Program-made: the position numbers and the translations under genes
Shown: positions 1-64,000 of the stretch, piece by piece
How positions within the stretch are numbered: position 1 is the stretch's first letter
Layout of the letters: each line of letters begins with the position of its first letter
IMG/VR virus record: IMGVR_UViG_3300033149_004566
Span: 1-64,000 of that record
Reading direction: 5' to 3' (one strand)
Length of the DNA: 64,000 bases
DNA from: a virus
The notes under the pieces: generated by a model
What the model saw: the letters and a program-made list of their open reading frames with translations, nothing else
Told to the model about the DNA's origin: nothing
Databases searched by the model: none

Positions 1-318
1 CCTGTACTTGTTCACGTCGCCGTGAACGAATTTCAGTTTAAACTTGTTTTTTTCAAGATCTTTTATGGTCTCCTTCATGTCGTCTTCTGGAGTCCAATAG
101 CACTCGTATCCGTAAATCACATCTCCTGAGTCCAACTTTATTTTCGGGTTTCCGCCCATGTATTCAAATATGGGGTAGAAAAAATCATCTTTTTCCACGG
201 TATGTGGCATAACTTTGCCCTCATATACTCCAAATCCGAAGAACACGAAGTACATATTATTCATTATGTACGCTCCGACGCGTGTTCCCGGTTCATAATC
301 TACCATTTTTTTCACCAT
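1..318 (-). CDS. Hypothetical viral protein (runs off window edge)
   Basis: Hand-translated open frame MVKKMVDYEPGTRVG...NPKIKLDSGDVIYGYECYW; not in ORF track because truncated. Confidence 0.7.
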   Translation of the reverse strand, partial: MVKKMVDYEPGTRVGAYIMNNMYFVFFGFGVYEGKVMPHTVEKDDFFYPIFEYMGGNPKIKLDSGDVIYGYECYWTPEDDMKETIKDLEKNKFKLKFVHGDVNKYR

Positions 319-526
319 AAAAAAAATAAATTAGACCGCGGCTTTTTTACGCCGCTTTTTCGTATACTTTAACGGAACGGCTATTGCATAACCGTTCTCT
401 ATGAGCTGCAGCACTTTTTTGGCCGCAAGTAATAATTCGACGAACGTCGATGTATAATTGGACTTTAGCGATTTTGATGTCGTTTCTAGCTTCGTCAAGC
501 AGCCGAAAGCGGCATCAAAATCGAAC

Positions 527-1249
527 TTATACGACTTTTTTTTTGACATATTCAATGAATTCCTCGACATTCTTGAATTCTTCTTGCTTTCTTTCTTTCG
601 GGGCTTTTAAAGAACCCCAACAGAATAGAAAACCGCCCGGATGCGTGAACCAACCCGGCAAGTTTAGCTTGCTCAAGTCGGGCTCGTTTTTTCCCGGAAA
701 CCTGGATATGCCGATGTTATTCCCGTCGGCATATATCATGCCGGTACATCCGAGCTTTGGGCCAATCTTTCTGATGAGCGGATGATGACGGCCCTCATTG
801 ATAAGAAATTCCCATCGGCCTATCTTCACGCGCTTCATCTTTTTTATTTTCTCGGCTGCTTTGTGCTCTTTATTTTTTAGTATTGTTAGTCCCTGCATCA
901 CCGGATGGAAAAACTTCACGATATCGAAGTCGTTCCATCCCATTGCTTTTAATGCATCTATGAAGATTGCAAAATCCGTGTACCTACCGGTATTATCACG
1001 ATGTACAACGGATTTTACAAATTCTTCCGGGTACATGTCTTTGTACGAGCAGACGGCAGCGTCGCCATCCGGATGCTTGTTTGCCTTTATGTCCACCGGA
1101 ATTTCATCCGGTGATCTTTTATTGTAATCCGCCGGAACGAACAAAATGTTTTCCAGCGGTAATTCATTTGCCATGGCACATGCCAATACGGATGCGACAT
1201 TATCGGCATCGACATTGACATGAGTTATAATCTTTTTTATCTTTACCAC
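527..1249 (-). CDS. Divergent DHH/MYG1-like phosphoesterase-fold protein
   Basis: N-terminal IITHVNVDAD and C-terminal WFTHPGGF resemble MYG1/DHH motifs. Confidence 0.45.
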   Translation of the reverse strand: MVKIKKIITHVNVDADNVASVLACAMANELPLENILFVPADYNKRSPDEIPVDIKANKHPDGDAAVCSYKDMYPEEFVKSVVHRDNTGRYTDFAIFIDALKAMGWNDFDIVKFFHPVMQGLTILKNKEHKAAEKIKKMKRVKIGRWEFLINEGRHHPLIRKIGPKLGCTGMIYADGNNIGISRFPGKNEPDLSKLNLPGWFTHPGGFLFCWGSLKAPKERKQEEFKNVEEFIEYVKKKVV

Positions 1250-1827
1250 TTCGTTATCTTGATATTTTTCGGGAGACTTTTACTTATAAAATGTGGCTCC
1301 CTGCATCTGAAGCAATGCGACTTGTCATATGCAGCAAGTATTGCTTCAGTAAAATTATTTAGAGACAACGGAATTTTTTCTATGATGTCGTCATCTCTAA
1401 CTCTCTTTTCAAACATGACGTCCGTTGTTACGTCCCCAGACAATTTGTCGATGTGATATTTTTTTAATGTAATTATGATATTTTTCACATCGCGTTTTGC
1501 TAGTCTGTCGACGGTTACCTCTATCAGAACCGGCATTGCCGTCGTGAACAAGGCCTGGACTTTGAGAGGTCTTACGGATTTATGAATGTAAAATGGCTTG
1601 AGAGGGTCGCCGTTTCCATTGCATATTACGGTGGCTTGTCCGAACCCAACATGGATTCCGCCACCCTTTTCTTCACCTACTAGTCTCCATGCTAGTAGAT
1701 TACTGTCAATTCTTTTATTTATATTGACAATCTGAGAAACGTAATAGTTTCTCCTTAATTTTCTCCATTTGATTTTCGGCACCTGTATTGGTGAACGTGC
1801 CGTTGCTTGCTTTTTCATAGATATCAT
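1243..1827 (-). CDS. Hypothetical protein with C-terminal CxxCxEPH motif (paralog of 6725..7303)
   Basis: Shared GGG..G.AT.IC..NG..LKPF and C..CREPHFI motifs. Confidence 0.8.
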   Translation of the reverse strand: MISMKKQATARSPIQVPKIKWRKLRRNYYVSQIVNINKRIDSNLLAWRLVGEEKGGGIHVGFGQATVICNGNGDPLKPFYIHKSVRPLKVQALFTTAMPVLIEVTVDRLAKRDVKNIIITLKKYHIDKLSGDVTTDVMFEKRVRDDDIIEKIPLSLNNFTEAILAAYDKSHCFRCREPHFISKSLPKNIKITKW

Positions 1828-1836
1828 CCTCCTTTT

Positions 1837-2100
1837 TTAAAATATTTTTATTTTATTGTTTTTATTTTTTAATTCTCTCACGTTTTCAAGACATTCATGG
1901 AGTATCTTCAAAACATCCTCATTAATGTCTTCGGTCACGTGAGTGACCTCATCGACGATTTTATTGGACACGAGATGAATCGCGCCCTCTATCAAAACGT
2001 CATTAAAGACAGCCCCGTCCTCATCAATGAAACAAGGAACATCCCTGAGAATTGAGCCATCTCGAAGTTTAAAGTCCCGTTTTCCTCTTTTTCTGATCAT
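1837..2100 (-). CDS. Hypothetical protein
   Basis: ORF in co-directional gene string. Confidence 0.6.
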   Translation of the reverse strand: MIRKRGKRDFKLRDGSILRDVPCFIDEDGAVFNDVLIEGAIHLVSNKIVDEVTHVTEDINEDVLKILHECLENVRELKNKNNKIKIF

Positions 2101-2296
2101 GTATTCTCAACTACTTTTAATTTTTTCCATATCACCGTTGAAAATGTCTGTTATCCAATGTTCCAGGTCGGAAATACGGATGGTGACATTTTCCTTGAAC
2201 ATGATCTTTTCATAACTCATGATCTTTTTGAAAAGATCCATGAGCTTGTTCATGTCGCCCACGGTGACATTTTCCAATTTTAAAATAATATCACCT

Positions 2297-2677
2297 CTAA
2301 AACGTAATTTTTATATTCTTGCCATGTGCTATGGCAAGATTAACGTACTCACGAAATACATTTTCGTGATAGAGTTTATTTGAGCTTTCATTGTCTCTAA
2401 TAAACTCTAATAGATTCAAATTTAACAGAATGCACGGATCTTCCGAAAACGTGCCAAGGCACGGCTCGGAAAATAGTTTTTCATCGAATCCCAATAGAAA
2501 TTCGATGACTTCATCTATCTGGCCTATAGACCCGAACCAACATCCCTCTCCGCCACTAATAGAGGGATGAAGGTTAAAATCACACCTCGTGCACATCTTG
2601 ACGTCGTTATGCACGAGATTCATTATCTCACATCCGCTGTCGATTTCAATGCATACGCCCAAAGTAAGTCGCCACAC
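2297..2677 (-). CDS. Hypothetical protein
   Basis: ORF overlapping neighbours in operon fashion. Confidence 0.6.
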   Translation of the reverse strand: MWRLTLGVCIEIDSGCEIMNLVHNDVKMCTRCDFNLHPSISGGEGCWFGSIGQIDEVIEFLLGFDEKLFSEPCLGTFSEDPCILLNLNLLEFIRDNESSNKLYHENVFREYVNLAIAHGKNIKITF

Positions 2678-3026
2678 TTTTTATGTTATTTAAGCATTTT
2701 TTACAAATATCCGCGCCCCATAAAGATTTCGGATGATCATCGTTATCGTCCTTAAACTCTACGGCCGACAGATATATGAATTTTTTTACCAATGTGTTGC
2801 AGATGCTACACGTCACGTTGTACGACGCATTGTTATTTTTTTTACCATAATATGCTGCTAATATTTCATCATCTCCAATTCCTTCTATCAACGTGGGGAT
2901 GATGTTTTTAGCACCCAAATATTTTACGAATGCGTAATCTATTTCGCAATTCTTAATTCCGGGATTGTCGATGCCTTTTATGCACAACAACCTCCAGATC
3001 AAGTCATTTTTACTTATTTGTCTCAT
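2646..3026 (-). CDS. Hypothetical protein with two CxxC motifs
   Basis: CSIC and CKKC motifs; coupled to neighbours. Confidence 0.6.
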   Translation of the reverse strand: MRQISKNDLIWRLLCIKGIDNPGIKNCEIDYAFVKYLGAKNIIPTLIEGIGDDEILAAYYGKKNNNASYNVTCSICNTLVKKFIYLSAVEFKDDNDDHPKSLWGADICKKCLNNIKSVATYFGRMH

Positions 3027-3349
3027 CTGAATCTCGCCTCTTTTACATTTACATCGAGTGCCTCGTCCAACATCGCGCTCTTTTCGAGAAGCCTGCCCAA
3101 TTTTTCAATTATTTCTTCTTTTTTGTATCTATCCGGCATGCCTCTCCGATCGAAATTCCTCATATCTATTACATCGTGTTTCCAGAAGATCCATTCATCT
3201 CTCAGCTCTTCCGGAAGAGATTGAGGAATTTCTAATTCCAATAAATGATCGGTTGCCCTCATGAAAAAATCACGAGAGCGGTCTTTTGCGTGTTTTAGAA
3301 ACAGCCCGATGCAGTATAAAAATCCAGAGCCAAATCTCGATTCATTCAT
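3023..3349 (-). CDS. Hypothetical protein
   Basis: ORF overlapping neighbours. Confidence 0.65.
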   Translation of the reverse strand: MNESRFGSGFLYCIGLFLKHAKDRSRDFFMRATDHLLELEIPQSLPEELRDEWIFWKHDVIDMRNFDRRGMPDRYKKEEIIEKLGRLLEKSAMLDEALDVNVKEARFR

Positions 3350-3689
3350 TCCATTTGCCCTCCAAAAACACCTTTTTCATTATGCCATATAGGCATTTGT
3401 TGCATTTCCTGAACCACGTAACCATCCTGCATCGACCGCATAAATCCAACGGTTCCAACAGTTTTCTCATGTCGCTCATTTTTCCATCGGATGCAGCGAC
3501 GTCCAGTATTTTGCAGTTCAATTTTTTGAACTCTTCTACAGCATTGTCCACGCACTTTCTGCACGTCTGGTGTTCCATCTCGATCTCATCCACGCTTTCA
3601 TGCTTTATTTTATCAAACATGTCGCGCGTTATTTCAACGTTGTTCATCGTTACACTCCCACACGCGGGACACACGACGATGTAGATCAA
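3342..3689 (-). CDS. Multi-CxxC zinc-binding protein
   Basis: Four CxxC pairs; C-terminal pattern shared with 3686..4372 and 4933..5538. Confidence 0.7.
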   Translation of the reverse strand: MIYIVVCPACGSVTMNNVEITRDMFDKIKHESVDEIEMEHQTCRKCVDNAVEEFKKLNCKILDVAASDGKMSDMRKLLEPLDLCGRCRMVTWFRKCNKCLYGIMKKVFLEGKWNE

Positions 3690-4372
3690 TCAAACGACAC
3701 CCCGAAGTACGCCATGTAATGCATGACGTCGCAATTATTACAGTGCTCGGCGAATAAGAGACGGCACAACGAGCACGCTCTCTTTACAAGAGCATTGCTT
3801 TTTTCTTTAAATTCACCAAGCGGCAACCCACGTAAATTTTTAAGATAACGCAGGTTTATCACTGCGTCTCTGAAATTTTTCTCAGCTGTATCTTCACAGC
3901 TGCTACAGAGTCTTTCGTTTTTTTCACCGATCAACTCGATTATTGTTTTTCCGTCATTACACATTATGCCGTCGAACACGTACGTGTTGTCCTCAACATG
4001 ATGCAGCGTGGATATGTAGATCTCATCAAATCCACCTAGTTTTATGTACTCGGCGCCGCACATGACGCACTTGTGAGGAACGCACTGCATGCTCTTTAGC
4101 TTGTTGAGTATTCCGGCTCCACTCCGATGATACGTCATTATCACCAACGGAGCCTTTTTATCATTGATATTTTTAAGGATGACCAATTCATCCCTTAATA
4201 TTGCGCCCTCGTTCATTGAGAGCGTTTCAAACACTGGCCTTTCACCGGGTAAGCTGATCCATCTCGACCTTGCAAAGAGGAGATGGAACGGCAGTTTTGT
4301 TATTGATGTATAAGTCATTTTTATTTTAACCTCACGTAAATGTATACAATTGAAATTTGCGACGCAGTCCAC
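3686..4372 (-). CDS. Multi-CxxC zinc-binding protein (paralog of 4933..5538)
   Basis: KLPFHLLFARSRW vs KMPLHVLFGKARW; four CxxC pairs. Confidence 0.75.
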   Translation of the reverse strand: MDCVANFNCIHLREVKIKMTYTSITKLPFHLLFARSRWISLPGERPVFETLSMNEGAILRDELVILKNINDKKAPLVIMTYHRSGAGILNKLKSMQCVPHKCVMCGAEYIKLGGFDEIYISTLHHVEDNTYVFDGIMCNDGKTIIELIGEKNERLCSSCEDTAEKNFRDAVINLRYLKNLRGLPLGEFKEKSNALVKRACSLCRLLFAEHCNNCDVMHYMAYFGVSFD

Positions 4373-4635
4373 ATTATCATTGATAATGTAAAAGACAGCA
4401 TAGCAGTTTTGGAATAAATTATCAATTTAACGACAACATATTCCAATAACATTGCTTCCGTGCGAAATATCGTGACGGTGTTAGTGTATCTGCTCGTCAG
4501 ATCCCACGTCACCAATTCGCTCCACGAAAACAATACCTGTAAGAAGATAAATAATGAAACGGATACAATGATATTTATTATGCTTGCAAATATAATTATG
4601 ACTTTAGCGTCCTCTTTACTTAGCTCCATTATCAT
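4321..4635 (-). CDS. Small membrane protein
   Basis: Two to three hydrophobic segments. Confidence 0.55.
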   Translation of the reverse strand: MIMELSKEDAKVIIIFASIINIIVSVSLFIFLQVLFSWSELVTWDLTSRYTNTVTIFRTEAMLLEYVVVKLIIYSKTAMLSFTLSMIMWTASQISIVYIYVRLK

Positions 4636-4939
4636 AGAATTCCTCCGGTATTAATTCTATCAGGGGATGATATCCCTCAAAATCGGATATTCTCAATATT
4701 TGATCTATTGAGTCCCATCCCCGGAGTGATACATTTATATAATCTACAGGACTTTCGCGTTTATAGTGATACATGTTATACGGGTACCACTTTCCTTTTT
4801 TTATCAAAGCATGTCCCCTTCCGTCGCCTTCATCGTTTTTTTTATAATTATATACTAATAGTTCGGCACCGAACCTTAGTACCTTCAGAATGTCTTTAAA
4901 TTCCAATTCCATTGATCCATCAGCCCTGATGACTAACAT
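4616..4939 (-). CDS. Hypothetical protein (paralog of 34073..34417)
   Basis: FGAELLVYNY..G.G.ALIKKG..W...YH and PLIELIPEE match the 34-kb copy. Confidence 0.75.
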   Translation of the reverse strand: MLVIRADGSMELEFKDILKVLRFGAELLVYNYKKNDEGDGRGHALIKKGKWYPYNMYHYKRESPVDYINVSLRGWDSIDQILRISDFEGYHPLIELIPEEFYDNGAK

Positions 4940-5538
4940 TTTAGTCCCCGTTTAATTACAGCAAAACCACAATCATCGCAGAGGTCATCGTCGCCAGACT
5001 GTGCTATGGTGCAGGCCTTGCACGATTTTTCCATTATTTTTCTTATTATTTTTCTGACCTCTCCGATTGCCGGCGTGTTCATTTCCATCACCATGTCGGC
5101 GACTTCTTTCAGCGTTCTCAACCTCACTATCGATTCGCGATAGCACCGGCTGCATGTTTCAACGTGATTCCGATCGGTAACGTGCAAGAACACCCCGTGC
5201 TCGTTGAATTTATTGTCAAGAAAGTACGTGACGTAATCCAATCGGTACATGTCTTTCAAGTAATAATTTCTACCAAATGGATCACTTACGAACTTATTAT
5301 TGCATCCCGGACACGTGAAGACCACCATTGGATACACGTGATCGTACGCCAATACTGATGGATTCTGATGGGTTGCAAAAACATACCCATCGTCCATCTC
5401 GATCAGGTAAAAATCTATCTCACGCTCTTTGGCACGTGTTAGCCAATACGTGACGAATTCCTGATCGGGATATCCGACCCATCTTGCCTTTCCAAAGAGT
5501 ACATGGAGAGGCATTTTTTTGAACATTCTTTTGATCAT
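4933..5538 (-). CDS. Multi-CxxC zinc-binding protein
   Basis: Paralog of 3686..4372. Confidence 0.75.
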   Translation of the reverse strand: MIKRMFKKMPLHVLFGKARWVGYPDQEFVTYWLTRAKEREIDFYLIEMDDGYVFATHQNPSVLAYDHVYPMVVFTCPGCNNKFVSDPFGRNYYLKDMYRLDYVTYFLDNKFNEHGVFLHVTDRNHVETCSRCYRESIVRLRTLKEVADMVMEMNTPAIGEVRKIIRKIMEKSCKACTIAQSGDDDLCDDCGFAVIKRGLKC

Positions 5539-5695
5539 ATCAACACCGAAACAACTTTATTTATTTTTGGACGTTTTTTTTAATTTTTTCTGGACGATGC
5601 GTCCAAAATTATTTTTATAGTTTTTGCCATTAAAATACTCGGCATACTCGTCAACATAGCCGAGTATTTTTAACTTTTTTTTGATTTCTTTCATG

Positions 5696-6214
5696 TCAAC
5701 ACCTTTTGAGTGCAATAGAAAAGAATTTTTTTATTATTTCAAAATATTTTTTAATATCTTCTTGTTTACTTATCATATTAGTATTCCAGACCGTGGTTCC
5801 AACTTCCCCATCAGTAAACGAAAAGAGAAGTTGAGACAATTCCATTTTAAATTTAGGAATTAGAATATACCCACAGTCAATTAGTCTTTTCAAATACTTT
5901 GAAAAGTGTAGAATATAATATGTAGTTTTTTTATCTTCATAAAAAAAACTATCTTTCTCGATAGTTACTCCTAATTTGATGCCACGATTTATTTTTTCAA
6001 TAAATTTTTCGACATTTTCTTCGGATACGATTACTTCAGCATCATATCTATTAATAATATCACGTGGCATTTTTCTATGAAGATACAATGAATATATTTC
6101 GCCGTCAACGCGTAATAAAAATGGCTCAGACGGTAGACATACCGCTAGACTTGCGTCTGTAATTACATTTTTTTCATCACTATGTATTTTTTTTACCTTT
6201 ATTAACTCAAACAT
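5696..6214 (-). CDS. Hypothetical protein
   Basis: 172-aa ORF with GGTGGTGA SD upstream. Confidence 0.65.
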   Translation of the reverse strand: MFELIKVKKIHSDEKNVITDASLAVCLPSEPFLLRVDGEIYSLYLHRKMPRDIINRYDAEVIVSEENVEKFIEKINRGIKLGVTIEKDSFFYEDKKTTYYILHFSKYLKRLIDCGYILIPKFKMELSQLLFSFTDGEVGTTVWNTNMISKQEDIKKYFEIIKKFFSIALKRC

Positions 6215-6247
6215 TTTTTTTCACCACCAATAAAAAAAAAGATTGTC

Positions 6248-6311
6248 ATTCCGAATTTTCCCGACCCGATCGGTCGAGAAGCGGCAACCGCGATGGTTGC
6301 CGTTTCGGAAT
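6248..6311 (-). terminator. Three-way-junction RNA structure followed by U-tract
   Basis: Outer stem ATTCCGAA/TTCGGAAT enclosing hairpins CGGCAACC/GGTTGCCG and CGACC/GGTCG; T-run downstream on minus strand. Confidence 0.5.
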
Positions 6312-6314
6312 TTA

Positions 6315-6485
6315 TCATGACTTTTTTTTAAGCGGTTTAATTCCGCTTTCCACGCGACGGAGTTCGCCTATGGCGTCATCCACCGCGCGGATGAATCTTT
6401 TATATTTTTTCGGGCCTTCCGCCTGCCTCTTGACCTTTATGAGACAGGCAAAGGCCCTGTTAATATTTAACCCTTCTTCAATCAC
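6315..6485 (-). CDS. Small hypothetical protein (start trimmed from the 6659 call)
   Basis: AAGGAGGTGA SD/GTG at 6485; the upstream extension runs through a structured RNA. Confidence 0.5.
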   Translation of the reverse strand: MIEEGLNINRAFACLIKVKRQAEGPKKYKRFIRAVDDAIGELRRVESGIKPLKKKS

Positions 6486-6623
6486 CTCCTTAACGTTTTT
6501 ATCCCACCGCAGAAATGCATGTTTTCCCGCGCCCGGCCCGGCACTGGAAAACTGCTCTATTGACCAACGGGGATAAGCCGATCGGCCAACTATCCCGCGG
6601 TGCTTGGACAACGTAAGGAGATT

Positions 6624-6678
6624 GAAGATTCTTGGTTTAAAGCCCCGCCGCCGCGTCAAGGCGATCCTCGTGGCGGGG
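6624..6678 (-). ncRNA. Minimal HDV/CPEB3-like ribozyme candidate, copy 1
   Basis: P1 CCCCGCC/GGCGGGG, P2 GAGGAU/AUCUUC, P3 GCC/GGC, L3 UUGACGC, J4/2 CCAA. Confidence 0.75.
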
Positions 6679-6724
6679 AGAAAAAATTAGGAGAAAATAT
6701 AGGCACAGTATGATGAATGTTGAT

Positions 6725-7303
6725 TTATCTAATGAAGTGAGGCTCTCGACAATGATAACATGTCGATTTCCTCAATCCAGCTTCGATAGCTTCTTTATAG
6801 CTATCGTACTTTCTTGGTATGCTTCTCATGACGTCATCGTAAAGCGCATCTGCACTTTGGTCTAAAGACCAGACTTCAGTGCGTTTTACGATGTTGTCGT
6901 TTATTGTCCACCTGTATATCGATACGCTAAAATCCTCGCGATGATGATTCACGTGGATTTCAACGAATCTCTGACCTATGAACGTGGCGTGCTCAGAGCA
7001 CGCCAAGTGTCCTCGTTTAATGACTCGAAACGGCTTTAACTTCTCACCGTTCAAGCCACAAATTATCGTGGCGTGTCCGGTGTTGCTGTATCCGCCGCCG
7101 TTCTCCGATAAAAGAAATCTCCAATAACAGTTCTCCAATTTTGGGAGAACTGTATTGTTATTATATAGGTTGAACAGTTGAGAAACACTGTGCCCTCTGA
7201 GAACCGACCACTGTATTACATGCTCCTCGTTGTCGATTTTAACCGTTTTTATTTCTTCTGGAGCTTCTGTTTTTGCTACTAACTGTAGCAACTCTATCAC
7301 CAA
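6725..7303 (-). CDS. Hypothetical protein (paralog of 1243..1827)
   Basis: GGGYSNTGHATIICGLNGEKLKPF; CYHCREPHFIR. Confidence 0.8.
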   Translation of the reverse strand: MVIELLQLVAKTEAPEEIKTVKIDNEEHVIQWSVLRGHSVSQLFNLYNNNTVLPKLENCYWRFLLSENGGGYSNTGHATIICGLNGEKLKPFRVIKRGHLACSEHATFIGQRFVEIHVNHHREDFSVSIYRWTINDNIVKRTEVWSLDQSADALYDDVMRSIPRKYDSYKEAIEAGLRKSTCYHCREPHFIR

Positions 7304-7361
7304 TTATCTTGCCTTCCCATTCGGAGCCCTTTCGGGCTTTATAGTCGCGTCATTACGACTC

Positions 7362-7418
7362 GATCGCCTCTCGGTACAAGCCCCTCCACCACGACAAGGT
7401 GGACGATCATCGGAGGGG
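7362..7418 (-). ncRNA. Minimal HDV/CPEB3-like ribozyme candidate, copy 2
   Basis: P1 CCCCUCC/GGAGGGG, P2 GAUCGUC/GGCGAUC, P3 ACC/GGU, L3 UUGUCGU, J4/2 CCGA. Confidence 0.78.
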
Positions 7419-7427
7419 AGAAAAAAA

Positions 7428-7550
7428 TTATTCGGATTTCTTGAACATCTCTTCGAGCTCTTTTAAGAGGCGGGAGATGTTTTCCTTCGCCTCCTCGGGC
7501 GAGGAGGGAGGCGAAAGTGGGGAAGATGTGGGAAAGTAATGGATTTTCAT
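7428..7550 (-). CDS. Small 40-aa ORF MKIHYFPTSSPLSPPSSPEEAKENISRLLKELEEMFKKSE
   Basis: Hand-translated; GTGG SD-like site; stop directly before the U-tract and ribozyme copy 2. Confidence 0.45.
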   Translation of the reverse strand: MKIHYFPTSSPLSPPSSPEEAKENISRLLKELEEMFKKSE

Positions 7551-7753
7551 AGTTTACCACGCCATCTTTTTTATTTTTTTTATAATCATAAATACTTTTC
7601 TTATATCGTCTGCTTCGCGCGTCCTGAGCACGCGAAACAGCGCTGTAAGAAAAACTTTCGTATAAATTACACGTCGACAGGTATGTAATGTTAATTTATC
7701 TTGTAGCTGTTCCAATTCTTTACCGCACGGATGTGCGGTAAAGTAATTATGTA

Positions 7754-8059
7754 TTATATTCGTTTTTGCCCCATCCTATACGTAAATATGAAGTCAGTCG
7801 AATCTACAGAAGATAATGGATAGCCCATCTCGCATTCGCGAAACGAGCTGACCATATACCTTAGATTGAAACATCTACCGAATATCTTCCTTCTCATCCG
7901 ATAAGGAAGATATTCCTCCGCAATCCTCGCACGCGCTTTCAGCAAGAAAGCGAAAAGCGCGTCGATAAAAGTGGCACGGCATTTATGACATACCATTTTT
8001 TCTCGCGAAGCAGTTTTCCTTTTCACGTTCATGATTTTTATTATTCTTTTTAGATCCAT
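7754..8059 (-). CDS. Hypothetical protein
   Basis: GGTGA SD before ATG; followed by perfect 11-bp hairpin CTTTACCGCAC/GTGCGGTAAAG. Confidence 0.65.
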   Translation of the reverse strand: MDLKRIIKIMNVKRKTASREKMVCHKCRATFIDALFAFLLKARARIAEEYLPYRMRRKIFGRCFNLRYMVSSFRECEMGYPLSSVDSTDFIFTYRMGQKRI

Positions 8060-8095
8060 TTAATCACCAGACTAAGAAAACGATTCGATTTTACT

Positions 8096-8155
8096 GCGGG
8101 TGAAGCAGTTTCCTGCCCCGCACGTCCCGCAAGGCGTGCGGACTGACAGAAAAAA
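8096..8155 (-). repeat. Structured intergenic repeat (pseudoknot motif B), copy 1
   Basis: 50-bp segment 8106..8155 identical to 8466..8515; stem CCGCACG/CGUGCGG whose loop GCGGG is complementary to downstream CCCGC. Confidence 0.75.
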
Positions 8156-8168
8156 TTTAGATAGAAAG

Positions 8169-8426
8169 TCACCCAACAAGACGTATACCAGCCATACAAT
8201 AGTGCTGATCTCCTCTGTGGTAAATGTTTTTACATTTACTCCAATTTGTCATACAATAATTGCACTCTATGACAGCTACGCAATATTCGTGTCCATATTT
8301 GTCACAGACTTTACTTTTGCAATGCCCTTTATTGTCCTCATAAGGACAAAGAGCAACACAATCTTGTAATGATACAATAGCACCCATATCGAGTGCTTTT
8401 TGTATATATTTCGATATATGTTTCAT
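8169..8426 (-). CDS. Cys-rich small protein (start trimmed to MKHISKY)
   Basis: GGAAGTGG SD before ATG at 8426; many Cys. Confidence 0.65.
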   Translation of the reverse strand: MKHISKYIQKALDMGAIVSLQDCVALCPYEDNKGHCKSKVCDKYGHEYCVAVIECNYCMTNWSKCKNIYHRGDQHYCMAGIRLVG

Positions 8427-8454
8427 TAAACCACTTCCTTTTTTATTTTTTCTA

Positions 8455-8515
8455 GCGGGTCGTAACAGTTTCCTGCCCCGCACGTCCCGCAAGGCGTGCG
8501 GACTGACAGAAAAAA
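8455..8515 (-). repeat. Structured intergenic repeat (pseudoknot motif B), copy 2
   Basis: Identical core to 8106..8155, 360 bp apart; CCCGC retained with a different spacer. Confidence 0.75.
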
Positions 8516-8551
8516 GGAGATTAAAAATAAAGAACTTATGTATACAAATAT

Positions 8552-8857
8552 TTAAATTTCTTCTTCGCTCTCCGCCGCGCATTTGTAGCAGAGATAGATT
8601 TTTTTTTTATTTTCTGATATTTCATCATCATCGTAGGGATCCGGCATTAAAAAAACCCAATACCGGGATCCACATCTCTCGCATGCGTTGCGAGAGATCG
8701 ACTTTTTATATAATATAGAAAAGTGTTCACATGGTTCAATGCTTTTCATTCTTCTGGCATTGCCAGAGAACAAAAAGCACGTTGGATATACGTTGCCATT
8801 CCACGTGTCTATCCACGTGAAATAACAACAAAAATTGCATTTGATTAAATTTATCAT
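8552..8857 (-). CDS. Cys-rich zinc-finger-like small protein
   Basis: CNFC, CERC, CYKC; GGAAGTGA SD. Confidence 0.65.
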   Translation of the reverse strand: MINLIKCNFCCYFTWIDTWNGNVYPTCFLFSGNARRMKSIEPCEHFSILYKKSISRNACERCGSRYWVFLMPDPYDDDEISENKKKIYLCYKCAAESEEEI

Positions 8858-8879
8858 GGTAAATATCACTTCCTTTTAG

Positions 8880-8936
8880 ATCGCCTCTTGGTGGTAAGCC
8901 CCTCCACCACGGCAAGGTGGGCGATTGTCGGAGGGG
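8880..8936 (-). ncRNA. Minimal HDV/CPEB3-like ribozyme candidate, copy 3
   Basis: P1 CCCCUCC/GGAGGGG, P2 AUCGCC/GGCGAU, P3 ACC/GGU, L3 UUGCCGU, J4/2 CCAA. Confidence 0.78.
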
Positions 8937-8953
8937 AGAAAAAAAAGATTGGT

Positions 8954-9268
8954 TTAATCCTCATCATCGTCTTCTTCCACTACATCGTAGTGGAAGAGGC
9001 CTTCCAATTCCTTCCAAGGGAGGAAAGAAAGGGAGACACATGACTCCGAAACGTTACTAACGACTTCCATCGTAAAGAAGTCGTAGTAACCAACATCCTC
9101 CATGAAAGAGGGTTCAAAATCTCCCCCTCTCTTATGGAGGACGAAATTAACTCGACCTCCATATTTTTTCATGGAGTACATAATTGCCTTAATTGACAGC
9201 TTTTTGGAGGGATGTTGTCCTCGAAGTTTTAACTTTAAACATTTTAAAATTGGATCCATAGGCATCAC
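8954..9268 (-). CDS. Hypothetical protein with acidic tail
   Basis: ORF between ribozyme copies 4 and 3. Confidence 0.6.
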   Translation of the reverse strand: MMPMDPILKCLKLKLRGQHPSKKLSIKAIMYSMKKYGGRVNFVLHKRGGDFEPSFMEDVGYYDFFTMEVVSNVSESCVSLSFLPWKELEGLFHYDVVEEDDDED

Positions 9269-9332
9269 ACCGTTTTTTTTTGCATTCCTTTCGGGCTCCT
9301 TTTCGGAGCTTTAGCGTCGGGTCGTCCGACGT

Positions 9333-9389
9333 GACCATCTCTCGGTAAAAGCCTCCCCACCACGGCAAGGTGGATGGTCGTCGGGGAGG
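9333..9389 (-). ncRNA. Minimal HDV/CPEB3-like ribozyme candidate, copy 4
   Basis: P1 CCUCCCC/GGGGAGG, P2 GACCAUC/GAUGGUC, P3 ACC/GGU, L3 UUGCCGU, J4/2 CCGA. Confidence 0.8.
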
Positions 9390-9525
9390 AAAACTTATTC
9401 ACCAGCTCTTTACGCGATCTTCCGCTAGAGGGAGGGAGGATAGGTGAAGAATTATGAAACACAAAAAAAAGGTGCGGAAGATCTTCACGCGAGCCGGTGA
9501 TCTTCAAAAAAATAGTGTGTGAAGT

Positions 9526-10509
9526 TCATGCCTTTTTGGACAGCAGTTTCCACTGATAATATTCGTCCAGCTTGGAATCCAAGTCCAGAAAACAGTCCGT
9601 GCAAAGGCCGTGCATGCGAACCGTCCTACAGGACGGAACGACGTAATTTCCGACTATGCTCTTGAGCTGATCATCGGTAACGCGGGAATTATAATCCCTC
9701 CAATGACCCATGCCGTGCAACTTTTTTATCAGGTCTTTGATGCCGCACGGCGTGAGTTGCCCGGTGTAGAGCAGGTAGACCGTCATCATCCAGCGCGCCC
9801 AGTGCACCGGGTTGTCCGTGCCGAGTATGGATCGTTCGATGCACGGCGGAAGAATCAAGTCCTTAAAAGAAGCCGTATCGGAGCCCGCCATCGACAGAGG
9901 CTCCATGTCGGGATAATTTTTATCCCACGATGAAAGATCGACCAGTTTCTTTCCGATCACCGTGATCTTTCCGCTCGGAGTTCTTGCAAGTTTCAAGACA
10001 TGATCTTTGCCGGCGTAAAGATCGTCCAACGTGACGGGCACGCAATAAAGCCCGGACTTCAAGTGTACCGTGAACGGCACGCGCGCCATCTGGCTCAGGT
10101 CTCCCTTGATGTGAAAATCATTTGACTTCAAATCCAGTTTTTCCTCGACGTGAGCCACGTAGGATCTAAGAGCATTTTTTTTATTCACCGGTTCCGTGCA
10201 CCACCTGTAATGGTGGAATCCTTTTCTTCCGGAAAAAAAATTCACGTGCTTGATGCCGTCATCAATGGCATCGAGTGTCAGCTTGATGGCGTCGTCCAGC
10301 GCGCCCTCACCGTCCAGATCGAAGAACACTTTATCAACCACTGCCGTGGGATAGGTAGCCCGTAGGTGATTGGCTTCACGAAAGCCGTACACCGTGACGT
10401 AACAATGCTTGCCGCCATTATACTTGTTGATGAGATCCATCATTTCTTCCCTGGATCTGACCAGCACGCGTTTTGGGAAGCCGACTTCCCTCGGAAAAAT
10501 ATCATACAT
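9526..10509 (-). CDS. Archaeo-eukaryotic primase (PriS-like catalytic domain fused to PriL-CTD-like Cys domain)
   Basis: FFDLD, SGRKGFH, GDLSQMARVP; C-terminal LPPCI..HWAR..PSC...GLC..C; start trimmed to MYDIFP. Confidence 0.85.
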   Translation of the reverse strand: MYDIFPREVGFPKRVLVRSREEMMDLINKYNGGKHCYVTVYGFREANHLRATYPTAVVDKVFFDLDGEGALDDAIKLTLDAIDDGIKHVNFFSGRKGFHHYRWCTEPVNKKNALRSYVAHVEEKLDLKSNDFHIKGDLSQMARVPFTVHLKSGLYCVPVTLDDLYAGKDHVLKLARTPSGKITVIGKKLVDLSSWDKNYPDMEPLSMAGSDTASFKDLILPPCIERSILGTDNPVHWARWMMTVYLLYTGQLTPCGIKDLIKKLHGMGHWRDYNSRVTDDQLKSIVGNYVVPSCRTVRMHGLCTDCFLDLDSKLDEYYQWKLLSKKA

Positions 10510-11296
10510 TGAAATCAATGTCGTTATCTTTTCTGCATTGCTCGAAACAGGGACAGCCTTCCATCCACCTGCCATCTTTTAACTGCCTCGTGAAGCAATT
10601 ATAACCGGGCTTTGGCGAAAACTCACCGCGCTCTATCGCACTTATCACCTTATCTCTAGATTTCAAAGCATAGGTCTTCGTGACTTTTTGCAACGGCTCG
10701 AATAACACGACGTTATCCCGCGGATACACGCAACATATAAACTTCACCGGTTCTTTAAATTGTTTTTCCATCGCTATGGAATACAACGCCAGTTGCTTCT
10801 TGGTGTCGCCTATCAATTTTCCGTCCTTTGGAGCGTGCCCGGTTTTATATTCGGTGGGATGTAAAGAACCATCATAGGCCCTATCTATCCTGTCTATCTT
10901 GCCCTTCAACCTTATGTCCTCGTCCTTGAAATACAACTCGCAAGCCACGGGATACCAATATTCGTAAACATCGAGCCCCATCTCGCGAATTTCCATCAGT
11001 CTCGTGGTTTCCATCATGCAGAAATTTTTTATCATGGGGTCGTCAACGCGCTTGGGAATGATCTTCTTGAAAGTCTCGAGAAAATACTCGTAAATTTCTC
11101 TTTCGGTCACCAATTCTTTGAGATGTTTGATGTTGATCGCGGGAAAAAATTGCTCGTATGCGTCGTGTATTATTATACCGTCCATTGCTATTTCCGGCAT
11201 GTCGTATTTCATCTTGTCTATGTACAGGTACTTGTACTTCATCGGACACTGCAAGTACGTGAAGATTTCCGTCTTGCTCACGGCATCGACTCTCAT
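10502..11296 (-). CDS. Cas4-like/RecB-family PD-(D/E)XK exonuclease
   Basis: CPMKY, GKIDRID, EYKTG, QLALYS and three C-terminal Cys. Confidence 0.85.
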   Translation of the reverse strand: MRVDAVSKTEIFTYLQCPMKYKYLYIDKMKYDMPEIAMDGIIIHDAYEQFFPAINIKHLKELVTEREIYEYFLETFKKIIPKRVDDPMIKNFCMMETTRLMEIREMGLDVYEYWYPVACELYFKDEDIRLKGKIDRIDRAYDGSLHPTEYKTGHAPKDGKLIGDTKKQLALYSIAMEKQFKEPVKFICCVYPRDNVVLFEPLQKVTKTYALKSRDKVISAIERGEFSPKPGYNCFTRQLKDGRWMEGCPCFEQCRKDNDIDFNV

Positions 11297-11544
11297 TTTT
11301 TTAACCTTTCGAGTATTTTTAAAAATGTGTCCGCACCGACATCGCCCTTCTCTATGAGAGGATAAGACAACACTCTAACCGCTTTAATTAACTCGTCTAT
11401 TCTCTTATCGACTCTTTCTATCTCATTCATCAAGCGCCGTTCCATTCCCTTGGATTGGGGAACCATGTCGTCATCTTTTTTGGTAGAAGCGGTCGGTTTT
11501 CTGCCCGCCGGTTTTGATCTTTTAGCTGCTGGCAATAAACTCAC
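11293..11544 (-). CDS. Hypothetical coiled-coil protein
   Basis: Overlaps polB and the nuclease gene. Confidence 0.55.
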   Translation of the reverse strand: MSLLPAAKRSKPAGRKPTASTKKDDDMVPQSKGMERRLMNEIERVDKRIDELIKAVRVLSYPLIEKGDVGADTFLKILERLKK

Positions 11545-14047
11545 CCAACAATTTTTGTCCGTTAATCATCCTGTAATAATCATAACCCAACACGTCAATA
11601 ATCTTATCGACCTTGTTGTCTATGACCTTTTCCACCATCTTAGTCCAATCAATTACATAATCCGGTGGTAATTTTGTATCCATCTCGAATGCTATTGCAT
11701 CATACGGTCTTTTAAAATAAGCGTACATCGGCTTGTCGTTCAAACCCAAATTCAAGCCCAGGTTTTTATTGCTCCATTTTGCTGCCCTTACATGGATCGG
11801 ATTCGTGCTGTAGTCATCCAGGCGCTTCGTTATCTGCATGGGTATGCCGACCAATTTATAATCGATCCTGCCGCGCATCATTTTTTCCCTGCATTTTCTT
11901 ATGAATCCCATGATTTCTTTTATCCCGGCATTTTCTTCGAGGATCATCTTGAATATCTTTTTCTGCATGTAAGACGTGTATCTGGACGTGTCGGATCTGA
12001 CCACTTCGATGCCTTTATATCCAACGACATCTACGTCTTTTCCCTCGTCCCACGTCTTTCTATAAGCATATCGTTTCTTGACGGGAAACAGCAGCAGTCT
12101 TTCGTACAGGCTCTCGAACTTGATTTCCACGTGATTTTCCGTGACTCCATGCGACGCCAATAATTCGTCATAGAAGACATTTAACGACCTCGCCATGTCT
12201 TTTGCAATCTTTATCGCGTCGTCTTTCGTGATGTCCATCGGAACTTCGATGAATATGGAATCCGTGTCACCGTATATGACCTTATACCCCATTTCATTCA
12301 CGTGTCTTGCGGTCTGTTCGATTATGTAGCGTCCCCAAGCTGTCACGGTCTCTCCGGAAACGGGCGAATATAACCTGAATCCCGGATATCCCAATATGCC
12401 GTAATAGGAGTTCGTCAAAAATTTATACACGGTTTGTATGGAGTTCCACGTCTTCCATTCCTTGCCGCCGAAAAGTTCGGAGTTCCGTCTATTCTTAAAC
12501 TCCGATCTCTTGGATATGAACTCCCACAACACCTTCCTGGTTATGCTCTCCCTGTCCCTCAACCAATACGTGTCATTCGGGGCCCGTATGAGACCCATGT
12601 CGCGAGCCGGGTAGAGATGATGCACGAGCATTATGGCGTCGAGATCCCGCTTGTTCACGTACGTTTCATAGGATATGTTGCTGCTCAGCATTATCATCGG
12701 ATACAAGGATTTCAAATCCAACACGATGGCCCTGTAAATTCCTTTTTTCGGGGATAAAACGGTGGCACCCTTGATCCTCTTTATCATTTCGATGTCGTTA
12801 TTTCTCGGCGGAATGACGTATCCCATCTCGCGGGCCTTTTCAAAGATCACTATGGACATCACCGTGGCATTCGACATGCACTGCTTGAACTCGCATCCGA
12901 CTTGCGAAACTATGCTCGAAAAATATTCAAATATGGATCTTTTTTCACATATCAACCACGTCATTTCCACGTCGTGCACGTTGTAATTCAACAGCCTCAA
13001 CGGATCGTCCTCCCAAAGCGTGCCCAAGTTGCCGGAGTCTTCAGTTTTTCCCACGTCCAAAACCTTCTTTCCTATCAAGTCCAACTTGTAGGATCGCTCT
13101 TTATTTGGCGTTATTTTTCTGTAAGCCATCAGGCCATCGACTATGACGCGGCCCTTGATGTAGCACTCGACCACGTTTTTTGCGTTTTTTCCGCGACTGT
13201 AATTCAGCTTCTGTTTTTCGTACACTCCCGCTTTATGCAGTGGAGACATTCTCTTATAATCTATTTTAAGATCTTTACACCTACACATGATTTTTGCAAG
13301 ATCGTAAGATTCGACGTTCCATCCCGTAAAAATATCATAGTCCATTTCCACGACATGTTCTATCACGTCTTTTAACATGCTTTCTTCCCTTCTGTACGTC
13401 TTCACGTACCACTTGTATTTTTTTCCATCAATTATCTTGCTCTTGTAAGTTCTTTCACCACTCGTTCCGGTAAATTCGGGCTTCCATAAAAACGAATACA
13501 TTGAATCGGTAAAATTATCATAAAACGTGACGCACGTGATGGGAGCACCGTCATCGTGTCCGAAGTTTTCCACGTCTCTCACGTCGACTTCTATGTCCAG
13601 GCATCCAACCCTAATATATGAATGATAATCATTGATCATACATGGCTTTATTGAGTTTTCATTAATCACGTTTGACGAGTCGTCTGGTATTTCTACCCCC
13701 GACTTTATTCCCTTATCGAGCTTAAAACGATTTCTAAACGGAATATCCGTCTCGTAAACGTTAACGAACTTGTCCTTAACTATGGGAACATCGCTCGGAA
13801 CCTTGACTACTGCTCTCGTCAACGGCCTGCCATCCAATGATTTTAGTTCGGTGGTGATGTCGTAAAACAGCACCCTATCATTTGGTATTTCAACGTTGCT
13901 TAAAGAGTCAAAAAAAAAGTAGGGACGGTAACCGTCCACTCTCAAGTGAACCCGCTTATTTCTATCCGATTCGTCCCTACAAAAAAGATGCACGACCGGT
14001 TTACCGTCAAAAATTTCGTATTCGGTAACCGTGCTTGCGAGTCTCAT
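11522..14047 (-). CDS. polB: Family B DNA polymerase with 3'-5' exonuclease
   Basis: DIE, GWNVESYD, YNVHD exonuclease motifs; DLKSLYP, KFLTNSYYG, YGDTDS, KKRY. Confidence 0.97.
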   Translation of the reverse strand: MRLASTVTEYEIFDGKPVVHLFCRDESDRNKRVHLRVDGYRPYFFFDSLSNVEIPNDRVLFYDITTELKSLDGRPLTRAVVKVPSDVPIVKDKFVNVYETDIPFRNRFKLDKGIKSGVEIPDDSSNVINENSIKPCMINDYHSYIRVGCLDIEVDVRDVENFGHDDGAPITCVTFYDNFTDSMYSFLWKPEFTGTSGERTYKSKIIDGKKYKWYVKTYRREESMLKDVIEHVVEMDYDIFTGWNVESYDLAKIMCRCKDLKIDYKRMSPLHKAGVYEKQKLNYSRGKNAKNVVECYIKGRVIVDGLMAYRKITPNKERSYKLDLIGKKVLDVGKTEDSGNLGTLWEDDPLRLLNYNVHDVEMTWLICEKRSIFEYFSSIVSQVGCEFKQCMSNATVMSIVIFEKAREMGYVIPPRNNDIEMIKRIKGATVLSPKKGIYRAIVLDLKSLYPMIMLSSNISYETYVNKRDLDAIMLVHHLYPARDMGLIRAPNDTYWLRDRESITRKVLWEFISKRSEFKNRRNSELFGGKEWKTWNSIQTVYKFLTNSYYGILGYPGFRLYSPVSGETVTAWGRYIIEQTARHVNEMGYKVIYGDTDSIFIEVPMDITKDDAIKIAKDMARSLNVFYDELLASHGVTENHVEIKFESLYERLLLFPVKKRYAYRKTWDEGKDVDVVGYKGIEVVRSDTSRYTSYMQKKIFKMILEENAGIKEIMGFIRKCREKMMRGRIDYKLVGIPMQITKRLDDYSTNPIHVRAAKWSNKNLGLNLGLNDKPMYAYFKRPYDAIAFEMDTKLPPDYVIDWTKMVEKVIDNKVDKIIDVLGYDYYRMINGQKLLGEFIASS

Positions 14048-14643
14048 GTGGGATTCGCATCCGATATTTTTTCTTTAACTATCTTTTTTATAGTTTCGTA
14101 GTTTTTCTCAAAAGTATCGGCATCGAGAACTACGACTCGTTTTTTTATCCCGGGATTTTTATTCAGGACGGACTTGAAGATCCGATCTATATCGGTTTGA
14201 AAATCAACATTCGTGCTTCTAAACCCATCATCAATATTGAAGTTGGTTTTTTGTATGTTGCAAAAAAACACCACGTCATAATATCTCATCCATTGACCGA
14301 GCATGGCGTTTATTACCGTGACGTGATCTCCGTTCATGTTGCCTCTATCGTAAGCATATATAGCGTAGATGTAAATATCTAGAAGTGTTCTATCCATCAC
14401 GACAATGTCGTACATTTTCGAGGCCTTGATCTCCTCTTCGACTTGCCTGGCCGCAAGATAAATTTGTGTATCAGTATCCGTCTCTTCGTTTATTTTAAAC
14501 CCATTCGGTAAATCCCTTGCAATTTCCTGAACCTTACCGACGGTATATCCTTCCTTTTTTAAATCGGCACAGATCATGAACGAATACGTGGTTTTTCCGG
14601 TGGCATGAGCCCCACTAAAACCTATCTTGATCGTTTTTTTCAT
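14044..14643 (-). CDS. P-loop nucleotide kinase (AAA_28/dNMP-kinase-like)
   Basis: GAHATGKTT, EIAR, MDRTLLD, DDGFR. Confidence 0.75.
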   Translation of the reverse strand: MKKTIKIGFSGAHATGKTTYSFMICADLKKEGYTVGKVQEIARDLPNGFKINEETDTDTQIYLAARQVEEEIKASKMYDIVVMDRTLLDIYIYAIYAYDRGNMNGDHVTVINAMLGQWMRYYDVVFFCNIQKTNFNIDDGFRSTNVDFQTDIDRIFKSVLNKNPGIKKRVVVLDADTFEKNYETIKKIVKEKISDANPT

Positions 14644-14849
14644 TTTAACGCCTCCTTTATTTCCATCATGTCCATTTTTTTAATCATCATCACCTTGGTT
14701 TTCTGATCCAGGTCTTCACCATGGTTGATGAGATGAAGCTTTAATGAATACCACAACACCATGTAATTTATCTCGCTTCCGGCGTTGGGAGAAATAAAAA
14801 GAAGATTTTTTTCATCTTCCGTTAAGGGCGGCATTTCGTCAGCTACCAC
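14640..14849 (-). CDS. Small hypothetical protein
   Basis: Coupled to both neighbours. Confidence 0.55.
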   Translation of the reverse strand: MVADEMPPLTEDEKNLLFISPNAGSEINYMVLWYSLKLHLINHGEDLDQKTKVMMIKKMDMMEIKEALK

Positions 14850-15736
14850 GATAATTTCGTCTCCGAATTTTTTAATAGATCTATTACCTTGACGACATTG
14901 GGCTTCATTATACGCGTTCCCGGCTCTACACCGGCTCTGGCTCCACGCACATATGCGACCCTGACCTTTTTACCGTCAATATATTCAAATTTCATTTCCA
15001 TGATTATGTCAAACCAATACCCCGTGGTATTATGACATATCGGGATTGTTTCGCCCGTCTTTTGAAACTTCGGTTCTTTTTGTCCGGCAAGCTGCACCAC
15101 GTCCCAGTCGTCCTTGACCTTACACGTGATAATGACGTTGCATTTCCTATGGCGTAAAAATTTCATCAGGGATTCCCACTTATCATTTCTCCAATACCAG
15201 TCTTTGGGTTGAATGTCGGCACTTTCGTCATCTTTCATCTTGAGAACCTTGATTCTCAAATACGAATTGATCCACTGAAACACGTCAGAAAGACTGTCTA
15301 TCACGATGGTTCCCTCTTCCATGTCTTTATATTTTATCAGAGTTTCCCAAAACACCTCATATGAAGCACAAGGATCGACTTCCAATGTTTTTTCGTTTTC
15401 AACGTACACGTCGTGATATATTATCTTTCCGTTTTCCATTTCTTCCTTGAAGAATTTTCCGAGCCAGTGCGCCGACAATTCCGTGTCGATGATGACCACT
15501 GGATGTCCCTTGGGAACCGGAATGGATCCACTGATGTTGGTATTTTTATCCAAAAAAACGGATGATGCGGCAAAGATTGTCTTGCCGATTTTTGCGGGCC
15601 CATCTACCATAATTTTAACACCGGATTCGTTGTTGGCCTCCTTTATGCCTTTCTTTTTTGCTGGCTCGTATTTTTTTTCTTCTTTTTTTTCTTTAACGGC
15701 GTTTTGCCACGGGCTTGCCTTTCCCTTCGGACTCAT
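14843..15736 (-). CDS. RecA-fold ATPase (AAA_24/Sak4-like single-strand annealing protein)
   Basis: GPAKIGKT, IDTE, IVIDSLS; next to putative SSB. Confidence 0.7.
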   Translation of the reverse strand: MSPKGKASPWQNAVKEKKEEKKYEPAKKKGIKEANNESGVKIMVDGPAKIGKTIFAASSVFLDKNTNISGSIPVPKGHPVVIIDTELSAHWLGKFFKEEMENGKIIYHDVYVENEKTLEVDPCASYEVFWETLIKYKDMEEGTIVIDSLSDVFQWINSYLRIKVLKMKDDESADIQPKDWYWRNDKWESLMKFLRHRKCNVIITCKVKDDWDVVQLAGQKEPKFQKTGETIPICHNTTGYWFDIIMEMKFEYIDGKKVRVAYVRGARAGVEPGTRIMKPNVVKVIDLLKNSETKLSW

Positions 15737-16749
15737 TCATCATCACCGAATTCATCAAAATCTAGATCTTCCGTCTTTATCACCGGTGGAGTGACGGTGG
15801 GCTCCAGAAAAATGATGCCGGACGCATTGATCCTCGGCTCACCATTCTTGGATAAAGAAACTTTACCTATCACGTAACATTTCGTGTCCATTGAAATTCC
15901 ATCCAATGAGATTGACTTTGGAACCCATGCCGTGACAGGAGGCAGATCATCTTCATCGTCTTCCAAGCTCCATAATGTCTCGTCGTCCAACAGAACCATG
16001 TCGTTATTGGAATTATCCATTATGGTATAATTCAACACGGTGCCTTTTGTCACGATGAGTTGTTTTCTGACATTCTTTTTTAATTCATTTAACGGAACGT
16101 AATATTTCTTGCATAACTGCATCAACGTCTCAAATTTCGGCAGCTCTTCATCCCATGGTTCAAAATGCGTGGACGTAGTGCATCGCACGTGATATGCTTC
16201 TTTATCCTTTTCATTTTTATTTTCCACAGCCATGAACGTGATCGGCTCTTTCAAAATTGGTTCTAAAAACTTTTCATTTTTTGGATCGGCATACACGCCG
16301 CTTACCGTCATGAAAATTGGTTTTATGGAAGGATCAACGTCTTCATTCTTAATCGGAGCTCTCGCAGCCAGGCCAAAAAACGTCCTGATATAGAGATTTC
16401 TTGGAATTTTATTGTCATCCGGGCCATATATCACGCCATTCACCTTTTTATATCCCTGTTGGGACGCAAGGTCGGGACGGTTGATCATCATCTGTTCTAT
16501 TTTTCCGTATTTATAAGAAGCCCAGTCAAAAGGCTCCGTTGCCGCCAATAGAATGCCCTCAAATTTGAGCAAGTCCGCGGTCAGGTTACTTCTCGATAAA
16601 GACAAACGAACTTTTTCAATTGCCCTATCTTCTGAAAAACCTTTCTTTTTAAACTCGGTGAGTTTGGTTTCAAGTTCCTTAATGGAAACATTAAATTTTC
16701 TTGATAGTTTTTCAAGCCATTTATTTTTATCTTTCATTTGTATTATCAC
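15733..16749 (-). CDS. Putative OB-fold ssDNA-binding protein (RPA-like)
   Basis: C-terminal OB-like strand pattern (VTKGTV..MVLLDD..VTAWV..YVIGKV..INASGI), acidic tail, replication context. Confidence 0.5.
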   Translation of the reverse strand: MIIQMKDKNKWLEKLSRKFNVSIKELETKLTEFKKKGFSEDRAIEKVRLSLSRSNLTADLLKFEGILLAATEPFDWASYKYGKIEQMMINRPDLASQQGYKKVNGVIYGPDDNKIPRNLYIRTFFGLAARAPIKNEDVDPSIKPIFMTVSGVYADPKNEKFLEPILKEPITFMAVENKNEKDKEAYHVRCTTSTHFEPWDEELPKFETLMQLCKKYYVPLNELKKNVRKQLIVTKGTVLNYTIMDNSNNDMVLLDDETLWSLEDDEDDLPPVTAWVPKSISLDGISMDTKCYVIGKVSLSKNGEPRINASGIIFLEPTVTPPVIKTEDLDFDEFGDDE

Positions 16750-16809
16750 CTCATTTTTTAAATGATTTCAACTTTGAAAAAGTTGCATACAATATTTATT
16801 TTACAATCA

Positions 16810-18594
16810 TCATTTATAAATCTTTTCATTAACCGAAAATTCAGCCCTTTCGTGAAATTCCTCGCGCTTGGATGGATTCCACCCGCTAACGGGTCTATAA
16901 TATCCAACAATTCTAGACCATATTTCCACGTCTCCACCACAAGTTGGACATATGACATACGAGCCGACAATTGATTTCCTACATTTTTCACAGTGCGTTA
17001 AATTTGGAGTCACCGAAAAATATCCCAAAGATGAATTCTCTGCCACGTTCTTGATAAATTTTGAAAGCCCGTCGAAATTCGGCAATTCATCGATAAAAAT
17101 ATGCGTCATGCAGCCACCCGTGAATATCCTCTGGAACTCTCCCTCTATCTTGACTTTCAAATAAAGATCGTTCACGTCGACCGGTAAATGCGTCGAGTTG
17201 GTGTATTCTTCTTTTCCGTCAACGTTTATCGAAATGTACGACTTTCCGCGAAATCTTTTCTTATCATAATATGCGAATCTCGCGGCAGTTCTCTCAGCTG
17301 GCGTTTGTTCCAGGTTCCACAACGTCTTGTCGATCTTTTGGAACTCGGTTATCTTTTCTCTCACGTGTCCCAAGACTTTATTCACGAACTCGACGGATTC
17401 TTCCTCCCAAATCGGCTTTCCCAGATAATTCATGCACATGTCGTGCATTCCTATGATCCCGATGGTGTTGAAATGTGTTTTCAACTTTCTTGGAAGATAA
17501 GTGCGAATGGTCGGTATCATGCCCATCTCGTAAGATTTCAACACGTTTTTCCTCTTCCAATTCAGCTGTTTTCTCGCCATGTATAACAATTCATCTATCC
17601 TGTAAAAGAGCTCGTCATCGTCCCTACACGTGTAGCCGAGCCTCGGCATGTTCAGAGAAACCACGCCTAAAGATCCGGTAGACTCGCCTATAGACCACGT
17701 TCCTCCGAGATGTGCCTGGACTTCAGCATAGTTGATATTGAGACGGCAGCACATCGCAAGAATGCTTTCTCTATCCAAGTAATCCACGTTATAATTCAAG
17801 AAGTACGGCTGTCCTCTAAGAGCTGTCATTTCAAACATGTATCTGGACATTTCACTATCGTAATCAAATTCCGGGCTCAACTCTACCGTTATTATGGGAA
17901 ACGTGAACGGAGCACCGTGATAATCCCCGTCAACGTGAATCTCACAAAAGGCCCTGTTGATCATGTCAATCTCGTTTTTACAATCATGATAAGTGAAAGT
18001 CATTTCCTCTCCACCCACGTAGGGAACTTTATCATCATATCTTTTGGGAATTGCCTGACAAATATTGAAGTTCATGAAAGGGCTCTGGAATCCATAGCGG
18101 CTCGGCTGATTTAGGTTGAAATAAAGCGACTGAATCTCTTGTCTGACCTGACGGTAATTCAATCCATCATTTTTGACAAACGGTGCCAACAACACGTCAA
18201 CATCACCGAACGCTATTGCGCCCGCAACTTCCTGCTGCACGCTCGTGGTAAAATTAATCAATTGATTTAACACCGTTGATAAATGCTTGGGAGGGCCAGC
18301 TCTTTTGGACAACTTCAAACCATCCATTATTATACTTTCAAGTGGAAAACTGGAACAATACGGCATGTACTCCGCCGTCCACAGGTCATGGAAGTGTAAA
18401 TCGCCCCTATCGTGTGCTTTTGCACTCTCGGGATAAAATTTAGCAATTTCAACCAGGGCGTGTTTTTTCATGTGATTTTGAACTATCCAGTTATACAAGC
18501 CGCTGGCACACACGGTAGTATTGGCATTATCATTTTTATGATAACCATTATTCTTATAATCGTATATTATTCTATCTAATGTTTTCATTTGCAT
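16810..18594 (-). CDS. nrdD: Anaerobic (class III) ribonucleotide reductase
   Basis: HFHDL, MCCRL, EQTPAE, YTNS, CxxC..CxxC and glycyl-radical SRIVGYY. Confidence 0.93.
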   Translation of the reverse strand: MQMKTLDRIIYDYKNNGYHKNDNANTTVCASGLYNWIVQNHMKKHALVEIAKFYPESAKAHDRGDLHFHDLWTAEYMPYCSSFPLESIIMDGLKLSKRAGPPKHLSTVLNQLINFTTSVQQEVAGAIAFGDVDVLLAPFVKNDGLNYRQVRQEIQSLYFNLNQPSRYGFQSPFMNFNICQAIPKRYDDKVPYVGGEEMTFTYHDCKNEIDMINRAFCEIHVDGDYHGAPFTFPIITVELSPEFDYDSEMSRYMFEMTALRGQPYFLNYNVDYLDRESILAMCCRLNINYAEVQAHLGGTWSIGESTGSLGVVSLNMPRLGYTCRDDDELFYRIDELLYMARKQLNWKRKNVLKSYEMGMIPTIRTYLPRKLKTHFNTIGIIGMHDMCMNYLGKPIWEEESVEFVNKVLGHVREKITEFQKIDKTLWNLEQTPAERTAARFAYYDKKRFRGKSYISINVDGKEEYTNSTHLPVDVNDLYLKVKIEGEFQRIFTGGCMTHIFIDELPNFDGLSKFIKNVAENSSLGYFSVTPNLTHCEKCRKSIVGSYVICPTCGGDVEIWSRIVGYYRPVSGWNPSKREEFHERAEFSVNEKIYK

Positions 18595-18726
18595 GATTTC
18601 GACCTCTTTTCAATCATTTTTACTACATGTCCTCCATTTTTTACAATTTTCCGAATCACGCTTTTACAAGCGAGCACGTCATGTAAGACGCGATTTTTTT
18701 ATCTTGCATATTATATGACATCAATG

Positions 18727-18743
18727 ATATATAAATTTTTTGC
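18727..18743 (-). promoter_or_regulatory. Archaeal BRE-TATA promoter upstream of nrdD/replication operon
   Basis: Minus strand GCAAAAAATTTATATATC. Confidence 0.55.
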
Positions 18744-18798
18744 ATGCCGAAATTGATTTTTTTACATCCCAAACGACTTTTCAAAACTCGGTTTTGAT

Positions 18799-18853
18799 GG
18801 TATAGATTTGGTATAAATTGGGTATAGAGTTGGCATAGATTTGGTACAAAATA
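18799..18853. repeat. Five tandem 11-bp iteron-like repeats
   Basis: GGTATAGATTT, GGTATAAATTG, GGTATAGAGTT, GGCATAGATTT, GGTACAAAATA at exact 11-bp spacing. Confidence 0.8.
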
Positions 18854-18989
18854 TTATTAGTCTATTATCTAAAATGCAAAAAAACGCAATTTTTGACAAA
18901 CATCGCTTCGTGTTTTGAAAAATACCTAACCCGCGCAACATCATTACACTGTTATGTATTTTTTATAAAAAAATATATTTTTGAACAAA

Positions 18990-20345
18990 TCAAGCACGAC
19001 CATCATTTCTCATGACTTTATTCAGGCCCTTTTCCGTTATCCACACGCGGGCTCTCTTGGTTCCTTTTGTCTCTATAAGGCCCAATTTTTTCATTTTATT
19101 AATCTCTTGCTTGCGTATCGTTTCTTTTGCCAGACCGGTGTTGTTTTTTATAAAAGTCACCAATTCATCATAAAGAACGCTCTCCTTGTAAGACGTGGCA
19201 TTCGTATCGTAAAGATATTTCAACGACTGGATCATGTTTTCTTCGAGATTTCTCGAAACGCTTGCAGTGGCCCATTCTTCAACAAATTTTAACGACGAAT
19301 TTACCATCCAATATAGATATTTTCCAGCGCGAGTTATGTCATCAACTTCAACTTGTTCGTGCCTTTCCATGATGGAAATGATGGATGAAACTCTCAACAT
19401 GTTCCTCATTATATCAGACTGCATGGAATTTAAAAGATCATTTGCCGGGCCGATGATCTTGCCTATCAACCTCTTGTTGATTTTATTTGTCATGCTGAAC
19501 ATCTCCTCCATCGTGCCATCCGTAAATTCAACCACGTTGTTTCTCCTCACGTAAGTTTCCAGCGATGACGAGCCCTTCAAGTCACACAGAAACTTGATCC
19601 ATTTCTTCCAAGAACTATTTAACCTCGTCTCATTTACCACGTTTATGACCTTTTCTCCGAGCCCATTCCAGACTTCATCCATCGATGGTTTTATATATAA
19701 TAATATTCCCCTCCGCATCAGCCCGGTAGAAAGCGTGCTAAAATCTATTGGCATCGGTTGCATGAAGAATACGATGGTGCAAGTCGGCCTGTAACGTATT
19801 GGATCATCGAACGACACGTCTACACGATGTTTTATGACTTCATTGTTTCCTATCGTGTTCATGGCTTTTTTTAGAGTCGACCTTATTTCTTCTTTTCGTT
19901 CGTCTTTTAATATAACCTGTGCCTCATCAAATGCCACGAAATCCTTTGATAAAATTCCTTTATTGTCTTTCATCACGTCTATAAATTTTTTCTTCGACTT
20001 TCCAATGACGTAATCTGGATTATCTTCCCTCGACACGACCTTTTTACCTATCAGATGATCCACGTGCAATCGATCGCTCGTGCTAAAAACCTCGTTTGGA
20101 ATGTGCGTGATAGTGGTATTCATCATGTCATAAATGCTGGTCTTTCCGGTTCCGGCACGCATTATGTAAAAAGCGTGCAACCTTCCATCTATTAACTCCT
20201 TACCAAAATATAATGGATAAAATCTTCTCGCATGACAGGTGAGTACAAAAAACGTGGATATCTTGATGACATCATAACTTTTCCCGTACAAGTCCCACAA
20301 GTTCAAGAAATTATCATACACTGGATGATCTATGTAGAGATCCAT
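18990..20345 (-). CDS. MCM-like AAA+ replicative helicase with C-terminal winged helix
   Basis: Walker A AGTGKTS, Walker B VAFDEA, LKKAMN, LMRRG arginine finger. Confidence 0.7.
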   Translation of the reverse strand: MDLYIDHPVYDNFLNLWDLYGKSYDVIKISTFFVLTCHARRFYPLYFGKELIDGRLHAFYIMRAGTGKTSIYDMMNTTITHIPNEVFSTSDRLHVDHLIGKKVVSREDNPDYVIGKSKKKFIDVMKDNKGILSKDFVAFDEAQVILKDERKEEIRSTLKKAMNTIGNNEVIKHRVDVSFDDPIRYRPTCTIVFFMQPMPIDFSTLSTGLMRRGILLYIKPSMDEVWNGLGEKVINVVNETRLNSSWKKWIKFLCDLKGSSSLETYVRRNNVVEFTDGTMEEMFSMTNKINKRLIGKIIGPANDLLNSMQSDIMRNMLRVSSIISIMERHEQVEVDDITRAGKYLYWMVNSSLKFVEEWATASVSRNLEENMIQSLKYLYDTNATSYKESVLYDELVTFIKNNTGLAKETIRKQEINKMKKLGLIETKGTKRARVWITEKGLNKVMRNDGRA

Positions 20346-20986
20346 TCCTCTCTCACCTTATCGTATATGAGCGATGCGGTCTGCTTACCTATATTCGGAA
20401 CCTGCATTAATTCCTCTACGGATGCATTAATTATGTTATAAACGTTTCCGAATTGTTTTAAAAGCAACTTTCCGTTTTTCTGTCCGATTCTCGGAAGAGA
20501 CATCACCATGGATAACACCTCGTCATTTTTAATTCTATGCACTTTGGGAACTGGCTCGTAAGTTCCCTTGTCAATCTTTTCAAAAATTTTCTTCACTACA
20601 TACGTGAAATCGTCCGTGCCAGACACCATGAAAATTGACACGTTAGACCTCGCCATCACGCTTGCAATGGCAGATTTCACGGCAGCCCATTTTATGAACT
20701 TGTACTTGTTCATTGCCACGAGTTTTTTCCACGTGTGTTTCAGGTTTCCAACAATTCCTATCATGCACTTTTTAAAATTTCTATCCATGTTGATTACCTG
20801 TCGCTGTAATCGCCCATCGACAATAGATGATATGAAGTCGCCGCATTCTTTTCTTTCAATACAAATACTACGGTCAAGATCTATTACATCACCAATTTCT
20901 AATCTTTGGACTTCATATTTTATCTTGTGTCGATCAAACGACTTCCTTATTTCTTCGGGTTCTCTATCATCTAAGAGGATCGGCAT
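20330..20986 (-). CDS. ERCC4/XPF-type structure-specific nuclease with tandem HhH
   Basis: DDRE, LEIGD, IERKECGDF, DGRLQRQ; LPRIG and VPNIG HhH motifs. Confidence 0.9.
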   Translation of the reverse strand: MPILLDDREPEEIRKSFDRHKIKYEVQRLEIGDVIDLDRSICIERKECGDFISSIVDGRLQRQVINMDRNFKKCMIGIVGNLKHTWKKLVAMNKYKFIKWAAVKSAIASVMARSNVSIFMVSGTDDFTYVVKKIFEKIDKGTYEPVPKVHRIKNDEVLSMVMSLPRIGQKNGKLLLKQFGNVYNIINASVEELMQVPNIGKQTASLIYDKVREEWIST

Positions 20987-21642
20987 CCTACTATTAACTC
21001 CTTCATAGTAACTATCTCATCAAATCCAAACCATTTCAACCACGTCTGAACAAAATTAGCATTGCTCTTGTTTTTACGCAACATCCTGGTATTGCTTTTA
21101 CATTTTTTAAAATGATCCGTGGTAATCAAGCACTTTGCAGCCCGTTTTGATATCTGTTTTAACATCAACATCGGATCCACCGCTTTTTCCAGGACTTCAT
21201 ACATTATTATCGTGCCATACATGTTCTCTATCGGAACCACGTCGTATCTCCCGTTAATCATCTCCGCGATGCTCAAAGATATGGATCTGATATCCGACGG
21301 CACGACGTGCATTTTTCCCATGGCACTCAAGTAATACGCGTTAAAACCACCACAATCTCTAAACGTCAAGACGTTATCAATTGCACCGAACGTCAACATG
21401 GCATCATAAGCGGCGTGCAAAAATGGTACCCTTTTCTCTATATTTTTAAGATCGTCAAAGATCACGGATATCGACCTGCTGTACCAGCCGTCAATTGCGC
21501 TCTGAGTTATTTCCACGTTTAAAAATTCCCTTCTCACGTGCAAGTGAGGAACTCTCAAATACGTTTCGTAGGTATCGTCGTCTATTTCAAAAGTTTCCTT
21601 CAAAAAATCTCCGACCGTTTCCTTTAACGTCTCAAATATCAT
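20971..21642 (-). CDS. Degenerate class I methyltransferase-like protein
   Basis: YEVLEKAVDP..MLKQI resembles post-motif II of SAM MTases; glycine loop degenerate. Confidence 0.4.
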   Translation of the reverse strand: MIFETLKETVGDFLKETFEIDDDTYETYLRVPHLHVRREFLNVEITQSAIDGWYSRSISVIFDDLKNIEKRVPFLHAAYDAMLTFGAIDNVLTFRDCGGFNAYYLSAMGKMHVVPSDIRSISLSIAEMINGRYDVVPIENMYGTIIMYEVLEKAVDPMLMLKQISKRAAKCLITTDHFKKCKSNTRMLRKNKSNANFVQTWLKWFGFDEIVTMKELIVGCRSS

Positions 21643-21976
21643 TTAACATGTCCTCCATTTCCATCATCACGTACCTGGGAATGCATCCCACCTTGTATTT
21701 TCTCGAAAATCCGCTCATTATGCATTCCCTTTTCACGCGGTTTTTTAAAAAAAACATGCAGAGATATTCCCTGAGGAACATCCTATTGACGTGTTTTATG
21801 GCGTCGCTTTCTCCTACATCTTCCATGTTGATAATTATCCTGTCATCAATATTCCACGCAACGCGACTACTGTCTTTAGAAACGACATCAACGTCCATTA
21901 ATAACATTCTCCTAATTTTTAAGGAAATGCGTGTAAGAGCCCAATGGAAATATTCCAACTTTCGACAACATTTCAT
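21632..21976 (-). CDS. Hypothetical protein (start probably later)
   Basis: Fills gap between MTase genes. Confidence 0.45.
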   Translation of the reverse strand: MKCCRKLEYFHWALTRISLKIRRMLLMDVDVVSKDSSRVAWNIDDRIIINMEDVGESDAIKHVNRMFLREYLCMFFLKNRVKRECIMSGFSRKYKVGCIPRYVMMEMEDMLNDI

Positions 21977-22649
21977 AGAGGCTGAAAATGTTCATTCCCA
22001 TGTATTTTTTTAGATGACTGGGATTCGACCTATTATCCTGTGGATTCAAGGGAAAAGTCACCCGCAAGAATAGGTGTCCGTCGTGTTTTAACAAGTTTGA
22101 AATTTGCTTGATCTCGTACTCCAAGTCATTACAATGCTCCAACACGTCGTGGCAAATGACGCAGTCAAATTTTTCATCTGGTATTTCTCTTAAAAATCTT
22201 ACAGTTGCGCCGTGTTTTTCAGCTCTGAACCTTGCAAATTCTTGTACTCTTTCACCTATATCATAAGACGTTATATCGTGGCCCATCTCTGAAATTCTAA
22301 TGTCTAAAGATCCTATACCACCACCATAATCTAAAATCTTCATCTTTGGCGCATTTTTCAAGAAATGAAGTACTTCAAATGAATATATTTCATATTTAGT
22401 CATTTGTTTGCCATCAAACAACATTTTTTTATCATCGCTATGCCATTTAGCCATGTCAAACGCTGCAAACATGGATTTCTTATAAAAATCCTTGATTTCT
22501 TCATCACCTTTCGGTGGATGTGGCCCAAAAAGCCTGTTCCATTCTTCCATGTAATATCTATCGCCATTTTCCAAGTAATGAAGTGTCTCATCTTCAGGAA
22601 AATGAAAAAACTCCGCAAGTTCTTTTACCATTTCATTCTTATCATACAC
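21912..22649 (-). CDS. Class I SAM-dependent methyltransferase
   Basis: ILDYGGGIG, FDCVICHDVLEH, LLKHDG. Confidence 0.9.
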   Translation of the reverse strand: MYDKNEMVKELAEFFHFPEDETLHYLENGDRYYMEEWNRLFGPHPPKGDEEIKDFYKKSMFAAFDMAKWHSDDKKMLFDGKQMTKYEIYSFEVLHFLKNAPKMKILDYGGGIGSLDIRISEMGHDITSYDIGERVQEFARFRAEKHGATVRFLREIPDEKFDCVICHDVLEHCNDLEYEIKQISNLLKHDGHLFLRVTFPLNPQDNRSNPSHLKKYMGMNIFSLYEMLSKVGIFPLGSYTHFLKN

Positions 22650-22803
22650 CCGGCATTCCTCCCGAGCTTTTCTCTATTATTTTTATCAGGGATCTTTCTA
22701 TTTTTTCAGCCAAGCATTCGACATGAAAATCCCTGACATCATTTATCGTCACTATATCGTCCCCGTCTTTAAACGGTTTTTTACATTTACTACACGTTCT
22801 CAT
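22642..22803 (-). CDS. Small zinc-finger protein (CxxC...HxxC, LIM-half-like)
   Basis: Hand-translated MRTCSKCKKPFKDGDDIVTINDVRDFHVECLAEK...; 53 aa. Confidence 0.55.
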   Translation of the reverse strand: MRTCSKCKKPFKDGDDIVTINDVRDFHVECLAEKIERSLIKIIEKSSGGMPGV

Positions 22804-22868
22804 GATCATCACTTTACAATGTCGCCGTGCCTTTTAAACTTTTCTACCACGTTTTTTCATATAAATCT

Positions 22869-23795
22869 CTAACAAATCCATTCTTTTTTACCTGATAAAA
22901 TAAAATTTATCAAATCGTTTATCTCTTTTTTACCGTGCGGCACTGGATGTGATGGATCATTTACATCTATAGCGTATATTCCACGTCCCAATATTAGATT
23001 CCAAGGCCGTATATCGTGATGGCCTTCCAATTTAACATCTTTTATCATGGAAACTATTTCGCCGCGCGTTGGATATATCCCATTCAATTGAATATATGTC
23101 CAAAGATTTATTCCGGGTATCCATTTTCTCTCTTCATTTTTTCTTTTTGAAACGTATATTTTTTCTTCGTAATTCGATATAACATATCCATTAAAATCGT
23201 ATTCGGTTCCATAACGCGTTGTTTTAATATCAATGTTGTTTTTAACACAATACATGGGTCTTTTCTTTAAAGGATCGACGTGTGATTCGATCAACGCATC
23301 TGGCACGCCCAAATCATTTATAATTAAATTATTTTCCTCGTACTTTTTACCCAACGATTTTTTTTCAACGGCCATTTCATATATGACGTGTTCAGCCAGT
23401 TTTTTGGACGCAACGTACACGTCATGAATATCTTCATCAAAATTATGAATCACGCTTAACAACAGGGCTATATCGAAATGAGAACACGACTTCAACGCAT
23501 TCAATTTTTCTACCGTCAATTTATCGTTCAATACGACAACATTTTTTAATTTATTGACCTTTATCGACAATAATATCTCATCCACGTATGTTGGTTCTAC
23601 CGCAATAAACACGCTTTCTGGAAAATCTATTGCTCCTCTAATGCAAAAATATCCAGAATTGGCTCCAATATCGAGCAATGTAAATGGTCTTTTATATTTT
23701 TGACAAATTCCACGTATCATTTTATATCTATCATTACATTCTCGAATGCCTTTACTAACGACCTTACCATTTATCCACGTATCTTGATAATTCAT
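22869..23795 (-). CDS. WbdD-like methyltransferase with C-terminal kinase-like segment
   Basis: YQ..RECNDRY..RPFTLLDIGANSGYF..FDIALLLSVIH..SH..RPMY..HHDIRPWNLIL..AIDV. Confidence 0.7.
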   Translation of the reverse strand: MNYQDTWINGKVVSKGIRECNDRYKMIRGICQKYKRPFTLLDIGANSGYFCIRGAIDFPESVFIAVEPTYVDEILLSIKVNKLKNVVVLNDKLTVEKLNALKSCSHFDIALLLSVIHNFDEDIHDVYVASKKLAEHVIYEMAVEKKSLGKKYEENNLIINDLGVPDALIESHVDPLKKRPMYCVKNNIDIKTTRYGTEYDFNGYVISNYEEKIYVSKRKNEERKWIPGINLWTYIQLNGIYPTRGEIVSMIKDVKLEGHHDIRPWNLILGRGIYAIDVNDPSHPVPHGKKEINDLINFILSGKKEWIC

Positions 23796-23806
23796 AGCAA
23801 CACTAT

Positions 23807-24361
23807 TTATAATTTTCTAAAAACAAATCCATTTATTGGATCTTCTTTATATTTTATGAATTTCAGGCCGCGGTCTTCCATGAATTTGATCCACCCCTCT
23901 TTTACAAATGTTGTGAGAGTGTCGACATCACATTTTTCCTGAAAAACAAAAAGCCCGTTCTTTTTAATGGCACGAACTATCAAAGGAACGTATTTTTTCT
24001 TATTTTCGAGATTTATGTGTTGTAAAACCGTGTTCATGAAAACCAAATCGAACTCTTCTTCGTAATCCAGGTCTCCGATGTTTAGCAACCTGAAATTTCC
24101 TTCCGGATATCTTTGTCTCGCGTAGTCTATGGCAGTATGACTTGCATCGACGCCAGTATATGTGCCGCCAGCAGCGACGAGTGCCGCATGCCAATTACCG
24201 ATGTTACAGCCCAAATCCAAGACTTTAAATTTTTCCGGCAATAAATATCTAAAATAATCAAATATTTCCGTATTTTCATTATGCTTGCGTTTCTTCCATT
24301 GATTTCTGGCTTCTTGACACCATGATATGTTATCATCACCTACAAAATCCATGACAATCAC
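23807..24361 (-). CDS. Class I SAM-dependent methyltransferase
   Basis: VLDLGCNIG, GVDAS, FDLVFMNTVLQH. Confidence 0.9.
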   Translation of the reverse strand: MIVMDFVGDDNISWCQEARNQWKKRKHNENTEIFDYFRYLLPEKFKVLDLGCNIGNWHAALVAAGGTYTGVDASHTAIDYARQRYPEGNFRLLNIGDLDYEEEFDLVFMNTVLQHINLENKKKYVPLIVRAIKKNGLFVFQEKCDVDTLTTFVKEGWIKFMEDRGLKFIKYKEDPINGFVFRKL

Positions 24362-25359
24362 TTCAATGCCAACACGTGTTTATGAGGATCTCCATTTCCA
24401 AAAATCATTACTTCTTTAAATCCGTGACGTTTTAAATCATCCGTAAGTGTTTTACTATCGGGATAATAACCCTCGGGATGCGGATATTTTGCATCCACAT
24501 ATGTATACATCATGAACAACTCGTTTGTAACGCGCGATATTCTCTCCAAAACATCGTCCTTATTTCCCAAACATTTACTACGGTGTTTCGTCAAAAAATG
24601 ATATATGGCTTGATTACACATAACAATATCATATTTTTTATCGAAGGGATAATCCCAAAATTCGCACACGTCAAACCTACAATTTTTTAACGGATAAATA
24701 TCGGCAAAATCACGAGCCAACTTTATCAAATACGGAATTAAATCAAATCCCACTACTTCTTTCGCTCCCTGCAACGCATATACTATTGAATACCATCCAG
24801 TATTACATGCAATATCAAGGACAGTTTTTCCAGTTGCAATATAACCCACTTTAAATCCTTTTAATATGGATTCACAGTCGTCTCTTCCGCACCATTGATA
24901 CTCGTCAGAAAAATTCCACGTTTGAAATAAATCCTTTTTACCCCGAATGTTGGATGGCTCTTTCATATTGTCCAATACATTTTTTATCCTTTTTTTCTGC
25001 TCATCATCGTAATTTAAAACCACTTCACGATATACCGGAATTTTTTTCAATCTGGCTAATCTTGCGGCAACAATTCTATGTATTCCAAGAGGTATGAAAT
25101 TTTCCTTGATGACTAATGGATGTCCCAATAATTTTCCAGGAAATACATCGTTATGTAAACTAACATCAATTCTATCGGGCATAAACCCATTATTTTTTAT
25201 AGATTCAACCAAATTGTCCATTGGATATCCAATTCCCCTTTCTTTAAATGTTTCAGGATGTAAAACCCATTCTCTCGCAAGATCGCTCGTATATTTATAT
25301 TTTGATAATGTCTCATTATCTAAAACCAAAGAATATTTTTCTACCATTTTGTTTAACAT
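24358..25359 (-). CDS. ParB-like N-terminal domain fused to SAM methyltransferase
   Basis: LVESIKNNGF..GIHRIVAA; VLDIACNTGW, GFDL, YDIVMC. Confidence 0.75.
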   Translation of the reverse strand: MLNKMVEKYSLVLDNETLSKYKYTSDLAREWVLHPETFKERGIGYPMDNLVESIKNNGFMPDRIDVSLHNDVFPGKLLGHPLVIKENFIPLGIHRIVAARLARLKKIPVYREVVLNYDDEQKKRIKNVLDNMKEPSNIRGKKDLFQTWNFSDEYQWCGRDDCESILKGFKVGYIATGKTVLDIACNTGWYSIVYALQGAKEVVGFDLIPYLIKLARDFADIYPLKNCRFDVCEFWDYPFDKKYDIVMCNQAIYHFLTKHRSKCLGNKDDVLERISRVTNELFMMYTYVDAKYPHPEGYYPDSKTLTDDLKRHGFKEVMIFGNGDPHKHVLALK

Positions 25360-26276
25360 TACATCACGTCTTCTTGACTTATAGGATTAACTGGAATGTC
25401 ATTCTCCTTCATGAAATTCCTGTAAAATTCCTTGTCTTCATCACTGGATATGAGTTTCAGCCACTTGAAAAACGCAATCACCTCACGATGCACCGGCGAT
25501 TCGTTGCCGTCCATTATATTCGGCAAATTTAGAATGAACTTCAGAATGCCTTTTGGCATGTCTTTTCGCTTTCTTATCGTTGCACGCAAGTCCTTCCATC
25601 TTTCGATACCGTATTTTTCGTACATCCATTGTCTAAACTCGCGCCACAGGCTTCCCTGCACGTTTATTCCGGATCCACAACAGAAATAATTCCGGGCACC
25701 GCGCTCTTCAACTTCCCATTCTTCTTTCAAATGATAAAAGAAACAATTTTTTGGAGCTCTCAACACGCATATGCCGCCGTGCAACGTCTCGTGCACCAAC
25801 CCGGTATATCTCGTGTTGGGCTCTCTTTTAAATAACAAAATCTTGTAGTTGCCACACGGCTCTGCAACGTACTTGGTGCCATCGGCACGCAACATTTCAT
25901 ACTGGTTATCGAATTCTACCTGATTGCATCCGATATTTTCGGCATCTTCTATTAATTTTCTAAACGATCTCACCGCGTCATCGTTGAACAATTCATCCGG
26001 ATCGCTGACCAGAATCCAGTCTCCAACCGGAACTTCGTTCACGTAATAGTTGCGATATTTCGAGAAATAGTCGATCCATTTTTTGTGAATCGTCCTGCAA
26101 TTCATGGATTCGAGCCATTTTAACGACTCGTCGTCCACGTCATCATGAATGATTATGCACTCGTCAACCCAGGGACGAACCTGGGTCACGCATTTCTTCG
26201 TCTGTTCCATACGTTCTCCATAAGTGCATTGACAGTAATATATCTTGTTCATCAAACCAACTCCTTTTTCCACCAT
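25359..26276 (-). CDS. Family 2 glycosyltransferase
   Basis: VDECIIIHD, FSKYRN, WILVSDPDE, YTGLVHE. Confidence 0.85.
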   Translation of the reverse strand: MVEKGVGLMNKIYYCQCTYGERMEQTKKCVTQVRPWVDECIIIHDDVDDESLKWLESMNCRTIHKKWIDYFSKYRNYYVNEVPVGDWILVSDPDELFNDDAVRSFRKLIEDAENIGCNQVEFDNQYEMLRADGTKYVAEPCGNYKILLFKREPNTRYTGLVHETLHGGICVLRAPKNCFFYHLKEEWEVEERGARNYFCCGSGINVQGSLWREFRQWMYEKYGIERWKDLRATIRKRKDMPKGILKFILNLPNIMDGNESPVHREVIAFFKWLKLISSDEDKEFYRNFMKENDIPVNPISQEDVM

Positions 26277-27133
26277 TTAACGGTACGTTCAATACCATCG
26301 CTCCAACTAACGCGGGGTCTCCACCCCATGGTTCTCATCTTCACGTAATTAAGTCCCTGATGCACGATTTCTCTCACGTTGTTTTCTTTTTTAACATGCA
26401 ACAATTCCGATGAAGGAAAGAATCGCGCCAAATCCTTCACGACTTCTTCTTGTGTCTTTCTAACACCGGTTCCGACGTTCCAAGCTTCGCCAGCCGTTGT
26501 ATCAATGTGATCCATGAGAAAGATGAGAGCATCAACAACATCATCCACGTAAATGTATTCTCTCGTGGATGCATCATCATAAATCACGGCCTTGTTCTTG
26601 GCAATTAAACACCGCAGGGTGTTGGGAATAATCCTCTTATTTTTATCGCCGGGCCCGTACACGTTAACTGATCTCATCACTGTAGCGTTCACGTTCATTT
26701 CATTCGCAAATATTAACGTCGCCTGATCCGCTGCAGCTTTAGTAGCACCGTAGATGTCGATCGGCCTTAACGGGCAATTTTCATCCGTCGGTATTACATC
26801 AGCATTGCCGTATACTTTATCGGTGCTCATCACCACGACGTCGATATCATACCTGGACGCCACCCTAAGGACGTTTAACGTGCCAATTACATTTGTATTA
26901 TATGACGTCCACGGAATTCTCTTGGCCCGAGCGACAATCGTTTCCGCGGCAAGATGATATATCTTCCTCACGTCTTTTTTTACAACTATCTCGTTCAATC
27001 TATCATGGTCAGTCACGTCACCAACAACGTCGCGTTCTTCTCTAGATCCGTAACGCGTCAGACCCCACGCATCGAGACGTTTTCTCAGATGGCTTCCGAT
27101 GAAGCCGCTACTTCCCGTTACCAATACTTGCAA
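26252..27133 (-). CDS. NAD-dependent nucleotide-sugar epimerase/dehydratase
   Basis: TGSSGFIG, HLAA, STDKVYG, YGATK, NVYGPGD. Confidence 0.92.
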   Translation of the reverse strand: MQVLVTGSSGFIGSHLRKRLDAWGLTRYGSREERDVVGDVTDHDRLNEIVVKKDVRKIYHLAAETIVARAKRIPWTSYNTNVIGTLNVLRVASRYDIDVVVMSTDKVYGNADVIPTDENCPLRPIDIYGATKAAADQATLIFANEMNVNATVMRSVNVYGPGDKNKRIIPNTLRCLIAKNKAVIYDDASTREYIYVDDVVDALIFLMDHIDTTAGEAWNVGTGVRKTQEEVVKDLARFFPSSELLHVKKENNVREIVHQGLNYVKMRTMGWRPRVSWSDGIERTVKWWKKELV

Positions 27134-27938
27134 CTCTCAAATACCTCCTTAAATCGTCTTTAAGATCGTCTTCAGCTTCGTGAAGATAATCGTAAAATTT
27201 CATTTTTTCCATCGTCATGTTTCCGTGATGAATGATGTTGTACCGCGTGTAAACTGGATTTTTCGGCGAAAGAACTTCATGAACCGGTCTACTCCACGTC
27301 AGACTTTTCTTATACAGCCTGCACTGCCAATCTGGATAATCAAACATCTTTTCATTTATCCTGCGAAAATAAAAAGCGTCGTTGTCCGGATTTTGTTCTA
27401 TGAGAGATTTTAGATTTTTTCTTCCCACGTATTCCATCGTCTCATCGGCATCCAGCGTGAAAAGCCACTCGTGCTTTGCTATGGACGCCGCAAAATTTCG
27501 CAATTCGCTAAAAGATCCGTTAAAACTCGTCTTTATGAACTTGATCGGCATTCCAACGTATAAAGACACGTCAAAATCGAACGGATAATCGGTTTCGTGG
27601 AGTATCATCACTTCATCAACGTGCCTCGCCACCTGTCTTATCGTCCTGTAAATGGTGTTCCACTCGTCCTTCAGTATCTGATAGAACGTTATCTTCGTGG
27701 TTTTTTTGACGCGATCTATCAGATCGCCATATATGTCGTACTCTTCAAGTCTCAACATGGATCCGAAATAATTTTTATATTCAAATATTTCCATCAGATT
27801 GCAATTGTTGCAATACGCTTTCGCCATAAGAGCTTCTCTATTATAATCCGTTCTCAACCCGAAATGTATGTTTCCTTTATGACAATTCGGACACTTGAAC
27901 GTTTTTTTATTCTTGCGTTTCTTTTTACGCTTCGTCAT
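27108..27938 (-). CDS. Elf1-like zinc ribbon fused to family 2 glycosyltransferase
   Basis: MTKRKKKRK..FKCPNC..AYCNNC..EEYDIYGDLID followed by FSELRN, WLFTLDADE, PVHE. Confidence 0.75.
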   Translation of the reverse strand: MTKRKKKRKNKKTFKCPNCHKGNIHFGLRTDYNREALMAKAYCNNCNLMEIFEYKNYFGSMLRLEEYDIYGDLIDRVKKTTKITFYQILKDEWNTIYRTIRQVARHVDEVMILHETDYPFDFDVSLYVGMPIKFIKTSFNGSFSELRNFAASIAKHEWLFTLDADETMEYVGRKNLKSLIEQNPDNDAFYFRRINEKMFDYPDWQCRLYKKSLTWSRPVHEVLSPKNPVYTRYNIIHHGNMTMEKMKFYDYLHEAEDDLKDDLRRYLRVASIGNGK

Positions 27939-28148
27939 TCAAATCACTTTCGGTTTCGGTCTTTTTTTCAATATGCCGTATTTTTCCATCAATCTTGCCG
28001 TCCAACCCCGCGTGTCCATGCGATCATTTATGGTAGAATATGCATCCCTAGATCTGGATCCCCTAACATGGTTAAAATTATGAACGCACTGGGCACAGAC
28101 GGCCATTCCGTACCAATAACAATCTTTTTTATCGCACTCTATTTTCAT
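27939..28148 (-). CDS. Small Cys-rich protein
   Basis: C-x4-C..CxxC; coupled ORF. Confidence 0.55.
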   Translation of the reverse strand: MKIECDKKDCYWYGMAVCAQCVHNFNHVRGSRSRDAYSTINDRMDTRGWTARLMEKYGILKKRPKPKVI

Positions 28149-28384
28149 CCGTACTGTACACTCTTGCTGCGTTTTTCATGTTCGGCCCGTATCCTTTCCA
28201 TGACCAATTCGTTGAAAATTGCGTCCACGATGGTATGCGTGTAAAAAGATACAGCTTCATTAATTTGTGGATCTATTATACCTCTTTTATGTAATTCATC
28301 CACGAAGTGTGCAACCAATTCAGCAGTCGCGTCAGTAGCTTCAACTATTCTTCTCCATATAACGTCTTTTATACCGTATTTCAT
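28145..28384 (-). CDS. Hypothetical protein
   Basis: Coupled ORF. Confidence 0.6.
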   Translation of the reverse strand: MKYGIKDVIWRRIVEATDATAELVAHFVDELHKRGIIDPQINEAVSFYTHTIVDAIFNELVMERIRAEHEKRSKSVQYG

Positions 28385-29406
28385 TTATTATCACCTATAT
28401 TACCTTTTAAATATATTACCGCGTCTTCAAGCCTGGAAAATGGCACCGCCGCTTTTCTATCGGGTGATAAATAAATGGCCGTGCATCCTATGGTGCCCTC
28501 ACGATATCCAATTTTTCTCGCATAATCGTCTATTCCTTTATACGTTCCATTGCAAATCGCAAGAAACTTTTTGCCCTGTTTTTCACAGACTTCAAAAGCA
28601 GGAGCATGATGGTGCGCAAGAATGCCTATGTCGAACGGCCCGTGCTCATCATGCATTTTTTTCACGGAATGCGTCAGATTTAATGATGAATTATACCTGT
28701 ATTTGTGCCTGGCATAAATTTTATACATCACGTCTCCAACAACTATGTTTAAATAACCACCGTGTCCTAGAGTTGATCCGAGTATGTCCTCCGAGTAAGT
28801 CTCGGTTATGTCCCACCCATCTATCTTGTAAGACCAGTGATCGTGACACCCCATGAAAATTCCGATAAAATTTTCACCGTATCTCTTGAAAAGATACGAT
28901 GCCATCTTTTTCTGTTCCTGTAACGTGTACAATGCTTCGTGTTGTCCTCCAAGCGGCGTGCCCACGGGTTTGAAATTATCTATCACGTCTCCTACCATCA
29001 CGGCAAATGCGTCCGGAACGGAATCTATGATGTCCAGATCGTTTTTTAACATGCCGTAATCCGTGTTTATGTTGCCCAAATGCCAGTCAGATGTCACCAC
29101 GAGTATTATACCGAAAGGATAATCTTCTATTTTAAATTCGGCAGTAATTTCATTTAAAGGATCGTGTAACTCACGCCTGTTTATCGAGTGAGATATCGCG
29201 TCCAAAAATAATTGCTCGCCCGTTGCATCGATGCTTAACTTCGGCTCCATCGTTACCTTAGGAGTTTTTTTTAAGCCTAATTTCCACGCCATGTTCTTTA
29301 TAGCGCCCAGAGATCTATTCACGAGTAATTCATTGAGCTCATGATAACTTAAATCCTGGAAATTATCGCGCAACGTCTCGATTTCTTCTTCAGTCCACTT
29401 CATCAC
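28381..29406 (-). CDS. Calcineurin-like metallophosphoesterase with N-terminal Myb-like HTH
   Basis: WTEEEIETLR; SDWHLG, GDVIDN, GCHD, RHK, AHHH. Confidence 0.8.
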   Translation of the reverse strand: MMKWTEEEIETLRDNFQDLSYHELNELLVNRSLGAIKNMAWKLGLKKTPKVTMEPKLSIDATGEQLFLDAISHSINRRELHDPLNEITAEFKIEDYPFGIILVVTSDWHLGNINTDYGMLKNDLDIIDSVPDAFAVMVGDVIDNFKPVGTPLGGQHEALYTLQEQKKMASYLFKRYGENFIGIFMGCHDHWSYKIDGWDITETYSEDILGSTLGHGGYLNIVVGDVMYKIYARHKYRYNSSLNLTHSVKKMHDEHGPFDIGILAHHHAPAFEVCEKQGKKFLAICNGTYKGIDDYARKIGYREGTIGCTAIYLSPDRKAAVPFSRLEDAVIYLKGNIGDNK

Positions 29407-29415
29407 ATGATGTCC

Positions 29416-29601
29416 TCACAATATTTCAACTTTTATCAGATGGAATATACATTCCAATGTATCGGATGACGAACACCGCCCGCGAGCCTTTTCCAAGGCA
29501 CGAACCGCTTCATCATGATCGAGATACACTTCATATCTATCGCCGCAATCAAAATTACTACACGCTATCTGCCATCCATCCATTTCCATCACCAATCCCA
29601 A
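29416..29601 (-). CDS. Small hypothetical protein
   Basis: Co-directional ORF. Confidence 0.45.
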   Translation of the reverse strand: MGLVMEMDGWQIACSNFDCGDRYEVYLDHDEAVRALEKARGRCSSSDTLECIFHLIKVEIL

Positions 29602-29807
29602 AGAACCACAATAAATGTAGCCACGGCGATAATTATCTCCGTCACACCAACTATCGTCACGATGATGACATATATTGCCACGAGCACGTCATCCAGTTCC
29701 GACATAACCGACAAGAAACCGAACACCGATCCAATCGCCACCAGCAATAAAAAAGATACCAGCGTGCTAAAAATCGCCGTCATGCACGCAATGTCATCCT
29801 TGTCCAT
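29589..29807 (-). CDS. Two-TM membrane protein
   Basis: Two long hydrophobic stretches. Confidence 0.6.
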   Translation of the reverse strand: MDKDDIACMTAIFSTLVSFLLLVAIGSVFGFLSVMSELDDVLVAIYVIIVTIVGVTEIIIAVATFIVVLWDW

Positions 29808-29991
29808 TTTCTTTCCACACCATTATCATCATTATCAAGCCGATTACCACTCCGAAAAATCCGAGAAAAATCACGATGGCATATTCCGCAGGTAGTCTTA
29901 AAACCATGAAAGCACACGCCAATTCCACCGTTGCAATCAATAGAATTAACGTGAAAACAATCACAAAAATTATCTCATTAAAATCCCTCAT
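29794..29991 (-). CDS. Two-TM membrane protein
   Basis: Two long hydrophobic stretches. Confidence 0.6.
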   Translation of the reverse strand: MRDFNEIIFVIVFTLILLIATVELACAFMVLRLPAEYAIVIFLGFFGVVIGLIMMIMVWKENGQG

Positions 29992-29992
29992 T

Positions 29993-30211
29993 CTACAACG
30001 CCATCCTTCTCATCCACATCATTTCATCTTCAATAAGTGATTCGTTTTTCACGTATTTGTTGCAGAGATAAAAATGCTCTTTTTCGATATTTTCCGTGCC
30101 ATCCATCTTGCAAAACCCATAACAGTCGTAATAGGGCTGAAAATTTTCACACGTTGCACAACATTCTACTATTCTGAGATCATGTTTCATCACATCAACT
30201 CCTTTTTTCAC
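29993..30211 (-). CDS. Small Cys-rich protein (family with 33238..)
   Basis: VECCATCENF...C...C..Y pattern. Confidence 0.65.
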   Translation of the reverse strand: MKKGVDVMKHDLRIVECCATCENFQPYYDCYGFCKMDGTENIEKEHFYLCNKYVKNESLIEDEMMWMRRMAL

Positions 30212-30227
30212 AAGCTTGTTACATTTA

Positions 30228-31247
30228 TCAAACGTGCCCCAAAATAGTAATCAATAATTGTTCAGCAATTTTTTTTGCAAGTAGCGGAGGAACAGCATTG
30301 CCCAATTGAATCAGAGCTGCAGTTTTTCCACCCTTAAATTCAAAGTCATCCGAAAATGACTGTGCTCTTGCCATTTCCCTCACGGTTGTCCTTCTAAGAT
30401 ATAACCCTTCGTCGTCCATGATAACGATTATCGGCGTGTTTCCATGATTTTCAGTAACTGTTAAAAATGGTCTATCAATCACGAGTAATTTTTGTCCCTG
30501 CCTAAATCTCGAATTAATTGCTCTTATCATCGTATCATGTTTAGATCTCGTATATTCATTTAAATTTGGAATATCGTCGCGACTCATGACACAGTATTTT
30601 TTCAACGCATGTTTTTTAAATGTTTCGTATTCTTCAGATCCTCTTTTAAACCTTTTAAATTTTCCCTTTGGCTCAGGAAGAAATTGTATGGCATCTCTCA
30701 CCGTATACACGTCATCCGATTTTTTCGGAAACTCAAACTTTTCATCAATGTCGTCTCTAATACCCACGATAAAAACCCGCTTTCTTGACTGTGGCACGCC
30801 GTAATCAGATGCCAACATCAATTTGTGGACAACTTTATAACCAACAGATGACAAGTCATCAATTATTCTTTTAAAAACGTTACCATCTTCCATGGAAAGC
30901 AATCCTTCCACGTTTTCACACACGAAAGCGGCCGGCCTCATCACGATCAAAAACCTCAGCCCCTCTCTATAAAGATTAGATCTTGGATCATTTGGATCAC
31001 GTAATCCAGCAATGCTAAATCCCTTACATGGGAATCCAAAAAGAAGCACGTCAACATGAGGCACATGACCTATATCAACGTTTTTTATATCGTCATTAAT
31101 AGCAAGTGCCCCATTAAAATTATGCCTAAATGTTTCAATTGCTTTATCATAAATATCTATCCCAAACTTGACCTCGTAACCGGCTTGCCTAAAACCATCT
31201 AAAAATCCACCGCAGCCACAAAAAAGATCGCCAACGGTCAAAACCAT
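30228..31247 (-). CDS. dcm: C5-cytosine DNA methyltransferase
   Basis: DLFCGCGG, FPCKGFS, ENV, QSRKR, VREMAR.Q.F, GNAVPP. Confidence 0.95.
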   Translation of the reverse strand: MVLTVGDLFCGCGGFLDGFRQAGYEVKFGIDIYDKAIETFRHNFNGALAINDDIKNVDIGHVPHVDVLLFGFPCKGFSIAGLRDPNDPRSNLYREGLRFLIVMRPAAFVCENVEGLLSMEDGNVFKRIIDDLSSVGYKVVHKLMLASDYGVPQSRKRVFIVGIRDDIDEKFEFPKKSDDVYTVRDAIQFLPEPKGKFKRFKRGSEEYETFKKHALKKYCVMSRDDIPNLNEYTRSKHDTMIRAINSRFRQGQKLLVIDRPFLTVTENHGNTPIIVIMDDEGLYLRRTTVREMARAQSFSDDFEFKGGKTAALIQLGNAVPPLLAKKIAEQLLITILGHV

Positions 31248-31251
31248 GTTA

Positions 31252-31380
31252 TCAACTCCTTTTTTTCTTTTTTTCTTCTGTAAGCTTGATGCAATCGTAT
31301 TCTTGAACGCACAAGAGGCATTTCATGCTCGTAAACGATCTTTCATCATACTTACCAAAACATTTTTTTTTCTCATTCAT
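31252..31380 (-). CDS. Small four-Cys protein
   Basis: Hand-translated MNEKKKCFGKYDERSFTSMKCLLCVQEYDCIKL; ATGA overlap. Confidence 0.5.
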   Translation of the reverse strand: MNEKKKCFGKYDERSFTSMKCLLCVQEYDCIKLTEEKKKKRS

Positions 31381-32057
31381 ATATTGCACTCACCATTAAT
31401 AAACTTTTCGATATCATTCATTAATCTCACGAGCGGAACTCCATCCACCACGCGATGATCGGCAACCACCACGACTGGCAAAACTTTTCTCATCCTTAGA
31501 AAACCATCTTTTATTATCAGGACATCTTTAATACCACTTATTATAAAAAAAAATGTAAAATGCGTCTGAGTAAAAGCCACTCCAGTTGCTTCTGGGCCCA
31601 AGTTTGATAAACCAATAATTCCCGTGGTTTTTTTCTTTACCCAAGCACTTTTTTCATGGATCCACCAAAAAGCACGTCTAAGTATTCCTGGTAAGGAGTG
31701 AAAGCTACGAACGACAGGATTTTTCTTGAATTCGTTCATGGCATTCCTGATATCATCAACCGACATTTTCCCAACGTTTTTCAACACGCACGGATACGGA
31801 TCCACGCGACCGTTCACTTCAACGTTTAAAGTTACCGTGGCGGTAATTTCATCGATCCATTTTTTTCCACCGCGCACCCAAGCCGAATGTAAATCAGAGT
31901 GAGGTTGACGCGAAAGAAGCGCGACTATGGCTCTTAACATGCGAGCCGTGATGTCGTGCGTATTTTCAGTCACATCCACGTCCACTTGATAACATAAGGG
32001 ATGAAACTTTCTTGACTGCATCACCATATCGGAAATTATCGATTTTCTAAAATTCAT
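31377..32057 (-). CDS. Stand-alone 2-oxoacid dehydrogenase E2-type acyltransferase catalytic domain
   Basis: RKSII..M..S, VDVDVT, LSNLG, catalytic DHRVVDG. Confidence 0.85.
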   Translation of the reverse strand: MNFRKSIISDMVMQSRKFHPLCYQVDVDVTENTHDITARMLRAIVALLSRQPHSDLHSAWVRGGKKWIDEITATVTLNVEVNGRVDPYPCVLKNVGKMSVDDIRNAMNEFKKNPVVRSFHSLPGILRRAFWWIHEKSAWVKKKTTGIIGLSNLGPEATGVAFTQTHFTFFFIISGIKDVLIIKDGFLRMRKVLPVVVVADHRVVDGVPLVRLMNDIEKFINGECNI

Positions 32058-32425
32058 TTCACATGTGCCCTATTTTCTTTTCTCGGTATCCACGTGACCG
32101 TGAACTCTTCAAATGGAAGATCGACGTCCCACGCATCACTGACCTCGCGGGATATTTTTTTAAGCATCTTGAGCTTTTCGTCCTTCGACTTCCACTTGTC
32201 ATTGAATTGATTCACGACCAATTTTGAATCACCCATGAGGTGAACTTTTTGATAATTCATGATGTATGCCATCAATACGCCCAAATGCAATGCCAGCCAT
32301 TCCGCCTGATTGTTGGTGCCGTACGTTCCATTCAATTCAAAACACTCACCGTCTTCCGACACGGCACAGGCAGTTATCGGGCCGGGATTTTCGGGCCTTG
32401 CTCCACCATCAAACCATATTTTCAT
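32054..32425 (-). CDS. rnhA: Ribonuclease HI-like protein
   Basis: FDGGA..NPG, TNNQAE, GDSKLVV, WIPRKEN; final conserved Asp absent. Confidence 0.8.
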   Translation of the reverse strand: MKIWFDGGARPENPGPITACAVSEDGECFELNGTYGTNNQAEWLALHLGVLMAYIMNYQKVHLMGDSKLVVNQFNDKWKSKDEKLKMLKKISREVSDAWDVDLPFEEFTVTWIPRKENRAHVK

Positions 32426-32525
32426 TCGGAAAAACCTCTTTTTATATTTTTCATTTATCGGACTCCAACTCCATTTTCTTTTTAAATGAATCCATCAATT
32501 TTTCATCTTTCTCGTAATCTTCGCA
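32401..32525. repeat. ~124-bp direct repeat, copy 1 (copy 2 at 33189..33312)
   Basis: Near-identical DNA spanning a gene 3' end, the spacer and the next gene start. Confidence 0.9.
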
Positions 32526-32642
32526 TTCTTCAACCTTTCGGTTGCACTGTATTTCCCAATTACACCTACCGCTCTTTACACATTGTGTGCATAAATATTG
32601 TTTTGATTCCAATTTAGTCATTTTCTCAACTCGTATAAACAC
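32451..32642 (-). CDS. Small Cys-rich protein
   Basis: C-terminus CEDYEKDEKLMDSFKKKMELESDK duplicated in 33238 ORF. Confidence 0.6.
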   Translation of the reverse strand: MFIRVEKMTKLESKQYLCTQCVKSGRCNWEIQCNRKVEECEDYEKDEKLMDSFKKKMELESDK

Positions 32643-33034
32643 TTTTCACAATAATACCTACTACCATTACCGTCTTCCAAATTCACGCAATATAATACCA
32701 ATGTCGGTTCTTCACATTCCTCACACCAGTTAATCGAATTACTCGCACAATAATTTTTAGCCTTATTAAGAAGCATCTCTCTAAGATACACGCTGTCAAT
32801 CTCTTTAATTTTCTTCACTGCTTGAAGTGCATCCTTGAGTGTTAATTTACCGCCCAATCCTCTGAATAAATTGTATATCGTGGATATAACCGAGCAGGGA
32901 TTATATAATTTACATTTGTAACAATTCACGCTTTTAGTAAAGTTACTTCCAAATGACATGCAAATACAACCAAAATGTAAAAAGATAGATTTACGTATTG
33001 CGTTAAGACCAGACGTGTAACCGATTTTACTCAT
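32618..33034 (-). CDS. Cys-rich hypothetical protein
   Basis: Several CxxC motifs. Confidence 0.6.
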   Translation of the reverse strand: MSKIGYTSGLNAIRKSIFLHFGCICMSFGSNFTKSVNCYKCKLYNPCSVISTIYNLFRGLGGKLTLKDALQAVKKIKEIDSVYLREMLLNKAKNYCASNSINWCEECEEPTLVLYCVNLEDGNGSRYYCEKCLYELRK

Positions 33035-33213
33035 TTAACCATCTCCTTCAACTTATATATTATCTCTTCAATAAACAATTCTATATATTCGTGATATTTC
33101 TCTTTTATACAATCACGCAAAAACAATGGATTTAAGATATCATTACTCACGCCAACGGCTCTGGAAATTAAATCCCATAATGAATACTCTCCGCCATCAA
33201 ACCATGTTTTCAT
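33031..33213 (-). CDS. Small protein starting with the RNase H N-terminus (MKTWFDGG)
   Basis: First 8 codons lie within the direct repeat. Confidence 0.5.
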   Translation of the reverse strand: MKTWFDGGEYSLWDLISRAVGVSNDILNPLFLRDCIKEKYHEYIELFIEEIIYKLKEMVK

Positions 33214-33312
33214 TCGGAAACCCTCCTTTTATATTTTTCATTTATCGGACTCCAACTCCGTTTTCTTTTTAAATGAATCTATCAGTTTTTCGTCTTTCTC
33301 GTAATCATCGCA
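33189..33312. repeat. ~124-bp direct repeat, copy 2
   Basis: See 32401..32525. Confidence 0.9.
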
Positions 33313-33465
33313 GATGCAAAAAGACTCCACGATGGATTCCGTCAAGGCACACCAGGAAACGCACTCATAATCGGTATTGAAATTGATACACGATCCACAA
33401 CATTCGACAAATTCCATTTCGCCACTTCCTTCCATCATTTTATGAAAAATCCAATAATCAAACAT
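33238..33465 (-). CDS. Small Cys-rich protein (start uncertain)
   Basis: FVECCGSCINF..C..C...C.DYEKDE; paralog of 29993..30211. Confidence 0.6.
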   Translation of the reverse strand: MFDYWIFHKMMEGSGEMEFVECCGSCINFNTDYECVSWCALTESIVESFCICDDYEKDEKLIDSFKKKTELESDK

Positions 33466-33466
33466 T

Positions 33467-34012
33467 TCACAACCCCCTACAAAAGACATCACTTCGCAAA
33501 GCCCTCTTGATATAATATGGATATAAATCCCAAAGCCACACGTCGCCATCTTCGTCGTACACGAAAAAATCGTCCTTGCCGGATTTGACAAACTGATGAA
33601 TTGTATTCCAAGTACCGGATCTCATGTTATAACGCCTTATAAAAGCAATGATCCTATCCGACTTTTCCGCTATCAGGCCGTTTCTTTTAAAATACTCCGA
33701 CCTGCTGTAACAATTCGGTGGAGCGCGACCGATCTCATTCTCGTACATCCTACCATTCGGATGAAATATCAAGAATCGAACACCATTCCTACGTGCCCAC
33801 ACGACGGCATGAGAGTCCACGCCAAACGCGCCGCCGGATACCAACACGTCATCTTTATCAAAAATTTCGTCCAGTATTTTACCCACCACCGATTCTGAAA
33901 TGCTTTTCCTATTACCGATCACTCCGACGTGCATCCCAACACCAACGGATCTTTTAAATTTTTTTTCATGGTCTCCATAACGGCAAGCACGTCCGAATGA
34001 CATTTCGGACAT
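33467..34012 (-). CDS. SLOG/DprA-like Rossmann protein
   Basis: VGVIGNR, VSGGAFGVD, RNGLIA..SD, SGTWNT. Confidence 0.8.
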   Translation of the reverse strand: MSEMSFGRACRYGDHEKKFKRSVGVGMHVGVIGNRKSISESVVGKILDEIFDKDDVLVSGGAFGVDSHAVVWARRNGVRFLIFHPNGRMYENEIGRAPPNCYSRSEYFKRNGLIAEKSDRIIAFIRRYNMRSGTWNTIHQFVKSGKDDFFVYDEDGDVWLWDLYPYYIKRALRSDVFCRGL

Positions 34013-34072
34013 AATAATTCGTCAAACGCCTTTAATTTTTTTCCGCAGCTCGCGCATTTTTTTTCGGGCATT

Positions 34073-34417
34073 TCACGGCCCCCTACGATAAGCGTCGCTT
34101 CGTAACCACTCTGGAGGTATCAAATTCAACAACGGCTTAATATCGTCCAGCAACTCATCCGATGCCTTATCTTTTAATTCTTCAATAGTTTCATACCGAA
34201 CCGATTTATTTTCTATATCATCCATCGGCCCGTAACAACTGCAATGGTAGAGATCTAAAAGAAACCAGACCAGGCCTTTTTTCATGAGAAGATAACCACT
34301 TCCCTCGTATGGATAACATTCGTAATGATATATTGCCATGTCAGCACCAAATCGCACGATACTTTCTATATCGTCGTCCTCAAAATCGTCGGAATTTTCC
34401 GTTCCAATCAACAACAT
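34073..34417 (-). CDS. Hypothetical protein (paralog of 4616..4939)
   Basis: YEGSG, HCSCYGP. Confidence 0.75.
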   Translation of the reverse strand: MLLIGTENSDDFEDDDIESIVRFGADMAIYHYECYPYEGSGYLLMKKGLVWFLLDLYHCSCYGPMDDIENKSVRYETIEELKDKASDELLDDIKPLLNLIPPEWLRSDAYRRGP

Positions 34418-34562
34418 CTTACATCACTCCTTTTTTTTTGAAAAACGCCTCGCGTATTCCGTAAATTCTCCTTTTAACAATTCTGCGAGCTGCGGCTTGA
34501 CGAGCCTGATGATGGCGGCGGCAATCACGAGCTCCGGAAATTTCAACGCAAACTTCACGTCG

Positions 34563-34706
34563 TTAACATCCACTAAAATCACCACGATCCCTAAAATGCG
34601 TGACACAATACGCATTTATTTGGCACTCCCTACACAACAACATCGTACAACTCGCTTTTAACTCTTTATGACATCTAATACAACGCGGAATTAAAACTTC
34701 AAACAT
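34563..34706 (-). CDS. Small zinc-finger protein (AN1-like Cys/His spacing)
   Basis: Hand-translated MFEVLIPRCIRCHKELKASCTMLLCRECQINAYCVTHFRDRGDFSGC; GAGG SD. Confidence 0.55.
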   Translation of the reverse strand: MFEVLIPRCIRCHKELKASCTMLLCRECQINAYCVTHFRDRGDFSGC

Positions 34707-34812
34707 TTAAATGCCTCTTTTTTATCCCGTTTTTTAAATAAATAATAAAATGGATTTTTCTCATCCCACGTTAAATCGGTGGGCCCCGGTTTTCTAGATT
34801 TAAATATTTTTT

Positions 34813-35430
34813 TCATCCAATCAACCTCTTGCATTCTTCTATTGCGTCCCTCGGATAGAAAGCCCATGCATCGGCTCCCATCTTTTTAGCACGCTCTTTT
34901 GAGACCGGGCGACCGCCGACAATGACCTTCATGTTTCTCTTTTTGGCGGCTTTCACGACCCTTTCCATCTCATCCAAACACGTCGACAGAAGCGTGGATA
35001 GCGCGAGTATGTCCGCATCGTGTTCCTCCATGGCATCGAGGAATTGTTCTTCCGTGACTTCAACGCCGAGATCGTACACCATAAACCCGGCCCCGATTAG
35101 AAAAGCACTGATGATCGTCTTCCCAATATCATGTATGTCTCCCCTGACAGAGCCAAACACGATTCTTCCAAGTGATGCATTTTTATCGCCCTCTAAAATG
35201 GGCTTGAGCATGTCAATGCCCCTACTGGCACGGTCGCCGGCTATCAATAATTCGGCGAGGAAATATTCCCCGTTTTCGTACATTTCTCCCACCGTGTCAA
35301 GGGCGGAAGACATGACAGATATTAGATCGGAAACGTCGGCACCGTTTTTGAGAGCATCATTTATCAACGACTCCATGCGGTCATCATCATCGATGTCGAT
35401 CACGTTTCGCTTCAATTCATTAATAAACAT
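34813..35430 (-). CDS. Cobalamin-binding corrinoid protein (MtbC/MttC/MtaC-like)
   Basis: Cap domain (VGEMYENGEYFLAELL), GDIHDIGK B12 motif, LSTLL, VIVGGRP, GADA; start trimmed to MFINEL. Confidence 0.9.
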   Translation of the reverse strand: MFINELKRNVIDIDDDDRMESLINDALKNGADVSDLISVMSSALDTVGEMYENGEYFLAELLIAGDRASRGIDMLKPILEGDKNASLGRIVFGSVRGDIHDIGKTIISAFLIGAGFMVYDLGVEVTEEQFLDAMEEHDADILALSTLLSTCLDEMERVVKAAKKRNMKVIVGGRPVSKERAKKMGADAWAFYPRDAIEECKRLIG

Positions 35431-35685
35431 GTTAAATCTACCCCCACGCGTGTAATCAGTTTTCATCATCCTCAATGGGCAAAACAACGTCATTTGAAAA
35501 ACGTTGCAAACATACCATTTCCATGTAAAAATCCAACGATCCGGAATACATGGCGTCGTAATTCGTGTCATTTAAATGCGGGTGCATTATTGACGTCGAA
35601 ATGACCGTCGCTGACACGATTCTTTTTTTAAAAATTATCCTTTTCTCTTCAACGCGATGATACGCGTTATTTAGATACCACATTA

Positions 35686-35961
35686 TCATTCATCCAACTC
35701 TTCTATTTCTTCCCATTCGTCGTCTGCACGCATCCACGCCACCACGTCCTCGATAATTTCTCTTCTCTGACGATACATGTTTCCTAAACTTCCACGCATG
35801 ATGGCCGGACACAACATAGCGTTATCCGACACGTGAGAGCCAGAAAGCACAAACATGATCGATTCATCATTCATGTCGTTCTCGATACCCACGTCCCGAT
35901 CTCCAAAATTCAAGTGGGGTTCATTCACATATTGATATTTTCCGTACTCATACCAAGTCAT
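35686..35961 (-). CDS. Hypothetical protein
   Basis: Co-directional ORF. Confidence 0.5.
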   Translation of the reverse strand: MTWYEYGKYQYVNEPHLNFGDRDVGIENDMNDESIMFVLSGSHVSDNAMLCPAIMRGSLGNMYRQRREIIEDVVAWMRADDEWEEIEELDE

Positions 35962-35965
35962 TAAT

Positions 35966-36118
35966 TCACACGTACACGATTTTATCGTATTTTAGCTGCA
36001 AGTCGTGAATGACGCGACTGCCGAATTTTACATAAAATTCATCGACAACGTATTTCACGTACACCCTGACCTTCCAAACCTTCATGTTGTTTGGCCTAAT
36101 CCATACCACCCTTACCAT
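35966..36118 (-). CDS. 50-aa small protein, tandem paralog A
   Basis: NNMKVWKVRVYVKYVVDEFYVKFGSRVIHDLQLKYDKIVYV aligns with 36112..36264. Confidence 0.65.
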   Translation of the reverse strand: MVRVVWIRPNNMKVWKVRVYVKYVVDEFYVKFGSRVIHDLQLKYDKIVYV

Positions 36119-36264
36119 TCATAATTGCACACGTAAATGATTTTATCATAATCATCCAATTCCAAGTTAGAAATGACACGGCTTTTAAAATTAATATAAC
36201 GTTCCGAAACCAAGTATTTTATGTAGATTCTAATCATCATGTTGTTCAACCCAAACTCCGCCAC
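36112..36264 (-). CDS. 50-aa small protein, tandem paralog B
   Basis: NNMMIRIYIKYLVSERYINFKSRVISNLELDDYDKIIYV. Confidence 0.65.
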   Translation of the reverse strand: MAEFGLNNMMIRIYIKYLVSERYINFKSRVISNLELDDYDKIIYVCNYEW

Positions 36265-36390
36265 ATCACATCTCGCCTCTTCTTATAGATACAAAAACGC
36301 GATCTTCGTTTTCATCCACGGTGACCTCACGATCAGAAATCTTGATTTCGCGTTCGCGTACAACGTGAACGTGATAAAAGTTGTCAAAAT

Positions 36391-36759
36391 TTACCACGTG
36401 TCTGCGGCACTCCTGATATGTTTATATATCACGTCTTCAAGCGTGTCCACGGCCCGGCTTCCGAAGTCGCAGCTGTCTTCAATCACGTACAACTTGCTCA
36501 GATCTAATACCACCGTGACGCGATACGTGTCCACATACACGCATACGTACTTGAGCCTTTCATAAAAAGACATTCCCAATTCTTCCATGATATCCTGTAA
36601 AGCCATTTGCAAACAGTCTTTCGAGCGCCACTTCACCGACAGGGAAAATTTGACGTATATCTTGCACGCGTTCTTTTCGACGTTGATGGATCTCACGCAC
36701 AGATGCTTGCTGACGCCATCAAAAACCGCAACCATGGCCATTTTCATGTTTTCGTCCAT
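36391..36759 (-). CDS. Hypothetical protein
   Basis: One of four similar-sized overlapping ORFs at 36.4-37.9 kb. Confidence 0.6.
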   Translation of the reverse strand: MDENMKMAMVAVFDGVSKHLCVRSINVEKNACKIYVKFSLSVKWRSKDCLQMALQDIMEELGMSFYERLKYVCVYVDTYRVTVVLDLSKLYVIEDSCDFGSRAVDTLEDVIYKHIRSAADTW

Positions 36760-37160
36760 AAACCCAACTCATTTATGGCATCATTCACGCATTTCAACAA
36801 CGGCTTTCCGAAGGAATTTACCTCGTGCATGTCGACATCACACTCGAACACGGCATCCACGGCGACCTTAAAAAACAACACGATGGAGACGCTGCCCGAT
36901 CCCGGCATTATCAACATGTCAAAGCGCACGCCAGCGTCGAACAAAAATCTCTTCAGAAAACCGCTGTAATAATGCAGATCCACGCCCTTTACCAAGTCAG
37001 CATTTGTGGTTTGACATCTCACCAACACGACACCGTCCTCGTGCGACAATTCGATGACCGACGCTCCTGTATCTTTCACGTAAGTCTTCATGGTATCGAG
37101 TATCACGGAAAACAATACGACGCCTCCAAGCACGACATTCCGGCAGCATCCGTGATGCAC
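36744..37160 (-). CDS. Hypothetical protein
   Basis: Member of overlapping ORF array. Confidence 0.6.
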   Translation of the reverse strand: MHHGCCRNVVLGGVVLFSVILDTMKTYVKDTGASVIELSHEDGVVLVRCQTTNADLVKGVDLHYYSGFLKRFLFDAGVRFDMLIMPGSGSVSIVLFFKVAVDAVFECDVDMHEVNSFGKPLLKCVNDAINELGLWTKT

Positions 37161-37483
37161 TCAACGATAGTGTTCCTGATGTCGACGACATCGTTTAATT
37201 TCACGCTAAACTCCGGAACCACGCCCGTGTCGGAAATAAAAAACATGGTAGCACTCTCATAAGTACCCACCGTGATCATTTTCATCCTAAAATACACGCC
37301 ATGAATCCACAACTCGTTCTTATAAATTACATTCCATAGCCATTTATCGATGCCGTGCTTCGTGAAAAATGAAATGCCGCCGGCAAAATCATTCACCACG
37401 TGAATTCCAATGCATTTCACGTCCGGATAAGAGATTATTGTTTTCATGATCTTGTTAAACACGTCCATCAATGCCACGTGCAC
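37103..37483 (-). CDS. Hypothetical protein
   Basis: Member of overlapping ORF array. Confidence 0.6.
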   Translation of the reverse strand: MHVALMDVFNKIMKTIISYPDVKCIGIHVVNDFAGGISFFTKHGIDKWLWNVIYKNELWIHGVYFRMKMITVGTYESATMFFISDTGVVPEFSVKLNDVVDIRNTIVECITDAAGMSCLEASYCFP

Positions 37484-37881
37484 TCATCCCATTTGATTTT
37501 CGTGACCACGTCATAAAAAACGGACTCGAACACGTGCGCCGTGTCCATTACCATGAGGCGGGCAACGCTATTAATGCAATGACCAATGGCAAGATCCGGC
37601 TCCATCACGACATCGGCTTTCATTGTCACGGACAAGACGACGGCATTTATTTTCTTATCATATTCAAATTTAAACGATATGTTGTCAAGCACTCTCTCAG
37701 AAAGATGTCCAATGATTGCATTCCGGCAATTCATCGGTTCTTTTTCTTTCAAGAAAAATGTTATCGTCATCACGTCCAATTTTTCCCGCAAATTTCCGAC
37801 AATTTCAACGCGTCTCGTCGGACATACCTCGTAGATGAATCTACCGACATCTATCATTGCCTTCATTATTGACAACACCAT
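37468..37881 (-). CDS. Hypothetical protein
   Basis: Member of overlapping ORF array. Confidence 0.6.
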   Translation of the reverse strand: MVLSIMKAMIDVGRFIYEVCPTRRVEIVGNLREKLDVMTITFFLKEKEPMNCRNAIIGHLSERVLDNISFKFEYDKKINAVVLSVTMKADVVMEPDLAIGHCINSVARLMVMDTAHVFESVFYDVVTKIKWDECTWH

Positions 37882-37896
37882 GAATAATAATTGCCT

Positions 37897-38334
37897 TCAT
37901 TCATATATAAATGTTTCGTCCGCCGGCACGAACACGTCGTCAACATTCATGGCGTGCTCGTTGATTATCTTCATGTCTGGAAAGACCGCCATGTCGAGAT
38001 CAAAATTGTAAGGATCGAACCTGATCACGGCATTGATTCCGCACTCTTTCATGCGATGCGATACGAAAGCTGACAGATCCCTGAGAGTGAGCTCGAACCA
38101 TAAATCCAGCACCGCATATTTTGCAAAACTATCCAAATGTTCTATTGCCGTTAATTTATCATTGGATACCAGGACTACGTGCTTGTATTTTATCACGCGC
38201 GCGCTGTCACTTGGATACATGTCGCGATACGTCCGCATGTCAAATTCGGTCACGCGCGCCTTTATCTCGTCGAAAAAATCGTGAATTTTTTTCATGAACT
38301 CTTCATAAATTTTTTTCACGACCCTGCACTGCAA
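37897..38334 (-). CDS. Hypothetical protein (paralog of 39421..39918)
   Basis: YEEFMKKIHDFFDEIKA..HVVLVSNDKL vs YDELVRDINKIFDDIRA..HFVVVCDKVL. Confidence 0.65.
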   Translation of the reverse strand: MQCRVVKKIYEEFMKKIHDFFDEIKARVTEFDMRTYRDMYPSDSARVIKYKHVVLVSNDKLTAIEHLDSFAKYAVLDLWFELTLRDLSAFVSHRMKECGINAVIRFDPYNFDLDMAVFPDMKIINEHAMNVDDVFVPADETFIYE

Positions 38335-38339
38335 CGACG

Positions 38340-38831
38340 TCAGATTGAACTGCCTGATAATGGTATCAAGCCTCCTTTCAATTCAATTTTTGGCTCTGCA
38401 ATTACAGCGATATTGCGGCTAATTCTCAACAATATCATGCCCAGGCCGGAATCCTTTTGGATGAACCCGTAGTTCGTGTCGCGAAGATATTCACGAATGG
38501 CGCTGAAAAAATTCTCCAACAATTCTTGATATTTTTTACACAGCGCGCGCAACAATCTCATCGATAGATTGCATTGCACGTCGTCCAACTTTTCTCCGCT
38601 GACCAAGCACATGTTTTCATGAGTGACGGCGTGCAATTTTTCTCCGTCATCCGGCTCATATAATAACAGCTTCATCCTGAGGGGTTTTACCCATTCCCGG
38701 GCACGGCGCACGAAATCTCTCACGCTGTCAAATTTCCTTTCGCAAACATCCACTATCTTCTTGATGTCGTCCAAGTTGACATGATAACAGTCCATGAAAT
38801 TGATCACGAGCAACGGATCGGTCTTAATCAC
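38340..38831 (-). CDS. Hypothetical protein (paralog of 38828..39268; start trimmed)
   Basis: FMDCYH..IKK and RDTNYGFIQKDSGLG; GTG overlaps upstream stop. Confidence 0.75.
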   Translation of the reverse strand: MIKTDPLLVINFMDCYHVNLDDIKKIVDVCERKFDSVRDFVRRAREWVKPLRMKLLLYEPDDGEKLHAVTHENMCLVSGEKLDDVQCNLSMRLLRALCKKYQELLENFFSAIREYLRDTNYGFIQKDSGLGMILLRISRNIAVIAEPKIELKGGLIPLSGSSI

Positions 38832-39268
38832 ACCATTTCCTCCATGAACTTCGACGGCTCGGGTATTTTCTGGATGTCGCGCATCACTCTCATCACGATT
38901 ATTCCAACGCCAGTATCCTTTATTATGAACGTGTAATTCGTGTCGCGAAACAATTTTTTGATCCGCAGAAAAAACTCTTGCATCATCTTTAAATATTTTT
39001 TGTAGATGGATTCCAGCAACCACGTTGCCCTGTCCATGTACTGCATCGTCATGCCTTCTTGCATGACCAGATACAGCGTGCCGACGCGCACCCGTTCGAT
39101 GCTTGCATGGGGAGGATACGTGCACAGGATGAGAGTGGTTTTTCGCAACCACTGCCGCACGTCATCGAAAAATTTTTTGATGAACTCGAACTCCGCGCGG
39201 CACCTCGCAACCGTGTCCTTGATGTAGTCGTTGTCGTAATGGTAACAGTTCATGAATTTCACGGACAA
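38828..39268 (-). CDS. Hypothetical protein (paralog of 38340..38831)
   Basis: FMNCYH..IKD and RDTNYTFIIKDTGVG. Confidence 0.75.
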   Translation of the reverse strand: MSVKFMNCYHYDNDYIKDTVARCRAEFEFIKKFFDDVRQWLRKTTLILCTYPPHASIERVRVGTLYLVMQEGMTMQYMDRATWLLESIYKKYLKMMQEFFLRIKKLFRDTNYTFIIKDTGVGIIVMRVMRDIQKIPEPSKFMEEMV

Positions 39269-39420
39269 TTCCGGGTCTACTTTTGGACGATAAATCGCTT
39301 TTCACACTCCTTACAGGTTATGATCAAATGTTTCGGGCCGTCGGACGTTGACGTGACCTCGATGTGGAACGCGTCGCAGCCGCAGTAGGGGCACTTAATT
39401 TTACCACGCATCACTTTCAA

Positions 39421-39918
39421 TCACGCCACTTCCCACACGTCAATTGCCGCCTCCAACACCACGTGATGATCGATAGATAAGATGACGCTCGGCTCGAAAC
39501 TATATATAAGAAAATCCTGCATGCAGACCAGCCCGCTCGCGTTCATGACGTTATACGTGTCGTACATGCGCGTTGCTATCTTGACATCCAGGCCATAATC
39601 GATGCTCGAAAACGCGCTCTTACACCACCTTCTCTCGTCGTCAGATAGCACTTTATCGCACACCACCACGAAATGATGAAACATCACGGCGTGATCCGGG
39701 TCGAGGCGCTGCACTTCCGAGTATTTTTTCACGTGCACGTCTTCAGGGGGTAACGCCCTTATATCGTCAAATATCTTATTGATATCACGGACGAGCTCGT
39801 CGTAATAATGTCTTGCCATTTTTACCTGACTTTCCGTCAAATCCTTACAAAATAACAATAAACGTCCCTCACATGCGAATTTCCGGCTCTGACACGCGTT
39901 CAAAGTCCCGATTGACAA
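39421..39918 (-). CDS. Hypothetical protein
   Basis: Paralog of 37897..38334. Confidence 0.65.
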   Translation of the reverse strand: MSIGTLNACQSRKFACEGRLLLFCKDLTESQVKMARHYYDELVRDINKIFDDIRALPPEDVHVKKYSEVQRLDPDHAVMFHHFVVVCDKVLSDDERRWCKSAFSSIDYGLDVKIATRMYDTYNVMNASGLVCMQDFLIYSFEPSVILSIDHHVVLEAAIDVWEVA

Positions 39919-40399
39919 TCATGGTGCACTCATTATCATCATGAAATAAAGTAATGGACTTTAACATCATGTACGACGCGAGATCTTCAATCTGCCCCAG
40001 ATAAATTTCCAGCCTCTCCCGCATTTGATAGCTAGAATTTGTCATGAAACTCGCCAATTTTCCCATGTCCGCTGAAGGGTCGACTTGCAAGAACTTGACC
40101 CAGCGCGTGTAGTAAACGTCGTTAGATGAATTTCCTCGCCACGCCCCACGGAAGCCAAACTCCACGTCAAGCCCGCGCTCTGAAACTTCATATTGAAATT
40201 TTGACATTTCCATGTCCAAGCGTTTCAATATCTCGATAATTGAATTTACGAGCATGTTTTTTTGATGTTGCTCGATATTGCGGCTGAAAATTGTCAACTT
40301 CATTCGGCCAATCTTTCTTCTCAATACATTGCACCCAAACAATTTAAATCGATGCGAGACGTATTCCATCTCTTCTTTAGATGGACAGATCAACAGCAC
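39869..40399 (-). CDS. Hypothetical protein (paralog of 40390..~40880)
   Basis: KLTIFS, YYTRWVKF, LFHDDNECTMIV. Confidence 0.7.
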   Translation of the reverse strand: MLLICPSKEEMEYVSHRFKLFGCNVLRRKIGRMKLTIFSRNIEQHQKNMLVNSIIEILKRLDMEMSKFQYEVSERGLDVEFGFRGAWRGNSSNDVYYTRWVKFLQVDPSADMGKLASFMTNSSYQMRERLEIYLGQIEDLASYMMLKSITLFHDDNECTMIVNRDFERVSEPEIRM

Positions 40400-40878
40400 G
40401 ATTCAGCCGCCCCGCTAATGAATACGGTGCATTCATAGTTGTCGTGGAACAACACGTACCCGTCCACATCCAGCTTGTAGGATAGAGAGCCGACGTAGTA
40501 ATCCACGTAATCACGCACGCCATTAGCATTCAGGTCGAGGTACCCGTGATGCATCTGTCCGAACGTGCAATGAAACCTAACGCCATTAGTCCAGTACGTC
40601 TTCGCATTCCAAGACGCGTCGTCTGGAATCTTAATATAAGTAAATTCAGGAAAATAACCCAACTCCATGATGCCTTTCTTGAACGCGGACAACCTTTCAT
40701 CCAATTCTTCCAATTGTTCCGTGCACGTTGCGAGCACGGCGTCATCTATTTCGGCCGCGGAGAAAATCTTCAGCGACACGTTCTCAAAGCATTTTGACAC
40801 GACGTGTCCGGATTCGGTACCGATTTTCGCCTTCATTGCGCTGATTTCGGATCGCAGCGGGTTGATGATTACCAGAAT
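40390..40878 (-). CDS. Hypothetical protein (start approximate)
   Basis: SLKIFS, YWTNGVRF, LFHDNYECTVFI. Confidence 0.65.
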   Translation of the reverse strand: MLVIINPLRSEISAMKAKIGTESGHVVSKCFENVSLKIFSAAEIDDAVLATCTEQLEELDERLSAFKKGIMELGYFPEFTYIKIPDDASWNAKTYWTNGVRFHCTFGQMHHGYLDLNANGVRDYVDYYVGSLSYKLDVDGYVLFHDNYECTVFISGAAESCC

Positions 40879-41279
40879 TTTAAAGACCTCGCACTGCTTT
40901 TTCTGGTTCGCGGGCTGTCGAAAACGAAGTCGCAGACCAGGTGATTTACCACGCCAAAGAAAGCCGCAACCGGTAGTATTATCAGATAGAAGTGAAGTAA
41001 CACTCCGGCCGCCCACGGGGCCGCGAAGATGAATGCCGCCGCGATTGAGTGGAAGTGTCCCCTGTGCTTGACATGACGCTTTAGGATTTTTCCGATGGGG
41101 GTTCTGGGGTGATCCCAGTCGGGGAATGTAACTCCGATGTAGTATGGGATTAGAGCCGCCATGATTAGAATTGCAAGGATGACATCAGATGGAGAGACCA
41201 CGAAGATTAGAATTGACGTCATTTGTGCAGCGACGGCGGCGAATGCGAGGTGTTCCATTAGATTTCCCATGGCAATCAT
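40869..41279 (-). CDS. Membrane-bound metal-dependent hydrolase (YdjM-like)
   Basis: H..., FPDWDH, HRGHFHS, HLVCD with hydrophobic segments. Confidence 0.8.
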   Translation of the reverse strand: MIAMGNLMEHLAFAAVAAQMTSILIFVVSPSDVILAILIMAALIPYYIGVTFPDWDHPRTPIGKILKRHVKHRGHFHSIAAAFIFAAPWAAGVLLHFYLIILPVAAFFGVVNHLVCDFVFDSPRTRKSSARSLKFW

Positions 41280-41539
41280 TCCTCCGATTTTTCATTGGTG
41301 CGGATTTCGCACCCGGCTGCAGGCGGTTCTCTGAGAATTTTTTGGCCGGCTGGACGGCATTGTCTCGGGCCCGCCACCCCTAACATGGGCCCGACACGCC
41401 CCGTGACAATTGAAATAGGAATGCTGTAATTTTCCGGATGTTGATCTAGAGAAGATCTTCCGGATCGTATTTTTAGATTCATTCTATCACCATCCATCCC
41501 GTTTAAAACGGGTTGAATTCGTATTTTCCGAAACCCGGG

Positions 41540-41845
41540 GCTGCGAAAATTTTTTTACGGTATTGGCGAATACCGTATAATCTTCGAGCAGGGAGAGGAT
41601 TTCGGCGCGATCTTTTCTATAAATGGATTTTCTCATTTTTTACGGTATTAACGGTATATAAATACCCCTTAAAAAATATTTTTTTTTTATTTTATAATAA
41701 TATATTCTATATATATATATATTAGTGCCCGTAATCCGTAATTCCTGAAATCGAGGAGAGACGACATTTTGGCCGTATCTCTCCGTAGATTGAAAGTTGC
41801 AAATTTATTACGGGCAATAACGGTAAATCGAGGAGAGACGAGATT
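41540..41845. other. AT-rich non-coding region with direct and inverted repeats (origin or packaging-site candidate)
   Basis: (TA)n tract; 17-bp direct repeat AAATCGAGGAGAGACGA at 41748 and 41825; IR TGCCCGTAAT/ATTACGGGCA; palindrome TACGGTATT-GGCG-AATACCGTA. Confidence 0.5.
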
Positions 41846-41851
41846 TTTGTC

Positions 41852-42313
41852 CTACCGCGTCATGTTGTCAAAATAGCATGTCTTGTATGCTTCGTTAGGG
41901 ACGTATAGGTCGTCTATTGGGTGGAACGTGATGCATTCCAAATTGCTGAAGTCCGCCATGAACTCGTCGAAGTCGAATTCGGGGTCGAATAGTGCGTTTT
42001 GTTGGATGTCTTTGAGTAGTTCTGACGTGAATGCGCGTTCGGGGTTGATGTTCTTGAATATGTCCCAGTATTTTTCGATGATTTTCTTGTCGTTTTCTGT
42101 TGGTTGCTTGCTGTTGTTGTTTTGCTGTTTTTTATTATTGGTTGTTCGCCGCATGTTTCTTTCAATCCTCGGCTGGTAATAGTGTCGCACGATTGCGCGA
42201 ATTGCATGAGCCCGGCTTTCAAAAACACCGGACTCGATGTCTCTTTGGAGTTCCTCATGGAACGCCTTAAGTAACCGCACCCTAATGTAGGGCCCAAACT
42301 GAGCGTATGTCAA
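41852..42313 (-). CDS. Ribbon-helix-helix (CopG-like) DNA-binding protein with extra C-terminal domain
   Basis: IRVRL...ELQRDIESGVFESRAHAIRAIVRHY; Asn/Gln/Lys linker. Confidence 0.7.
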   Translation of the reverse strand: MTYAQFGPYIRVRLLKAFHEELQRDIESGVFESRAHAIRAIVRHYYQPRIERNMRRTTNNKKQQNNNSKQPTENDKKIIEKYWDIFKNINPERAFTSELLKDIQQNALFDPEFDFDEFMADFSNLECITFHPIDDLYVPNEAYKTCYFDNMTR

Positions 42314-42370
42314 ATCTATACCCCAAGTTGGTATAGGGTTATGCCAACTCTATACCCTATTTTGGTACAA
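42311..42370. repeat. Cluster of GGYATAG repeats overlapping the RHH gene start/leader
   Basis: 42340..42357 is the exact reverse complement of 18820..18837. Confidence 0.75.
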
Positions 42371-42391
42371 GTTTTTTTATGCCCAATCACA

Positions 42392-42426
42392 TATATAAAT
42401 GTTTCGGTCACCGAAAGATTTATATA
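42392..42426. promoter_or_regulatory. Back-to-back divergent archaeal BRE-TATA promoters
   Basis: CCGAAACATTTATATA (minus) and CCGAAAGATTTATATA (plus), 3 bp apart, at the strand switch. Confidence 0.8.
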
Positions 42427-42684
42427 GGATGAAATACTATATTACTCTAGGTATGTTAAATTTCTTCGGATATTATTATATTTATAAAAAGCCATCTCTT
42501 CGAGAGCGGTCTGGAGAGCATTCTGATGATCATGGAAGAGACACGGCGAAATTTAAAGGAGGCAAGACATCACGAGTGAATTGATAAAGTGCCCGGAATG
42601 CGGCGAGTCGTATTATCTCGACGAGCTGGTACGGGTTAAATACAAGGATAGAGAGATTGACGTCAGTACTAAATAATTTGGGAG

Positions 42685-43422
42685 ATGCCCGGCGTGTCTA
42701 AATGCAAGGTATGCGATCAGCCGTTCACGGCCGAGATGGAGCGGCTGCGGCTAAAGCTGCCAGTCCTCTCGTATGACCGCGTCCGCGAATGGTTGCGCGT
42801 CAAGCACAACTTTAGCGTGTCCAGAGATACCTTGATACGCCACTTCAGAGAGCATGTCAGAGCTCCCGAAAATAATTCGTGCAAGATCTGTGCCGCAGGC
42901 CTCGCCGATGAAATTGCTAATTTTGTCATGAAAGGGGCCCACCCATCGATCATCGCACGGTTCTGCCGCGAAAAAGGACACGACATAAAGGAGCCTGATG
43001 TTCATTCCCACCTGGAGCACATGGAGGTCGAAGATAATGAAGACCACGTCGTGGCCGCCCGGGTGGTGGAATTAGAGACAAAGAGAGACCTCAGATCACT
43101 AGACGAAATCGAGGAACTCGGAAAATTGATCTATAAACGAATGGACAGGATCAAAAGGCTCGAAGAAAGGGTGGAATCGGTAACGGGCCCCGACTCCAAA
43201 ACGCTAAAAGAAATCGACGCGCTGCAAAAAAACCTGATCGAATACCACAAGCTAAGGCAAAACATCGGGCAGATCGATACCGTGCAAAAAGCACAGCTTA
43301 ACATGGTTCTAATTCAGCAGGTATCAACGCTGCCAAAAGAACGCGTCAGCGATCTCGTCAATCTATTAAAATCTAAACTCGGCATGGAGGATAAAGAAAT
43401 TCCTAAAATATCCGTTAAATAG
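42685..43422 (+). CDS. Putative terminase small subunit / DNA-binding protein with two CxxC..H..H repeats
   Basis: CKVC..HFREH and CKIC..HLEH repeats, coiled-coil C-terminus; first large gene of the late arm. Confidence 0.5.
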   Translation: MPGVSKCKVCDQPFTAEMERLRLKLPVLSYDRVREWLRVKHNFSVSRDTLIRHFREHVRAPENNSCKICAAGLADEIANFVMKGAHPSIIARFCREKGHDIKEPDVHSHLEHMEVEDNEDHVVAARVVELETKRDLRSLDEIEELGKLIYKRMDRIKRLEERVESVTGPDSKTLKEIDALQKNLIEYHKLRQNIGQIDTVQKAQLNMVLIQQVSTLPKERVSDLVNLLKSKLGMEDKEIPKISVK

Positions 43423-43514
43423 GTGCAAACGCGCTTGAAATCGTTTATTTTTATATGGATACCCCCCATGCCCTTTCATGAGAGAAAAATTTTTAAAACA
43501 CGGACGACGAAAAG

Positions 43515-44231
43515 ATGAATAATGAAATTTACCTCAACGAGGCGCTCCGCCTGTATCTTGACGAGTATGACTTCATGACCTGGGGGCCGGAGAAGTGGAA
43601 GAGCCACATCGAGCATGCGAAGCTCAAGGAGCAGCACGGTGCTTTGAAGAAGGCCGCGAGGGAAAGATACACGGCTGCCAAGAAGCAGCGTGAGGAGCTG
43701 CTCAAGGCCAGGTACGGTGGCGTCACGGGCAAGAAGATACATAAGGAGGCGAGGAAGGTTCTCAGGCAGAAGAAAAAGTACCGCAAGGCGTCTGAGAGTG
43801 CCGCCAAGCATGCAGAAAGGATTTCCGGTTTTTCCGGCGCGCTAAAGGCCGCGCAAGAGCTCAAGAATAAGAGAATCGCCAAAAAGCTCGAAAAGAAAGT
43901 GCAAAGGGCGCGGCGAAAGGGCGAGGCCGCCATCAAAAAACACGCGGAGCTATCGCAACAGCGCGCCGCCGCGAGAATTGCGGCCGGAAGATTCAGGAAG
44001 CCGGCCAAGGAAAAAGTCCCAAAATTCAAGCAGTGGCTCGCCGAAAGAAACAAGCCGCCGGTTGCGGGCGCCGCCACGAAGAAAAAAGGACGGTCGAAAA
44101 TATCTGAGTCCACGCGGAGATTTAAACTCATCGGCAAGAACAAGCCGAAGAAGGTCAAGGCGTCATCCGATGACAACTTTGACGCCGAAAAAATCTTGAG
44201 AAGCGTGACACGCCACACGAAGGGCCTGTGA
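43515..44231 (+). CDS. Highly basic Lys/Arg/Ala-rich protein (putative core/DNA-condensing)
   Basis: Composition; short acidic N-terminal leader. Confidence 0.7.
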   Translation: MNNEIYLNEALRLYLDEYDFMTWGPEKWKSHIEHAKLKEQHGALKKAARERYTAAKKQREELLKARYGGVTGKKIHKEARKVLRQKKKYRKASESAAKHAERISGFSGALKAAQELKNKRIAKKLEKKVQRARRKGEAAIKKHAELSQQRAAARIAAGRFRKPAKEKVPKFKQWLAERNKPPVAGAATKKKGRSKISESTRRFKLIGKNKPKKVKASSDDNFDAEKILRSVTRHTKGL

Positions 44232-45011
44232 TGAACGTCAAAATCTACGCGAACGAAGCCGTGCAACTCCGCGTCGAGCAATACGGCGGAATCCTGGATC
44301 GCATCCTCGGAAGAACGCCGGAACGGCTCCGAAAAAAAGGCCGAGAAAGAACGGAAAAAACAGGAGTACGCGGCGCACCGGAAAAAAATCCTCGGGCCAT
44401 ATGAAAAAAAAATGAGAGAGTACAGCGAGCGGCTGAGGGCAATCGGCCCCGGAAACGTGACCGGCAAGAAAGCCCTCAAGCGCGCGAGAAAAACCATGAA
44501 AAATGAGAAAAAACTGCAAAAACTCGGTAAAAAGCGCGAGAAAGCCGCCGAAACCCTGCAGAAATGGCAGGCGGCCAGCGAAGCCGCGAGAAACCTCGGC
44601 GGAAGAAAGGGCGAGAAAATCCGGGCGCGAATAAAGAAGGGCACCAAAAAACACCACGAAAAGCATGAGGACATCATCAGAAAACACGTTGGCGCGGTGA
44701 CATCCCATGAGCGCGCCAAGGAAGTTGTTAAAAAGTTTAAAGAGCCCCAGAAGCCGAACGTGCCGTCGTTCGGGCAGTTCAAGGCCGGAAAACCCGCGCC
44801 GGCATCGAAACCGGTGTCGAAAATTGCGAGATCCACGCAGAGACTGCGCGCGGTAGTTCAAAAACCAGTTCAAAAACCAGTTCAAAAACCAGCTCAAGTT
44901 CCGCAGCGGAAGCCGATCCCTCCGGGTTATAAACCCAGGCATTTCAGGACTTACGGCTCGGTCGTTCACAAGCCGAAATATACCGTGAAAGGATTAAACG
45001 TGGGTGATTGA
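44231..45011 (+). CDS. Highly basic paralog, interrupted by a +1 frameshift at the A7 run (44332..44338)
   Basis: MNVKIYANEAVQLRVEQY matches the N-terminus of the 43515 protein; continues in the 44412 frame. Confidence 0.6.
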
Positions 45012-45394
45012 TCATGTCCATGGATTACGTCAAGGCGCAGCTGTATTCTTCCATCATAGCGGAGCTCTCGAAGCTCGACATCAACACGTTGACGCAGATC
45101 CTTGCGATCATCCGGCGCATTCCAATACAGGAATTTGAAGCTCCGGAAGTCACCATAGAAGGCGTGACTGCACAAGACGCGTGTAATAGGTCTCTGGACT
45201 ATGCAGACTGCATGGAAGAGTTCCACAGGCGCCTCAGAAAGCAGAGAAAATACCTCATAGAAGAATACGAAAAAGTCTATCCAGAGGCAAAGGCCAAGAA
45301 AAAAAAGAAAAAGGTCACGAGATCAAAAAAGAAACAGGCCGCCCTGACCACGCTGGCAATGCTGGCATCGAGGGCCGCGGCCGCATTTAGGTGA
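45008..45394 (+). CDS. Hypothetical virion-associated protein
   Basis: Coupled ORF in late operon. Confidence 0.65.
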   Translation: MIMSMDYVKAQLYSSIIAELSKLDINTLTQILAIIRRIPIQEFEAPEVTIEGVTAQDACNRSLDYADCMEEFHRRLRKQRKYLIEEYEKVYPEAKAKKKKKKVTRSKKKQAALTTLAMLASRAAAAFR

Positions 45395-46170
45395 AATTAA
45401 TGATAGATAAAGGCGTGAAAAAAATAAACGACGATTACATCGTTAGGCAGCTCGAGCTCAGCCCCGAACTGAAATGGGCCATTCCGAAGCCCGATAAATA
45501 CGAAGAAATCGCGGAAAATTATGGTAGAAAAAATCCGGAGCCCGGCAAGATAATTGCCGTTCAAAGGGAAAGGCCCGTCACGTTGTCAGCGGAAAAACAC
45601 GAATACATGGACGGCGCGGTCGAAAAATTGAATGAAGAGGCCGTCGACTTCATGGACGAAATATACCCGTACATGCTCGAGTCAAAAGTAAAAAAGAAAA
45701 AGTCGTCTCCGGCAAGATCTACGGCCAATCCGTCGGGCATTCCTGCCGTCAAGGCGACGGTCAAGGGGTTCGAGGACGATCCATCCATAGAAGAGTACGG
45801 CTTGTTCGACCTCGTCAGCAGGCTGCGCTTTCGGAGCACTGAGAAAAAAATTAAAAGACGCCGTGAAAAACTCAAGAGCCTGAAAGAAAAACAAAGAGAG
45901 CACGAAAAAGGCACAAAAAAACATGGGAGAATTTCCAGGAGACTACGGAGAACAAAAGAGGAAATCGAGGCCCGCGAGAGAAAACAGGGCGAGCGCATCA
46001 TGAAATATTATAATAAATATAAGAAAAAATACGGCAAGGGAAAAGAAGTAAGCAAGAAAAAAGGTTTTCAAGAATTGGTGCGCAAGTTGGCAAGAGGAGA
46101 AGAGAGTGCCAAGAAACAGGCCGTGACGTCCAAGATTAAAAAACAATATAGGAGTGGCGGCGTTGCCTGA
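45391..46170 (+). CDS. Basic hypothetical virion-associated protein
   Basis: Acidic N-half, Lys/Arg-rich C-half after IEEYGLF. Confidence 0.7.
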   Translation: MKLMIDKGVKKINDDYIVRQLELSPELKWAIPKPDKYEEIAENYGRKNPEPGKIIAVQRERPVTLSAEKHEYMDGAVEKLNEEAVDFMDEIYPYMLESKVKKKKSSPARSTANPSGIPAVKATVKGFEDDPSIEEYGLFDLVSRLRFRSTEKKIKRRREKLKSLKEKQREHEKGTKKHGRISRRLRRTKEEIEARERKQGERIMKYYNKYKKKYGKGKEVSKKKGFQELVRKLARGEESAKKQAVTSKIKKQYRSGGVA

Positions 46171-46435
46171 AACGTGGATTTTAAATGGTAGGATTGTTAC
46201 CATGCCGGATGATTGGCGCGAAAGAGAGGTGGACACGAGCCTGATGATATACGAGAACGATTACGGCACCGATTACGACATGCCGTGGCTGGAAAAAATC
46301 CACGTGTCCATGTCCGATGACCAGATCTTGCGCGTGATTGAAAACGAGGATCCGGATCTTTTCTCCGTGACTCGGGTCACGAAAGGAAAGATAGACGCCG
46401 ATCCATCAATATTGACCAAAATGAGGGAATTCTAA
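46154..46435 (+). CDS. Hypothetical protein
   Basis: Coupled ORF. Confidence 0.6.
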   Translation: MAALPETWILNGRIVTMPDDWREREVDTSLMIYENDYGTDYDMPWLEKIHVSMSDDQILRVIENEDPDLFSVTRVTKGKIDADPSILTKMREF

Positions 46436-46578
46436 TGACTGTTACAATGACTTTATACAATACTAAAGCTGAATTTGACACGGCTGCTGCCGAAGTTAGT
46501 TCTTCTGACATTGTCAATGCTGGCGTGGCACAGCGATACCCTGGCAAGCTCGTGTATTACTTGGTAGTGAAATCTTAA
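46435..46578 (+). CDS. 47-aa small protein
   Basis: TAATG overlaps at both ends. Confidence 0.55.
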   Translation: MTVTMTLYNTKAEFDTAAAEVSSSDIVNAGVAQRYPGKLVYYLVVKS

Positions 46579-49124
46579 TGACCGAACTGGTTGGAAAGCC
46601 CCCAGAAAAGCGCGATGAGCCCGGGGATTCAAAACAGTGGAATCTCCGCCGGCAAAAGGGACGCCCGGTTCCGTTTTCCGCAGAAATATACGAGCCGCAA
46701 ATGCAATACATTCCCATAGAGGAAATGATGGCGCGGCTCCGGACTAAGGGATACTTCAACAAGGAGCCGAAACGAAAAAAGGATTCCTTGCGCGATTACG
46801 GCGGAAACACCGACGAACGGAGATTTGATGCGAACAAGACCGGGCCGCCGCTGACAAAGAAAAAGCGCGGCGAGGCATGGTCTGATAGATACGTTGCTAA
46901 ATACATGGAAGAAGATGACATCGTTCAATCTGTCGAAGAATACGCGATTTTTGGAAGGGCGGAGAGAAAAAGAAAGGAAGCTAAAGAGCTCTATGCCAGG
47001 CCGGCAAGCTCTCTGGCGCGAAAAAAATTCGAGACATACCTGCAAAAATCAACTCACGTGGCTGGAACCAAGGCTCCATCCATTATAGAGGCTAACAAGC
47101 ATCTGATGACAAAGCTAAAGGGCGAGGGAGGATTCCAAGCCGTTTCGACAAAAAAATTAAAAAAATATCTCGAAGAGCACGCAAAGAGCGTTGAGAGCGC
47201 GTATGCCGGTGCCAAGATAAAGCCGGCAAACATCAAGGAGGGCATCGAAGAGATCCTTCAAATGAAGCGAAATCTACCCCTGGTCACCGGAACTAAAGCC
47301 CAAAAATTAGCAGGGCTTGGGCACAAAATAAAACAAACCGAAGCCGGCGTCAAGGTATCGGGCGGAAAGTTTAGAGACAGGAAGTACATTCCGGAGCCGT
47401 TAAAAAAGAGTGGAATGATTTCATTCGGCCAGGTTGAAGACATGCAGGAGCTCATGTCGAATTACAGCATCGGTAATCTCAAGATAGGTGCGAGGCCTTC
47501 TCTTCCGGAAAACACGATGATGAGCGACATCGTTACTTTCAACAAGGAGGCATTGAAGCGCGGCGAGGCCGTCATGGAAATAAATCCAAAATACAGGTCG
47601 ATGTTGACGAAAACCGAGTTGAAAACCATCACTAGAAAGGCGAAGAGCATTTTTGACCTTAAAAAATTGTCCGTGGAGCTGGAGCGAAAGCCCGAAGTTG
47701 GGGTCTTCTTTGACAAGTACAGGAAAAAAGCGGTCAACAAGATGAAAAATTATTGGAAGGCGCAGTACGACATGTATTTTGAAAGTCGATCCAATTGGAT
47801 AAGCAGCTCCAACGAAGCATTGAGCGGCAGAAATCCGTTGGTTGAGGCGGGCCTTCCGGAAGATTATAAAAGTCCCGGATTCACGACTCCTTTCATGATG
47901 ACCGACTCGTCCGTCAGGCTTGAAGAGTGGTCTCCTTTGACCGGAGATCCGTCTTCCGTGGAAACATACCTCGGATCCGATTGGGAATACGCGCCTCTAG
48001 TGAGCAACATGGTGAAAAATGCCATTAGCATGTTGCCGCAGATGAGTGACGAGGACAGGCAGCGAAACGTCGCCAAGTTCACGGCCGTTGCCATGCAGAT
48101 GTGCGGGATGTATTTCGATCCGGATTATCCGCCCGTTGCATTCTTTCCGAAGTCCGAAAGAAAGCGGGTTGCGGAACTGGACAGGCAGATCGTGGACATC
48201 GAGAAAGTCGTGGCGAGGGATTGGTCAAAGTATCCCGACATGAAGAAAAGATACGACAAATTGAGGGACGAATGGGTCGATTTGTCCAAGAGATATAGAG
48301 AAGCATTGATGAATTCAATGTTGAAAGCGGGAGAGGGTGGCGTTGCTAACGTATTATCATATACCATTGATAGAAACGATCCTCAAATCGTGCAGTGGGA
48401 CGAAATCGTGCAGGGGTTTCGGAGAGTGATGTCGACCAAGGAGAACGAGATGCGGGAGCTCGAATACAAGCTCTTGGGATATATGGATCCGTCCAAGCGC
48501 GATCATCTCAAAAAATTAAAGGACATGAGAAAAAACATTGCCGCAAAGTTGGACATCAAGGATTATCTGAGTTCAAATCCGATCAGTTTTGATGTCAAGA
48601 ATGACGTGATCGAAAACCTCAAGAGAGTTTACGAGGAAACCATGTCGTTTGCCAATCATTTCAACATTGATCCCGACATTGCAAGCGCGGGGTTGGAAAA
48701 ATTGATAGTGAAGAAAAAACGAAGGTTTAGATCTTCAAAATACGAGCCGCTGGATGTAAAAAAGATGTATGAAAGCGTGGCACAGTACGAAGTCGATGAT
48801 AAGGGCAATAAGAAAGAAAATGTCAAGAGCAAAAAAACCGAGACCGCGGAGGAAGATCGTGCCACTACAAGATTAAAAGAACTGGCATTAAAAGCTTCGC
48901 AGACCATACCGAAGCCGATGCCGACCCAGCAATCTTTATTGGACATACAATTATTCCTTCAGCAAAATCCGGTTAGCGATGATCCGGCCGTTAATGAGGA
49001 AGTCTACAAGCACCTCGAAAACCTGGCCGGCATAGCACAGGCCGTTGCACAAAAAACTGGAAACTGTTACGTGATAAAAAGAGTGACGTGTGGCGGCGTT
49101 GAGGGGGGCGTTCAGGCTGAATGA
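46578..49124 (+). CDS. Large mosaic hypothetical protein (putative internal virion protein)
   Basis: 848 aa; alternating basic and acidic segments; no recognised domain. Confidence 0.75.
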   Translation: MTELVGKPPEKRDEPGDSKQWNLRRQKGRPVPFSAEIYEPQMQYIPIEEMMARLRTKGYFNKEPKRKKDSLRDYGGNTDERRFDANKTGPPLTKKKRGEAWSDRYVAKYMEEDDIVQSVEEYAIFGRAERKRKEAKELYARPASSLARKKFETYLQKSTHVAGTKAPSIIEANKHLMTKLKGEGGFQAVSTKKLKKYLEEHAKSVESAYAGAKIKPANIKEGIEEILQMKRNLPLVTGTKAQKLAGLGHKIKQTEAGVKVSGGKFRDRKYIPEPLKKSGMISFGQVEDMQELMSNYSIGNLKIGARPSLPENTMMSDIVTFNKEALKRGEAVMEINPKYRSMLTKTELKTITRKAKSIFDLKKLSVELERKPEVGVFFDKYRKKAVNKMKNYWKAQYDMYFESRSNWISSSNEALSGRNPLVEAGLPEDYKSPGFTTPFMMTDSSVRLEEWSPLTGDPSSVETYLGSDWEYAPLVSNMVKNAISMLPQMSDEDRQRNVAKFTAVAMQMCGMYFDPDYPPVAFFPKSERKRVAELDRQIVDIEKVVARDWSKYPDMKKRYDKLRDEWVDLSKRYREALMNSMLKAGEGGVANVLSYTIDRNDPQIVQWDEIVQGFRRVMSTKENEMRELEYKLLGYMDPSKRDHLKKLKDMRKNIAAKLDIKDYLSSNPISFDVKNDVIENLKRVYEETMSFANHFNIDPDIASAGLEKLIVKKKRRFRSSKYEPLDVKKMYESVAQYEVDDKGNKKENVKSKKTETAEEDRATTRLKELALKASQTIPKPMPTQQSLLDIQLFLQQNPVSDDPAVNEEVYKHLENLAGIAQAVAQKTGNCYVIKRVTCGGVEGGVQAE

Positions 49125-49635
49125 GGCGTTTCCCGATTCTAACATTAAAAAGGTGAAAAAAGAATTAAAAAAAGAAGAGCGCGGTGAAAAAAAATTGAAA
49201 CAACAATTTGTCACTAAAGATAGAAAGGTCATGTTGGGCAAGGAGAGCAAGATTGGGCCAATTTCTGAGGCTCTTGAAGATTTCATTTCAAATCAACAGT
49301 ACGATGAGGCCGCCGAATATAAATTCGTTGATAAAACGCCGGATATTCCGATAAAGTTCATGCCCGGGTTGACATGCAATGCGTCAGACTCTTTCTATTA
49401 TGGAATGGGAGTTTATCCTGGACAGGCGGCTTGTGCCATGTACGAGAGATTCGGCATGTGTGGTAACTGTCCGAATGCCATCATGATGATGTCGCATCCG
49501 CTTAAAAAACCCAGCAGGCCATCGATAAGCAAGCGATATCCCGGCGAGGTTTCGGAGGGAATGATAAAAGTTCCCATGGATGAAATGAATTCCGTAAAGA
49601 ACAGCGGAGGCCGCCAAAAATCAAGAAAAAAATGA
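49090..49635 (+). CDS. Hypothetical protein with Cys cluster
   Basis: Coupled ORF. Confidence 0.6.
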   Translation: MAALRGAFRLNEAFPDSNIKKVKKELKKEERGEKKLKQQFVTKDRKVMLGKESKIGPISEALEDFISNQQYDEAAEYKFVDKTPDIPIKFMPGLTCNASDSFYYGMGVYPGQAACAMYERFGMCGNCPNAIMMMSHPLKKPSRPSISKRYPGEVSEGMIKVPMDEMNSVKNSGGRQKSRKK

Positions 49636-49934
49636 AAGAATCCGAATACATGGAGTCCAATCCTGTAATACTCGACATGATACAGCAAGAAATGTGGGTA
49701 AGGGCTAGAAACAATCCCCAGCTCGGAAAAATGATGTACATGGAAAACATCAAGCTTCCGAAAAAAAAAATTTACCTTGAAAGCGGGTTGAGAAGAGAAA
49801 TACCGGTTGACGTGAAGCCCACGTTTAGCAGCCGATTGGATAGGATTTTGGCAAGGGGATTTGCTGGCACGAAATTGGAAGATGACTTTGTAAAATTGTT
49901 CTATGGGGGTAAGTTACCATCGAAGAAAAGTTGA
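49632..49934 (+). CDS. Hypothetical protein
   Basis: ATGA overlap. Confidence 0.6.
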   Translation: MKESEYMESNPVILDMIQQEMWVRARNNPQLGKMMYMENIKLPKKKIYLESGLRREIPVDVKPTFSSRLDRILARGFAGTKLEDDFVKLFYGGKLPSKKS

Positions 49935-50320
49935 TTGAAAAGGGCATGTGCCCTATTAGAGCCCCACATAGAGCTAAAAAAATACGTGCCATGATTTCCG
50001 AGTTTGGATTTCGGATAGGCGACCCCGAGCTCAGATCTCCTTTAACTATGGACTTGCTTTTGAAAAATAGAGAAAAAATTCAAAAACAAATTGCCGAAGA
50101 AACGTCAGAAACTGCTCTGGAAATGCTGAATAAATCTCTAAATAAATTGAATGACAGGATAAAGTATCGCGAGGAAATGTTGCGGACGGTTTTATATCCG
50201 AAGGGTAAAGTTCCTTTCTCGATACAAAAAAAGTTTCCGATGTCGTTCTGGTCTACTAAAGGTGGGTTGAGAAATGTTCAAACGGTTGGTGTGAGAAGGC
50301 GTGGACGTAAGAAGCATTAG
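49931..50320 (+). CDS. Hypothetical protein
   Basis: Overlaps terminase start. Confidence 0.6.
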   Translation: MIEKGMCPIRAPHRAKKIRAMISEFGFRIGDPELRSPLTMDLLLKNREKIQKQIAEETSETALEMLNKSLNKLNDRIKYREEMLRTVLYPKGKVPFSIQKKFPMSFWSTKGGLRNVQTVGVRRRGRKKH

Positions 50321-51989
50321 TCCGTTTTTGGATGATTTTCTAAAAAAATACGATTTCAAGGGCATGGATGATAACAGAATCATGAAGATGCTCTTGTCGT
50401 CTTTAGATTGGTCTACGTTTGCGGAAACGTGGTTTAGAAACCCAATAGATCCCACGCTACCATTAAAATTGGAAAAGTTTCAGCGCCGCATCATAAATTA
50501 TTTTCAATACGGCAAGTGCAGTAACATAATTGTCAAGTGCCCCCGTCAATTTGGTAAAACCACTCTCATATCGATATTGTGTAATTTAATTGCCATTTTT
50601 GATCCGGGTGCTAAGATAGGCCTATTTTCTACATCACACGACCAGTCCAAGGAGATATTGGGTAAGGTCAGGAAATTCATGAGAACGTCGGCATTTTCTT
50701 ACTTACTTGACGATAAAAGCGTTCAAACGCAAACCGAAATAAATTATAAGGATCCTCGCGGCCTTGGGCATGGGTGCAGGATTAAAGCGTATTCTAGTTC
50801 TGGCAAAACCGTTCGTGGCCCCGATTTGACTTACACGTTTATGGATGAAATGGGCCAAATGGACGACGACTTCGTAAATCAGGTTGTCCGTCCGATGGGA
50901 AGGGCTGTTGGAAAGAAAGAACTCGGGGCAAGCACTCCTTTCGGTACGAGGGGCGAGTTTTGGAACTCACATGAGAAGCCGTATCATTGGGAATGTCAAT
51001 CGTGTCATGCTAAGGGCTTTGATGAACCACACCCTTACACGTGCCCGAAATGCGGCGGTTCAGTTCAGACTCTTGGCCAATATAAAGTGTTTGATGTTTC
51101 ACCTCTTGACGTGTCTTGGATCACGCCCGAAAAACTTGCGGCAGAAGCTGCACGTCTCGGCCCGATTGCAGCGCAACAGGAGCTGTTTGGAGAGTTTATC
51201 CCGGCCGGAGATACTTATTTTAGACACGACTGGATAGTGAATGCCAGGGTTTTCACGCCAGAGCAAAATTCAAGATTTTCATCCATGGGAAAACCGTATT
51301 ATACCTATTATCTTTCCACGGATTATGGTAAACAACGTGATAGAGGCGTGATCATGATAGGCCATTTTCAGGATGACGTGTTGTATCTGGATTGGGTCGA
51401 ATCACATCTAAAAATGCCGTATCCAAGATTTCAAGATAGAATGAAAACTCTTTGTGATAGATATAATGTTTCAGAGGCCATTTTGGATGGGAACGGTGTC
51501 GGAATTGCTCTCATAGATTATCTCCGCGAGGACGTGCAGGTGCCGATTTTTACCAACAAGCCCGATTTGGGCCCCGGATATAAGTACGGTAACAAGGAGA
51601 AATTTCAGATGTTGGAAGCTCTTGCCAACATGTTGATACGGAAGAGAGTTCGTTGGCCGTATCATGAAAATCACTCTGACCCGAGGCAGGAAATGTATGA
51701 GTTATACATGATGGAGCAGGAGCTCATCAATTATTCTTATGAATGGGGAAAATCGTCAATCATAATGGGAACTCAGAGCGAGCACGACGATAGGGTCATG
51801 GCTTTGGCACAGCTCGTTGGGGCAACAATGATGACACATTTTGACGATGTCATGCCGTATGGGGCTTCTGACGTGTCAAGAGATGATCGCGGATGGCCGG
51901 TTTTTGACGAGGTCGGGGAAGAATTTGACGTGATGTGGGTTGATAACACGACGGATCCGGAGTACGAAATATATGACACCATCTTCTGA
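50301..51989 (+). CDS. terL: Terminase large subunit
   Basis: PRQFGKTT, TFMDEM, ASTPFG, STDYG, LDGNGVG, HDDRV. Confidence 0.93.
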   Translation: MDVRSISPFLDDFLKKYDFKGMDDNRIMKMLLSSLDWSTFAETWFRNPIDPTLPLKLEKFQRRIINYFQYGKCSNIIVKCPRQFGKTTLISILCNLIAIFDPGAKIGLFSTSHDQSKEILGKVRKFMRTSAFSYLLDDKSVQTQTEINYKDPRGLGHGCRIKAYSSSGKTVRGPDLTYTFMDEMGQMDDDFVNQVVRPMGRAVGKKELGASTPFGTRGEFWNSHEKPYHWECQSCHAKGFDEPHPYTCPKCGGSVQTLGQYKVFDVSPLDVSWITPEKLAAEAARLGPIAAQQELFGEFIPAGDTYFRHDWIVNARVFTPEQNSRFSSMGKPYYTYYLSTDYGKQRDRGVIMIGHFQDDVLYLDWVESHLKMPYPRFQDRMKTLCDRYNVSEAILDGNGVGIALIDYLREDVQVPIFTNKPDLGPGYKYGNKEKFQMLEALANMLIRKRVRWPYHENHSDPRQEMYELYMMEQELINYSYEWGKSSIIMGTQSEHDDRVMALAQLVGATMMTHFDDVMPYGASDVSRDDRGWPVFDEVGEEFDVMWVDNTTDPEYEIYDTIF

Positions 51990-52746
51990 CTTGCGGCCGA
52001 AAATATCCCTTTTTACGTTATTGCCTTACGTGATTCAGGAGCATAAAGCCAAGCGTGCCGGCTTACACTACGACTTTCGCGTGAAGCGCGGCGAAAATGA
52101 TTGGGAATCCTGGGCGATAAGAAAGGGATTTCCGAAAAAGCCCGGGATAAAACATCTGGCCGCACCGACGCCGAGTCATGATGAATATTGGGCAAAATTT
52201 AGCGGCGTCATACCCAGGGGTTACGGCTCCGGTAGACAGAAAGTCGTTGAAAGCGGAAAAATAGACGTGATAAGGGAGCGAAAGAAAAAAAATAAATCGA
52301 TTACTTTCAAAAAGGGAAAAGATTATTACACCATGATAAAGTTAAAAAAGGGAAAAAATTGGTTGATTTTTAAAAACGAGTCGGTGAAGTGGCGCAGGAC
52401 GAAGAGCGGGGGCAAATTTCCGAAGATCGATGAGATGGAAAAGGGAATGCCAAAAATGACGAACAAGCAATATAAGGAGTTTTACAAGCGGATGTTGGAC
52501 TTGGGCTTGTTGAATCAATATAAAACGATTGGTAAGCCCATAAAACAGGATCATGGGGGCATACCCATAATAGAAGATGGAATGTCGGCTCTTTCGGCTT
52601 ATCCTACAGCTATAGGGGAAGTGTGTCCGAAATGTGGACACCCGGAAATAAAAACGTGGCAGCGTCAGACTAGATCTGCTGACGAACCGATGACGCAGTT
52701 TTTCAGATGTGTCAGGTGCGGATATACCTGGAGGGAATACGATTGA
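51973..52746 (+). CDS. LigD-type 3'-phosphoesterase fused to TFS/TFIIS C-terminal zinc ribbon
   Basis: VIQEH..LHYDFR..SWAIRKG..HLA....H...FSGVIPRGYGSG; CPKCG..QRQTRSADEPMTQFFRCVRCGYTWREY. Confidence 0.88.
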   Translation: MTPSSDLRPKISLFTLLPYVIQEHKAKRAGLHYDFRVKRGENDWESWAIRKGFPKKPGIKHLAAPTPSHDEYWAKFSGVIPRGYGSGRQKVVESGKIDVIRERKKKNKSITFKKGKDYYTMIKLKKGKNWLIFKNESVKWRRTKSGGKFPKIDEMEKGMPKMTNKQYKEFYKRMLDLGLLNQYKTIGKPIKQDHGGIPIIEDGMSALSAYPTAIGEVCPKCGHPEIKTWQRQTRSADEPMTQFFRCVRCGYTWREYD

Positions 52747-53054
52747 GCGTGACGTATAACGGTTACACGGCAATACAGCCGAGAGTCATGTTGAAAGAAT
52801 ATATTAAGAGGACAAATAATATTCCAGAAAGACGCGATGATAAATATGATAGAAATCCGAAAGGAAAACATGCTAAATTAAAAACAAAAGAACCGAAGAG
52901 ACCCAAATATGATAAGAGTAATAGTAAGCCCGGACTTACCGATGATCAGATTCGTGGAAACCCGAAGGATTGGAAAAATTATACGATCGTGTTAAAAAAT
53001 GTCAAAAAGATGCCGAAAATGGTTTTTGATCAATATGAGAGGTGTAGGGTTTAA
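52707..53054 (+). CDS. Basic hypothetical protein
   Basis: ORF between PE-TFS gene and portal; start uncertain. Confidence 0.5.
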   Translation: MCQVRIYLEGIRLSVTYNGYTAIQPRVMLKEYIKRTNNIPERRDDKYDRNPKGKHAKLKTKEPKRPKYDKSNSKPGLTDDQIRGNPKDWKNYTIVLKNVKKMPKMVFDQYERCRV

Positions 53055-54865
53055 TGGACGACGAATATGACGCATGGATGGACGTGTACAAGCCGGAAAG
53101 AGTTGAAATTGAGAATTATGAAGATATAAATGATCTTTCTAATAGCATCGTGTCCATGGAGGTTGGGTACGAAGTTGCCATAAATATAGAAGATACGGCA
53201 CAGGAAGACGTCAATTGGTATTATCAAACGCAGGACGAAGAAATACGCCGCCTGAAAAGGCATCTCATTAAAAAAACACCGCAAAATTTGAGTTGGGCGT
53301 TTTGGGAAGATGATACTGCACAAGCATTTGCCATGGTTATAACTTATACTATAATAGGTGATGGCATAAGAGTGCGACCGAGAAAGGACGGCTTGAAGAA
53401 AAAGAAAAAAGAAAAATTAGAAAGAATTATAGATGATTTCAATAACAATATCAACGAACGCGGAGAAGACGTGTATGATATAATTCATCAAGCCGTGATA
53501 GGTAACGTGATACATGGAAAACAATTATTTAAAAAGGTGTTTAGAAAAGATCCGTACACTGGAAAGGAATATTTGTCTCTTTATGAAATAGACATGAGAA
53601 CCATATCTGAACTTGTAAATCCCATTCATGGATACAGGAAGTTCGTGCAGGATCATTACATTAATGAAGAATTGCGCGACATTGATAGAAAAACATTCAT
53701 GGAAACGTACGATCCTTTTATAAATCCGGAAGATAAAAAAGTGATTAATATGGGAATTGCGAGGCACAGGGTTCCGGTTTATGATAATGAAGTTCTTTTC
53801 TTTAAATTTTATAAAAAGCCCCCAATGAGATCTATTGTTGATCTAATAGTTTATAAAAAATGGATTTATTATTTCATGAAACAGGCCGCCAAAGTTAGGG
53901 GCGTTCCGCCTCCAGTAATTACCGTTGGCAATCAGCAGAGCCATCCGACTTCACGTGATTATCCAAAGTATCTAAAAAGGGCCGCTCAAATTGGTGGAAA
54001 ATTAAAAAATTGGGATGCCCTTTCGATGCCTTGGAATTGGGCAGTACAGTGGATGGAAGGTGGAAGGCCGTTTGATTTCACGCCACATCTTCAATTTATC
54101 AATAGGAGAATTGTTTTCTCATTGCTCGGTTCGATATCTCTCTTGGAAGGCGCATCTGGAGAGCTTCATGGCCATGTCATAGAAACGGTTTGGCTTCGTG
54201 TAATTTCAGCATTTAGAAGAAAAATAGCTAGGGTGTTAGAAAAGTGCTACAATGAAGTACTCAAGATGAATGGCATCAACGAGGAAGTTGTCATTGAGTG
54301 GACGCCTTTACGTGAGCCCATTAGTAAAGCTGAAATTGCCGCGATATTATCATCGTTATTCCAATTGAATGCTCTGAAGGATGTTAATGAGTTACGTGAA
54401 TTATTTTCAAAGAATGGCATAATAGATTTGTCTCCGATGGATGAAGATGAAGAAGAAAAAGGCTACGCTGGTACCGGAGTTGAAGAATTGATAACGTCGG
54501 TTATGCCGGTACAAATGGAAAATAAAATATTAAAACAAAAACTCGAAGAATTTAGTAAAACTGGCGATTTCAATAGAAAACAAGTTCACGTGAAAAATTT
54601 AAAAAGAAGCCTGTCGATGTTGAACAATTCTTTGGGAACTGAACAGGCAAGACCCGAAAAAGCCGTGAAAAAACCGTCGATAAAAACTCCCATGAATCCA
54701 AAACCGGATTCACTTGGTCATTCATCTTTGAAGATACCATCTTTGAAGGTAAAAAAGGAAGGACAGCAATACATGGAAGCATCATCCGACGATGAAAGCA
54801 CGTGTTATGAGGAAGACGGCGTGAAAAAAGGATATTGCCCGGAGGAAATAAAAAATGGAAAATGA
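53054..54865 (+). CDS. Portal protein
   Basis: Size and position between terL and MuF; helical pattern with EVVIEWTPL near the end. Confidence 0.75.
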   Translation: MDDEYDAWMDVYKPERVEIENYEDINDLSNSIVSMEVGYEVAINIEDTAQEDVNWYYQTQDEEIRRLKRHLIKKTPQNLSWAFWEDDTAQAFAMVITYTIIGDGIRVRPRKDGLKKKKKEKLERIIDDFNNNINERGEDVYDIIHQAVIGNVIHGKQLFKKVFRKDPYTGKEYLSLYEIDMRTISELVNPIHGYRKFVQDHYINEELRDIDRKTFMETYDPFINPEDKKVINMGIARHRVPVYDNEVLFFKFYKKPPMRSIVDLIVYKKWIYYFMKQAAKVRGVPPPVITVGNQQSHPTSRDYPKYLKRAAQIGGKLKNWDALSMPWNWAVQWMEGGRPFDFTPHLQFINRRIVFSLLGSISLLEGASGELHGHVIETVWLRVISAFRRKIARVLEKCYNEVLKMNGINEEVVIEWTPLREPISKAEIAAILSSLFQLNALKDVNELRELFSKNGIIDLSPMDEDEEEKGYAGTGVEELITSVMPVQMENKILKQKLEEFSKTGDFNRKQVHVKNLKRSLSMLNNSLGTEQARPEKAVKKPSIKTPMNPKPDSLGHSSLKIPSLKVKKEGQQYMEASSDDESTCYEEDGVKKGYCPEEIKNGK

Positions 54866-54992
54866 TGAGGTTTATGCAACCGTTGTAAGATACGCGTGTA
54901 AGACACCGCATAAAAAAATACGATCCAAGGGAAAGGGACGCGGAAAAGCCAGGGGCAAGGGTAAAGGCCCGATTGGTATTCCTATAAAGTAG
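54855..54992 (+). CDS. 45-aa Gly/Lys-rich protein
   Basis: GGAGG SD; TPHKKIRSKGKGRGKARGKGKGPIGIP. Confidence 0.55.
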   Translation: MENDEVYATVVRYACKTPHKKIRSKGKGRGKARGKGKGPIGIPIK

Positions 54993-55002
54993 AGGTGTTA
55001 AA

Positions 55003-55263
55003 ATGGATTCATCCATATGGTTGATGGAAGTTGTTCGTCTCGAATCTGAAAAATGGAAAGACGAGGATACTGAGCCATCTGAAGGAATGTCTGAAGAGGA
55101 AAAATCTGAAGTTGTAAAAAAAGCGAAAAAAGGTAAAGATATCGGTAAAAAGGGAAAAAAATTTAAAGAAGTGGCTGAAAAAGCGGCAGAAAAGTACGGA
55201 TCTAAAGAAGCCGGTGAAAAAGTTGCTGCTGCCGCAATGTGGAAAAATTTGAAAGGTAAATGA
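55003..55263 (+). CDS. Small basic virion-associated protein
   Basis: KKAKKGKDIGKKGKKF...YGSKEAGEKVAAAAMWK; GAGGTG SD. Confidence 0.7.
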   Translation: MDSSIWLMEVVRLESEKWKDEDTEPSEGMSEEEKSEVVKKAKKGKDIGKKGKKFKEVAEKAAEKYGSKEAGEKVAAAAMWKNLKGK

Positions 55264-55266
55264 TCA

Positions 55267-57525
55267 ATGATACCCGTGTCCGTATTGATGGAACCGCCCA
55301 AGGTGGTAAAAGATCCTTTAAAATCATCGTCATTGATAAAGTCATTCGTGATGATGAATAAAATGAAATTTAAGGGTCTGGTTCCAAAAATAATGGACGC
55401 TATCAGGCAATCCAGGCGCGTTGTTCAGATGGAAACCGGTGCACGATATCTCAAGAGATACATCGATAACATGTTATATAATAGCATTGTCGATCCGCAT
55501 TTATTGGATAGGATGAAGTCATTCGTGGAAAACACGTATATTCAACACTCTAGAATGTTGCAAGAAGAATTGTATAAATTGAAGATGGTTCCCACGACAA
55601 TGGCCGTCATGACTCCTACTGATGAGGACAGGGTAGAGGATAGAAAGGATACTATAGAAAAAATGGCAAGCCTGGAAGCCGAACGCTTGAGTGCGAGGAT
55701 TCATGACATAATAGATAGGGCTTATCATAATGCCGAACCGTTATACAAAATAAAAAAAGAACTACAAAAATCCATAAAAGTTAGCAAGAAAGAATCCGCT
55801 AGAATTGCCAGAACCGAGCTCATAAAAACCATGAACTTGGCCAGGTTGGAACGTATGACTTCATCGGGGATCGAATATTATCAGTGGGTTTCGGCTCCTT
55901 CGTTTGATGAGAGATTGTGTCCTTTATGTGGCGAATTAAATGGAAAAGTAATAAAGTTGGGCAGGTCGTTTTCGGATTTAGTGCGAAACGAATCATCCAA
56001 GAAAATAATGGGAACTAGACAGATCTATTATCCTCCGGCACATCCGAATTGCAGGTGCACTATAAGGCCATCTTATGCTCCGGTAATTACCAGGCCGTTA
56101 AAAGAACCGAAATTTATAAAGAAAATATTCGATAAGTTTCCTGGCTTGAGGCCCAAAACCTTGATAACACAAAAGATCGGCCCGACTTCGATAGATATCA
56201 TACAGGCGGAAGAATTAGAGGACTGGCACGAATTGCACGATTTATATTTAAATGAATCGAAAAGATGGGGTGGCGATCTTCGTAAGCGATTGATATATCA
56301 GGCGATGGAAGCAAAAAATAGGGCAATGAAGGAAGACATAGAATTATTCGAGCGCGATAACTTGGAGGAAATGGAAAAGCCGAAATGGACGCATTATCCT
56401 TTAACAAAAGATGAAATTTATTATCATTATGCGCGAAATTGGGATAAATTGTATCCGGAATTGAAGGGCCGAAGAGTGGCGATCCGTAACCGCAGGGGCG
56501 TCATTTTACGTAATTGGGAGCCCGGTGGAAAGCCCATAGAAATAAAAAATAAAAATGATTTAAAAAAAGTAGTCTATAATAAAAATGCGGTTGAATTGAT
56601 TCCGGAGTTGAGCACCAAAAGGATGAAACCATCAAATACAAGAAGGTTTCTCGTGGATTTAGATTCAAATAGACCGATAGACGAGACGGTTGTCAAAAAA
56701 ACAGTTGAAAAAATGAAAACGCTGCCGGTCAATAATGTTCAGGTTATATTTTCCGGGAAGCGTGGATATCACGTTAGAGGTGATACAAAAAAGAGTTACA
56801 CGTGGAAAAAAGCGAGAAAAATGCTTCGTGAGGCGATGAAGCCTCTATCAGAACAATACAATGATATAATTTTTGATTTATCACCCATGAAAAGACGTGG
56901 AGTTAGTGTATCTCCTTATAGTTTGAGATATTTGCCGACAGAAAGACAGGGCGTTGCACATCACGTGCAATTTGAAGAGTGGTATGAAAAGGGTGCGTTA
57001 GGCACGCGGGACATAATTCCGGAAAAATTAAAATTGCCTAGCGGAAGAAATGCTTTCTTCAGGAAAACGTTTCTTGGCATCCAAAAACGAAAGTTGTATA
57101 CCGAACAGGAATATAAATTGCAGGCGGCTTTACCGATCATATCGGCATTGAAACACGATCTCGATTTATCCGATTCGGTACAAAAAGAAGCGAAAAGGAT
57201 ATTTAAAAAGGCTTATAGTAGCGGGATAACACAGGGTAGAAAAACATCGTCCAATGCCGCGGTATCTGTTTACAATGCCATGAGATCGTTGGGAATGAGC
57301 AGGCCGATAAAAGATTTTCTTCCGCATGCAAATGTAAAGACCGGATCTTTTGTCAGGGCGGTTAAAAAATTTCAGGACGCTTTAAACTTGCCAAAATTTA
57401 AAGTCGGAAAGCGCGCCGACGTGGAAGAGGCAAGAAAGTATTATAAAAGCATGAAACGTACCGGTATAAGCAAGCGTAAAGTTGCAAGAATGTTTGGCGT
57501 GTCTCCGTCGAGTATAGGTGATTAG
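55267..57525 (+). CDS. MuF/SPP1 gp7-like head protein carrying LigD-polymerase, TFB-core and HTH domains
   Basis: RIARTE, CPLC..LNG, PPAHPNCRC; TKDEI..Y, VDLD, SGKRGYH, IIFD, SPYSLR; cyclin-fold segment EAKRIFKKAYSSGITQGR..AAVSVY. Confidence 0.85.
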   Translation: MIPVSVLMEPPKVVKDPLKSSSLIKSFVMMNKMKFKGLVPKIMDAIRQSRRVVQMETGARYLKRYIDNMLYNSIVDPHLLDRMKSFVENTYIQHSRMLQEELYKLKMVPTTMAVMTPTDEDRVEDRKDTIEKMASLEAERLSARIHDIIDRAYHNAEPLYKIKKELQKSIKVSKKESARIARTELIKTMNLARLERMTSSGIEYYQWVSAPSFDERLCPLCGELNGKVIKLGRSFSDLVRNESSKKIMGTRQIYYPPAHPNCRCTIRPSYAPVITRPLKEPKFIKKIFDKFPGLRPKTLITQKIGPTSIDIIQAEELEDWHELHDLYLNESKRWGGDLRKRLIYQAMEAKNRAMKEDIELFERDNLEEMEKPKWTHYPLTKDEIYYHYARNWDKLYPELKGRRVAIRNRRGVILRNWEPGGKPIEIKNKNDLKKVVYNKNAVELIPELSTKRMKPSNTRRFLVDLDSNRPIDETVVKKTVEKMKTLPVNNVQVIFSGKRGYHVRGDTKKSYTWKKARKMLREAMKPLSEQYNDIIFDLSPMKRRGVSVSPYSLRYLPTERQGVAHHVQFEEWYEKGALGTRDIIPEKLKLPSGRNAFFRKTFLGIQKRKLYTEQEYKLQAALPIISALKHDLDLSDSVQKEAKRIFKKAYSSGITQGRKTSSNAAVSVYNAMRSLGMSRPIKDFLPHANVKTGSFVRAVKKFQDALNLPKFKVGKRADVEEARKYYKSMKRTGISKRKVARMFGVSPSSIGD

Positions 57526-58093
57526 ATTGCCGATAACAGTAAAAATGAGCTCTTTAAAATTAAAAAGGTTGATTCCACAGGCAATATATCATATAAAAAG
57601 CGAAGCCGCGCAAATATTGATGTTTAGCATAATAGAAGTTTTCATGCAACAGGGACTTCCGGATGAACAATGGAAGCAGTTGTCGGCGATAACTGTCGAG
57701 AAAAAACACTCCAGATCTATTTTGATAGATAAGGGATTTTTGATGAACTCCATTACGGTTGGGCCAATCGATGTTGATAAACCCGTGGAAGTTGGAATAT
57801 TTGAAGGGCCCGCTCTCAGGTATGCTTGGATACATGAGTTTGGTGGCACGATTCCGGTTACTGACAGCATTAGAAAATTTTTTATAGCAAAGACCGCAGA
57901 AGAACGAAGACAACGTCCAGGATTGCCTGAAGATTCTTACACGTGGCATCCTTTGAGAAATGATACTAACGTGATATCAATTCCGGCAAGACCCTTTATG
58001 AGGTGGGGCGCCATCATTGCACGTCCTAAAATTAGTAAAATGGCTGAAAGAGTTTGGTATACGATGATTAATCAGGGATTGATAATTAAATGA
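57518..58093 (+). CDS. Phage virion morphogenesis protein (Mu gpG-like)
   Basis: W..LS..T, ILIDKG.L..SI, YAWIHEFGG, IPARPFM. Confidence 0.85.
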   Translation: MIRLPITVKMSSLKLKRLIPQAIYHIKSEAAQILMFSIIEVFMQQGLPDEQWKQLSAITVEKKHSRSILIDKGFLMNSITVGPIDVDKPVEVGIFEGPALRYAWIHEFGGTIPVTDSIRKFFIAKTAEERRQRPGLPEDSYTWHPLRNDTNVISIPARPFMRWGAIIARPKISKMAERVWYTMINQGLIIK

Positions 58094-58926
58094 AAACATT
58101 ACCCATTTATACGTTGCAAGACACTCTAAATCCTGAAATTTGGATAGGAGATGGTAAAAATGCAAGATTGCGAAAAAAAATTAAAAATGTCATCATGGAT
58201 TCCGTTCGTAAATCTTTGGATAAATACGGTGGTAAGCCAAAGCGTATCATCATCGTTGGCTCCTCTGTTGCTTATAGATGGCGAAAAGACGGTGATATTG
58301 ACGTACACGTTGAGGGAAAATTTCCCATCAATGACTATGAGGTGGACGAATATAAAATACCCGGATCAAAATTGACTATAGAGGTGGTATTAACCAATCA
58401 AAAATTTCCCAGTACAACGCGCGCTGAGGGCGTTTATAACGTGGTGATGGATAAATGGATTAAAACTCCAGAACGATTTCCGGGCAAGGTTTATTGGGAT
58501 CCATTAATAGAGGAAGCGTCTTCATGGGCTAGAAAGGTGGATCTCGATATGGGCGAATTAAAACGCGATCTTCTCGAATATATTTTATATAAAGAGAATG
58601 GCGGCGACGAGTCTGCCCTTGCAAGAAAAGCCGACGAAATAAAATCCGATTTGAATAGCATTGTTGATACTTGGGATGCTCTAAAAAATGAAAGAACGAA
58701 GGCACTTTCCGGCGATTCCGACGACACGAGGTTTTTTAAAAATCCGAGCAAGTCATCCATGTTGCAACCGGAAAATTTGATATTTAAAATACTGCAGAGA
58801 TTTCAGTACAACGATTTGATGAAGCGCGTGAAACAACTCGTCAGGGATCTTCAGGACGAGACGAATTTTGATGTTATTGAGAGGATAATAACGAGATTTT
58901 TGAAGAAGGAAAGGTGGATTAAATGA
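58090..58926 (+). CDS. Pol-beta-superfamily nucleotidyltransferase
   Basis: VGSS..Y.W...GDIDVHV, IEV, GVY.....WIK. Confidence 0.75.
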   Translation: MKTLPIYTLQDTLNPEIWIGDGKNARLRKKIKNVIMDSVRKSLDKYGGKPKRIIIVGSSVAYRWRKDGDIDVHVEGKFPINDYEVDEYKIPGSKLTIEVVLTNQKFPSTTRAEGVYNVVMDKWIKTPERFPGKVYWDPLIEEASSWARKVDLDMGELKRDLLEYILYKENGGDESALARKADEIKSDLNSIVDTWDALKNERTKALSGDSDDTRFFKNPSKSSMLQPENLIFKILQRFQYNDLMKRVKQLVRDLQDETNFDVIERIITRFLKKERWIK

Positions 58927-59402
58927 ATAGGAAAGCCAAACTCATGCTCAAAGGTATGAACGAAAGAAATGCAAAGATTTCCAATGAATTAATGTCAATA
59001 GCCATACCCGGAGAACACGGCACGGGAATACCGGTTCTTCATCCGTATCAAAGATTGAGACATTGGTATTTCAAGAAAAAAATGGAACAGGCCAAAAAAT
59101 TGGCAAAAAAATATAAAGAAGGAACTCCTGAATACAGGGCATACATGGATGCATTTAATGTTGCAGTTGGTAAAACTTTAGCGGCTTATAGAAAGAGCCG
59201 CGATCTGACTTTCCCGATGATGGCCGAGTTTGAAGAATTAAAAGAAAAATTGGAAAGATTTGCGTGTCCTAAAAGTGGTGAACGCAGCGGTTATAACGTT
59301 CATGCTGTTTGTACTGAAAGTGTATGCGGCGACGCAGAAGACGTGGAAAAATGTAGAGAATCTGATAAATATAAGAGATGTACTGAAAAGGTAGGAAAAT
59401 GA
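58923..59402 (+). CDS. Hypothetical protein
   Basis: Coupled ORF. Confidence 0.6.
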   Translation: MNRKAKLMLKGMNERNAKISNELMSIAIPGEHGTGIPVLHPYQRLRHWYFKKKMEQAKKLAKKYKEGTPEYRAYMDAFNVAVGKTLAAYRKSRDLTFPMMAEFEELKEKLERFACPKSGERSGYNVHAVCTESVCGDAEDVEKCRESDKYKRCTEKVGK

Positions 59403-59638
59403 TACGTAAAGCTCGCTCTAAAAGACCGTATAAGCCGTTAGATCTATCAAAACGCTTACAGATAATGTTGATGGCAATGGAAGATTATTCAATATCTTCC
59501 ATATCTAAAGAGTTACGTGTTGCTCGTAATACCGTTAAAAAGTATATTGAGCCAAAAGAGAAGGATAGAACTATGACCGACATTGTAGAAGTGGTCAAGG
59601 TCTTGACAAAAAACAAGAAAAAAACTCCATTAGAATGA
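59399..59638 (+). CDS. Helix-turn-helix protein
   Basis: SISSISKELRVARNTVKKYI. Confidence 0.7.
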   Translation: MIRKARSKRPYKPLDLSKRLQIMLMAMEDYSISSISKELRVARNTVKKYIEPKEKDRTMTDIVEVVKVLTKNKKKTPLE

Positions 59639-59722
59639 CGTACAGGCGATTTTAACCATACTTAAAATGACTTATATGATTAATATTAGAGTTTTACGTT
59701 ATTTTTAGTAATATACACTTGA

Positions 59723-60955
59723 GTGATCTCGATGAAACATGATGAGTTGGAATACTACAATGAGCCAAAAATTACGAGTCTGGAGAGAAAAGGTAACAGT
59801 TTGATATTTGAAACCGTTACTCTCACGGATAAGTACGTGCCTACAAACGTTCTTAAAGAAAATTACAACACAATAGAAAATAAAGAAATGAGATGGCGGC
59901 ATTTACCTCCGGAAGAGAATGCGAGTTCTTTTATAGGGGTGGTAAAAAATGCCAGGCTTGAAGAGATCACTGATAAGTCTGGCGATAAAGTGACGGCGTT
60001 GATTACTAAAAATGAAATCTTTGGTAACACGAAGTCGCAAAAAAAAGCACAATCTCTGATAGAAAAATGTTATGAAAACGGCGAGGGCGTTTGTGGTGTA
60101 AGTGCCGGCTTTGTTAAATTATCTGATGATGATGGTAATGTTGTCGGCATGCATATAAGAGAATTGAGTCTTACACCGAGACCTAAATGTAAGGAATGTG
60201 GTGTGTTGACTCCAGAAGGTGTCGTATTAGAGATGACAGATAAGTTAAAAGAACATTATAAACCAGACATTGGCGACTCGCAAAAACCAAAAGGACACAT
60301 GGAAGGCGGACAAAAAACATCTTCTGCCAAGTCCGACGTTGGAAGCGGAGTCAACGAAGAGTCTGGAAAACAGAAAAATAAAAAGAAAAAATTGAAACCA
60401 TCTTCATATGGCATGGAAGACGATGAAAGTCTTCATGGTGCCATAGGGGTGTACGAAAAGATGAACAAGGTTTTAGAAAATAGGAACATTGAACTCGAAG
60501 TTCTTTCCGAAGAGCTGGTAAGTAGGGTTGAATCTTATGAATCAAAAATAAAGCAATTGGAAGATTTATTGGTTCAGTCTACCGCTTATATTGAAGAGCT
60601 TGAGGATAAGAATGAAAAACTTGCTACGATTCCATTACGTATGAGAATTGCGGAACTAAAAGGCTTGGAAGATCCCGAAGAAATTAAAGAAGTTCTTGAA
60701 CGATATGAAGACAGATCATTCGATTATTTAGTCGATATAGTTGAAGAATTGGAAGATTTGAAATCTGAAGGGCAGGACAAGATTATAGCGGAAGAGTACG
60801 AGGAAAAACAACCCGATAAACAGGTAGCAATTGCCATGGAAGAAGAACAGGTCGTACAATTTGAAGATTTGACGGATCCCAATGACATATTAAAACATGC
60901 CGGTTTTTCGGAATATGAAATACAGCAAATTTCACGGGGAGCATCTGTTAGGTGA
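59723..60955 (+). CDS. Prohead protease-scaffold fusion
   Basis: RWRH, GVSAGF, RELSLT..P followed by an acidic coiled coil; directly upstream of capsid genes. Confidence 0.8.
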   Translation: MISMKHDELEYYNEPKITSLERKGNSLIFETVTLTDKYVPTNVLKENYNTIENKEMRWRHLPPEENASSFIGVVKNARLEEITDKSGDKVTALITKNEIFGNTKSQKKAQSLIEKCYENGEGVCGVSAGFVKLSDDDGNVVGMHIRELSLTPRPKCKECGVLTPEGVVLEMTDKLKEHYKPDIGDSQKPKGHMEGGQKTSSAKSDVGSGVNEESGKQKNKKKKLKPSSYGMEDDESLHGAIGVYEKMNKVLENRNIELEVLSEELVSRVESYESKIKQLEDLLVQSTAYIEELEDKNEKLATIPLRMRIAELKGLEDPEEIKEVLERYEDRSFDYLVDIVEELEDLKSEGQDKIIAEEYEEKQPDKQVAIAMEEEQVVQFEDLTDPNDILKHAGFSEYEIQQISRGASVR

Positions 60956-60960
60956 TTTAA

Positions 60961-61389
60961 ATGACAAATGTAAATTACATATTGAAACGAGATTTTCCGA
61001 TCACGTTTGAAGCCACCGCAACAGAAGATTTGGGTATGGATAGTACCGGCAAAACATGGCCGGAAGCACCGGATACGACTGTTGGGTTATTGCTTCAATT
61101 TACAGGCGACGATCAGGTGGGATTGTGCGATCCGTCCAGTGGAACGTACTTTGCTGGAGTTAGTGAAATTCCAGTTTATTCCGGGCAAAAAGCCACGGTT
61201 AGAACATCAGGAATCATTTTGGTTGTTGCTGGCGAAACAATAGTCGCGGGACAACACGTGAAAGTTGACGAATCCACGTCTCAACGAGTTGCAGTAGCAG
61301 GCGCAACGGAAGCCACCAAGATTATTGGTAGAGCAATAACTGGCGGAAACGACGGAGACACGATAAAAATCTTATTGAGAGGTTATTAA
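60961..61389 (+). CDS. Head decoration/cement protein (DUF2190-like)
   Basis: FAGVS, VRTSG..VVAGETIVAG..V, IIGRAITGG..GDTIKILL. Confidence 0.75.
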   Translation: MTNVNYILKRDFPITFEATATEDLGMDSTGKTWPEAPDTTVGLLLQFTGDDQVGLCDPSSGTYFAGVSEIPVYSGQKATVRTSGIILVVAGETIVAGQHVKVDESTSQRVAVAGATEATKIIGRAITGGNDGDTIKILLRGY

Positions 61390-61390
61390 C

Positions 61391-62329
61391 ATGAGTGTTA
61401 CACATTTAGCTAATACAGCATTACATCCGAGAGTTATTCTTGCAATCGCTGTAAAGCGAGCGCAGGGTGCGATGATCAGTACCGATTTCTTACCGGAACG
61501 TCCAGTAAATAATAAGGTATTTGAATATCGCGAGTACGGTCAAACAGATCGTGAAATCGGAACGTTGGCTCCGGAAGTAAATGAAGGCGATACTACACCA
61601 TTGGACAAACTTGGATACGAGATGCGAGTTAAACGAGCAAAGGAAATACGTTTGGGAACTCTAATTACAGAACAAGCACAAAAGTTCTTGTTTAGAGATG
61701 TGGTTAAAGACCACGTAACATATATTACGGATCGAATTGCTCTTAAACAGGAATCTATGGCATTCGACGAATTATTTGAGGTAAGTTCTGTAACCGGTGC
61801 TTTAAAAACGACTAAAGATCTGACAACGTCATGGGACGAAACCGATGCCGAAATCCTTAACGATTTAGCCGATGCTAAGAAACGGTTTAGGGATATTGCT
61901 CACGTCATTCCGGATTCTTTGGTTGTTGGTAGCGATGGTGAGAATGCTTTACTAAAGTCAGTTGAAATGAAATTATGGAGATATTCCGGGCCTTTCACTC
62001 AAACACCGATCATTGAAGGAACGATTGGTCGTCTTAGGGGATTGGACGTGTGGGTTACGGATGCGGTTAAATTAAAAGATAATACAGATCCTACGGCTGG
62101 ATTAATTCCGATTGTTCAGGATCGCGTTTTGGTCACGCGAAGAGGGCCAGATCTGGGTTTTACTGCTATTGCCGAACCTTTTAATTCGCGACGAATTCCC
62201 AAGCCAGGTCGTCGATCCATCATGCTTCAAATGTTTAAGACATTTTTACCGGTGATCATACGACCCAGGCGCATCTACATAATTAACAATATCAGTTCGT
62301 CTTTATCAACTGATACTGCTTTATCGTAA
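61391..62329 (+). CDS. Major capsid protein (HK97 fold)
   Basis: Position; APEVNEG, ILNDLADAK, PDSLVVG, IGRLRGLDV, PVIIRP. Confidence 0.85.
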   Translation: MSVTHLANTALHPRVILAIAVKRAQGAMISTDFLPERPVNNKVFEYREYGQTDREIGTLAPEVNEGDTTPLDKLGYEMRVKRAKEIRLGTLITEQAQKFLFRDVVKDHVTYITDRIALKQESMAFDELFEVSSVTGALKTTKDLTTSWDETDAEILNDLADAKKRFRDIAHVIPDSLVVGSDGENALLKSVEMKLWRYSGPFTQTPIIEGTIGRLRGLDVWVTDAVKLKDNTDPTAGLIPIVQDRVLVTRRGPDLGFTAIAEPFNSRRIPKPGRRSIMLQMFKTFLPVIIRPRRIYIINNISSSLSTDTALS

Positions 62330-62373
62330 AATGCCACCAGGCATTTATTTTTTTATATTAAGGAGGCTGTTAT

Positions 62374-63552
62374 ATGAAAAGAATACTTTTTTGTTCCGAT
62401 AGTCCACTTGTAAATAGTGGGTTCGGACACCAATTACACGGTATATTGACGGGATTGAAACAATTATATCCCGGAGCATACGATTTACATTGTATCGGAT
62501 GGCAATACGTTGGCAGGCGATTGAATGTTGACGGATATACATTGTGGTCTAGAAGTGCCATGGGGTTTGGTGTTGACGTTACATCCGATTACTTGAATAT
62601 ATTAAAACCGGATATTTTATTTACTTTGGGCGATTTATGGATGATTGAATGGTTGACAAACGTAGATAGAGATTGTCCTTGGGTCGCTTATTATCCGCTT
62701 GATGGCACGCCGTTGCCGAAAAGATGGGTTGAAATAATTAAAAAAATGGATTATCCGGTAGTTTTTTCAAAATTTGCTTTAAATTTATGTAGAAAAGCCG
62801 GATTACGGCCTTATTACATACCGCATCATGTCGATACAAGCGTTTTCTTTCGCTTACCAGATGAGACAAGATCCAAGTTAAAGGAAAAGTACGGCATTCC
62901 GCCGGATAAAAAGGTAATATTGACGGTTGCACGTCCCAATCCGAGAAAAAAATTGCATCTCGCGTGTAGAGCTCTGGACTTGTTGTATAAAAAAAGACAG
63001 GATTGGGTTTGGTATTATCACGGTGATATGGCTCACGATAAGATGTTGAGCAAGGGAACGTTCAAGGACGAATTGGAATATTCTTTATTCTATAAAAATG
63101 GCGCGTTTAAGAGATCTCATTTTAATTATTTCATGGGCGTGTCGGACGCGCATTTGAACGAAATATATAACATGGCTGACGTTTATTTCATGCCAACTGG
63201 CGGCGAAGGATTTGGATTAACAGTTTTAGAGGCTGGAATGACCGGGTTACCATCCGTTTTAACCGATTATACAACGTCAAGAGAGTTAATTGAGGGCAGA
63301 GGAGAATTGATAAATGTTAGATCTTATTCGCCCGATGGAAACTCCGAAGGCGTGTTAAAGGCCAATATAGATATTTACGATGCGGTAGAAAAACTCGACA
63401 CGATGCTGTCGAATGATGATTTGAGAAAAGAATACGGTTATAAATGTCAGGAAGAATTCATCAAGTATGAAAAAATGCTGATAATGCCGATGTGGCACGA
63501 ATTATTTTCAAAAATAAATTACAATTTGGTGGCTCCGGAATGGCAAGAATAA
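62374..63552 (+). CDS. GT-B (family 4) glycosyltransferase
   Basis: SGFG, ARPNPRK, EGFGLTVLEA. Confidence 0.9.
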   Translation: MKRILFCSDSPLVNSGFGHQLHGILTGLKQLYPGAYDLHCIGWQYVGRRLNVDGYTLWSRSAMGFGVDVTSDYLNILKPDILFTLGDLWMIEWLTNVDRDCPWVAYYPLDGTPLPKRWVEIIKKMDYPVVFSKFALNLCRKAGLRPYYIPHHVDTSVFFRLPDETRSKLKEKYGIPPDKKVILTVARPNPRKKLHLACRALDLLYKKRQDWVWYYHGDMAHDKMLSKGTFKDELEYSLFYKNGAFKRSHFNYFMGVSDAHLNEIYNMADVYFMPTGGEGFGLTVLEAGMTGLPSVLTDYTTSRELIEGRGELINVRSYSPDGNSEGVLKANIDIYDAVEKLDTMLSNDDLRKEYGYKCQEEFIKYEKMLIMPMWHELFSKINYNLVAPEWQE

Positions 63553-64000
63553 ATCTGACATATATGGGACAGGTGGACGATCCATCCGGATATGGTAATG
63601 TTGCAAGAAATTACGTGGAAGAGCTTGCAAGAAGAAAAAATATAATTGATTTGAAAGTAATTCCTATCAATTTCATGCCTAGGTTAAAATGGTCTGAAGA
63701 ACATCGGGATTTATTATTTAAAGATGGCGATAAAAAAGATATTGTAATACATCATATGACTCCTGACAATTGGAAAAGTGCGCCGGGAAGAATAAACATA
63801 GGATATGCTGCGTGGGAAACTAATATGATTCCGAGATATTGGTTGCCGCACTGCATGATGATGGACGAAATATGGACACCGAGCGAATATTCCAGGCAAG
63901 CTTTTATTAATTCTGGCATACCTCCAAAAAAAGTGATAGTGATTCCGCACGGGGTTGACGTCGATAAATTTTCTCCAAATGATATTGCCAAGCTTCAGAT
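63540..64000 (+). CDS. GT-B glycosyltransferase (partial, runs off window)
   Basis: SGYGNVARNY, IGYAAWET, DEIWTPS, IPHGVD. Confidence 0.85.
   Translation, partial: MARINLTYMGQVDDPSGYGNVARNYVEELARRKNIIDLKVIPINFMPRLKWSEEHRDLLFKDGDKKDIVIHHMTPDNWKSAPGRINIGYAAWETNMIPRYWLPHCMMMDEIWTPSEYSRQAFINSGIPPKKVIVIPHGVDVDKFSPNDIAKLQ

Follow-up and report, generated by a model that had tools for sequence, protein, structure and literature searches.

The stretch of DNA analyzed here (the window) comprises positions 1 to 64,000 of the viral record IMGVR_UViG_3300033149_004566. The virus encodes TFB, TFS, and Elf1 domains, which are archaeal-type transcription factors. Its terminase (TerL) shares at most 24% identity with phage records, among which a Methanobacterium virus and bacterial phages are intermixed, so that TerL leaves the host undecided, and its primase-like protein revealed no virus relatives among viral contigs. 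In a search of sequencing runs, the stretch was contained in only two DNA runs, both from one marine-sediment study that may represent the source sample, and the locus in no RNA run. Adjoining the replication module (the primase-like gene, a nuclease, and PolB), four short structured elements span 2.8 kb. All four are intergenic and sense to the surrounding minus-strand genes. The genes downstream of them are small, unrelated orphans: searching Pfam and PHROG found no family for the genes behind the elements, and an all-against-all BLAST of the small proteins detected no paralogy. The elements and their adjoining features are the following:

6624..6678, minus strand: candidate HDV-like ribozyme, copy 1, 55 nt, CCCCGCC-AC-GAGGAUC-GCC-UUGACGC-GGC-GGCGGGG-CU-UUAAA-CCAA-GA-AUCUUC; predicted cut 6679/6678 (between U and C); putative catalytic C 6635.
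Helices of copy 1, minus strand, as read from the sequence: P1 6678-6672 with 6649-6643; P3 6662-6660 with 6652-6650; L3 6659-6653.
6679..6686, minus strand: U6-C-U leader, directly 5' of the predicted copy 1 cut site.
7305..7361, minus strand: two-hairpin module 3' of copy 2, AGUCG/CGACU and GCCC-GAAA-GGGC, then CCGAAUGG.
7362..7418, minus strand: candidate HDV-like ribozyme, copy 2, 57 nt, CCCCUCC-GAU-GAUCGUCC-ACC-UUGUCGU-GGU-GGAGGGG-CU-UGUA-CCGA-GA-GGCGAUC; predicted cut 7419/7418; putative catalytic C 7374.
7419..7427, minus strand: U7-C-U leader of copy 2, directly after the TAA stop at 7428-7430.
8880..8936, minus strand: candidate HDV-like ribozyme, copy 3, 57 nt, CCCCUCC-GACA-AUCGCCC-ACC-UUGCCGU-GGU-GGAGGGG-CU-UACCA-CCAA-GA-GGCGAU; predicted cut 8937/8936; putative catalytic C 8891.
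8937..8946, minus strand: U8-C-U leader of copy 3.
9270..9332, minus strand: two-hairpin module 3' of copy 4, CGUCG/CGACG and GCUCC-GAAAA-GGAGC, then CCGAAAGG; a start at 9265 follows.
9333..9389, minus strand: candidate HDV-like ribozyme, copy 4, 57 nt, CCUCCCC-GAC-GACCAUCC-ACC-UUGCCGU-GGU-GGGGAGG-CU-UUUA-CCGA-GA-GAUGGUC; predicted cut 9390/9389; putative catalytic C 9345.
9390..9393, minus strand: U4 leader of copy 4.

Copy 2 begins 10 nt past the stop codon of a 40-aa ORF (7428-7550). Copy 3 lies 17 nt past the stop of the ORF at 8954-9265 and 22 nt upstream of an ATG at 8857, with the Shine-Dalgarno sequence GGAAGUGAU in between. The U runs of copies 1-4 (6, 7, 8, and 4 nt) end 0-2 nt upstream of the predicted cut site, in agreement with a preliminary description of this DNA, in which each copy was said to follow a U-tract. 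The U/C-rich sequence upstream of copy 4 also permits alternative wobble registers of its P1. The two-hairpin module of copy 2 precedes a GGUGAU Shine-Dalgarno sequence and a TTG start at 7303. When aligned with the module of copy 4, both hairpins show compensatory changes, and the proteins encoded downstream of the two modules are unrelated. Two identical elements of another kind, termed D7 (8155..8106 and 8515..8466), are also placed at a U6-CU slot like that of the candidate ribozymes; searching with two patterns yielded no D7 homolog among viral contigs.

Re-reading the sequence placed the four elements exactly where the preliminary description had them, on the minus strand and in the order P1-P2-P3-L3-P3'-P1'-CU-L4-CCRA-GA-P2'. 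Every copy shows full complementarity in P1 (7 bp), P2 (6-7 bp), and P3 (3 bp), with compensatory changes between copies, and P2 could form an additional C-G pair across a bulged A. Several further points of that description proved accurate. L3 reads UUGNCGY and J4/2 reads CCRA in 4/4 copies, and G.U pairs set the strand, since the P2 wobbles of copies 1 and 2 become A.C mismatches on the opposite one. C1-G37, a putative G22-C38 pair with a U.U beside it, the lack of P4, and the lack of a nearby tRNA are all real. ARAGORN detected no tRNA in the window and Rfam none in the genome; no predicted cut site is as close to a tRNA 3' end (±5 nt) as the criterion for theta ribozymes demands. The elements have a flipped core, in which C1-G37 stands for G1.U37 and the putative G22-C38 for C22-G38, beside a U21.U39 mismatch as in CPEB3.

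A generic minimal-HDV descriptor, which left nt 1 and P1.1 unconstrained, matched only these four loci on both strands of the 112,862-bp genome and had 0 matches in 10 shuffled genomes. Exact matches to the core word CCTTGNCGYGG are likewise confined to the four element sites; a fifth near-match, at 35289-35302, was rejected: it falls within coding sequence and is devoid of the helices. The covariance model R1 scored copies 2, 3, and 4 at 74, 75.2, and 71.8 bits, respectively, and copy 1, which was excluded from the training set, at 45 bits (E = 4e-10). Nested MFE folds of single copies did not outperform shuffled sequences (z -0.25 to -0.75), which is expected for pseudoknots, and yield no support.

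The subfamily is not peculiar to this virus: it is common in unrelated, probably bacterial, viruses. Searching viral and metagenome contigs recovered 56 distinct cores. Some of them have a P4 hairpin, and in about half of the further family members this hairpin is inserted at HDV's own P4 site. Across 63 distinct sequences, 99.7% of the P1 and P3 cells were paired, compared with 78.9% in shuffles and 37-58% with slid partners. P1 and P3 contained 153 double-change cells vs 39.7 expected, and the observed value was reached in 0/500 shuffles; P2 was 93% paired, compared with 43% with shuffled partners. The strand is reflected in 18 G.U cells vs at most two non-pairs in P1/P3. Overall, compensatory changes across the four copies and the 56 cores uphold the covariation reported for all three helices and support the HDV nested double pseudoknot. 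A relaxed pattern applied to viral contigs contributed only weak or chance additions (best new covariance-model score 18 bits, E = 0.018). An archaeal MAG (L127) that matched the DNA pattern was rejected, having no covariance-model hit.

At the putative active site, nucleotide +1 is C in 56/56 cores and C1-G37 is invariant; neither a purine at +1 nor a G1.U37 wobble occurs in any of them. This does not disqualify the family from the HDV-like class, because active L1Tc/ingi ribozymes depart from the canon likewise (PMC4035085). A G at -1, found in 0/56 cores, would pair with C38 and thereby destroy P1.1, the same effect as described for L1Tc (PMC3185411). With a search pattern that left J4/2 free, J4/2 was C-N-R-A (CUAA, CCAA, CAGA) directly ahead of P2' in 47/47 distinct hits. 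A Kienbeck-style control, with a non-C in place of the catalytic C, was not clean because A-rich J4/2 sequences give overlapping A-N-R-A words; the J4/2 sequences were read directly instead. L3 reads UUGNCGY in every family member, a word fixed in the search patterns, all of which specify its leading U and the C-G of positions 5-6, so that these letters are unbiased only for the four copies of the window. A P1.1 of G22-C38 and U21.U39 is possible in all members and never varies, both letters being fixed in the search patterns, and by analogy it would form throughout the family; the lack of G at -1 and the reversal of the pair relative to the C22-G38 of canonical ribozymes favor it indirectly. 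The G and C around the bulged A in P2' never vary, which leaves the C-G pair across it unproven. The bulged A itself, singled out earlier as conserved, is so within one sub-clade and is absent as a trait elsewhere in the family.

Family elements typically lie 15-30 nt upstream of a Shine-Dalgarno sequence and start codon, and the same architecture occurs in dozens of unrelated contigs, always sense to the neighboring genes. On one contig (L060), a flipped-core copy belongs to a row of same-strand gene junctions in which a hammerhead II and two pistol ribozymes also occur; on another (L162), a copy is flanked by RAGATH-15 and RAGATH-12. Fold, conservation, placement, and proximity to other ribozyme classes are observed directly.

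Given these observations, the four elements are probably P4-less HDV-like self-cleaving ribozymes of a flipped-core subfamily that separate cistrons; their catalysis, cut site, and effect on expression are what we infer. Each copy would be transcribed in the same direction as the minus-strand genes around it, fold co-transcriptionally, and cut the RNA 5' of C1; the predicted general acid is the C that opens CCRA in J4/2. Cleavage would leave the upstream message with the 3' end ...U(4-8)CU and a 2',3'-cyclic phosphate. The downstream message would start with a 5'-OH and the compact ribozyme fold, and its Shine-Dalgarno sequence and start codon would follow 22 to ~140 nt later. Overall, a multi-gene transcript, or terminator read-through, would be converted into single-gene mRNAs whose ends are defined and structured. 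It is plausible that the copies cut a polycistronic viral mRNA in this way. An oligo-U run can by itself terminate transcription in archaea; the ribozymes may therefore act on read-through transcripts only.

Alternatively, the double pseudoknot could be a non-cleaving structured leader, a 5' UTR element whose catalysis was lost or never existed, and which serves to block 5'-3' exonucleases, as a protein-binding site, or to adjust how the following gene is translated. The C1-G37 pair instead of the canonical G.U wobble and the usual proximity to the Shine-Dalgarno sequence fit such a role, as does the IRES-like function proposed for retrotransposon HDV-like folds (PMC6765202). We nevertheless regard it as unlikely, since the first C of J4/2 is retained in every hit although it lay outside the search pattern, and the exclusion of G at -1 is sensible for a cut site and P1.1, but not for a mere stable knot. 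Moreover, trypanosomatid ribozymes of the C1 type are active (PMC4035085), and the family shares its neighborhoods with pistol and hammerhead ribozymes. A self-cleaving ribozyme could also insulate or carry small accessory genes, each ribozyme and ORF forming an acquired cassette whose mRNA is freed from upstream. The differing P1 and P2 helices indicate that the copies are not recent duplications, and we found no repeats, target duplications, or mobility genes around the ribozyme and ORF units. Thus, this scenario appears rather doubtful, even though the downstream genes are small orphans, copies 2 and 4 have a two-hairpin module in common ahead of different genes, and the family is present in unrelated viruses; it also overlaps cistron separation by ribozymes instead of excluding it.

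The clustering of the copies beside the replication module might suggest DNA-level repeats, for example sites for protein binding or recombination, or GC-rich inverted repeats that arose by chance and have no RNA function. This is extremely improbable: three crossing helices kept by compensatory changes, including strand-specific G.U pairs, already contradict it, as do the absence of descriptor hits from shuffled genomes and the recurrence of the architecture, always in sense, on unrelated contigs. A bolder proposal concerns the U-tracts. Factor-dependent termination in archaea starts from U-rich RNA. With the ribozyme deliberately set 2 nt behind an oligo-U termination signal, cleavage could detach the upstream U-tract RNA from the elongating polymerase and give the nascent chain a 5'-OH; the upstream 3' end would form, and transcription would not be terminated. 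We consider this a long shot, but if true, it would be a ribozyme route that uncouples 3'-end formation from termination or escapes factor-dependent termination, and the D7 elements would represent a second, not yet described, class of processing RNA.

The known carriers of HDV-like ribozymes are eukaryotes, bacteria, phages, and animal viruses; our literature search yielded no description of such a ribozyme from archaea or archaeal viruses. As cistron-separating ribozymes, the elements would be the first of the HDV-like class seen in a virus of archaea, where they most likely cut messages into single-gene pieces. New here are the host virus with its TFB, TFS, and Elf1 domains, the density of copies, and the U-tract before each. 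The locus would add a virus that has archaeal-type transcription-factor domains to the range of the HDV-like class. With four copies packed into 2.8 kb, every one preceded by a U-tract and followed by the next gene, it is a compact test-bed for ribozyme roles in prokaryotic viruses. Pyrimidine-purine pairs at the cleavage-site position slow the HDV ribozyme. The C1-G37 pair, without HDV's metal-positioning G.U wobble, was counted against self-cleavage in our assessment. The co-flipped stacked pairs also constitute a natural experiment on metal placement in the HDV active site without the wobble, a pair that in HDV contributes to placing the catalytic metal (PMC4836649 and references therein).

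At gathering scores, no Rfam family matched an element, whether in the window, elsewhere in the genome, or at ten loci that carry further members of the subfamily. The best and only relevant match at permissive E-values was of copy 3, full-length, to RF02682 (HDV-F-prausnitzii; drz-Fpra-1), with 20.3 bits vs a gathering score of 44. The two align in P3/L3 as CACCU...CGUGGUG, and their J4/2 sequences are CUAAGA in RF02682 and CCAAGA in copy 3, whereas the 21-nt P4 of RF02682 is replaced by 6 nt here and its G1-C by C1-G. Six family P1 strands were searched for among the theta-ribozyme entries listed in published supplements, and none was present. The prediction that standard descriptors would miss the elements therefore held as far as tested, and the flipped-core subfamily is widespread yet uncatalogued, falling below current Rfam models and being absent among the theta entries listed.

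Like drz-Mtgn and theta ribozymes (Riccitelli 2014; Kienbeck 2024, PMC10879173), the elements are P4-less nested double pseudoknots of 50-60 nt with a 7-bp P1, a 3-bp P3 (RCC/GGY), an L3 of U-NN-NCGY, and a J4/2 of C-N-R-A, including CCGA; as for the theta ribozymes of gut Caudoviricetes, the carriers are tailed viruses. Sampled theta entries all start with G, their P1' ends in U or C, and their P1.1 is mostly CC/GG, whereas family members here all start with C and have C1-G37 and G22-C38 with U.U in place of these pairs, in a window without tRNA. Theta-type ribozymes also occur away from tRNA (526 occurrences, mostly sense and in non-coding regions), and C-to-U inactivates the catalytic C in J4/2 (PMC10879173). 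CPEB3 (PMC4836649) resembles the elements in its L3 (U at positions 1-2, C-G at 5-6), in a P1.1 of one G-C and one U-U, and in a 4-nt J4/2 with the catalytic C first (the last two putative here); unlike them, it has G1.U37, a C22-G38 pair in P1.1, and a P4, and resides in a mammalian intron. A U:U pair in P1.1, as in CPEB3 (PMC4836649), is compatible with fast cleavage in an Ackermannviridae ribozyme (PMC13635239).

The flipped core has a precedent: the active L1Tc/ingi (Pr77) ribozymes of trypanosomatid retrotransposons, whose cut was mapped 5' of C1, have G37 and C38 after P1', as the elements do, and a C1 cut site and a P1.1 with a single base pair, as predicted for the elements (PMC3185411, PMC4035085). 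Their authors described the P1 G-C pairs and P1.1 bases as oriented differently from those of HDV and R2 (PMC3185411, PMC4035085). The flipped neighborhood, C1-G37 stacked on G22-C38, is accordingly not limited to trypanosome retrotransposons. L1Tc/ingi ribozymes are eukaryotic, ~77 nt long, contain P4, and double as an internal promoter, whereas the elements here are P4-less and reside in a DNA virus of a prokaryote; the likeness drawn here is one of architecture. The L1Tc/ingi ribozyme frees downstream RNA from a polycistronic co-transcript (PMC3185411, PMC4035085), much as we propose for the four viral copies.

Reading the minus strand of 6400-9600 recovered four elements exactly where the preliminary description had placed them:

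6624-6678, minus strand: copy 1, predicted cut between U6679 and C6678
7362-7418, minus strand: copy 2, predicted cut between U7419 and C7418
8880-8936, minus strand: copy 3, predicted cut between U8937 and C8936
9333-9389, minus strand: copy 4, predicted cut between U9390 and C9389

Their strand order, P1-P2-P3-P3'-P1'-P2', matches the HDV nested double pseudoknot claimed for them, and the G.U pairs that P2 contains in copies 1 and 2 identify the minus strand as sense, as proposed. P1 comprises 7 bp with perfect partners (CCCCGCC, CCCCUCC twice, CCUCCCC), P2 comprises 6-7 bp whose sequence is unrelated from copy to copy, and P3 comprises 3 bp (GCC/GGC or ACC/GGU). All copies carry L3 UUGNCGY, CU, 4-5 loose nucleotides, CCRA, GA, and then the P2 partner. 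Their core is "flipped": C1-G37 replaces G1.U37, and a putative G22-C38 pair replaces C22-G38 in P1.1.

Pattern scans of viral, metagenome, and genome contigs, filtered by R1 (a covariance model of the flipped-core family) and a custom parser, yielded 23 distinct sequences sharing this layout, 4 from the window and 19 from elsewhere. The share of paired cells was 99.4% for P1 and 93% for P2, versus 43% for P2 with partners shuffled; C1-G37 never varied, though the search pattern left both positions free. A second scan, in which everything after "CUU" was unspecified, revealed at least 47 further distinct sequences with a perfect 7-bp P1 beginning with C. C-N-R-A preceded the P2 partner in 47 of the 47 matches listed (CUAA being commonest, then CCAA and CAGA), so the putative catalytic C is conserved unasked. 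About half of these listed matches have a 24-48-nt hairpin insertion at the exact HDV P4 position, so the window copies represent the variant without P4 within a wider flipped-core group. We measured covariation on 63 distinct sequences aligned to R1: of the P1/P3 cells, 99.7% were paired (78.9% when shuffled, 37-58% when slid), and both sides changed at 6 of 10 pairs, in 153 cells versus 39.7 expected. Nucleotide +1 was C in 56 of 56 distinct cores, and nucleotide -1 was U, A, or C, with G in none of the 56. These data establish the flipped-core fold together with its conserved C and the -1 rule. With a G at -1, pairing to C38 would lengthen P1 and abolish P1.1, as has been described for L1Tc (PMC3185411).

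Family members usually lie in sense orientation, 15-30 nt 5' of a Shine-Dalgarno sequence and start codon. The viral contigs holding the most similar copies are without TFIIB, and in two of them TerL matched only at the borderline (26% identity, E about 1e-3), so the RNA family crosses virus lineages. Some members have known ribozymes as neighbors, as in a same-strand row of gene junctions (1532-4144, plus strand) on metagenome contig Ga0208162_1003069:

1532-1596, plus strand: hammerhead type II
2000-2066 and 2557-2621, plus strand: two pistol ribozymes
4089-4144, plus strand: flipped-core HDV-like element

A weaker HDV-like match lies at 813-864 of this contig. Similarly, a flipped-core element with J4/2 CAGA in IMGVR_UViG_3300045988_039458 (within 5362-6280, plus strand) is flanked by RAGATH-15 (5362-5653) and RAGATH-12 (6202-6280). 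Neighborhoods with known ribozymes are how other self-cleaving classes were discovered. In one phage clade, represented by contig L147 and some 15 others like it from IMG/VR 3300045988, a small hairpin with covarying pairs and then UUAUUUUU come immediately before a flipped-core ribozyme with P1 CCCACAC and a P4. This places a terminator-like element right at the predicted cut site, echoing the U-tract placement of the window copies. P4-bearing members were also observed within large tRNA arrays on contigs L164, L216, and L202; in L202 the two predicted cut sites lie about 180 and 270 nt past the end of the nearest upstream tRNA, and in L164 the estimated ribozyme 3' end is closely followed by the start of a tRNA.

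The source virus, from marine sediment, has a 112.9-kb genome with terminal repeats and encodes PolB, NrdD, and TerL, along with three genes bearing transcription-factor-like domains:

55267-57525, plus strand: MuF head protein with a TFIIB cyclin repeat at its end (Pfam, 49.8 bits)
51940-52746, plus strand: LigD 3'-phosphoesterase fused to a TFIIS zinc ribbon (Pfam, 63.8 bits)
27108-27938: Elf1-like ribbon on a glycosyltransferase (29.6 bits, just below the 29.8 cut-off)

Among 14 control genomes, the TFIIB repeat model matched in the four archaea only. An archaeal host is well supported by these domains, though not proven. Downstream of a primase-like gene, small genes follow one another on the minus strand, and the copies lie among them. 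In agreement with the preliminary description, each copy comes immediately after a U run and ahead of the next gene. A copy begins 10 to about 136 nt after the previous stop codon, and the Shine-Dalgarno sequence and start of the next gene follow it at 22 to about 140 nt.

Other RNA elements share this region. A hairpin (GAAGAUC...GAAGAUCUUC) followed by U8 (9465-9505, minus strand) lies between the primase-like gene and copy 4, which begins about 75 nt further downstream; the transcript of the replication genes may really end at this hairpin. Two identical 50-nt elements on the minus strand, termed D7 (8106-8155, 8466-8515), are placed just as the ribozymes are, in the order stop codon, U6, CU, element, Shine-Dalgarno sequence, start. 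D7 folds into a long hairpin taking in the U run, and its loop GCGGG could pair with a downstream CCCGC kept at both copies behind different spacers. Rfam gave no match to D7, and viral contigs gave no homologue. Ribozyme copies 2 and 4 have in common an additional 3' module (7305-7361 and 9270-9332, minus strand) of two hairpins, then CCGAANGG. Both hairpins differ in a compensatory manner (AGUCG/CGACU in copy 2 versus CGUCG/CGACG in copy 4; GCCC-GAAA-GGGC versus GCUCC-GAAAA-GGAGC), and the genes that follow are unrelated.

Taking catalysis and cut site from the class and from L1Tc, we infer that the copies are self-cleaving ribozymes, whose role would be to separate cistrons. Cleavage would give the upstream RNA a U-rich end with a cyclic phosphate, and the downstream RNA a 5'-OH capped by the compact knot. 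Archaea use oligo-U as a termination signal, so the ribozymes may act on read-through transcripts; upstream mRNAs cut after read-through and terminated ones would end at almost the same place.

We consider structured leaders that do not cleave an unlikely alternative. The genes behind the copies are orphans and mutually unrelated; that the ribozymes insulate acquired gene cassettes is somewhat less probable still, and this reading overlaps with cistron separation. A DNA-level repeat or chance is scarcely credible. The core word CCTTGNCGYGG occurs mismatch-free at the four copies only, and a generic minimal-HDV descriptor (P1 6-7 bp, P3 3 bp, L3 UNNNCGY, CNRA, P2 at least 5 bp; nucleotide 1 and P1.1 unconstrained) returned these four loci and no others in the whole 112,862-bp genome, with 0 matches in 10 shuffled genomes. 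R1, trained on three window copies and two foreign sequences, retrieved the same four copies from the genome, the untrained copy 1 scoring 45 bits.

At Rfam 15 gathering scores, no match was found in the window, elsewhere in the genome, or at ten loci of further family members, some of them with a P4; the only relevant sub-threshold match was full-length, between copy 3 and HDV-F-prausnitzii (20.3 bits versus 44). Theta and other minimal HDV-like phage ribozymes share size, P3, L3 pattern, and CNRA with the copies (PMC10879173). The theta-type examples sampled from publications all begin with G and mostly have CC/GG in P1.1, and six family P1 strands were absent from the portions of published theta-ribozyme lists that were searched. 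P1.1 of CPEB3 consists of one G-C and one U-U pair (PMC4836649), whereas the predicted G-C pair of the copies is turned round; the Ackermannviridae ribozyme has a U:U pair in P1.1 and cleaves fast (PMC13635239). In L1Tc/ingi ribozymes, the cut falls 5' of C1, G37 and C38 come after P1', and P1.1 is a single pair; according to the authors, the P1 G-C orientation and P1.1 bases differ from HDV and R2 (PMC3185411, PMC4035085). An active ribozyme can therefore have its cut site at C1. The novelty initially proposed was thus narrowed: this precedent covers the C1 cut site and single-pair P1.1, and the lack of a gathering-score match in Rfam held. We found no publication that places a self-cleaving ribozyme, HDV-like or other, in a virus of archaea. 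The fold class, P4-less forms, and, in trypanosomes, the C1 cut site with a single-pair P1.1 are already known; what is new here is the probably archaeal host, the close packing of four copies within 2.8 kb, and their consistent position behind a U-tract.

Follow-up and report, generated by a model that had tools for sequence, protein, structure and literature searches.

Archaeal TFS is normally anchored on RNA polymerase (RNAP) by its N-terminal zinc ribbon, a domain also of Rpb9 and C11, and TFIIS by its domain II; the only role that we know of for a tip of the QTRSADEP type is in RNAP active centres. We also know of no cleavage factor that carries a separate phosphoesterase. In CkoPE, one of the stand-alone archaeal 3'-phosphoesterases (PEs), the active-site residue Tyr55 positions water for the 3'-phosphomonoesterase step. 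Alanine mutants of CkoPE at His9, His15, Asp17, Arg19 or His51 had their activity abolished, and Tyr-to-Ala PE mutants kept 18–23% diesterase conversion, with the phosphatase step preferentially lost (PMC3082917). CkoPE prefers single-stranded substrates, and ~90% of its product has a 3'-phosphate (PMC3258152). The role of archaeal PEs was stated as unknown in a 2011 structural paper on these enzymes. The QTRSADEP tip of TFS-type ribbons is of the cleavage-competent type (PMC5715097).

Here we analysed a window of 64,000 nucleotides from a 112,862-bp virus record and found a gene whose product joins a LigD-type PE to a TFS/TFIIS C-terminal zinc ribbon, each domain scoring well above its Pfam cut-off, as an earlier note on this DNA had claimed from the sequence (Table 1). 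The source is a large tailed virus of Asgard-type archaea and the genome is very probably that of the published Nidhogg virus, whose description refers to the gene in a single clause, calling it a "DNA ligase (ligD) with a TFS-II-like zinc finger". That annotation mis-described the gene and is corrected here, as no ligase domain was found in the protein. We favor with a probability of roughly 0.45 the interpretation that the protein is a virus-made factor for the secondary channel of the host RNAP, in which an active 3'-end phosphodiesterase replaces the anchoring ribbon.

Table 1. Features of the PE-TFS fusion gene and its neighbors, with positions in the 64,000-nucleotide window.
Feature	Position	Strand	Basis
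Terminase large subunit (terL)	50301..51989	+	Pfam TerL_ATPase; PHROG terL E 5e-30; overlaps fusion gene
PE-TFS fusion CDS	51973..52746	+	257 aa + stop; same continuous ORF in P0006 and P0156
LigD-type 3'-phosphoesterase beta-barrel (residues 17-136)	52021..52380	+	PF13298, PDB matches, AF2, Foldseek
Metal/phosphate motif H24-x7-H32-Y-D34-F-R36	52042..52080	+	3p4h alignment; roles from PMC3082917
Phosphate-binding H69 + W73	52177..52191	+	3p4h alignment; invariant in P0006
Short helical segment (residues 150-183)	52420..52521	+	AF2; partly conserved with P0006
TFS-like interdomain linker (residues 184-215)	52522..52617	+	TFS alignment; predicted disordered
TFS/TFIIS C-terminal zinc ribbon (residues 216-257)	52618..52743	+	PF01096, 1qyp, RPC10, AF2
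Acidic hairpin tip Q232-T-R-S-A-D237-E238-P239	52666..52689	+	Intact; identical in P0006
Probable portal, lead only (603 aa)	53054..54865	+	ESM-Atlas portal look-alikes
MuF head protein + AEP-like middle + TFIIB cyclin repeat	55267..57525	+	Phage_Mu_F 1e-14, TFIIB 3e-12 (Pfam)

The fusion of the two domains is genuine. In the reading of the window the ORF begins with ATG, overlapping the terL stop by 17 nt (an alternative TTG start lies upstream at 51940), and runs uninterrupted with zero internal stops. The identical protein is on record from two contigs, and the window stretch is present in two DNA runs representing two sediment samples of one marine-sediment study; no RNA run is listed among the runs containing it. 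A variant with two substitutions, P0156, has the same continuous ORF on a third contig. An independent relative, P0006, which is encoded on a 2.8-kb ENA contig and is 39–47% identical, also has a continuous ORF and its parts, the middle segment among them, in the same arrangement, showing that the architecture persists at that level of divergence. The possibility that a missed stop codon, a frameshift or a chimeric assembly fused two unrelated genes is essentially refuted by these observations, even though a 169-aa protein with both Pfam domains, P0120, does resemble such a product. The latter, with its truncated PE, truncated ribbon and junk tail, is a probable chimera or pseudogene and was rejected as a family member. 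A PHROG search of the fusion protein returned no informative family.

The PE domain was recognized by several approaches. LigD_N (PF13298) matched residues 22–107 (E 7e-16; 58.7 bits versus a cut-off of 31.1), CkoPE (3p4h, 5e-18) and MbaPE (3p43, 3e-15) were matched in the PDB by sequence, and the AF2 model of the domain, with pLDDT >90, was aligned to 3p4h by Foldseek with a TM of 0.80 (E 4e-8). The domain is strongly basic, with a net charge of +18. The HxxxxxxxHYDFR metal ligands and downstream histidine that the earlier note had read in the sequence were borne out by alignment to 3p4h, in which H24, H32, D34, R36 and H69 correspond to His9, His15, Asp17, Arg19 and His51 of CkoPE. None of the five essential catalytic residues has been lost (metal ligands His, His and Asp; phosphate binders Arg and His), with a two-residue 'AG' insertion in the motif relative to CkoPE. 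The sixth position is occupied by W73, which aligns with Tyr55 and is adjoined by Y72, so that the canonical tyrosine is absent, as had been noted. That substitution is, based on comparison of sequences, a trait of the PE subfamily and not particular to the fusion, since the equivalent residue is Trp in 16 and Tyr in 83 of 114 PE matches. By analogy with the published Tyr-to-Ala data, a PE with W73 is predicted to retain diesterase activity and to have a weak 3'-phosphatase. Because every catalytic residue is conserved in both diverged family members, the domain probably functions as an enzyme rather than as a scaffold.

A link to ribozymes had also been suggested, with PE-type activity perhaps acting on the 3' ends that they leave. 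This link gained no support. Rfam identified no ribozyme in the window and no match at gathering score, relaxation of the threshold to E up to 1 gave only four chance-level matches in the region 6300–9700, and the word 'cyclic' is absent from the PE papers searched, including PMC3082917 and PMC3258152.

The C-terminal part of the protein is related to TFS over more than its ribbon. Zn_ribbon_TFIIS (PF01096) matched residues 218–254 (E 1e-17; 63.9 bits versus a cut-off of 21), 1qyp (2e-12) and RPC10 (5e-11) were the best sequence matches in the PDB, and AF2 predicted a three-stranded ribbon at pLDDT 75–91. The ribbon reads C218-P-K-C221 ... Q232-TRSADE-P239 ... C246-V-R-C249, so the acidic Asp-Glu hairpin reported by the earlier note is indeed intact, and its tip is identical in P0006. 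Alignments to cellular TFS proteins begin upstream of the ribbon, at residue 184 (P0110) or 198, with the linker pattern IPIIE...P aligned, and residues 184–257 reach up to 51–55% identity to them. Cysteines 218, 221, 246 and 249 are the sole four of the protein, none preceding residue 218; therefore, there is no N-terminal ribbon, in agreement with what had been claimed and with the lack of any match to PF02150 or to TFIIS domain II (PF07500) at E <0.1 in the fusion protein. Between the PE and the linker is a short segment with helices at residues 152–158, 164–176 and 180–183 (moderate pLDDT in AF2), which shares the pattern E..E.G.P..T.KQ....KR..DLG with P0006 and is possibly a replacement RNAP anchor. 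A scan of genomes for a donor of the ribbon returned mostly Caldarchaeales TFS, although that scan was biased by its use of exact peptide patterns.

The PE-TFS architecture is extremely rare. A search performed exhaustively against 1.84 billion representative proteins revealed a single other full-length relative, P0006, and so the architecture is far from being already common in databases. No additional fusion was identified with the family alignment in IMG/VR (only L002, a phage PE-ligase locus) or in JGI metagenomes (only L007, two tandem stand-alone PEs), nor by word-based searches with the fusion protein, its C-terminal region and P0006. There was no match for the family in GTDB genomes, no match whatever by tblastn in GenBank phages and no cluster with both families in the ESM Atlas. 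A scan of IMG/VR for the ribbon pattern produced one distant match, on a 277-kb viral contig; with that exception, TFS-type secondary-channel modules were not found in any further prokaryotic virus. The family comprises three distinct sequences, and arguments from conservation rest on one diverged pair. Within that pair, P0006 has none of the four zinc cysteines left but retains QQTRSADEP...TWREY and all PE catalytic residues, and a beta-ribbon is still predicted for it. As the tip was kept exactly after the cysteines were lost, selection seems to act on the ribbon tip.

The earlier note had placed the gene between terL and portal; the upstream terminase is supported by Pfam and PHROG, but the 603-aa ORF downstream had no Pfam or PHROG match and is portal-like solely by its ESM-Atlas look-alikes (score 0.94 and TM 0.5–0.56 to Mu-type portals). 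Since the gene lies in the late head operon, its product should act late during infection or might travel with the virion. Besides the ribbon, a single transcription-factor domain was found in the genome, the TFIIB repeat of the MuF protein, which gave the sole TFIIB match. It lies 2.5 kb downstream, likewise in a fusion protein, whose AEP-like middle has a weak NHEJ polymerase match (E 0.5). No Rpb1- or Rpb2-type RNAP was found in the virus record; therefore, the host enzyme must be used.

This context also bears on two other interpretations. Potentially, the halves of the protein have independent functions. It would then act mainly as a viral factor of the TFS type, countering arrest or ensuring fidelity in long late operons, with the PE as just a structural anchor or as an enzyme of unrelated, uncoupled DNA end repair. 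The intact TFS linker, ribbon and tip are in accord with this, the long co-directional gene blocks of the genome would gain from anti-arrest activity, and AF2 modelled two separate domains with a disordered linker between them (pLDDT <50 at residues 183–209) and a pTM of 0.53. Nevertheless, we regard it as somewhat unlikely, given that the PE is probably active, as discussed above, that the fusion was retained to the divergence of P0006, and that the host already has, presumably, a TFS of its own. Alternatively, the protein may heal nucleic-acid ends in the repair of viral RNA or DNA, preparing for example 3' ends for an RNA ligase or acting on replication intermediates, with the ribbon as a generic module for binding nucleic acid or protein. 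The genome does encode an Rnl1-type RNA ligase (T4 type; PF09511, E 2e-17), viral PE domains are usually fused to ligases (L002 and a viral PE-ligase cluster of 514 members), and the high positive charge of the PE would suit such a role. However, that ligase gene is ~60 kb distant, polynucleotide kinase (AAA_33) and RtcB were not found in the virus genome, and ATP-dependent DNA ligase (PF01068) and Ku (PF02735) are absent from the 112,862-bp record. In addition, generic binding would leave unexplained both the retained TFS linker and the exact conservation of QTRSADEP after loss of the zinc ligands, and this explanation appears quite improbable.

We infer instead, as the earlier note did, that a viral modulator of RNAP is combined with an enzyme that heals 3' ends, because there is no viral RNAP, the homology to TFS extends through the linker, and the tip of P0006 was kept without its zinc ligands. 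The protein would be a virus-made relative of archaeal TFS that retained the Asp-Glu tip along with the rest of the C-terminal ribbon and the linker, and in which the N-terminal anchoring ribbon was swapped for a catalytically equipped LigD-type PE and the short helical segment. The ribbon would enter the host RNAP through its secondary (NTP-entry) channel, where the tip, in the manner of TFS, may stimulate transcript cleavage by the polymerase itself. The manganese-dependent PE domain would thereby be placed at the mouth of the channel and may act there on 3' ends that are single-stranded, be it on backtracked RNA or on a released fragment, removing the terminal nucleoside and leaving a 3'-phosphate; the follow-up phosphatase step would be weak because of the replacement of Tyr by Trp. 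That the protein binds RNAP, stimulates cleavage, has an active PE and couples the two is proposed here. These proposals are consistent with the matches of both domains, by sequence and fold, to CkoPE, MbaPE, T. celer TFS and RPC10, with the extent of the TFS homology over linker and ribbon, and with the proximity of the TFIIB repeat. Against the secondary-channel interpretation are the missing N-terminal ribbon, the position of the gene in a packaging and head operon away from transcription genes, and the change, from Tyr to Trp, of a residue important for the monoesterase step; the host presumably also has its own TFS, which makes a benefit to the virus less obvious.

The same features could instead serve to shut off the host RNAP, with the ribbon filling the secondary channel while the PE converts the nascent 3'-OH to a non-extendable 3'-phosphate, or with over-stimulated cleavage blocking elongation. 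TFS paralogues in the secondary channel can inhibit potently, as TFS4 does (PMC5715097), archaeal PE products are mainly 3'-phosphate (PMC3258152), and the tyrosine whose mutation to Ala preferentially costs the phosphatase step (PMC3082917) is Trp here. Yet the tip is of the acidic cleavage type and not the basic TFS4 type, the virus itself depends on the host RNAP, and placement in a late operon would be odd for a shut-off factor, making inhibition very unlikely.

A more far-reaching version of the secondary-channel interpretation, though unlikely, is that the protein represents a novel type of transcript-cleavage factor, one that delivers a nuclease of its own to the polymerase. In that case the TFS tip would open or position a backtracked or blocked RNA 3' end, and the tethered PE would remove terminal nucleosides or leave a 3'-phosphate, giving the virus a means of rescuing, resetting or terminating host polymerases engaged on its genome. 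Together with the MuF-AEP-TFB fusion of the virion, encoded nearby, the protein might form a toolkit that derives from LigD and is built on the transcription machinery. If the coupling proposed in either version is true, it would be a new viral way to manipulate a eukaryote-like RNAP, here that of Asgard archaea, which among prokaryotes are most closely related to eukaryotes, and would provide a physiological context for the archaeal PE enzyme.

With archaeal TFS/TFS1, the RNAP subunits C11/RPC10 and A12.2, and domain III of eukaryotic TFIIS the fusion has in common the linker, the Cys4 C-terminal ribbon, the QTRSADEP hairpin and the TWREY end. It differs from archaeal TFS in being virus-encoded, in having a 120-aa PE and helical segment instead of the N-terminal zinc ribbon (PF02150), and in having a relative, P0006, without zinc ligands. 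Sulfolobus TFS4, which inhibits RNAP and is induced by virus infection, is a precedent for a TFS-derived secondary-channel protein in virus-host conflict (PMC5715097), although it is host-encoded and has both ribbons and a shortened Lys-rich tip, whereas the viral fusion has the acidic cleavage-type tip. Unlike LigD and archaeo-prokaryotic NHEJ, the virus has no ligase domain of the PF01068 type and no Ku, and its AEP, inside the MuF fusion, is only weakly LigD-Pol-like. The stand-alone archaeal PEs (CkoPE, 3P4H; MbaPE, 3P43; Methanocella PE, 5DMP) have the same minimal eight-stranded barrel, His-His-Asp metal site and Arg-His phosphate site, at 33–37% identity and a TM of 0.8. The fusion departs from them by having Trp for Tyr and two residues inserted between the metal histidines, both subfamily traits, and by a C-terminal TFS module, while ligase, polymerase and Ku are all missing in cis. 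The closest PE subfamily is that of the phage PE-DNA ligase fusions (for example a 437-aa protein on IMG/VR contig L002, and the 514-member viral cluster), in which a KRAG insertion is present and Trp is frequent, and which likewise have an N-terminal, virus-borne PE in a two-part protein. Their partner is an ATP-dependent ligase (PF01068), which this genome does not have, whereas the partner in the fusion is a transcription-factor module.

The two parts of the protein that the earlier note had read between terL and a probable portal gene, a LigD-type 3'-phosphoesterase (PE) and a zinc ribbon of archaeal transcription factor S (TFS), are encoded by one open reading frame, which begins with an ATG and overlaps the 3' end of the upstream gene by 17 nt. 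Both domains score far over their curated Pfam cut-offs. By sequence, the N-terminal part resembles the stand-alone archaeal PEs of Candidatus Korarchaeum (CkoPE, 3P4H, 5e-18) and Methanosarcina (MbaPE, 3P43, 3e-15), and the C-terminal part resembles Thermococcus celer TFS (1QYP, 2e-12) and the RNAP III subunit RPC10/C11. A Foldseek search with an AlphaFold model, for which the input alignment held 62 sequences, ranked PE structures top (TM 0.80 to 3P4H), followed by TFIIS, A12.2, C11 and TFS chains. Between its ATPase and nuclease parts, the upstream terL product itself carries an inserted CxxC...CxxC segment that resembles a zinc ribbon (residues 229-256, matching DUF7129 weakly).

Features of the PE-TFS fusion and of other genes in the virus record
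Feature	Location	Strand	Detail
PE-TFS fusion gene	window 51973-52746	+	single ORF, 257 codons
LigD_N 3'-phosphoesterase, PF13298	fusion residues 22-107		Pfam E 7e-16, 58.7 bits vs cut-off 31.1
Zn_ribbon_TFIIS, PF01096	fusion residues 218-254		Pfam E 1e-17, 63.9 bits vs cut-off 21
PE barrel			AlphaFold model, pLDDT >90
Short helical segment	fusion residues 152-183		AlphaFold model
Disordered stretch	fusion residues 183-209		AlphaFold model
Ribbon			AlphaFold model, pLDDT 75-91
terL	window 50301-51989	+	
MuF fusion gene	window 55267-57525	+	752 aa
Mu F head-morphogenesis domain	MuF fusion residues 145-266		
TFIIB cyclin repeat	MuF fusion residues 617-703		at the protein's end
T4 Rnl1-type RNA ligase	virus record, about 111,650-112,730	-	PF09511, E 2e-17
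B12-binding two-domain protein	window 34813-35571	-	PF02310 + PF02607
Acyltransferase-fragment protein	window 31377-32057	-	

An identical protein was recorded on two contigs, the longest of 117,419 bp, and a variant with two substitutions on a third. An exhaustive HMMER search of 1.84 billion representative proteins (E <=0.001) returned 3,912 matches, among which there was a single other full-length relative, P0006 (302 aa, a singleton from a 2.8-kb ENA contig, 39-47% identity), with its parts in the same order, including a conserved middle segment. The architecture was not found further in IMG/VR, JGI metagenomes, GTDB genomes, GenBank phages or the ESM Atlas. The single frame, the repeated recovery and the shared part order establish a genuine fusion, whose architecture is very rare, and that it should be an artefact is barely credible. 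P0120 (169 aa, from an ENA contig of 180,551 bp), another database entry in which the two Pfam domains occur together, was set aside as a probable chimera or pseudogene. Its PE barrel and its ribbon are each only half present: a bacterial-type PE, cut off after 64 positions, runs straight into a TFIIS ribbon in which the first CxxC is missing, and the chain ends in a junk tail of low complexity.

As the earlier note had observed, the N-terminal TFS ribbon is missing, since the only four cysteines of the protein (218, 221, 246 and 249) all lie within the C-terminal ribbon, and the acidic hairpin is kept. Its tip, Q-T-R-S-A-D-E-P, is of the cleavage-competent type. Likeness to cellular TFS starts N-terminal of the ribbon, within the interdomain linker, and because the homology takes in this linker the protein is a TFS without its N-terminal ribbon, more than a stray zinc ribbon. 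In P0006, all PE catalytic residues and the Y-W pair are conserved and all four zinc cysteines are gone, although QQTRSADEP...TWREY is exactly preserved and the ribbon strands are nevertheless predicted to form. An exact tip despite cysteine loss is the strongest single argument for selection on the acidic tip. The tip also bears on the idea of a polymerase inhibitor leaving 3'-phosphate ends behind, which we consider very improbable: the inhibitor TFS4 has a Lys-rich tip, in contrast to the acidic one found here (PMC5715097).

In the PE domain, H24, H32, D34, R36 and H69 align with His9, His15, Asp17, Arg19 and His51 of CkoPE, which comprise three metal ligands and two phosphate binders, and alanine mutants at these five positions abolished CkoPE activity (PMC3082917). 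The sixth active-site position, Tyr55 of CkoPE, is indeed occupied by a Trp (W73). Among PE matches with a recognisable motif, this residue is Tyr in 83 of 114 and Trp in 16; Trp is frequent in the nearest relatives, which also have in common two extra residues, 'AG', between the metal histidines, and W73 is thus not peculiar to the fusion. Tyr-to-Ala mutants of CkoPE and MbaPE retained 18-23% phosphodiesterase conversion, the need for Tyr being stricter in the 3'-phosphomonoesterase step according to the authors (PMC3082917). CkoPE prefers single-stranded substrates, and ~90% of its product is 3'-phosphate (PMC3258152). The viral domain is probably an active enzyme that resects 3'-nucleosides with Mn as its cofactor, and its phosphatase step is predicted to be weak or absent. 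The closest viral PE belongs to a 437-aa PE-DNA ligase fusion in a phage (IMG/VR contig L002, 113,573 bp, 9944-11257, +), where neighbouring large genes encode multisubunit RNAP-like proteins with apparent intein-like insertions.

The window is part of a 112,862-bp virus record with direct terminal repeats, and one study of marine sediment has the stretch in two of its runs. This fits the published Nidhogg virus of Helarchaeota, for which two samples gave one genome each, the two being near-identical. The record yielded no polymerase of Rpb1 or Rpb2 type, and the virus must therefore rely on host RNAP. Our preferred reading, to which we give a probability of about 45%, is that the fusion protein is a secondary-channel factor of that enzyme. 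The ribbon and linker would dock in the channel in TFS fashion, where the Asp-Glu tip could stimulate intrinsic transcript cleavage, while the PE domain and helical segment, replacing the N-terminal anchor, would sit at the channel mouth, from which the PE domain could trim single-stranded RNA 3' ends. Of this picture, domain identity and residue conservation are established, and we infer the rest; that one chain simply carries two uncoupled functions appears somewhat unlikely. The earlier suggestion that the PE acts on ribozyme-cleaved 3' ends gained no support, as Rfam detected no ribozyme in the window and cyclic-phosphate activity is unmentioned in the PE papers searched. Within 6300-9700, no ribozyme family reached the gathering score or E <=1, which leaves room for a non-canonical element.

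The alternative of an RNA- or DNA-repair end-healing enzyme using the ribbon as a generic binding module we regard as rather improbable: the RNA ligase in the virus record speaks for it, and the homology through the TFS linker and the failure to find polynucleotide kinase (AAA_33) or RtcB in the record speak against it. Other window genes encode a family B DNA polymerase, an anaerobic ribonucleotide reductase, an XPF-type nuclease, a C5 DNA methylase and, by a weak match, a primase small subunit, together with a head module of terL, probable portal, MuF, cement and major head proteins. The MuF fusion protein, encoded 2.5 kb downstream of the PE-TFS gene, ends in the sole TFIIB-like domain of the genome, the only other transcription-factor domain found there; DLD and SGKRGYH motifs occur in its middle region, whose likeness to an archaeal NHEJ polymerase is weak (5DMU, E 0.5). 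MuF proteins are packaged in capsids, and the MuF-TFIIB protein could therefore be a virion-delivered factor. Gene orientation switches at ~42 kb, from nearly all minus strand to nearly all plus strand, and the sign of the GC skew reverses there too (~41,000-43,000), a pattern suggestive of a replication origin or of a point of divergent transcription. Two auxiliary genes are unusual for a virus, one for the B12-binding protein and one for a protein that contains part of the catalytic domain of a 2-oxoacid dehydrogenase acyltransferase.

The published label "DNA ligase (ligD) with a TFS-II-like zinc finger" very probably refers to the PE-TFS gene and overstates it, as the virus record contains neither a ligase adenylation domain nor Ku and only one PE domain, that of the fusion. 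Bare co-occurrence of the domains is therefore not new, having been in print as one clause; what is new is that the domains are read correctly, that the linker and tip of TFS are seen to be retained, that a relative lacks the cysteines and that the architecture is so rare. At its C-terminal end the protein appears TFS-like by sequence, but lacks the defining N-terminal ribbon; at its N-terminal end it resembles the minimal PEs of archaea, but has Trp for the defining Tyr. It is not part of a full NHEJ set, and whereas viral PEs are usually joined to a DNA ligase, the partner here is a transcription-factor module.

Follow-up and report, generated by a model that had tools for sequence, protein, structure and literature searches.

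A Mu-like head-assembly module in a tailed archaeal virus has enzyme cargo grafted into it. The central gene joins a MuF minor head protein domain to a primase-polymerase (AEP) of the LigD/NHEJ clade and to the core of the transcription factor TFB; the same module also encodes a nucleotidyltransferase (NTase) and a LigD-type 3′-phosphoesterase (PE) that carries a TFS zinc ribbon (Table 1). The gene set suggests, but does not prove, tools injected with the viral DNA, and we give about an even chance to the whole reading, in which the head-module fusions would be cargo entering the cell with that DNA.

The window analysed here is a stretch of 64,000 nucleotides from a viral genome of 112,862 bp (~113 kb). 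The host, probably a member of the Asgard/Helarchaeota, is uncultured. An earlier note on this window had proposed that late genes encode packaged polyproteins, released on injection, for genome repair and transcription takeover. That reading is partly supported: the case for packaging is real but indirect, and its strength varies from gene to gene.

The head module and its fusion genes

The genes run in the order TerL, PE-TFS, portal, MuF fusion, gpG-like, NTase and, after an interval, scaffold and major capsid protein (MCP), all on the plus strand. The portal is a candidate only. Its closest ESM Atlas clusters are Portal_Mu (score 0.94; TM 0.5-0.7), and a search with Pfam and PHROG HMMs gave no match. 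The observation that two LigD modules occupy separate genes of the head operon, each with its own transcription-factor piece, is confirmed by profiles, motifs and structure: PE is paired with TFS and the polymerase (Pol) with TFB.

Table 1. Genes and domains of the head module, with positions in the window.
Feature	Position	Strand	Evidence
TerL, large terminase subunit; packaging/head module begins	50301..51989	+	PF03354 TerL_ATPase 31.7 bits; phrog_2 E 4.6e-30
PE-TFS fusion, 257 aa from ATG at 51973	51973..52746	+	PF13298 and PF01096 matches
PE domain	52024..52380	+	LigD_N PF13298 58.5 bits (cut-off 31.1), E 8e-16
TFS/TFIIS-type C-terminal zinc ribbon	52615..52743	+	Zn_ribbon_TFIIS PF01096 63.8 bits, E 1.2e-17
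115-aa ORF between PE-TFS and portal	52707..53054	+	no Pfam or PHROG match
Portal, Mu type (lead only)	53054..54865	+	ESM Atlas; place between TerL and MuF
86-aa ORF	55003..55263	+	no significant match
MuF - NHEJ-type AEP polymerase - TFB core fusion, 752 aa	55267..57525	+	profiles, motifs, structure model
MuF (SPP1 gp7 / Mu gpF) minor head protein domain, aa 145-266	55699..56064	+	Phage_Mu_F PF04233
AEP primase-polymerase, LigD/NHEJ clade, aa 375-582	56389..57012	+	structure model and motifs
TFB core, aa 609-752	57091..57522	+	PF00382 E 3e-12; 1d3u_B
Mu gpG-like virion morphogenesis / Neck1 protein	57518..58093	+	phrog_26 E 1e-15; PF05069 weak; same-position homologue in relative L101
Pol-beta-fold NTase with C-terminal helical domain	58090..58926	+	motifs, Foldseek, phrog_36119
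159-aa ORF	58923..59402	+	sub-threshold DUF6827 match only
79-aa HTH protein (homeodomain-like/HTH_23)	59399..59638	+	Pfam matches all below cut-off; phrog_4494 E 1.8e-5
Scaffold/cement-like protein	60961..61389	+	phrog_673 E 1.8e-9
MCP; head module ends	61391..62329	+	phrog_1650 major head protein E 2.3e-14

The MuF-Pol-TFB protein

That the Pol-TFB gene also encodes a head protein goes beyond what had been described. Its MuF domain is complete (positions 3-111 of 112 in PF04233, 55.5 bits), and 15 of 18 PHROG matches are to head-morphogenesis, minor-head or other head-and-packaging families. By sequence alone the AEP assignment is weak, PF21686 scoring 15.3 bits, under the cut-off of 27.4. 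The same profile passes in orthologue P0012 (28.3 bits) and is in the database's precomputed Pfam list for orthologue P0006, and the closest relatives in sequence are proteins with a Lig-Pol(-PE) or Pol-PE layout. The motifs DxD, GxRGxH and D-LSPMKRRG are invariant in three orthologues, as are the residues Asp464, Asp466, Gly497-Arg499-Gly500-His502 and Asp537. The AlphaFold model superposes on LigD polymerase domains with an rmsd of 2.7-3.0 Å over ~200 residues (VIA-align Z 18.9, 18.6 and 18.5 for 2irx, 2fao and 5dmu, respectively; Foldseek E ~1e-7), and the score against replicative PriS is lower, with Z ~14.4.

The TFB core carries a complete first cyclin repeat (PF00382, aa 617-703, 46.8 bits) and a shortened second; zinc ribbon, B-reader and B-linker are all missing. 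It matches PDB entry 1d3u_B by sequence (E 1.7e-7), and the model superposes on chain 1100-1284 with Z 17.5 and an rmsd of 2.4 Å over 142 residues. Three modelled helices (715-732, 736-743 and 747-751) close the protein. The final residues resemble a helix-turn-helix, and an HTH_Crp_2/HTH_28 match in a relative falls at the same place.

In the structure model the three domains are joined by linkers predicted to be disordered. These linkers are all that was found to bear on the proposed release from polyproteins; neither a prohead protease nor a cleavage site was identified.

AEP and TFB occur in one protein in only three clusters among 1.84 billion representatives, this one included. The architecture is full-length in all three, at 32-38% identity, with the catalytic motifs intact and the linkers varying, so that the fusion is neither sporadic nor apparently inactive in its known relatives. 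Could the fusions be spurious, an assembly or frame-reading error having merged two adjacent genes? The restriction of PE-TFS to one virus lineage is what such an explanation would lean on, but both ORFs are uninterrupted, the tripartite gene recurs at this level of identity in independent ENA, Logan and JGI samples, and the PE-TFS protein is recorded on two contigs. We regard an artefact as scarcely credible.

The PE-TFS protein

An ~80-aa linker separates the PE domain from the C-terminal zinc ribbon of TFS; the N-terminal TFS ribbon is missing. Residues 29-145 match the archaeal PE 3p4h (E 5e-18 in a PDB search) and also 3p43 and 5dmp. A MAFFT alignment with six PE homologues shows the active-site set His-His-Asp-Arg-His to be present, and a tryptophan where the Pseudomonas aeruginosa enzyme has the essential Tyr88, with a tyrosine one residue before. 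This substitution is a counterpoint to a role for the PE. The ribbon retains all four cysteines (CxxC...CxxC) and the acidic hairpin QTRSADEP, and matches 1qyp (E 2.4e-12) as well as RPC10 and TFIIS.

A search for fused homologues found none beyond the virus itself and one near-identical contig; the identical protein is recorded on two contigs, the longest of 117,419 bp. This narrow distribution is a counterpoint to delivery. The co-occurrence that might be looked for in related viruses thus holds in part: MuF-Pol-TFB is present in two further clusters, and gpG-like and NTase genes in relative L101, whilst PE-TFS has no fused counterpart. Nothing beyond its position between the TerL and portal genes points to PE-TFS being in the virion.

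The proposed takeover of transcription is limited by a TFB piece that has neither the ribbon nor the reader needed to recruit RNAP. The absence of any RNAP-contacting element from the TFB core would suit a different role, in which the fragments are the active parts, decoys that block host transcription at initiation and elongation, and the LigD-derived domains are inactive scaffolds; archaeal viruses do make RNAP-directed inhibitors, for example ATV ORF145/RIP (PMC5123050, PMC9501531). Inactive scaffolds would not be expected to keep the AEP catalytic residues invariant in three orthologues or the PE metal-binding set intact. Inhibitory TFS paralogues such as TFS4 are not known to have the DE pair, which the viral ribbon has kept. 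We therefore judge shut-off by decoys very improbable.

The nucleotidyltransferase

The NTase scores 18.6 bits with NTP_transf_2, under the cut-off of 21. The GS...DxD...E residues (Gly57, Ser58, Asp69, Asp71 and Glu98) do not vary among five homologues (28-73% identity), and for the AF2 model (pLDDT 77) the best Foldseek matches are all Pol-beta NTases, namely ANT(4′)/KNTase, CD-NTases and CCA enzymes. The protein is a divergent member of the phage family phrog_36119. The Pol-beta assignment in the earlier note thus stands; the HTH gene said to be adjacent is real, but lies past the end of the region then described, with the 159-aa ORF intervening.

In relative L101 the gpG-like and NTase genes come after the MuF fusion gene, and the NTase homologue is 53% identical. 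Elsewhere the family is fused to ART/PARP/Tpt1-like domains and to M23 peptidase plus PG-binding domains, and in 22 of 80 loci it lies ~4 kb from TerL. Since such fusion partners are typical of virion-borne proteins, they lend, with the position in L101, weak support to packaging of the NTase.

Repair functions in the rest of the genome

A search for Ku and for an ATP-dependent DNA ligase found neither in the window, as the earlier note had it, nor across all 112,862 bp of the genome. The genome-wide search did reveal a T4 Rnl1-type RNA ligase outside the window (111652-112731 of the genome, minus strand; PF09511 64.5 bits, cut-off 28.3). Lacking Ku and DNA ligase, the set could not complete end joining by itself, and the proposed repair or circularisation of genome ends is weakened to that extent. 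A separate probable replicative primase (9526-10575, minus strand) and PolB are also encoded, hence the head-linked polymerase is not simply the replication primase.

T4 Pnkp and Rnl1 counter host RNA nucleases by RNA repair. An analogous anti-defence kit, directed at anticodon or other RNA nucleases and not at DNA end joining, would have the PE heal 3′-phosphate or 2′,3′-cyclic phosphate ends, the NTase rebuild 3′ ends and the Rnl1-type ligase seal them. PE and LigD Pol prefer ribonucleotide chemistry, in keeping with this, and the virus encodes an RNA ligase of the right family whilst lacking DNA ligase and Ku. But that ligase belongs to a different module ~50 kb distant and is encoded on the opposite strand, the NTase fold is closest to ANT/KNTase-like and not CCA-adding enzymes, and the MuF, TFB-core and TFS fusions are left unexplained. 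We consider an RNA-repair kit improbable.

Delivery with the viral DNA or late action in the cell

MuF proteins lie inside the capsid, bound to the portal, and in the published model their C-terminal fusions are effectors packaged into the head that enter with the phage DNA for early tasks (Jamet et al. 2017, PMC5576092; Iyer et al. 2017, PMC5512222); SPP1 gp7 is bound to the portal at 1-2 copies per capsid (PMC5576092). The viral fusion resembles these MuF-effector or 'polyvalent' proteins in having a complete MuF beside the portal gene and C-terminal enzymatic domains (PMC5576092, PMC5512222), and packaging is supported by this analogy. It differs in its cargo, which pairs a TFB core with an AEP polymerase of the NHEJ type (the text of PMC5512222 contains neither 'LigD' nor 'TFIIB'), and in that a toxin/immunity pair and processing peptidase are not seen.

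We envisage that a few copies of the fusion would enter the procapsid via the portal and exit the capsid with the DNA, like other MuF-effector fusions. In the cell the polymerase domain might act where the incoming linear genome has ends or gaps; it might bind or bridge ends, fill in, add ribonucleotides or prime synthesis, with any sealing left to a host ligase. The TFB core may hold the polymerase in cis at BRE/TATA-TBP sites on viral DNA; being unable to recruit RNAP, it would at a few copies more likely serve for targeting than inhibit globally. PE-TFS would be the matching 3′-end trimmer, aimed at the RNAP secondary channel through its active-looking ribbon, and the NTase an additional early effector.

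A counterpoint is that late-gene products are also made in the infected cell and could act there. On this alternative nothing is delivered. Pol and PE process RNA-DNA junctions, gaps and ends on replicating or packaging DNA, the TFB core and TFS recruit them to promoters and to host RNAP that has stalled or backtracked, so as to resolve conflicts of transcription with replication or with packaging, and MuF is a mere structural neighbour to which cargo happened to fuse. The genes do sit in a late operon adjoining TerL and portal, and the catalytic DE hairpin retained by the TFS ribbon is functional only within RNAP. A possible third fusion, a borderline Elf1-like ribbon with GT2 (27108-27938, minus strand), lies outside the head module in the non-structural arm, a hint that linking enzymes to the transcription machinery is common practice in this virus and does not mark a protein as packaged. 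Set against this, a full MuF is retained at 32-38% identity in all three members, which is hard to explain if capsid targeting is irrelevant, and MuF fusions elsewhere are read as delivered effectors (PMC5512222, PMC5576092). Late action without delivery appears unlikely, though worth keeping in view.

Comparison with known systems

In prokaryotic NHEJ, LigD (Lig-Pol-PE) acts with Ku. Structurally, the nearest matches of the viral Pol are LigD PolDom and the NHEJ polymerase of Methanocella (Z 18.5-18.9). Methanocella paludicola has stand-alone Pol, PE, Lig and Ku (5dmu, 5dmp), and the viral PE is nearest to archaeal stand-alone PEs (3p4h, 3p43, 5dmp). Both viral modules retain their metal-binding residues. 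In contrast to NHEJ the virus has no Ku or ATP-dependent ligase, its PE has the Tyr88 substitution, and the modules are split between two genes, each module being joined to a transcription-factor piece and one also to a capsid protein. Mycobacteriophages Corndog and Omega, reportedly described by Pitcher and colleagues in 2006, are said to encode Ku and to use host LigD for genome circularisation. They too are tailed viruses with part of the NHEJ machinery, presumably for their own genome ends, but they carry Ku and borrow LigD, whereas here Pol and PE are present and Ku is not; nor is the phage Ku fused to a head protein.

Coliphage N4 virion RNAP, T4 Alt and Mu N/T4 gp2 enter with the DNA, and for these delivery is demonstrated. 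The likeness is in first-minutes roles (transcription, host modification, end protection or circularisation); there is no sequence relationship, and delivery here is only inferred. TFB homologues are encoded by magroviruses/Aoguangviridae (PMC10768690), some rudiviruses and the Asgard viruses JinchiV1 and PBV300 (PMC13700489). These are likewise TFB-derived modules in archaeal viruses, taken to exploit host transcription, but they are free-standing; the module described here is the core only (repeat 1 and a truncated repeat 2, no ribbon or reader) at the C-terminus of a structural protein.

A published Helarchaeota "Nidhogg" virus is a probable near relative of the 112.9-kb genome, the PE-TFS protein being identical to that on the 117,419-bp contig; in the passages available, the preprint describes complete circular genomes within a ~21.9-117.5 kb set (bioRxiv 10.1101/2021.07.29.454249). 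Its text has no 'TFIIB', 'virion' appears only in contexts unrelated to delivery, and those passages hold no description of the MuF fusion (bioRxiv 10.1101/2021.07.29.454249). The TROVE and C57 peptidase domains reported for Nidhogg were not found in this record. If the gene labelled 'ligase' in those passages is the same gene as PE-TFS, the label would be wrong, as the protein has a PE domain only.

Genome organization

The virus record is 112,862 bp in length with a 114-bp terminal direct repeat, and the window constitutes its first 64 kb. Genes for replication and modification occupy a minus-strand arm at about 0.5-41 kb and the structural module lies on a plus-strand arm that starts at about 45 kb. 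The minus-strand arm also encodes a PD-(D/E)XK nuclease, a C5 methylase, glycosyltransferases and a B12-binding protein. The gene of the last, of corrinoid type (PF02310 and PF02607), lies near NrdD and genes for sugar modification, and is a possible auxiliary metabolic gene of an anaerobic host. A weakly matching PriS-like protein of the archaeo-eukaryotic primase (AEP) type is probably the replicative primase, separate from the head-linked polymerase.

The gene order across the head module, from TerL to the major capsid protein, is Mu-like. No prohead protease was identified, the 410-aa protein having no matches.

Features of the virus genome discussed in the text
Feature	Position	Strand	Remarks
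PriS-like AEP, weak	9526-10575	-	PF01896 E 0.0015; phmmer E 0.02 to AEP part of LigD-like protein
PolB	11522-14047	-	Replication arm
Anaerobic ribonucleotide reductase NrdD	16810-18594	-	Replication arm
Elf1-like ribbon + GT2 glycosyltransferase	27108-27938	-	Non-structural arm
B12-binding protein	34813-35571	-	
Second TFIIS-type ribbon, sub-threshold	39292-39399	-	47-aa open frame
TerL	50301-51989	+	First of head module
PE-TFS	51973-52746	+	After TerL
115-aa ORF		+	Between PE-TFS and portal
Portal	53054-54865	+	No HMM match; among Mu-type portals in ESM Atlas
86-aa ORF		+	Between portal and MuF fusion
MuF fusion	55267-57525	+	MuF + AEP + TFB core
Helical segment of MuF fusion	56100-56390	+	Residues 280-375
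gpG-like/Neck1	57518-58093	+	After MuF fusion
NTase	58090-58926	+	After gpG-like gene
159-aa ORF		+	Between NTase and HTH gene
HTH protein	59399-59638	+	After 159-aa ORF
410-aa protein	59723-60955	+	No matches
Scaffold/cement-like protein	60961-61389	+	Before major capsid protein
Major capsid protein	61391-62329	+	End of head module
T4 Rnl1-type RNA ligase	111652-112731	-	Outside window, other arm (L182:1132-2211:-)

The MuF-Pol-TFB fusion

Pfam places a complete Phage_Mu_F domain at residues 145-266 of the fusion and a TFIIB repeat at residues 617-703. The PF04233 match covers profile positions 3-111 of 112 and the PHROG matches are to head-morphogenesis families. As expected of a MuF-effector fusion, the gene adjoins the portal in a head module that also includes TerL, gpG-like and major capsid protein genes, and extra domains follow at the C-terminus.

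The region between the MuF domain and the TFIIB repeat is an AEP fold of the NHEJ clade, and it resembles LigD polymerases more closely than it does replicative primases. Residues 380-570 of the AlphaFold model have pLDDT values >90, and the model superposes on the LigD/NHEJ polymerases of M. tuberculosis, P. aeruginosa and Methanocella (PDB codes 2irx, 2fao and 5dmu) with Z-scores of 18.5-18.9 and RMSD values of 2.7-3.0 Å over about 200 residues, compared to Z of about 14.4 for human and yeast replicative PriS. When 1.84 billion representatives were searched exhaustively with HMMER, the closest sequence relatives beyond the full-length orthologues were bona fide Lig-Pol, Lig-Pol-PE and Pol-PE proteins. 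The profile PF21686 scores 15.3 bits on the window's own protein, below the cut-off of 27.4, and 28.3 bits on the orthologue P0012; its match to a second orthologue, P0006, appears only in the database's precomputed list.

Alignment with ten AEP relatives locates motifs I (DxD), II (sGxGxH) and III (hD) at Asp464/Asp466, Gly497-Arg499-Gly500-His502 and Asp537, all invariant in three orthologues; the invariant motifs read DxD, GxRGxH and D-LSPMKRRG. An N-terminal motif, TKDEIYYHY...GRR, aligns with 5dmu and, judged from the sequence alignment only, a second lysine of the putative 5'-phosphate pocket is not conserved in the orthologues.

The C-terminal 144 residues superpose on the P. woesei TFB core (chain 1100-1284) with a Z-score of 17.5 and an RMSD of 2.4 Å over 142 residues. 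Cyclin repeat 1 is complete (PF00382, 46.8 bits) and repeat 2 is shortened, the orthologues being about 30-40 residues longer there. The three terminal helices of the TFB core are modelled, the final residues read as a helix-turn-helix, and weak HTH profiles match the same site in a relative. That part of TFB repeat 2 bears the BRE-reading helix-turn-helix. The fusion gene contains no zinc ribbon, B-reader or B-linker (PF08271 gives no match), the region upstream of the core being occupied by the MuF and AEP domains. Because these elements are absent, general TFB biology indicates that the piece should bind promoter DNA with TBP and that recruitment of RNA polymerase (RNAP) would be impossible. 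No TBP was found in the virus genome.

Disordered linkers between the domains are predicted at residues 251-317 and 574-603. A helical segment between MuF and AEP, with no known domain, has the words AEELEDW and WGG-LRK kept in P0002, apparently the window's own fusion protein, and in P0006. Contact with the portal or a role in processing is conceivable for this segment.

The PE-TFS protein

The N-terminal part of PE-TFS has the full fold of a LigD-type 3'-phosphoesterase, PE (PF13298, 58.5 bits, cut-off 31.1). The solved structures nearest to residues 29-147 are the minimal archaeal enzymes 3p4h, 3p43 and 5dmp, with residues 4-117 of 118 of 3p4h aligned at an E-value of 5e-18. Comparison with six PE homologues and 3p4h indicates that the metal- and phosphate-binding active-site set is intact, with the Mn-binding His-His-Asp followed by Arg and His (QEH...LHYDFR...SH). 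Four residues past the last histidine a tryptophan replaces the tyrosine that is Tyr88 in P. aeruginosa PE, and a tyrosine occurs one position earlier (SHDEYW versus DHPLEY). Tyr88 is said to be essential according to mutagenesis from the Shuman laboratory.

A linker of about 80 residues separates PE from a single C-terminal TFS/TFIIS ribbon (PF01096, 63.8 bits; 1qyp, E-value 2.4e-12), in which the four cysteines (CPKC...CVRC) and the acidic DE hairpin QTRSADEP are unaltered. The N-terminal RNAP-anchoring, Rpb9-like ribbon of TFS is absent from the protein; the first 150 residues are PE and one ribbon was detected. A word-indexed search of 5.8 billion clusters found no other protein that joins PE to a TFS ribbon. 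An identical protein is encoded on a second contig, 117,419 bp long. In a check for a single Pol-PE donor gene, the top matches of the PE and the Pol domains were different proteins. A further TFIIS-type ribbon on the minus-strand arm scores below the cut-off (E 0.007, 14.1 bits).

Conservation of the tripartite design

AEP and TFB occur together in only three clusters among 1.84 × 10^9 representatives, namely the window's own, P0006 (828 residues) and P0012 (795 residues). All three combine MuF, LigD Prim-Pol and TFIIB over their full length and share 32-38% identity. P0006 comes from a 7-kb ENA contig and P0012 from a 3.3-kb Logan contig, which are too short to show presence or absence of PE-TFS. 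On a 3-kb JGI metagenome contig, L101, the end of a P0006-type gene is followed by a gpG-like gene and then by a nucleotidyltransferase homologue of 53% identity. Full-length conservation in three clusters together with this gene order argues that the architecture is a selected, though rare, design. The prospect that the domains would prove sporadic and inactive in relatives, raised in the earlier note, does not apply to MuF-Pol-TFB, since three of three clusters are tripartite and their AEP motifs are invariant. That the fusions are artefacts is barely conceivable, given these orthologues and the second copy of PE-TFS, even with PE-TFS the sole protein of its kind.

Other searches returned little. 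P0002 alone found no related loci in IMG/VR. An alignment-based IMG/VR search with MuF-only patterns gave generic MuF proteins from phages and prophages of bacteria, one of which (L045) carries unrelated cargo. Among INPHARED phages the similarity is confined to the MuF portion, and the locus DNA gave no match. Viral contigs contained no match to a degenerate DNA pattern for DLSPMKRRG...P.S.R, whereas metagenomes yielded the true relative L101 and a chance match, L100.

Ku and ligases

The earlier note saw neither Ku nor a ligase in the window. Across the entire 112.9 kb, profiles for Ku (PF02735) and ATP-dependent DNA ligase (PF01068) gave nothing at E<=1. Six LigD-like multidomain phmmer queries against all six frames matched only the Pol and PE genes, never a ligase domain, and a complete NHEJ system of Ku plus LigD is not encoded by the virus.

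The sole ligase found is a T4 Rnl1-type RNA ligase (PF09511, 64.5 bits, cut-off 28.3), for which a PDB sequence search gave nothing useful. It could work with the PE domain in the healing and sealing of RNA 3'-ends. A role for the head-linked enzymes as an RNA-repair kit acting with this ligase is nevertheless distinctly unlikely; the ligase gene lies on the other arm.

The nucleotidyltransferase family

The Pol-beta signature hG[GS]-x9-13-DxD with a third carboxylate is present in the head-module nucleotidyltransferase (NTase), with Gly57-Ser58, Asp69-x-Asp71 and Glu98 invariant in five homologues. The best Foldseek matches are all Pol-beta NTases, first ANT(4')/KNTase, then CD-NTases and CCA-adding enzymes, at a probability of 0.95; the TM-scores of about 0.24 are low because of a long helical domain. 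Family members score 23.6-30 bits with PF01909 (cut-off 21) and the window's own NTase 18.6. A PDB sequence search provided nothing useful.

The family corresponds to phrog_36119, labelled 'unknown function' in PHROG, and has at least 297 relatives in IMG/VR. Carriers among cultured phages include the Maribacter phages Molly (Molly_1) and Colly, Lak megaphages (Lak-A1/B6), T4-like cyanophages and Caulobacter phage Cr30; S-B68 and S-CRM01 also have it. Members of this Pol-beta nucleotidyltransferase family are spread widely among large tailed phages. Mostly it is a solo protein of ~250 residues, and in 22 of the 80 fetched IMG/VR loci (L102-L181) it lies about 4 kb upstream of TerL. In some phages it forms the C-terminal domain of larger proteins, with N-termini that are ART/PARP/Tpt1-like (L106, L122, L156) or bear an M23 peptidase and a peptidoglycan-binding domain (L172, L153). 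Proteins that are carried in the virion and injected typically have partners of this kind, which lends indirect support to the idea that the family may act at entry.

Possible roles of the head-linked enzymes

Are these proteins packaged and injected, as the earlier note suggested? The MuF protein gp7 of SPP1 is portal-bound at 1-2 copies per capsid, and MuF fusions have been proposed to travel into the cell with DNA (PMC5576092). MuF-bearing 'polyvalent proteins' have been interpreted as early-acting effectors co-delivered with DNA (PMC5512222). By analogy, a few copies of MuF-Pol-TFBc would enter alongside the genome. The polymerase would handle ends or gaps of the incoming DNA, and a host ligase would do whatever sealing was needed. 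The TFB core would tether the protein in cis to BRE/TATA-TBP sites, and PE-TFS would serve as a complementary 3'-end trimmer directed to the RNAP secondary channel. We infer this for an uncultured system from domain make-up, intact catalytic motifs, position in the head module and conservation of the tripartite design, and taken as a whole we judge it evenly poised between right and wrong.

So few copies of the TFB core would not suffice for shut-off of host promoters. A decoy that inhibits host transcription, in the form of a TFB piece unable to recruit RNAP, is very unlikely.

A possible third fusion of an enzyme with a transcription-factor ribbon is encoded on the non-structural arm. An Elf1-like zinc ribbon (residues 3-78; 29.6 bits, cut-off 29.8) is joined there to a GT2 glycosyltransferase similar to GmaR of Listeria (PDB code 22ao, E 3e-6). 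This hints that tethering of enzymes to the transcription machinery may be a general habit of this virus. Such a habit would weaken a packaged toolkit as the unifying idea and strengthen RNAP/promoter targeting. We consider it unlikely that the proteins act only late and inside the infected cell, where transcription collides with replication or packaging.

A further alternative keeps the injection step and treats MuF-AEP-TFBc as a promoter-directed primase or RNA-synthesising enzyme. TFBc would dock at TBP-bound BRE/TATA, the AEP domain would replace the B-ribbon and RNAP and make the first RNA, either an early transcript or a replication primer, and PE-TFS would trim the RNA 3'-end. This is highly improbable; if true, archaea would have their own equivalent of the N4 virion RNA polymerase, in which a repair polymerase is combined with a basal factor.

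Comparison with known systems and the host

Since TFB and TFS domains are encoded, the sequence marks the host as an archaeon, probably of the Asgard group. MuF-anchored cargo of bacterial phages consists mostly of toxins, whereas here it is a DNA-end polymerase with a basal transcription piece of archaeal/eukaryotic type. Novelty lies in the cargo and in the host domain, the delivery scaffold being familiar. Free-standing viral TFBs occur in magroviruses, some rudiviruses and Asgard viruses, and Ku-encoding mycobacteriophages exemplify phage use of NHEJ parts. Polyvalent proteins are scarce in archaea according to a survey whose text contains neither LigD nor TFIIB (PMC5512222).

Should delivery with the genome be correct, this would be the first archaeal virus whose capsid brings into the cell both a repair polymerase and a targeting module derived from a transcription factor, and LigD modules would have found a use other than end joining with Ku. 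With a transcription-docking fragment attached to each LigD-derived enzyme, the two can be tested separately in vitro and without host culture, TFBc against TBP and promoter and the TFS ribbon against the secondary channel of RNAP.

The available part of an Asgard-virus preprint reports complete circular Helarchaeota 'Nidhogg' genomes, in a virus set of about 21.9-117.5 kb, lists PrimPol and a 'ligD'-TFS zinc-finger gene, and describes no MuF fusion (bioRxiv 10.1101/2021.07.29.454249). The term 'TFIIB' is absent from its text and 'virion' is used only in contexts unrelated to delivery (bioRxiv 10.1101/2021.07.29.454249). The virus studied here is probably Nidhogg or a near relative, and we put it no more strongly because TROVE and Peptidase_C57, both reported for Nidhogg, have no match in the genome. 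If PE-TFS is the Nidhogg gene, then its annotation there as 'ATP-dependent DNA ligase (ligD)' is wrong, because of LigD it contains the phosphoesterase alone and no ligase domain.
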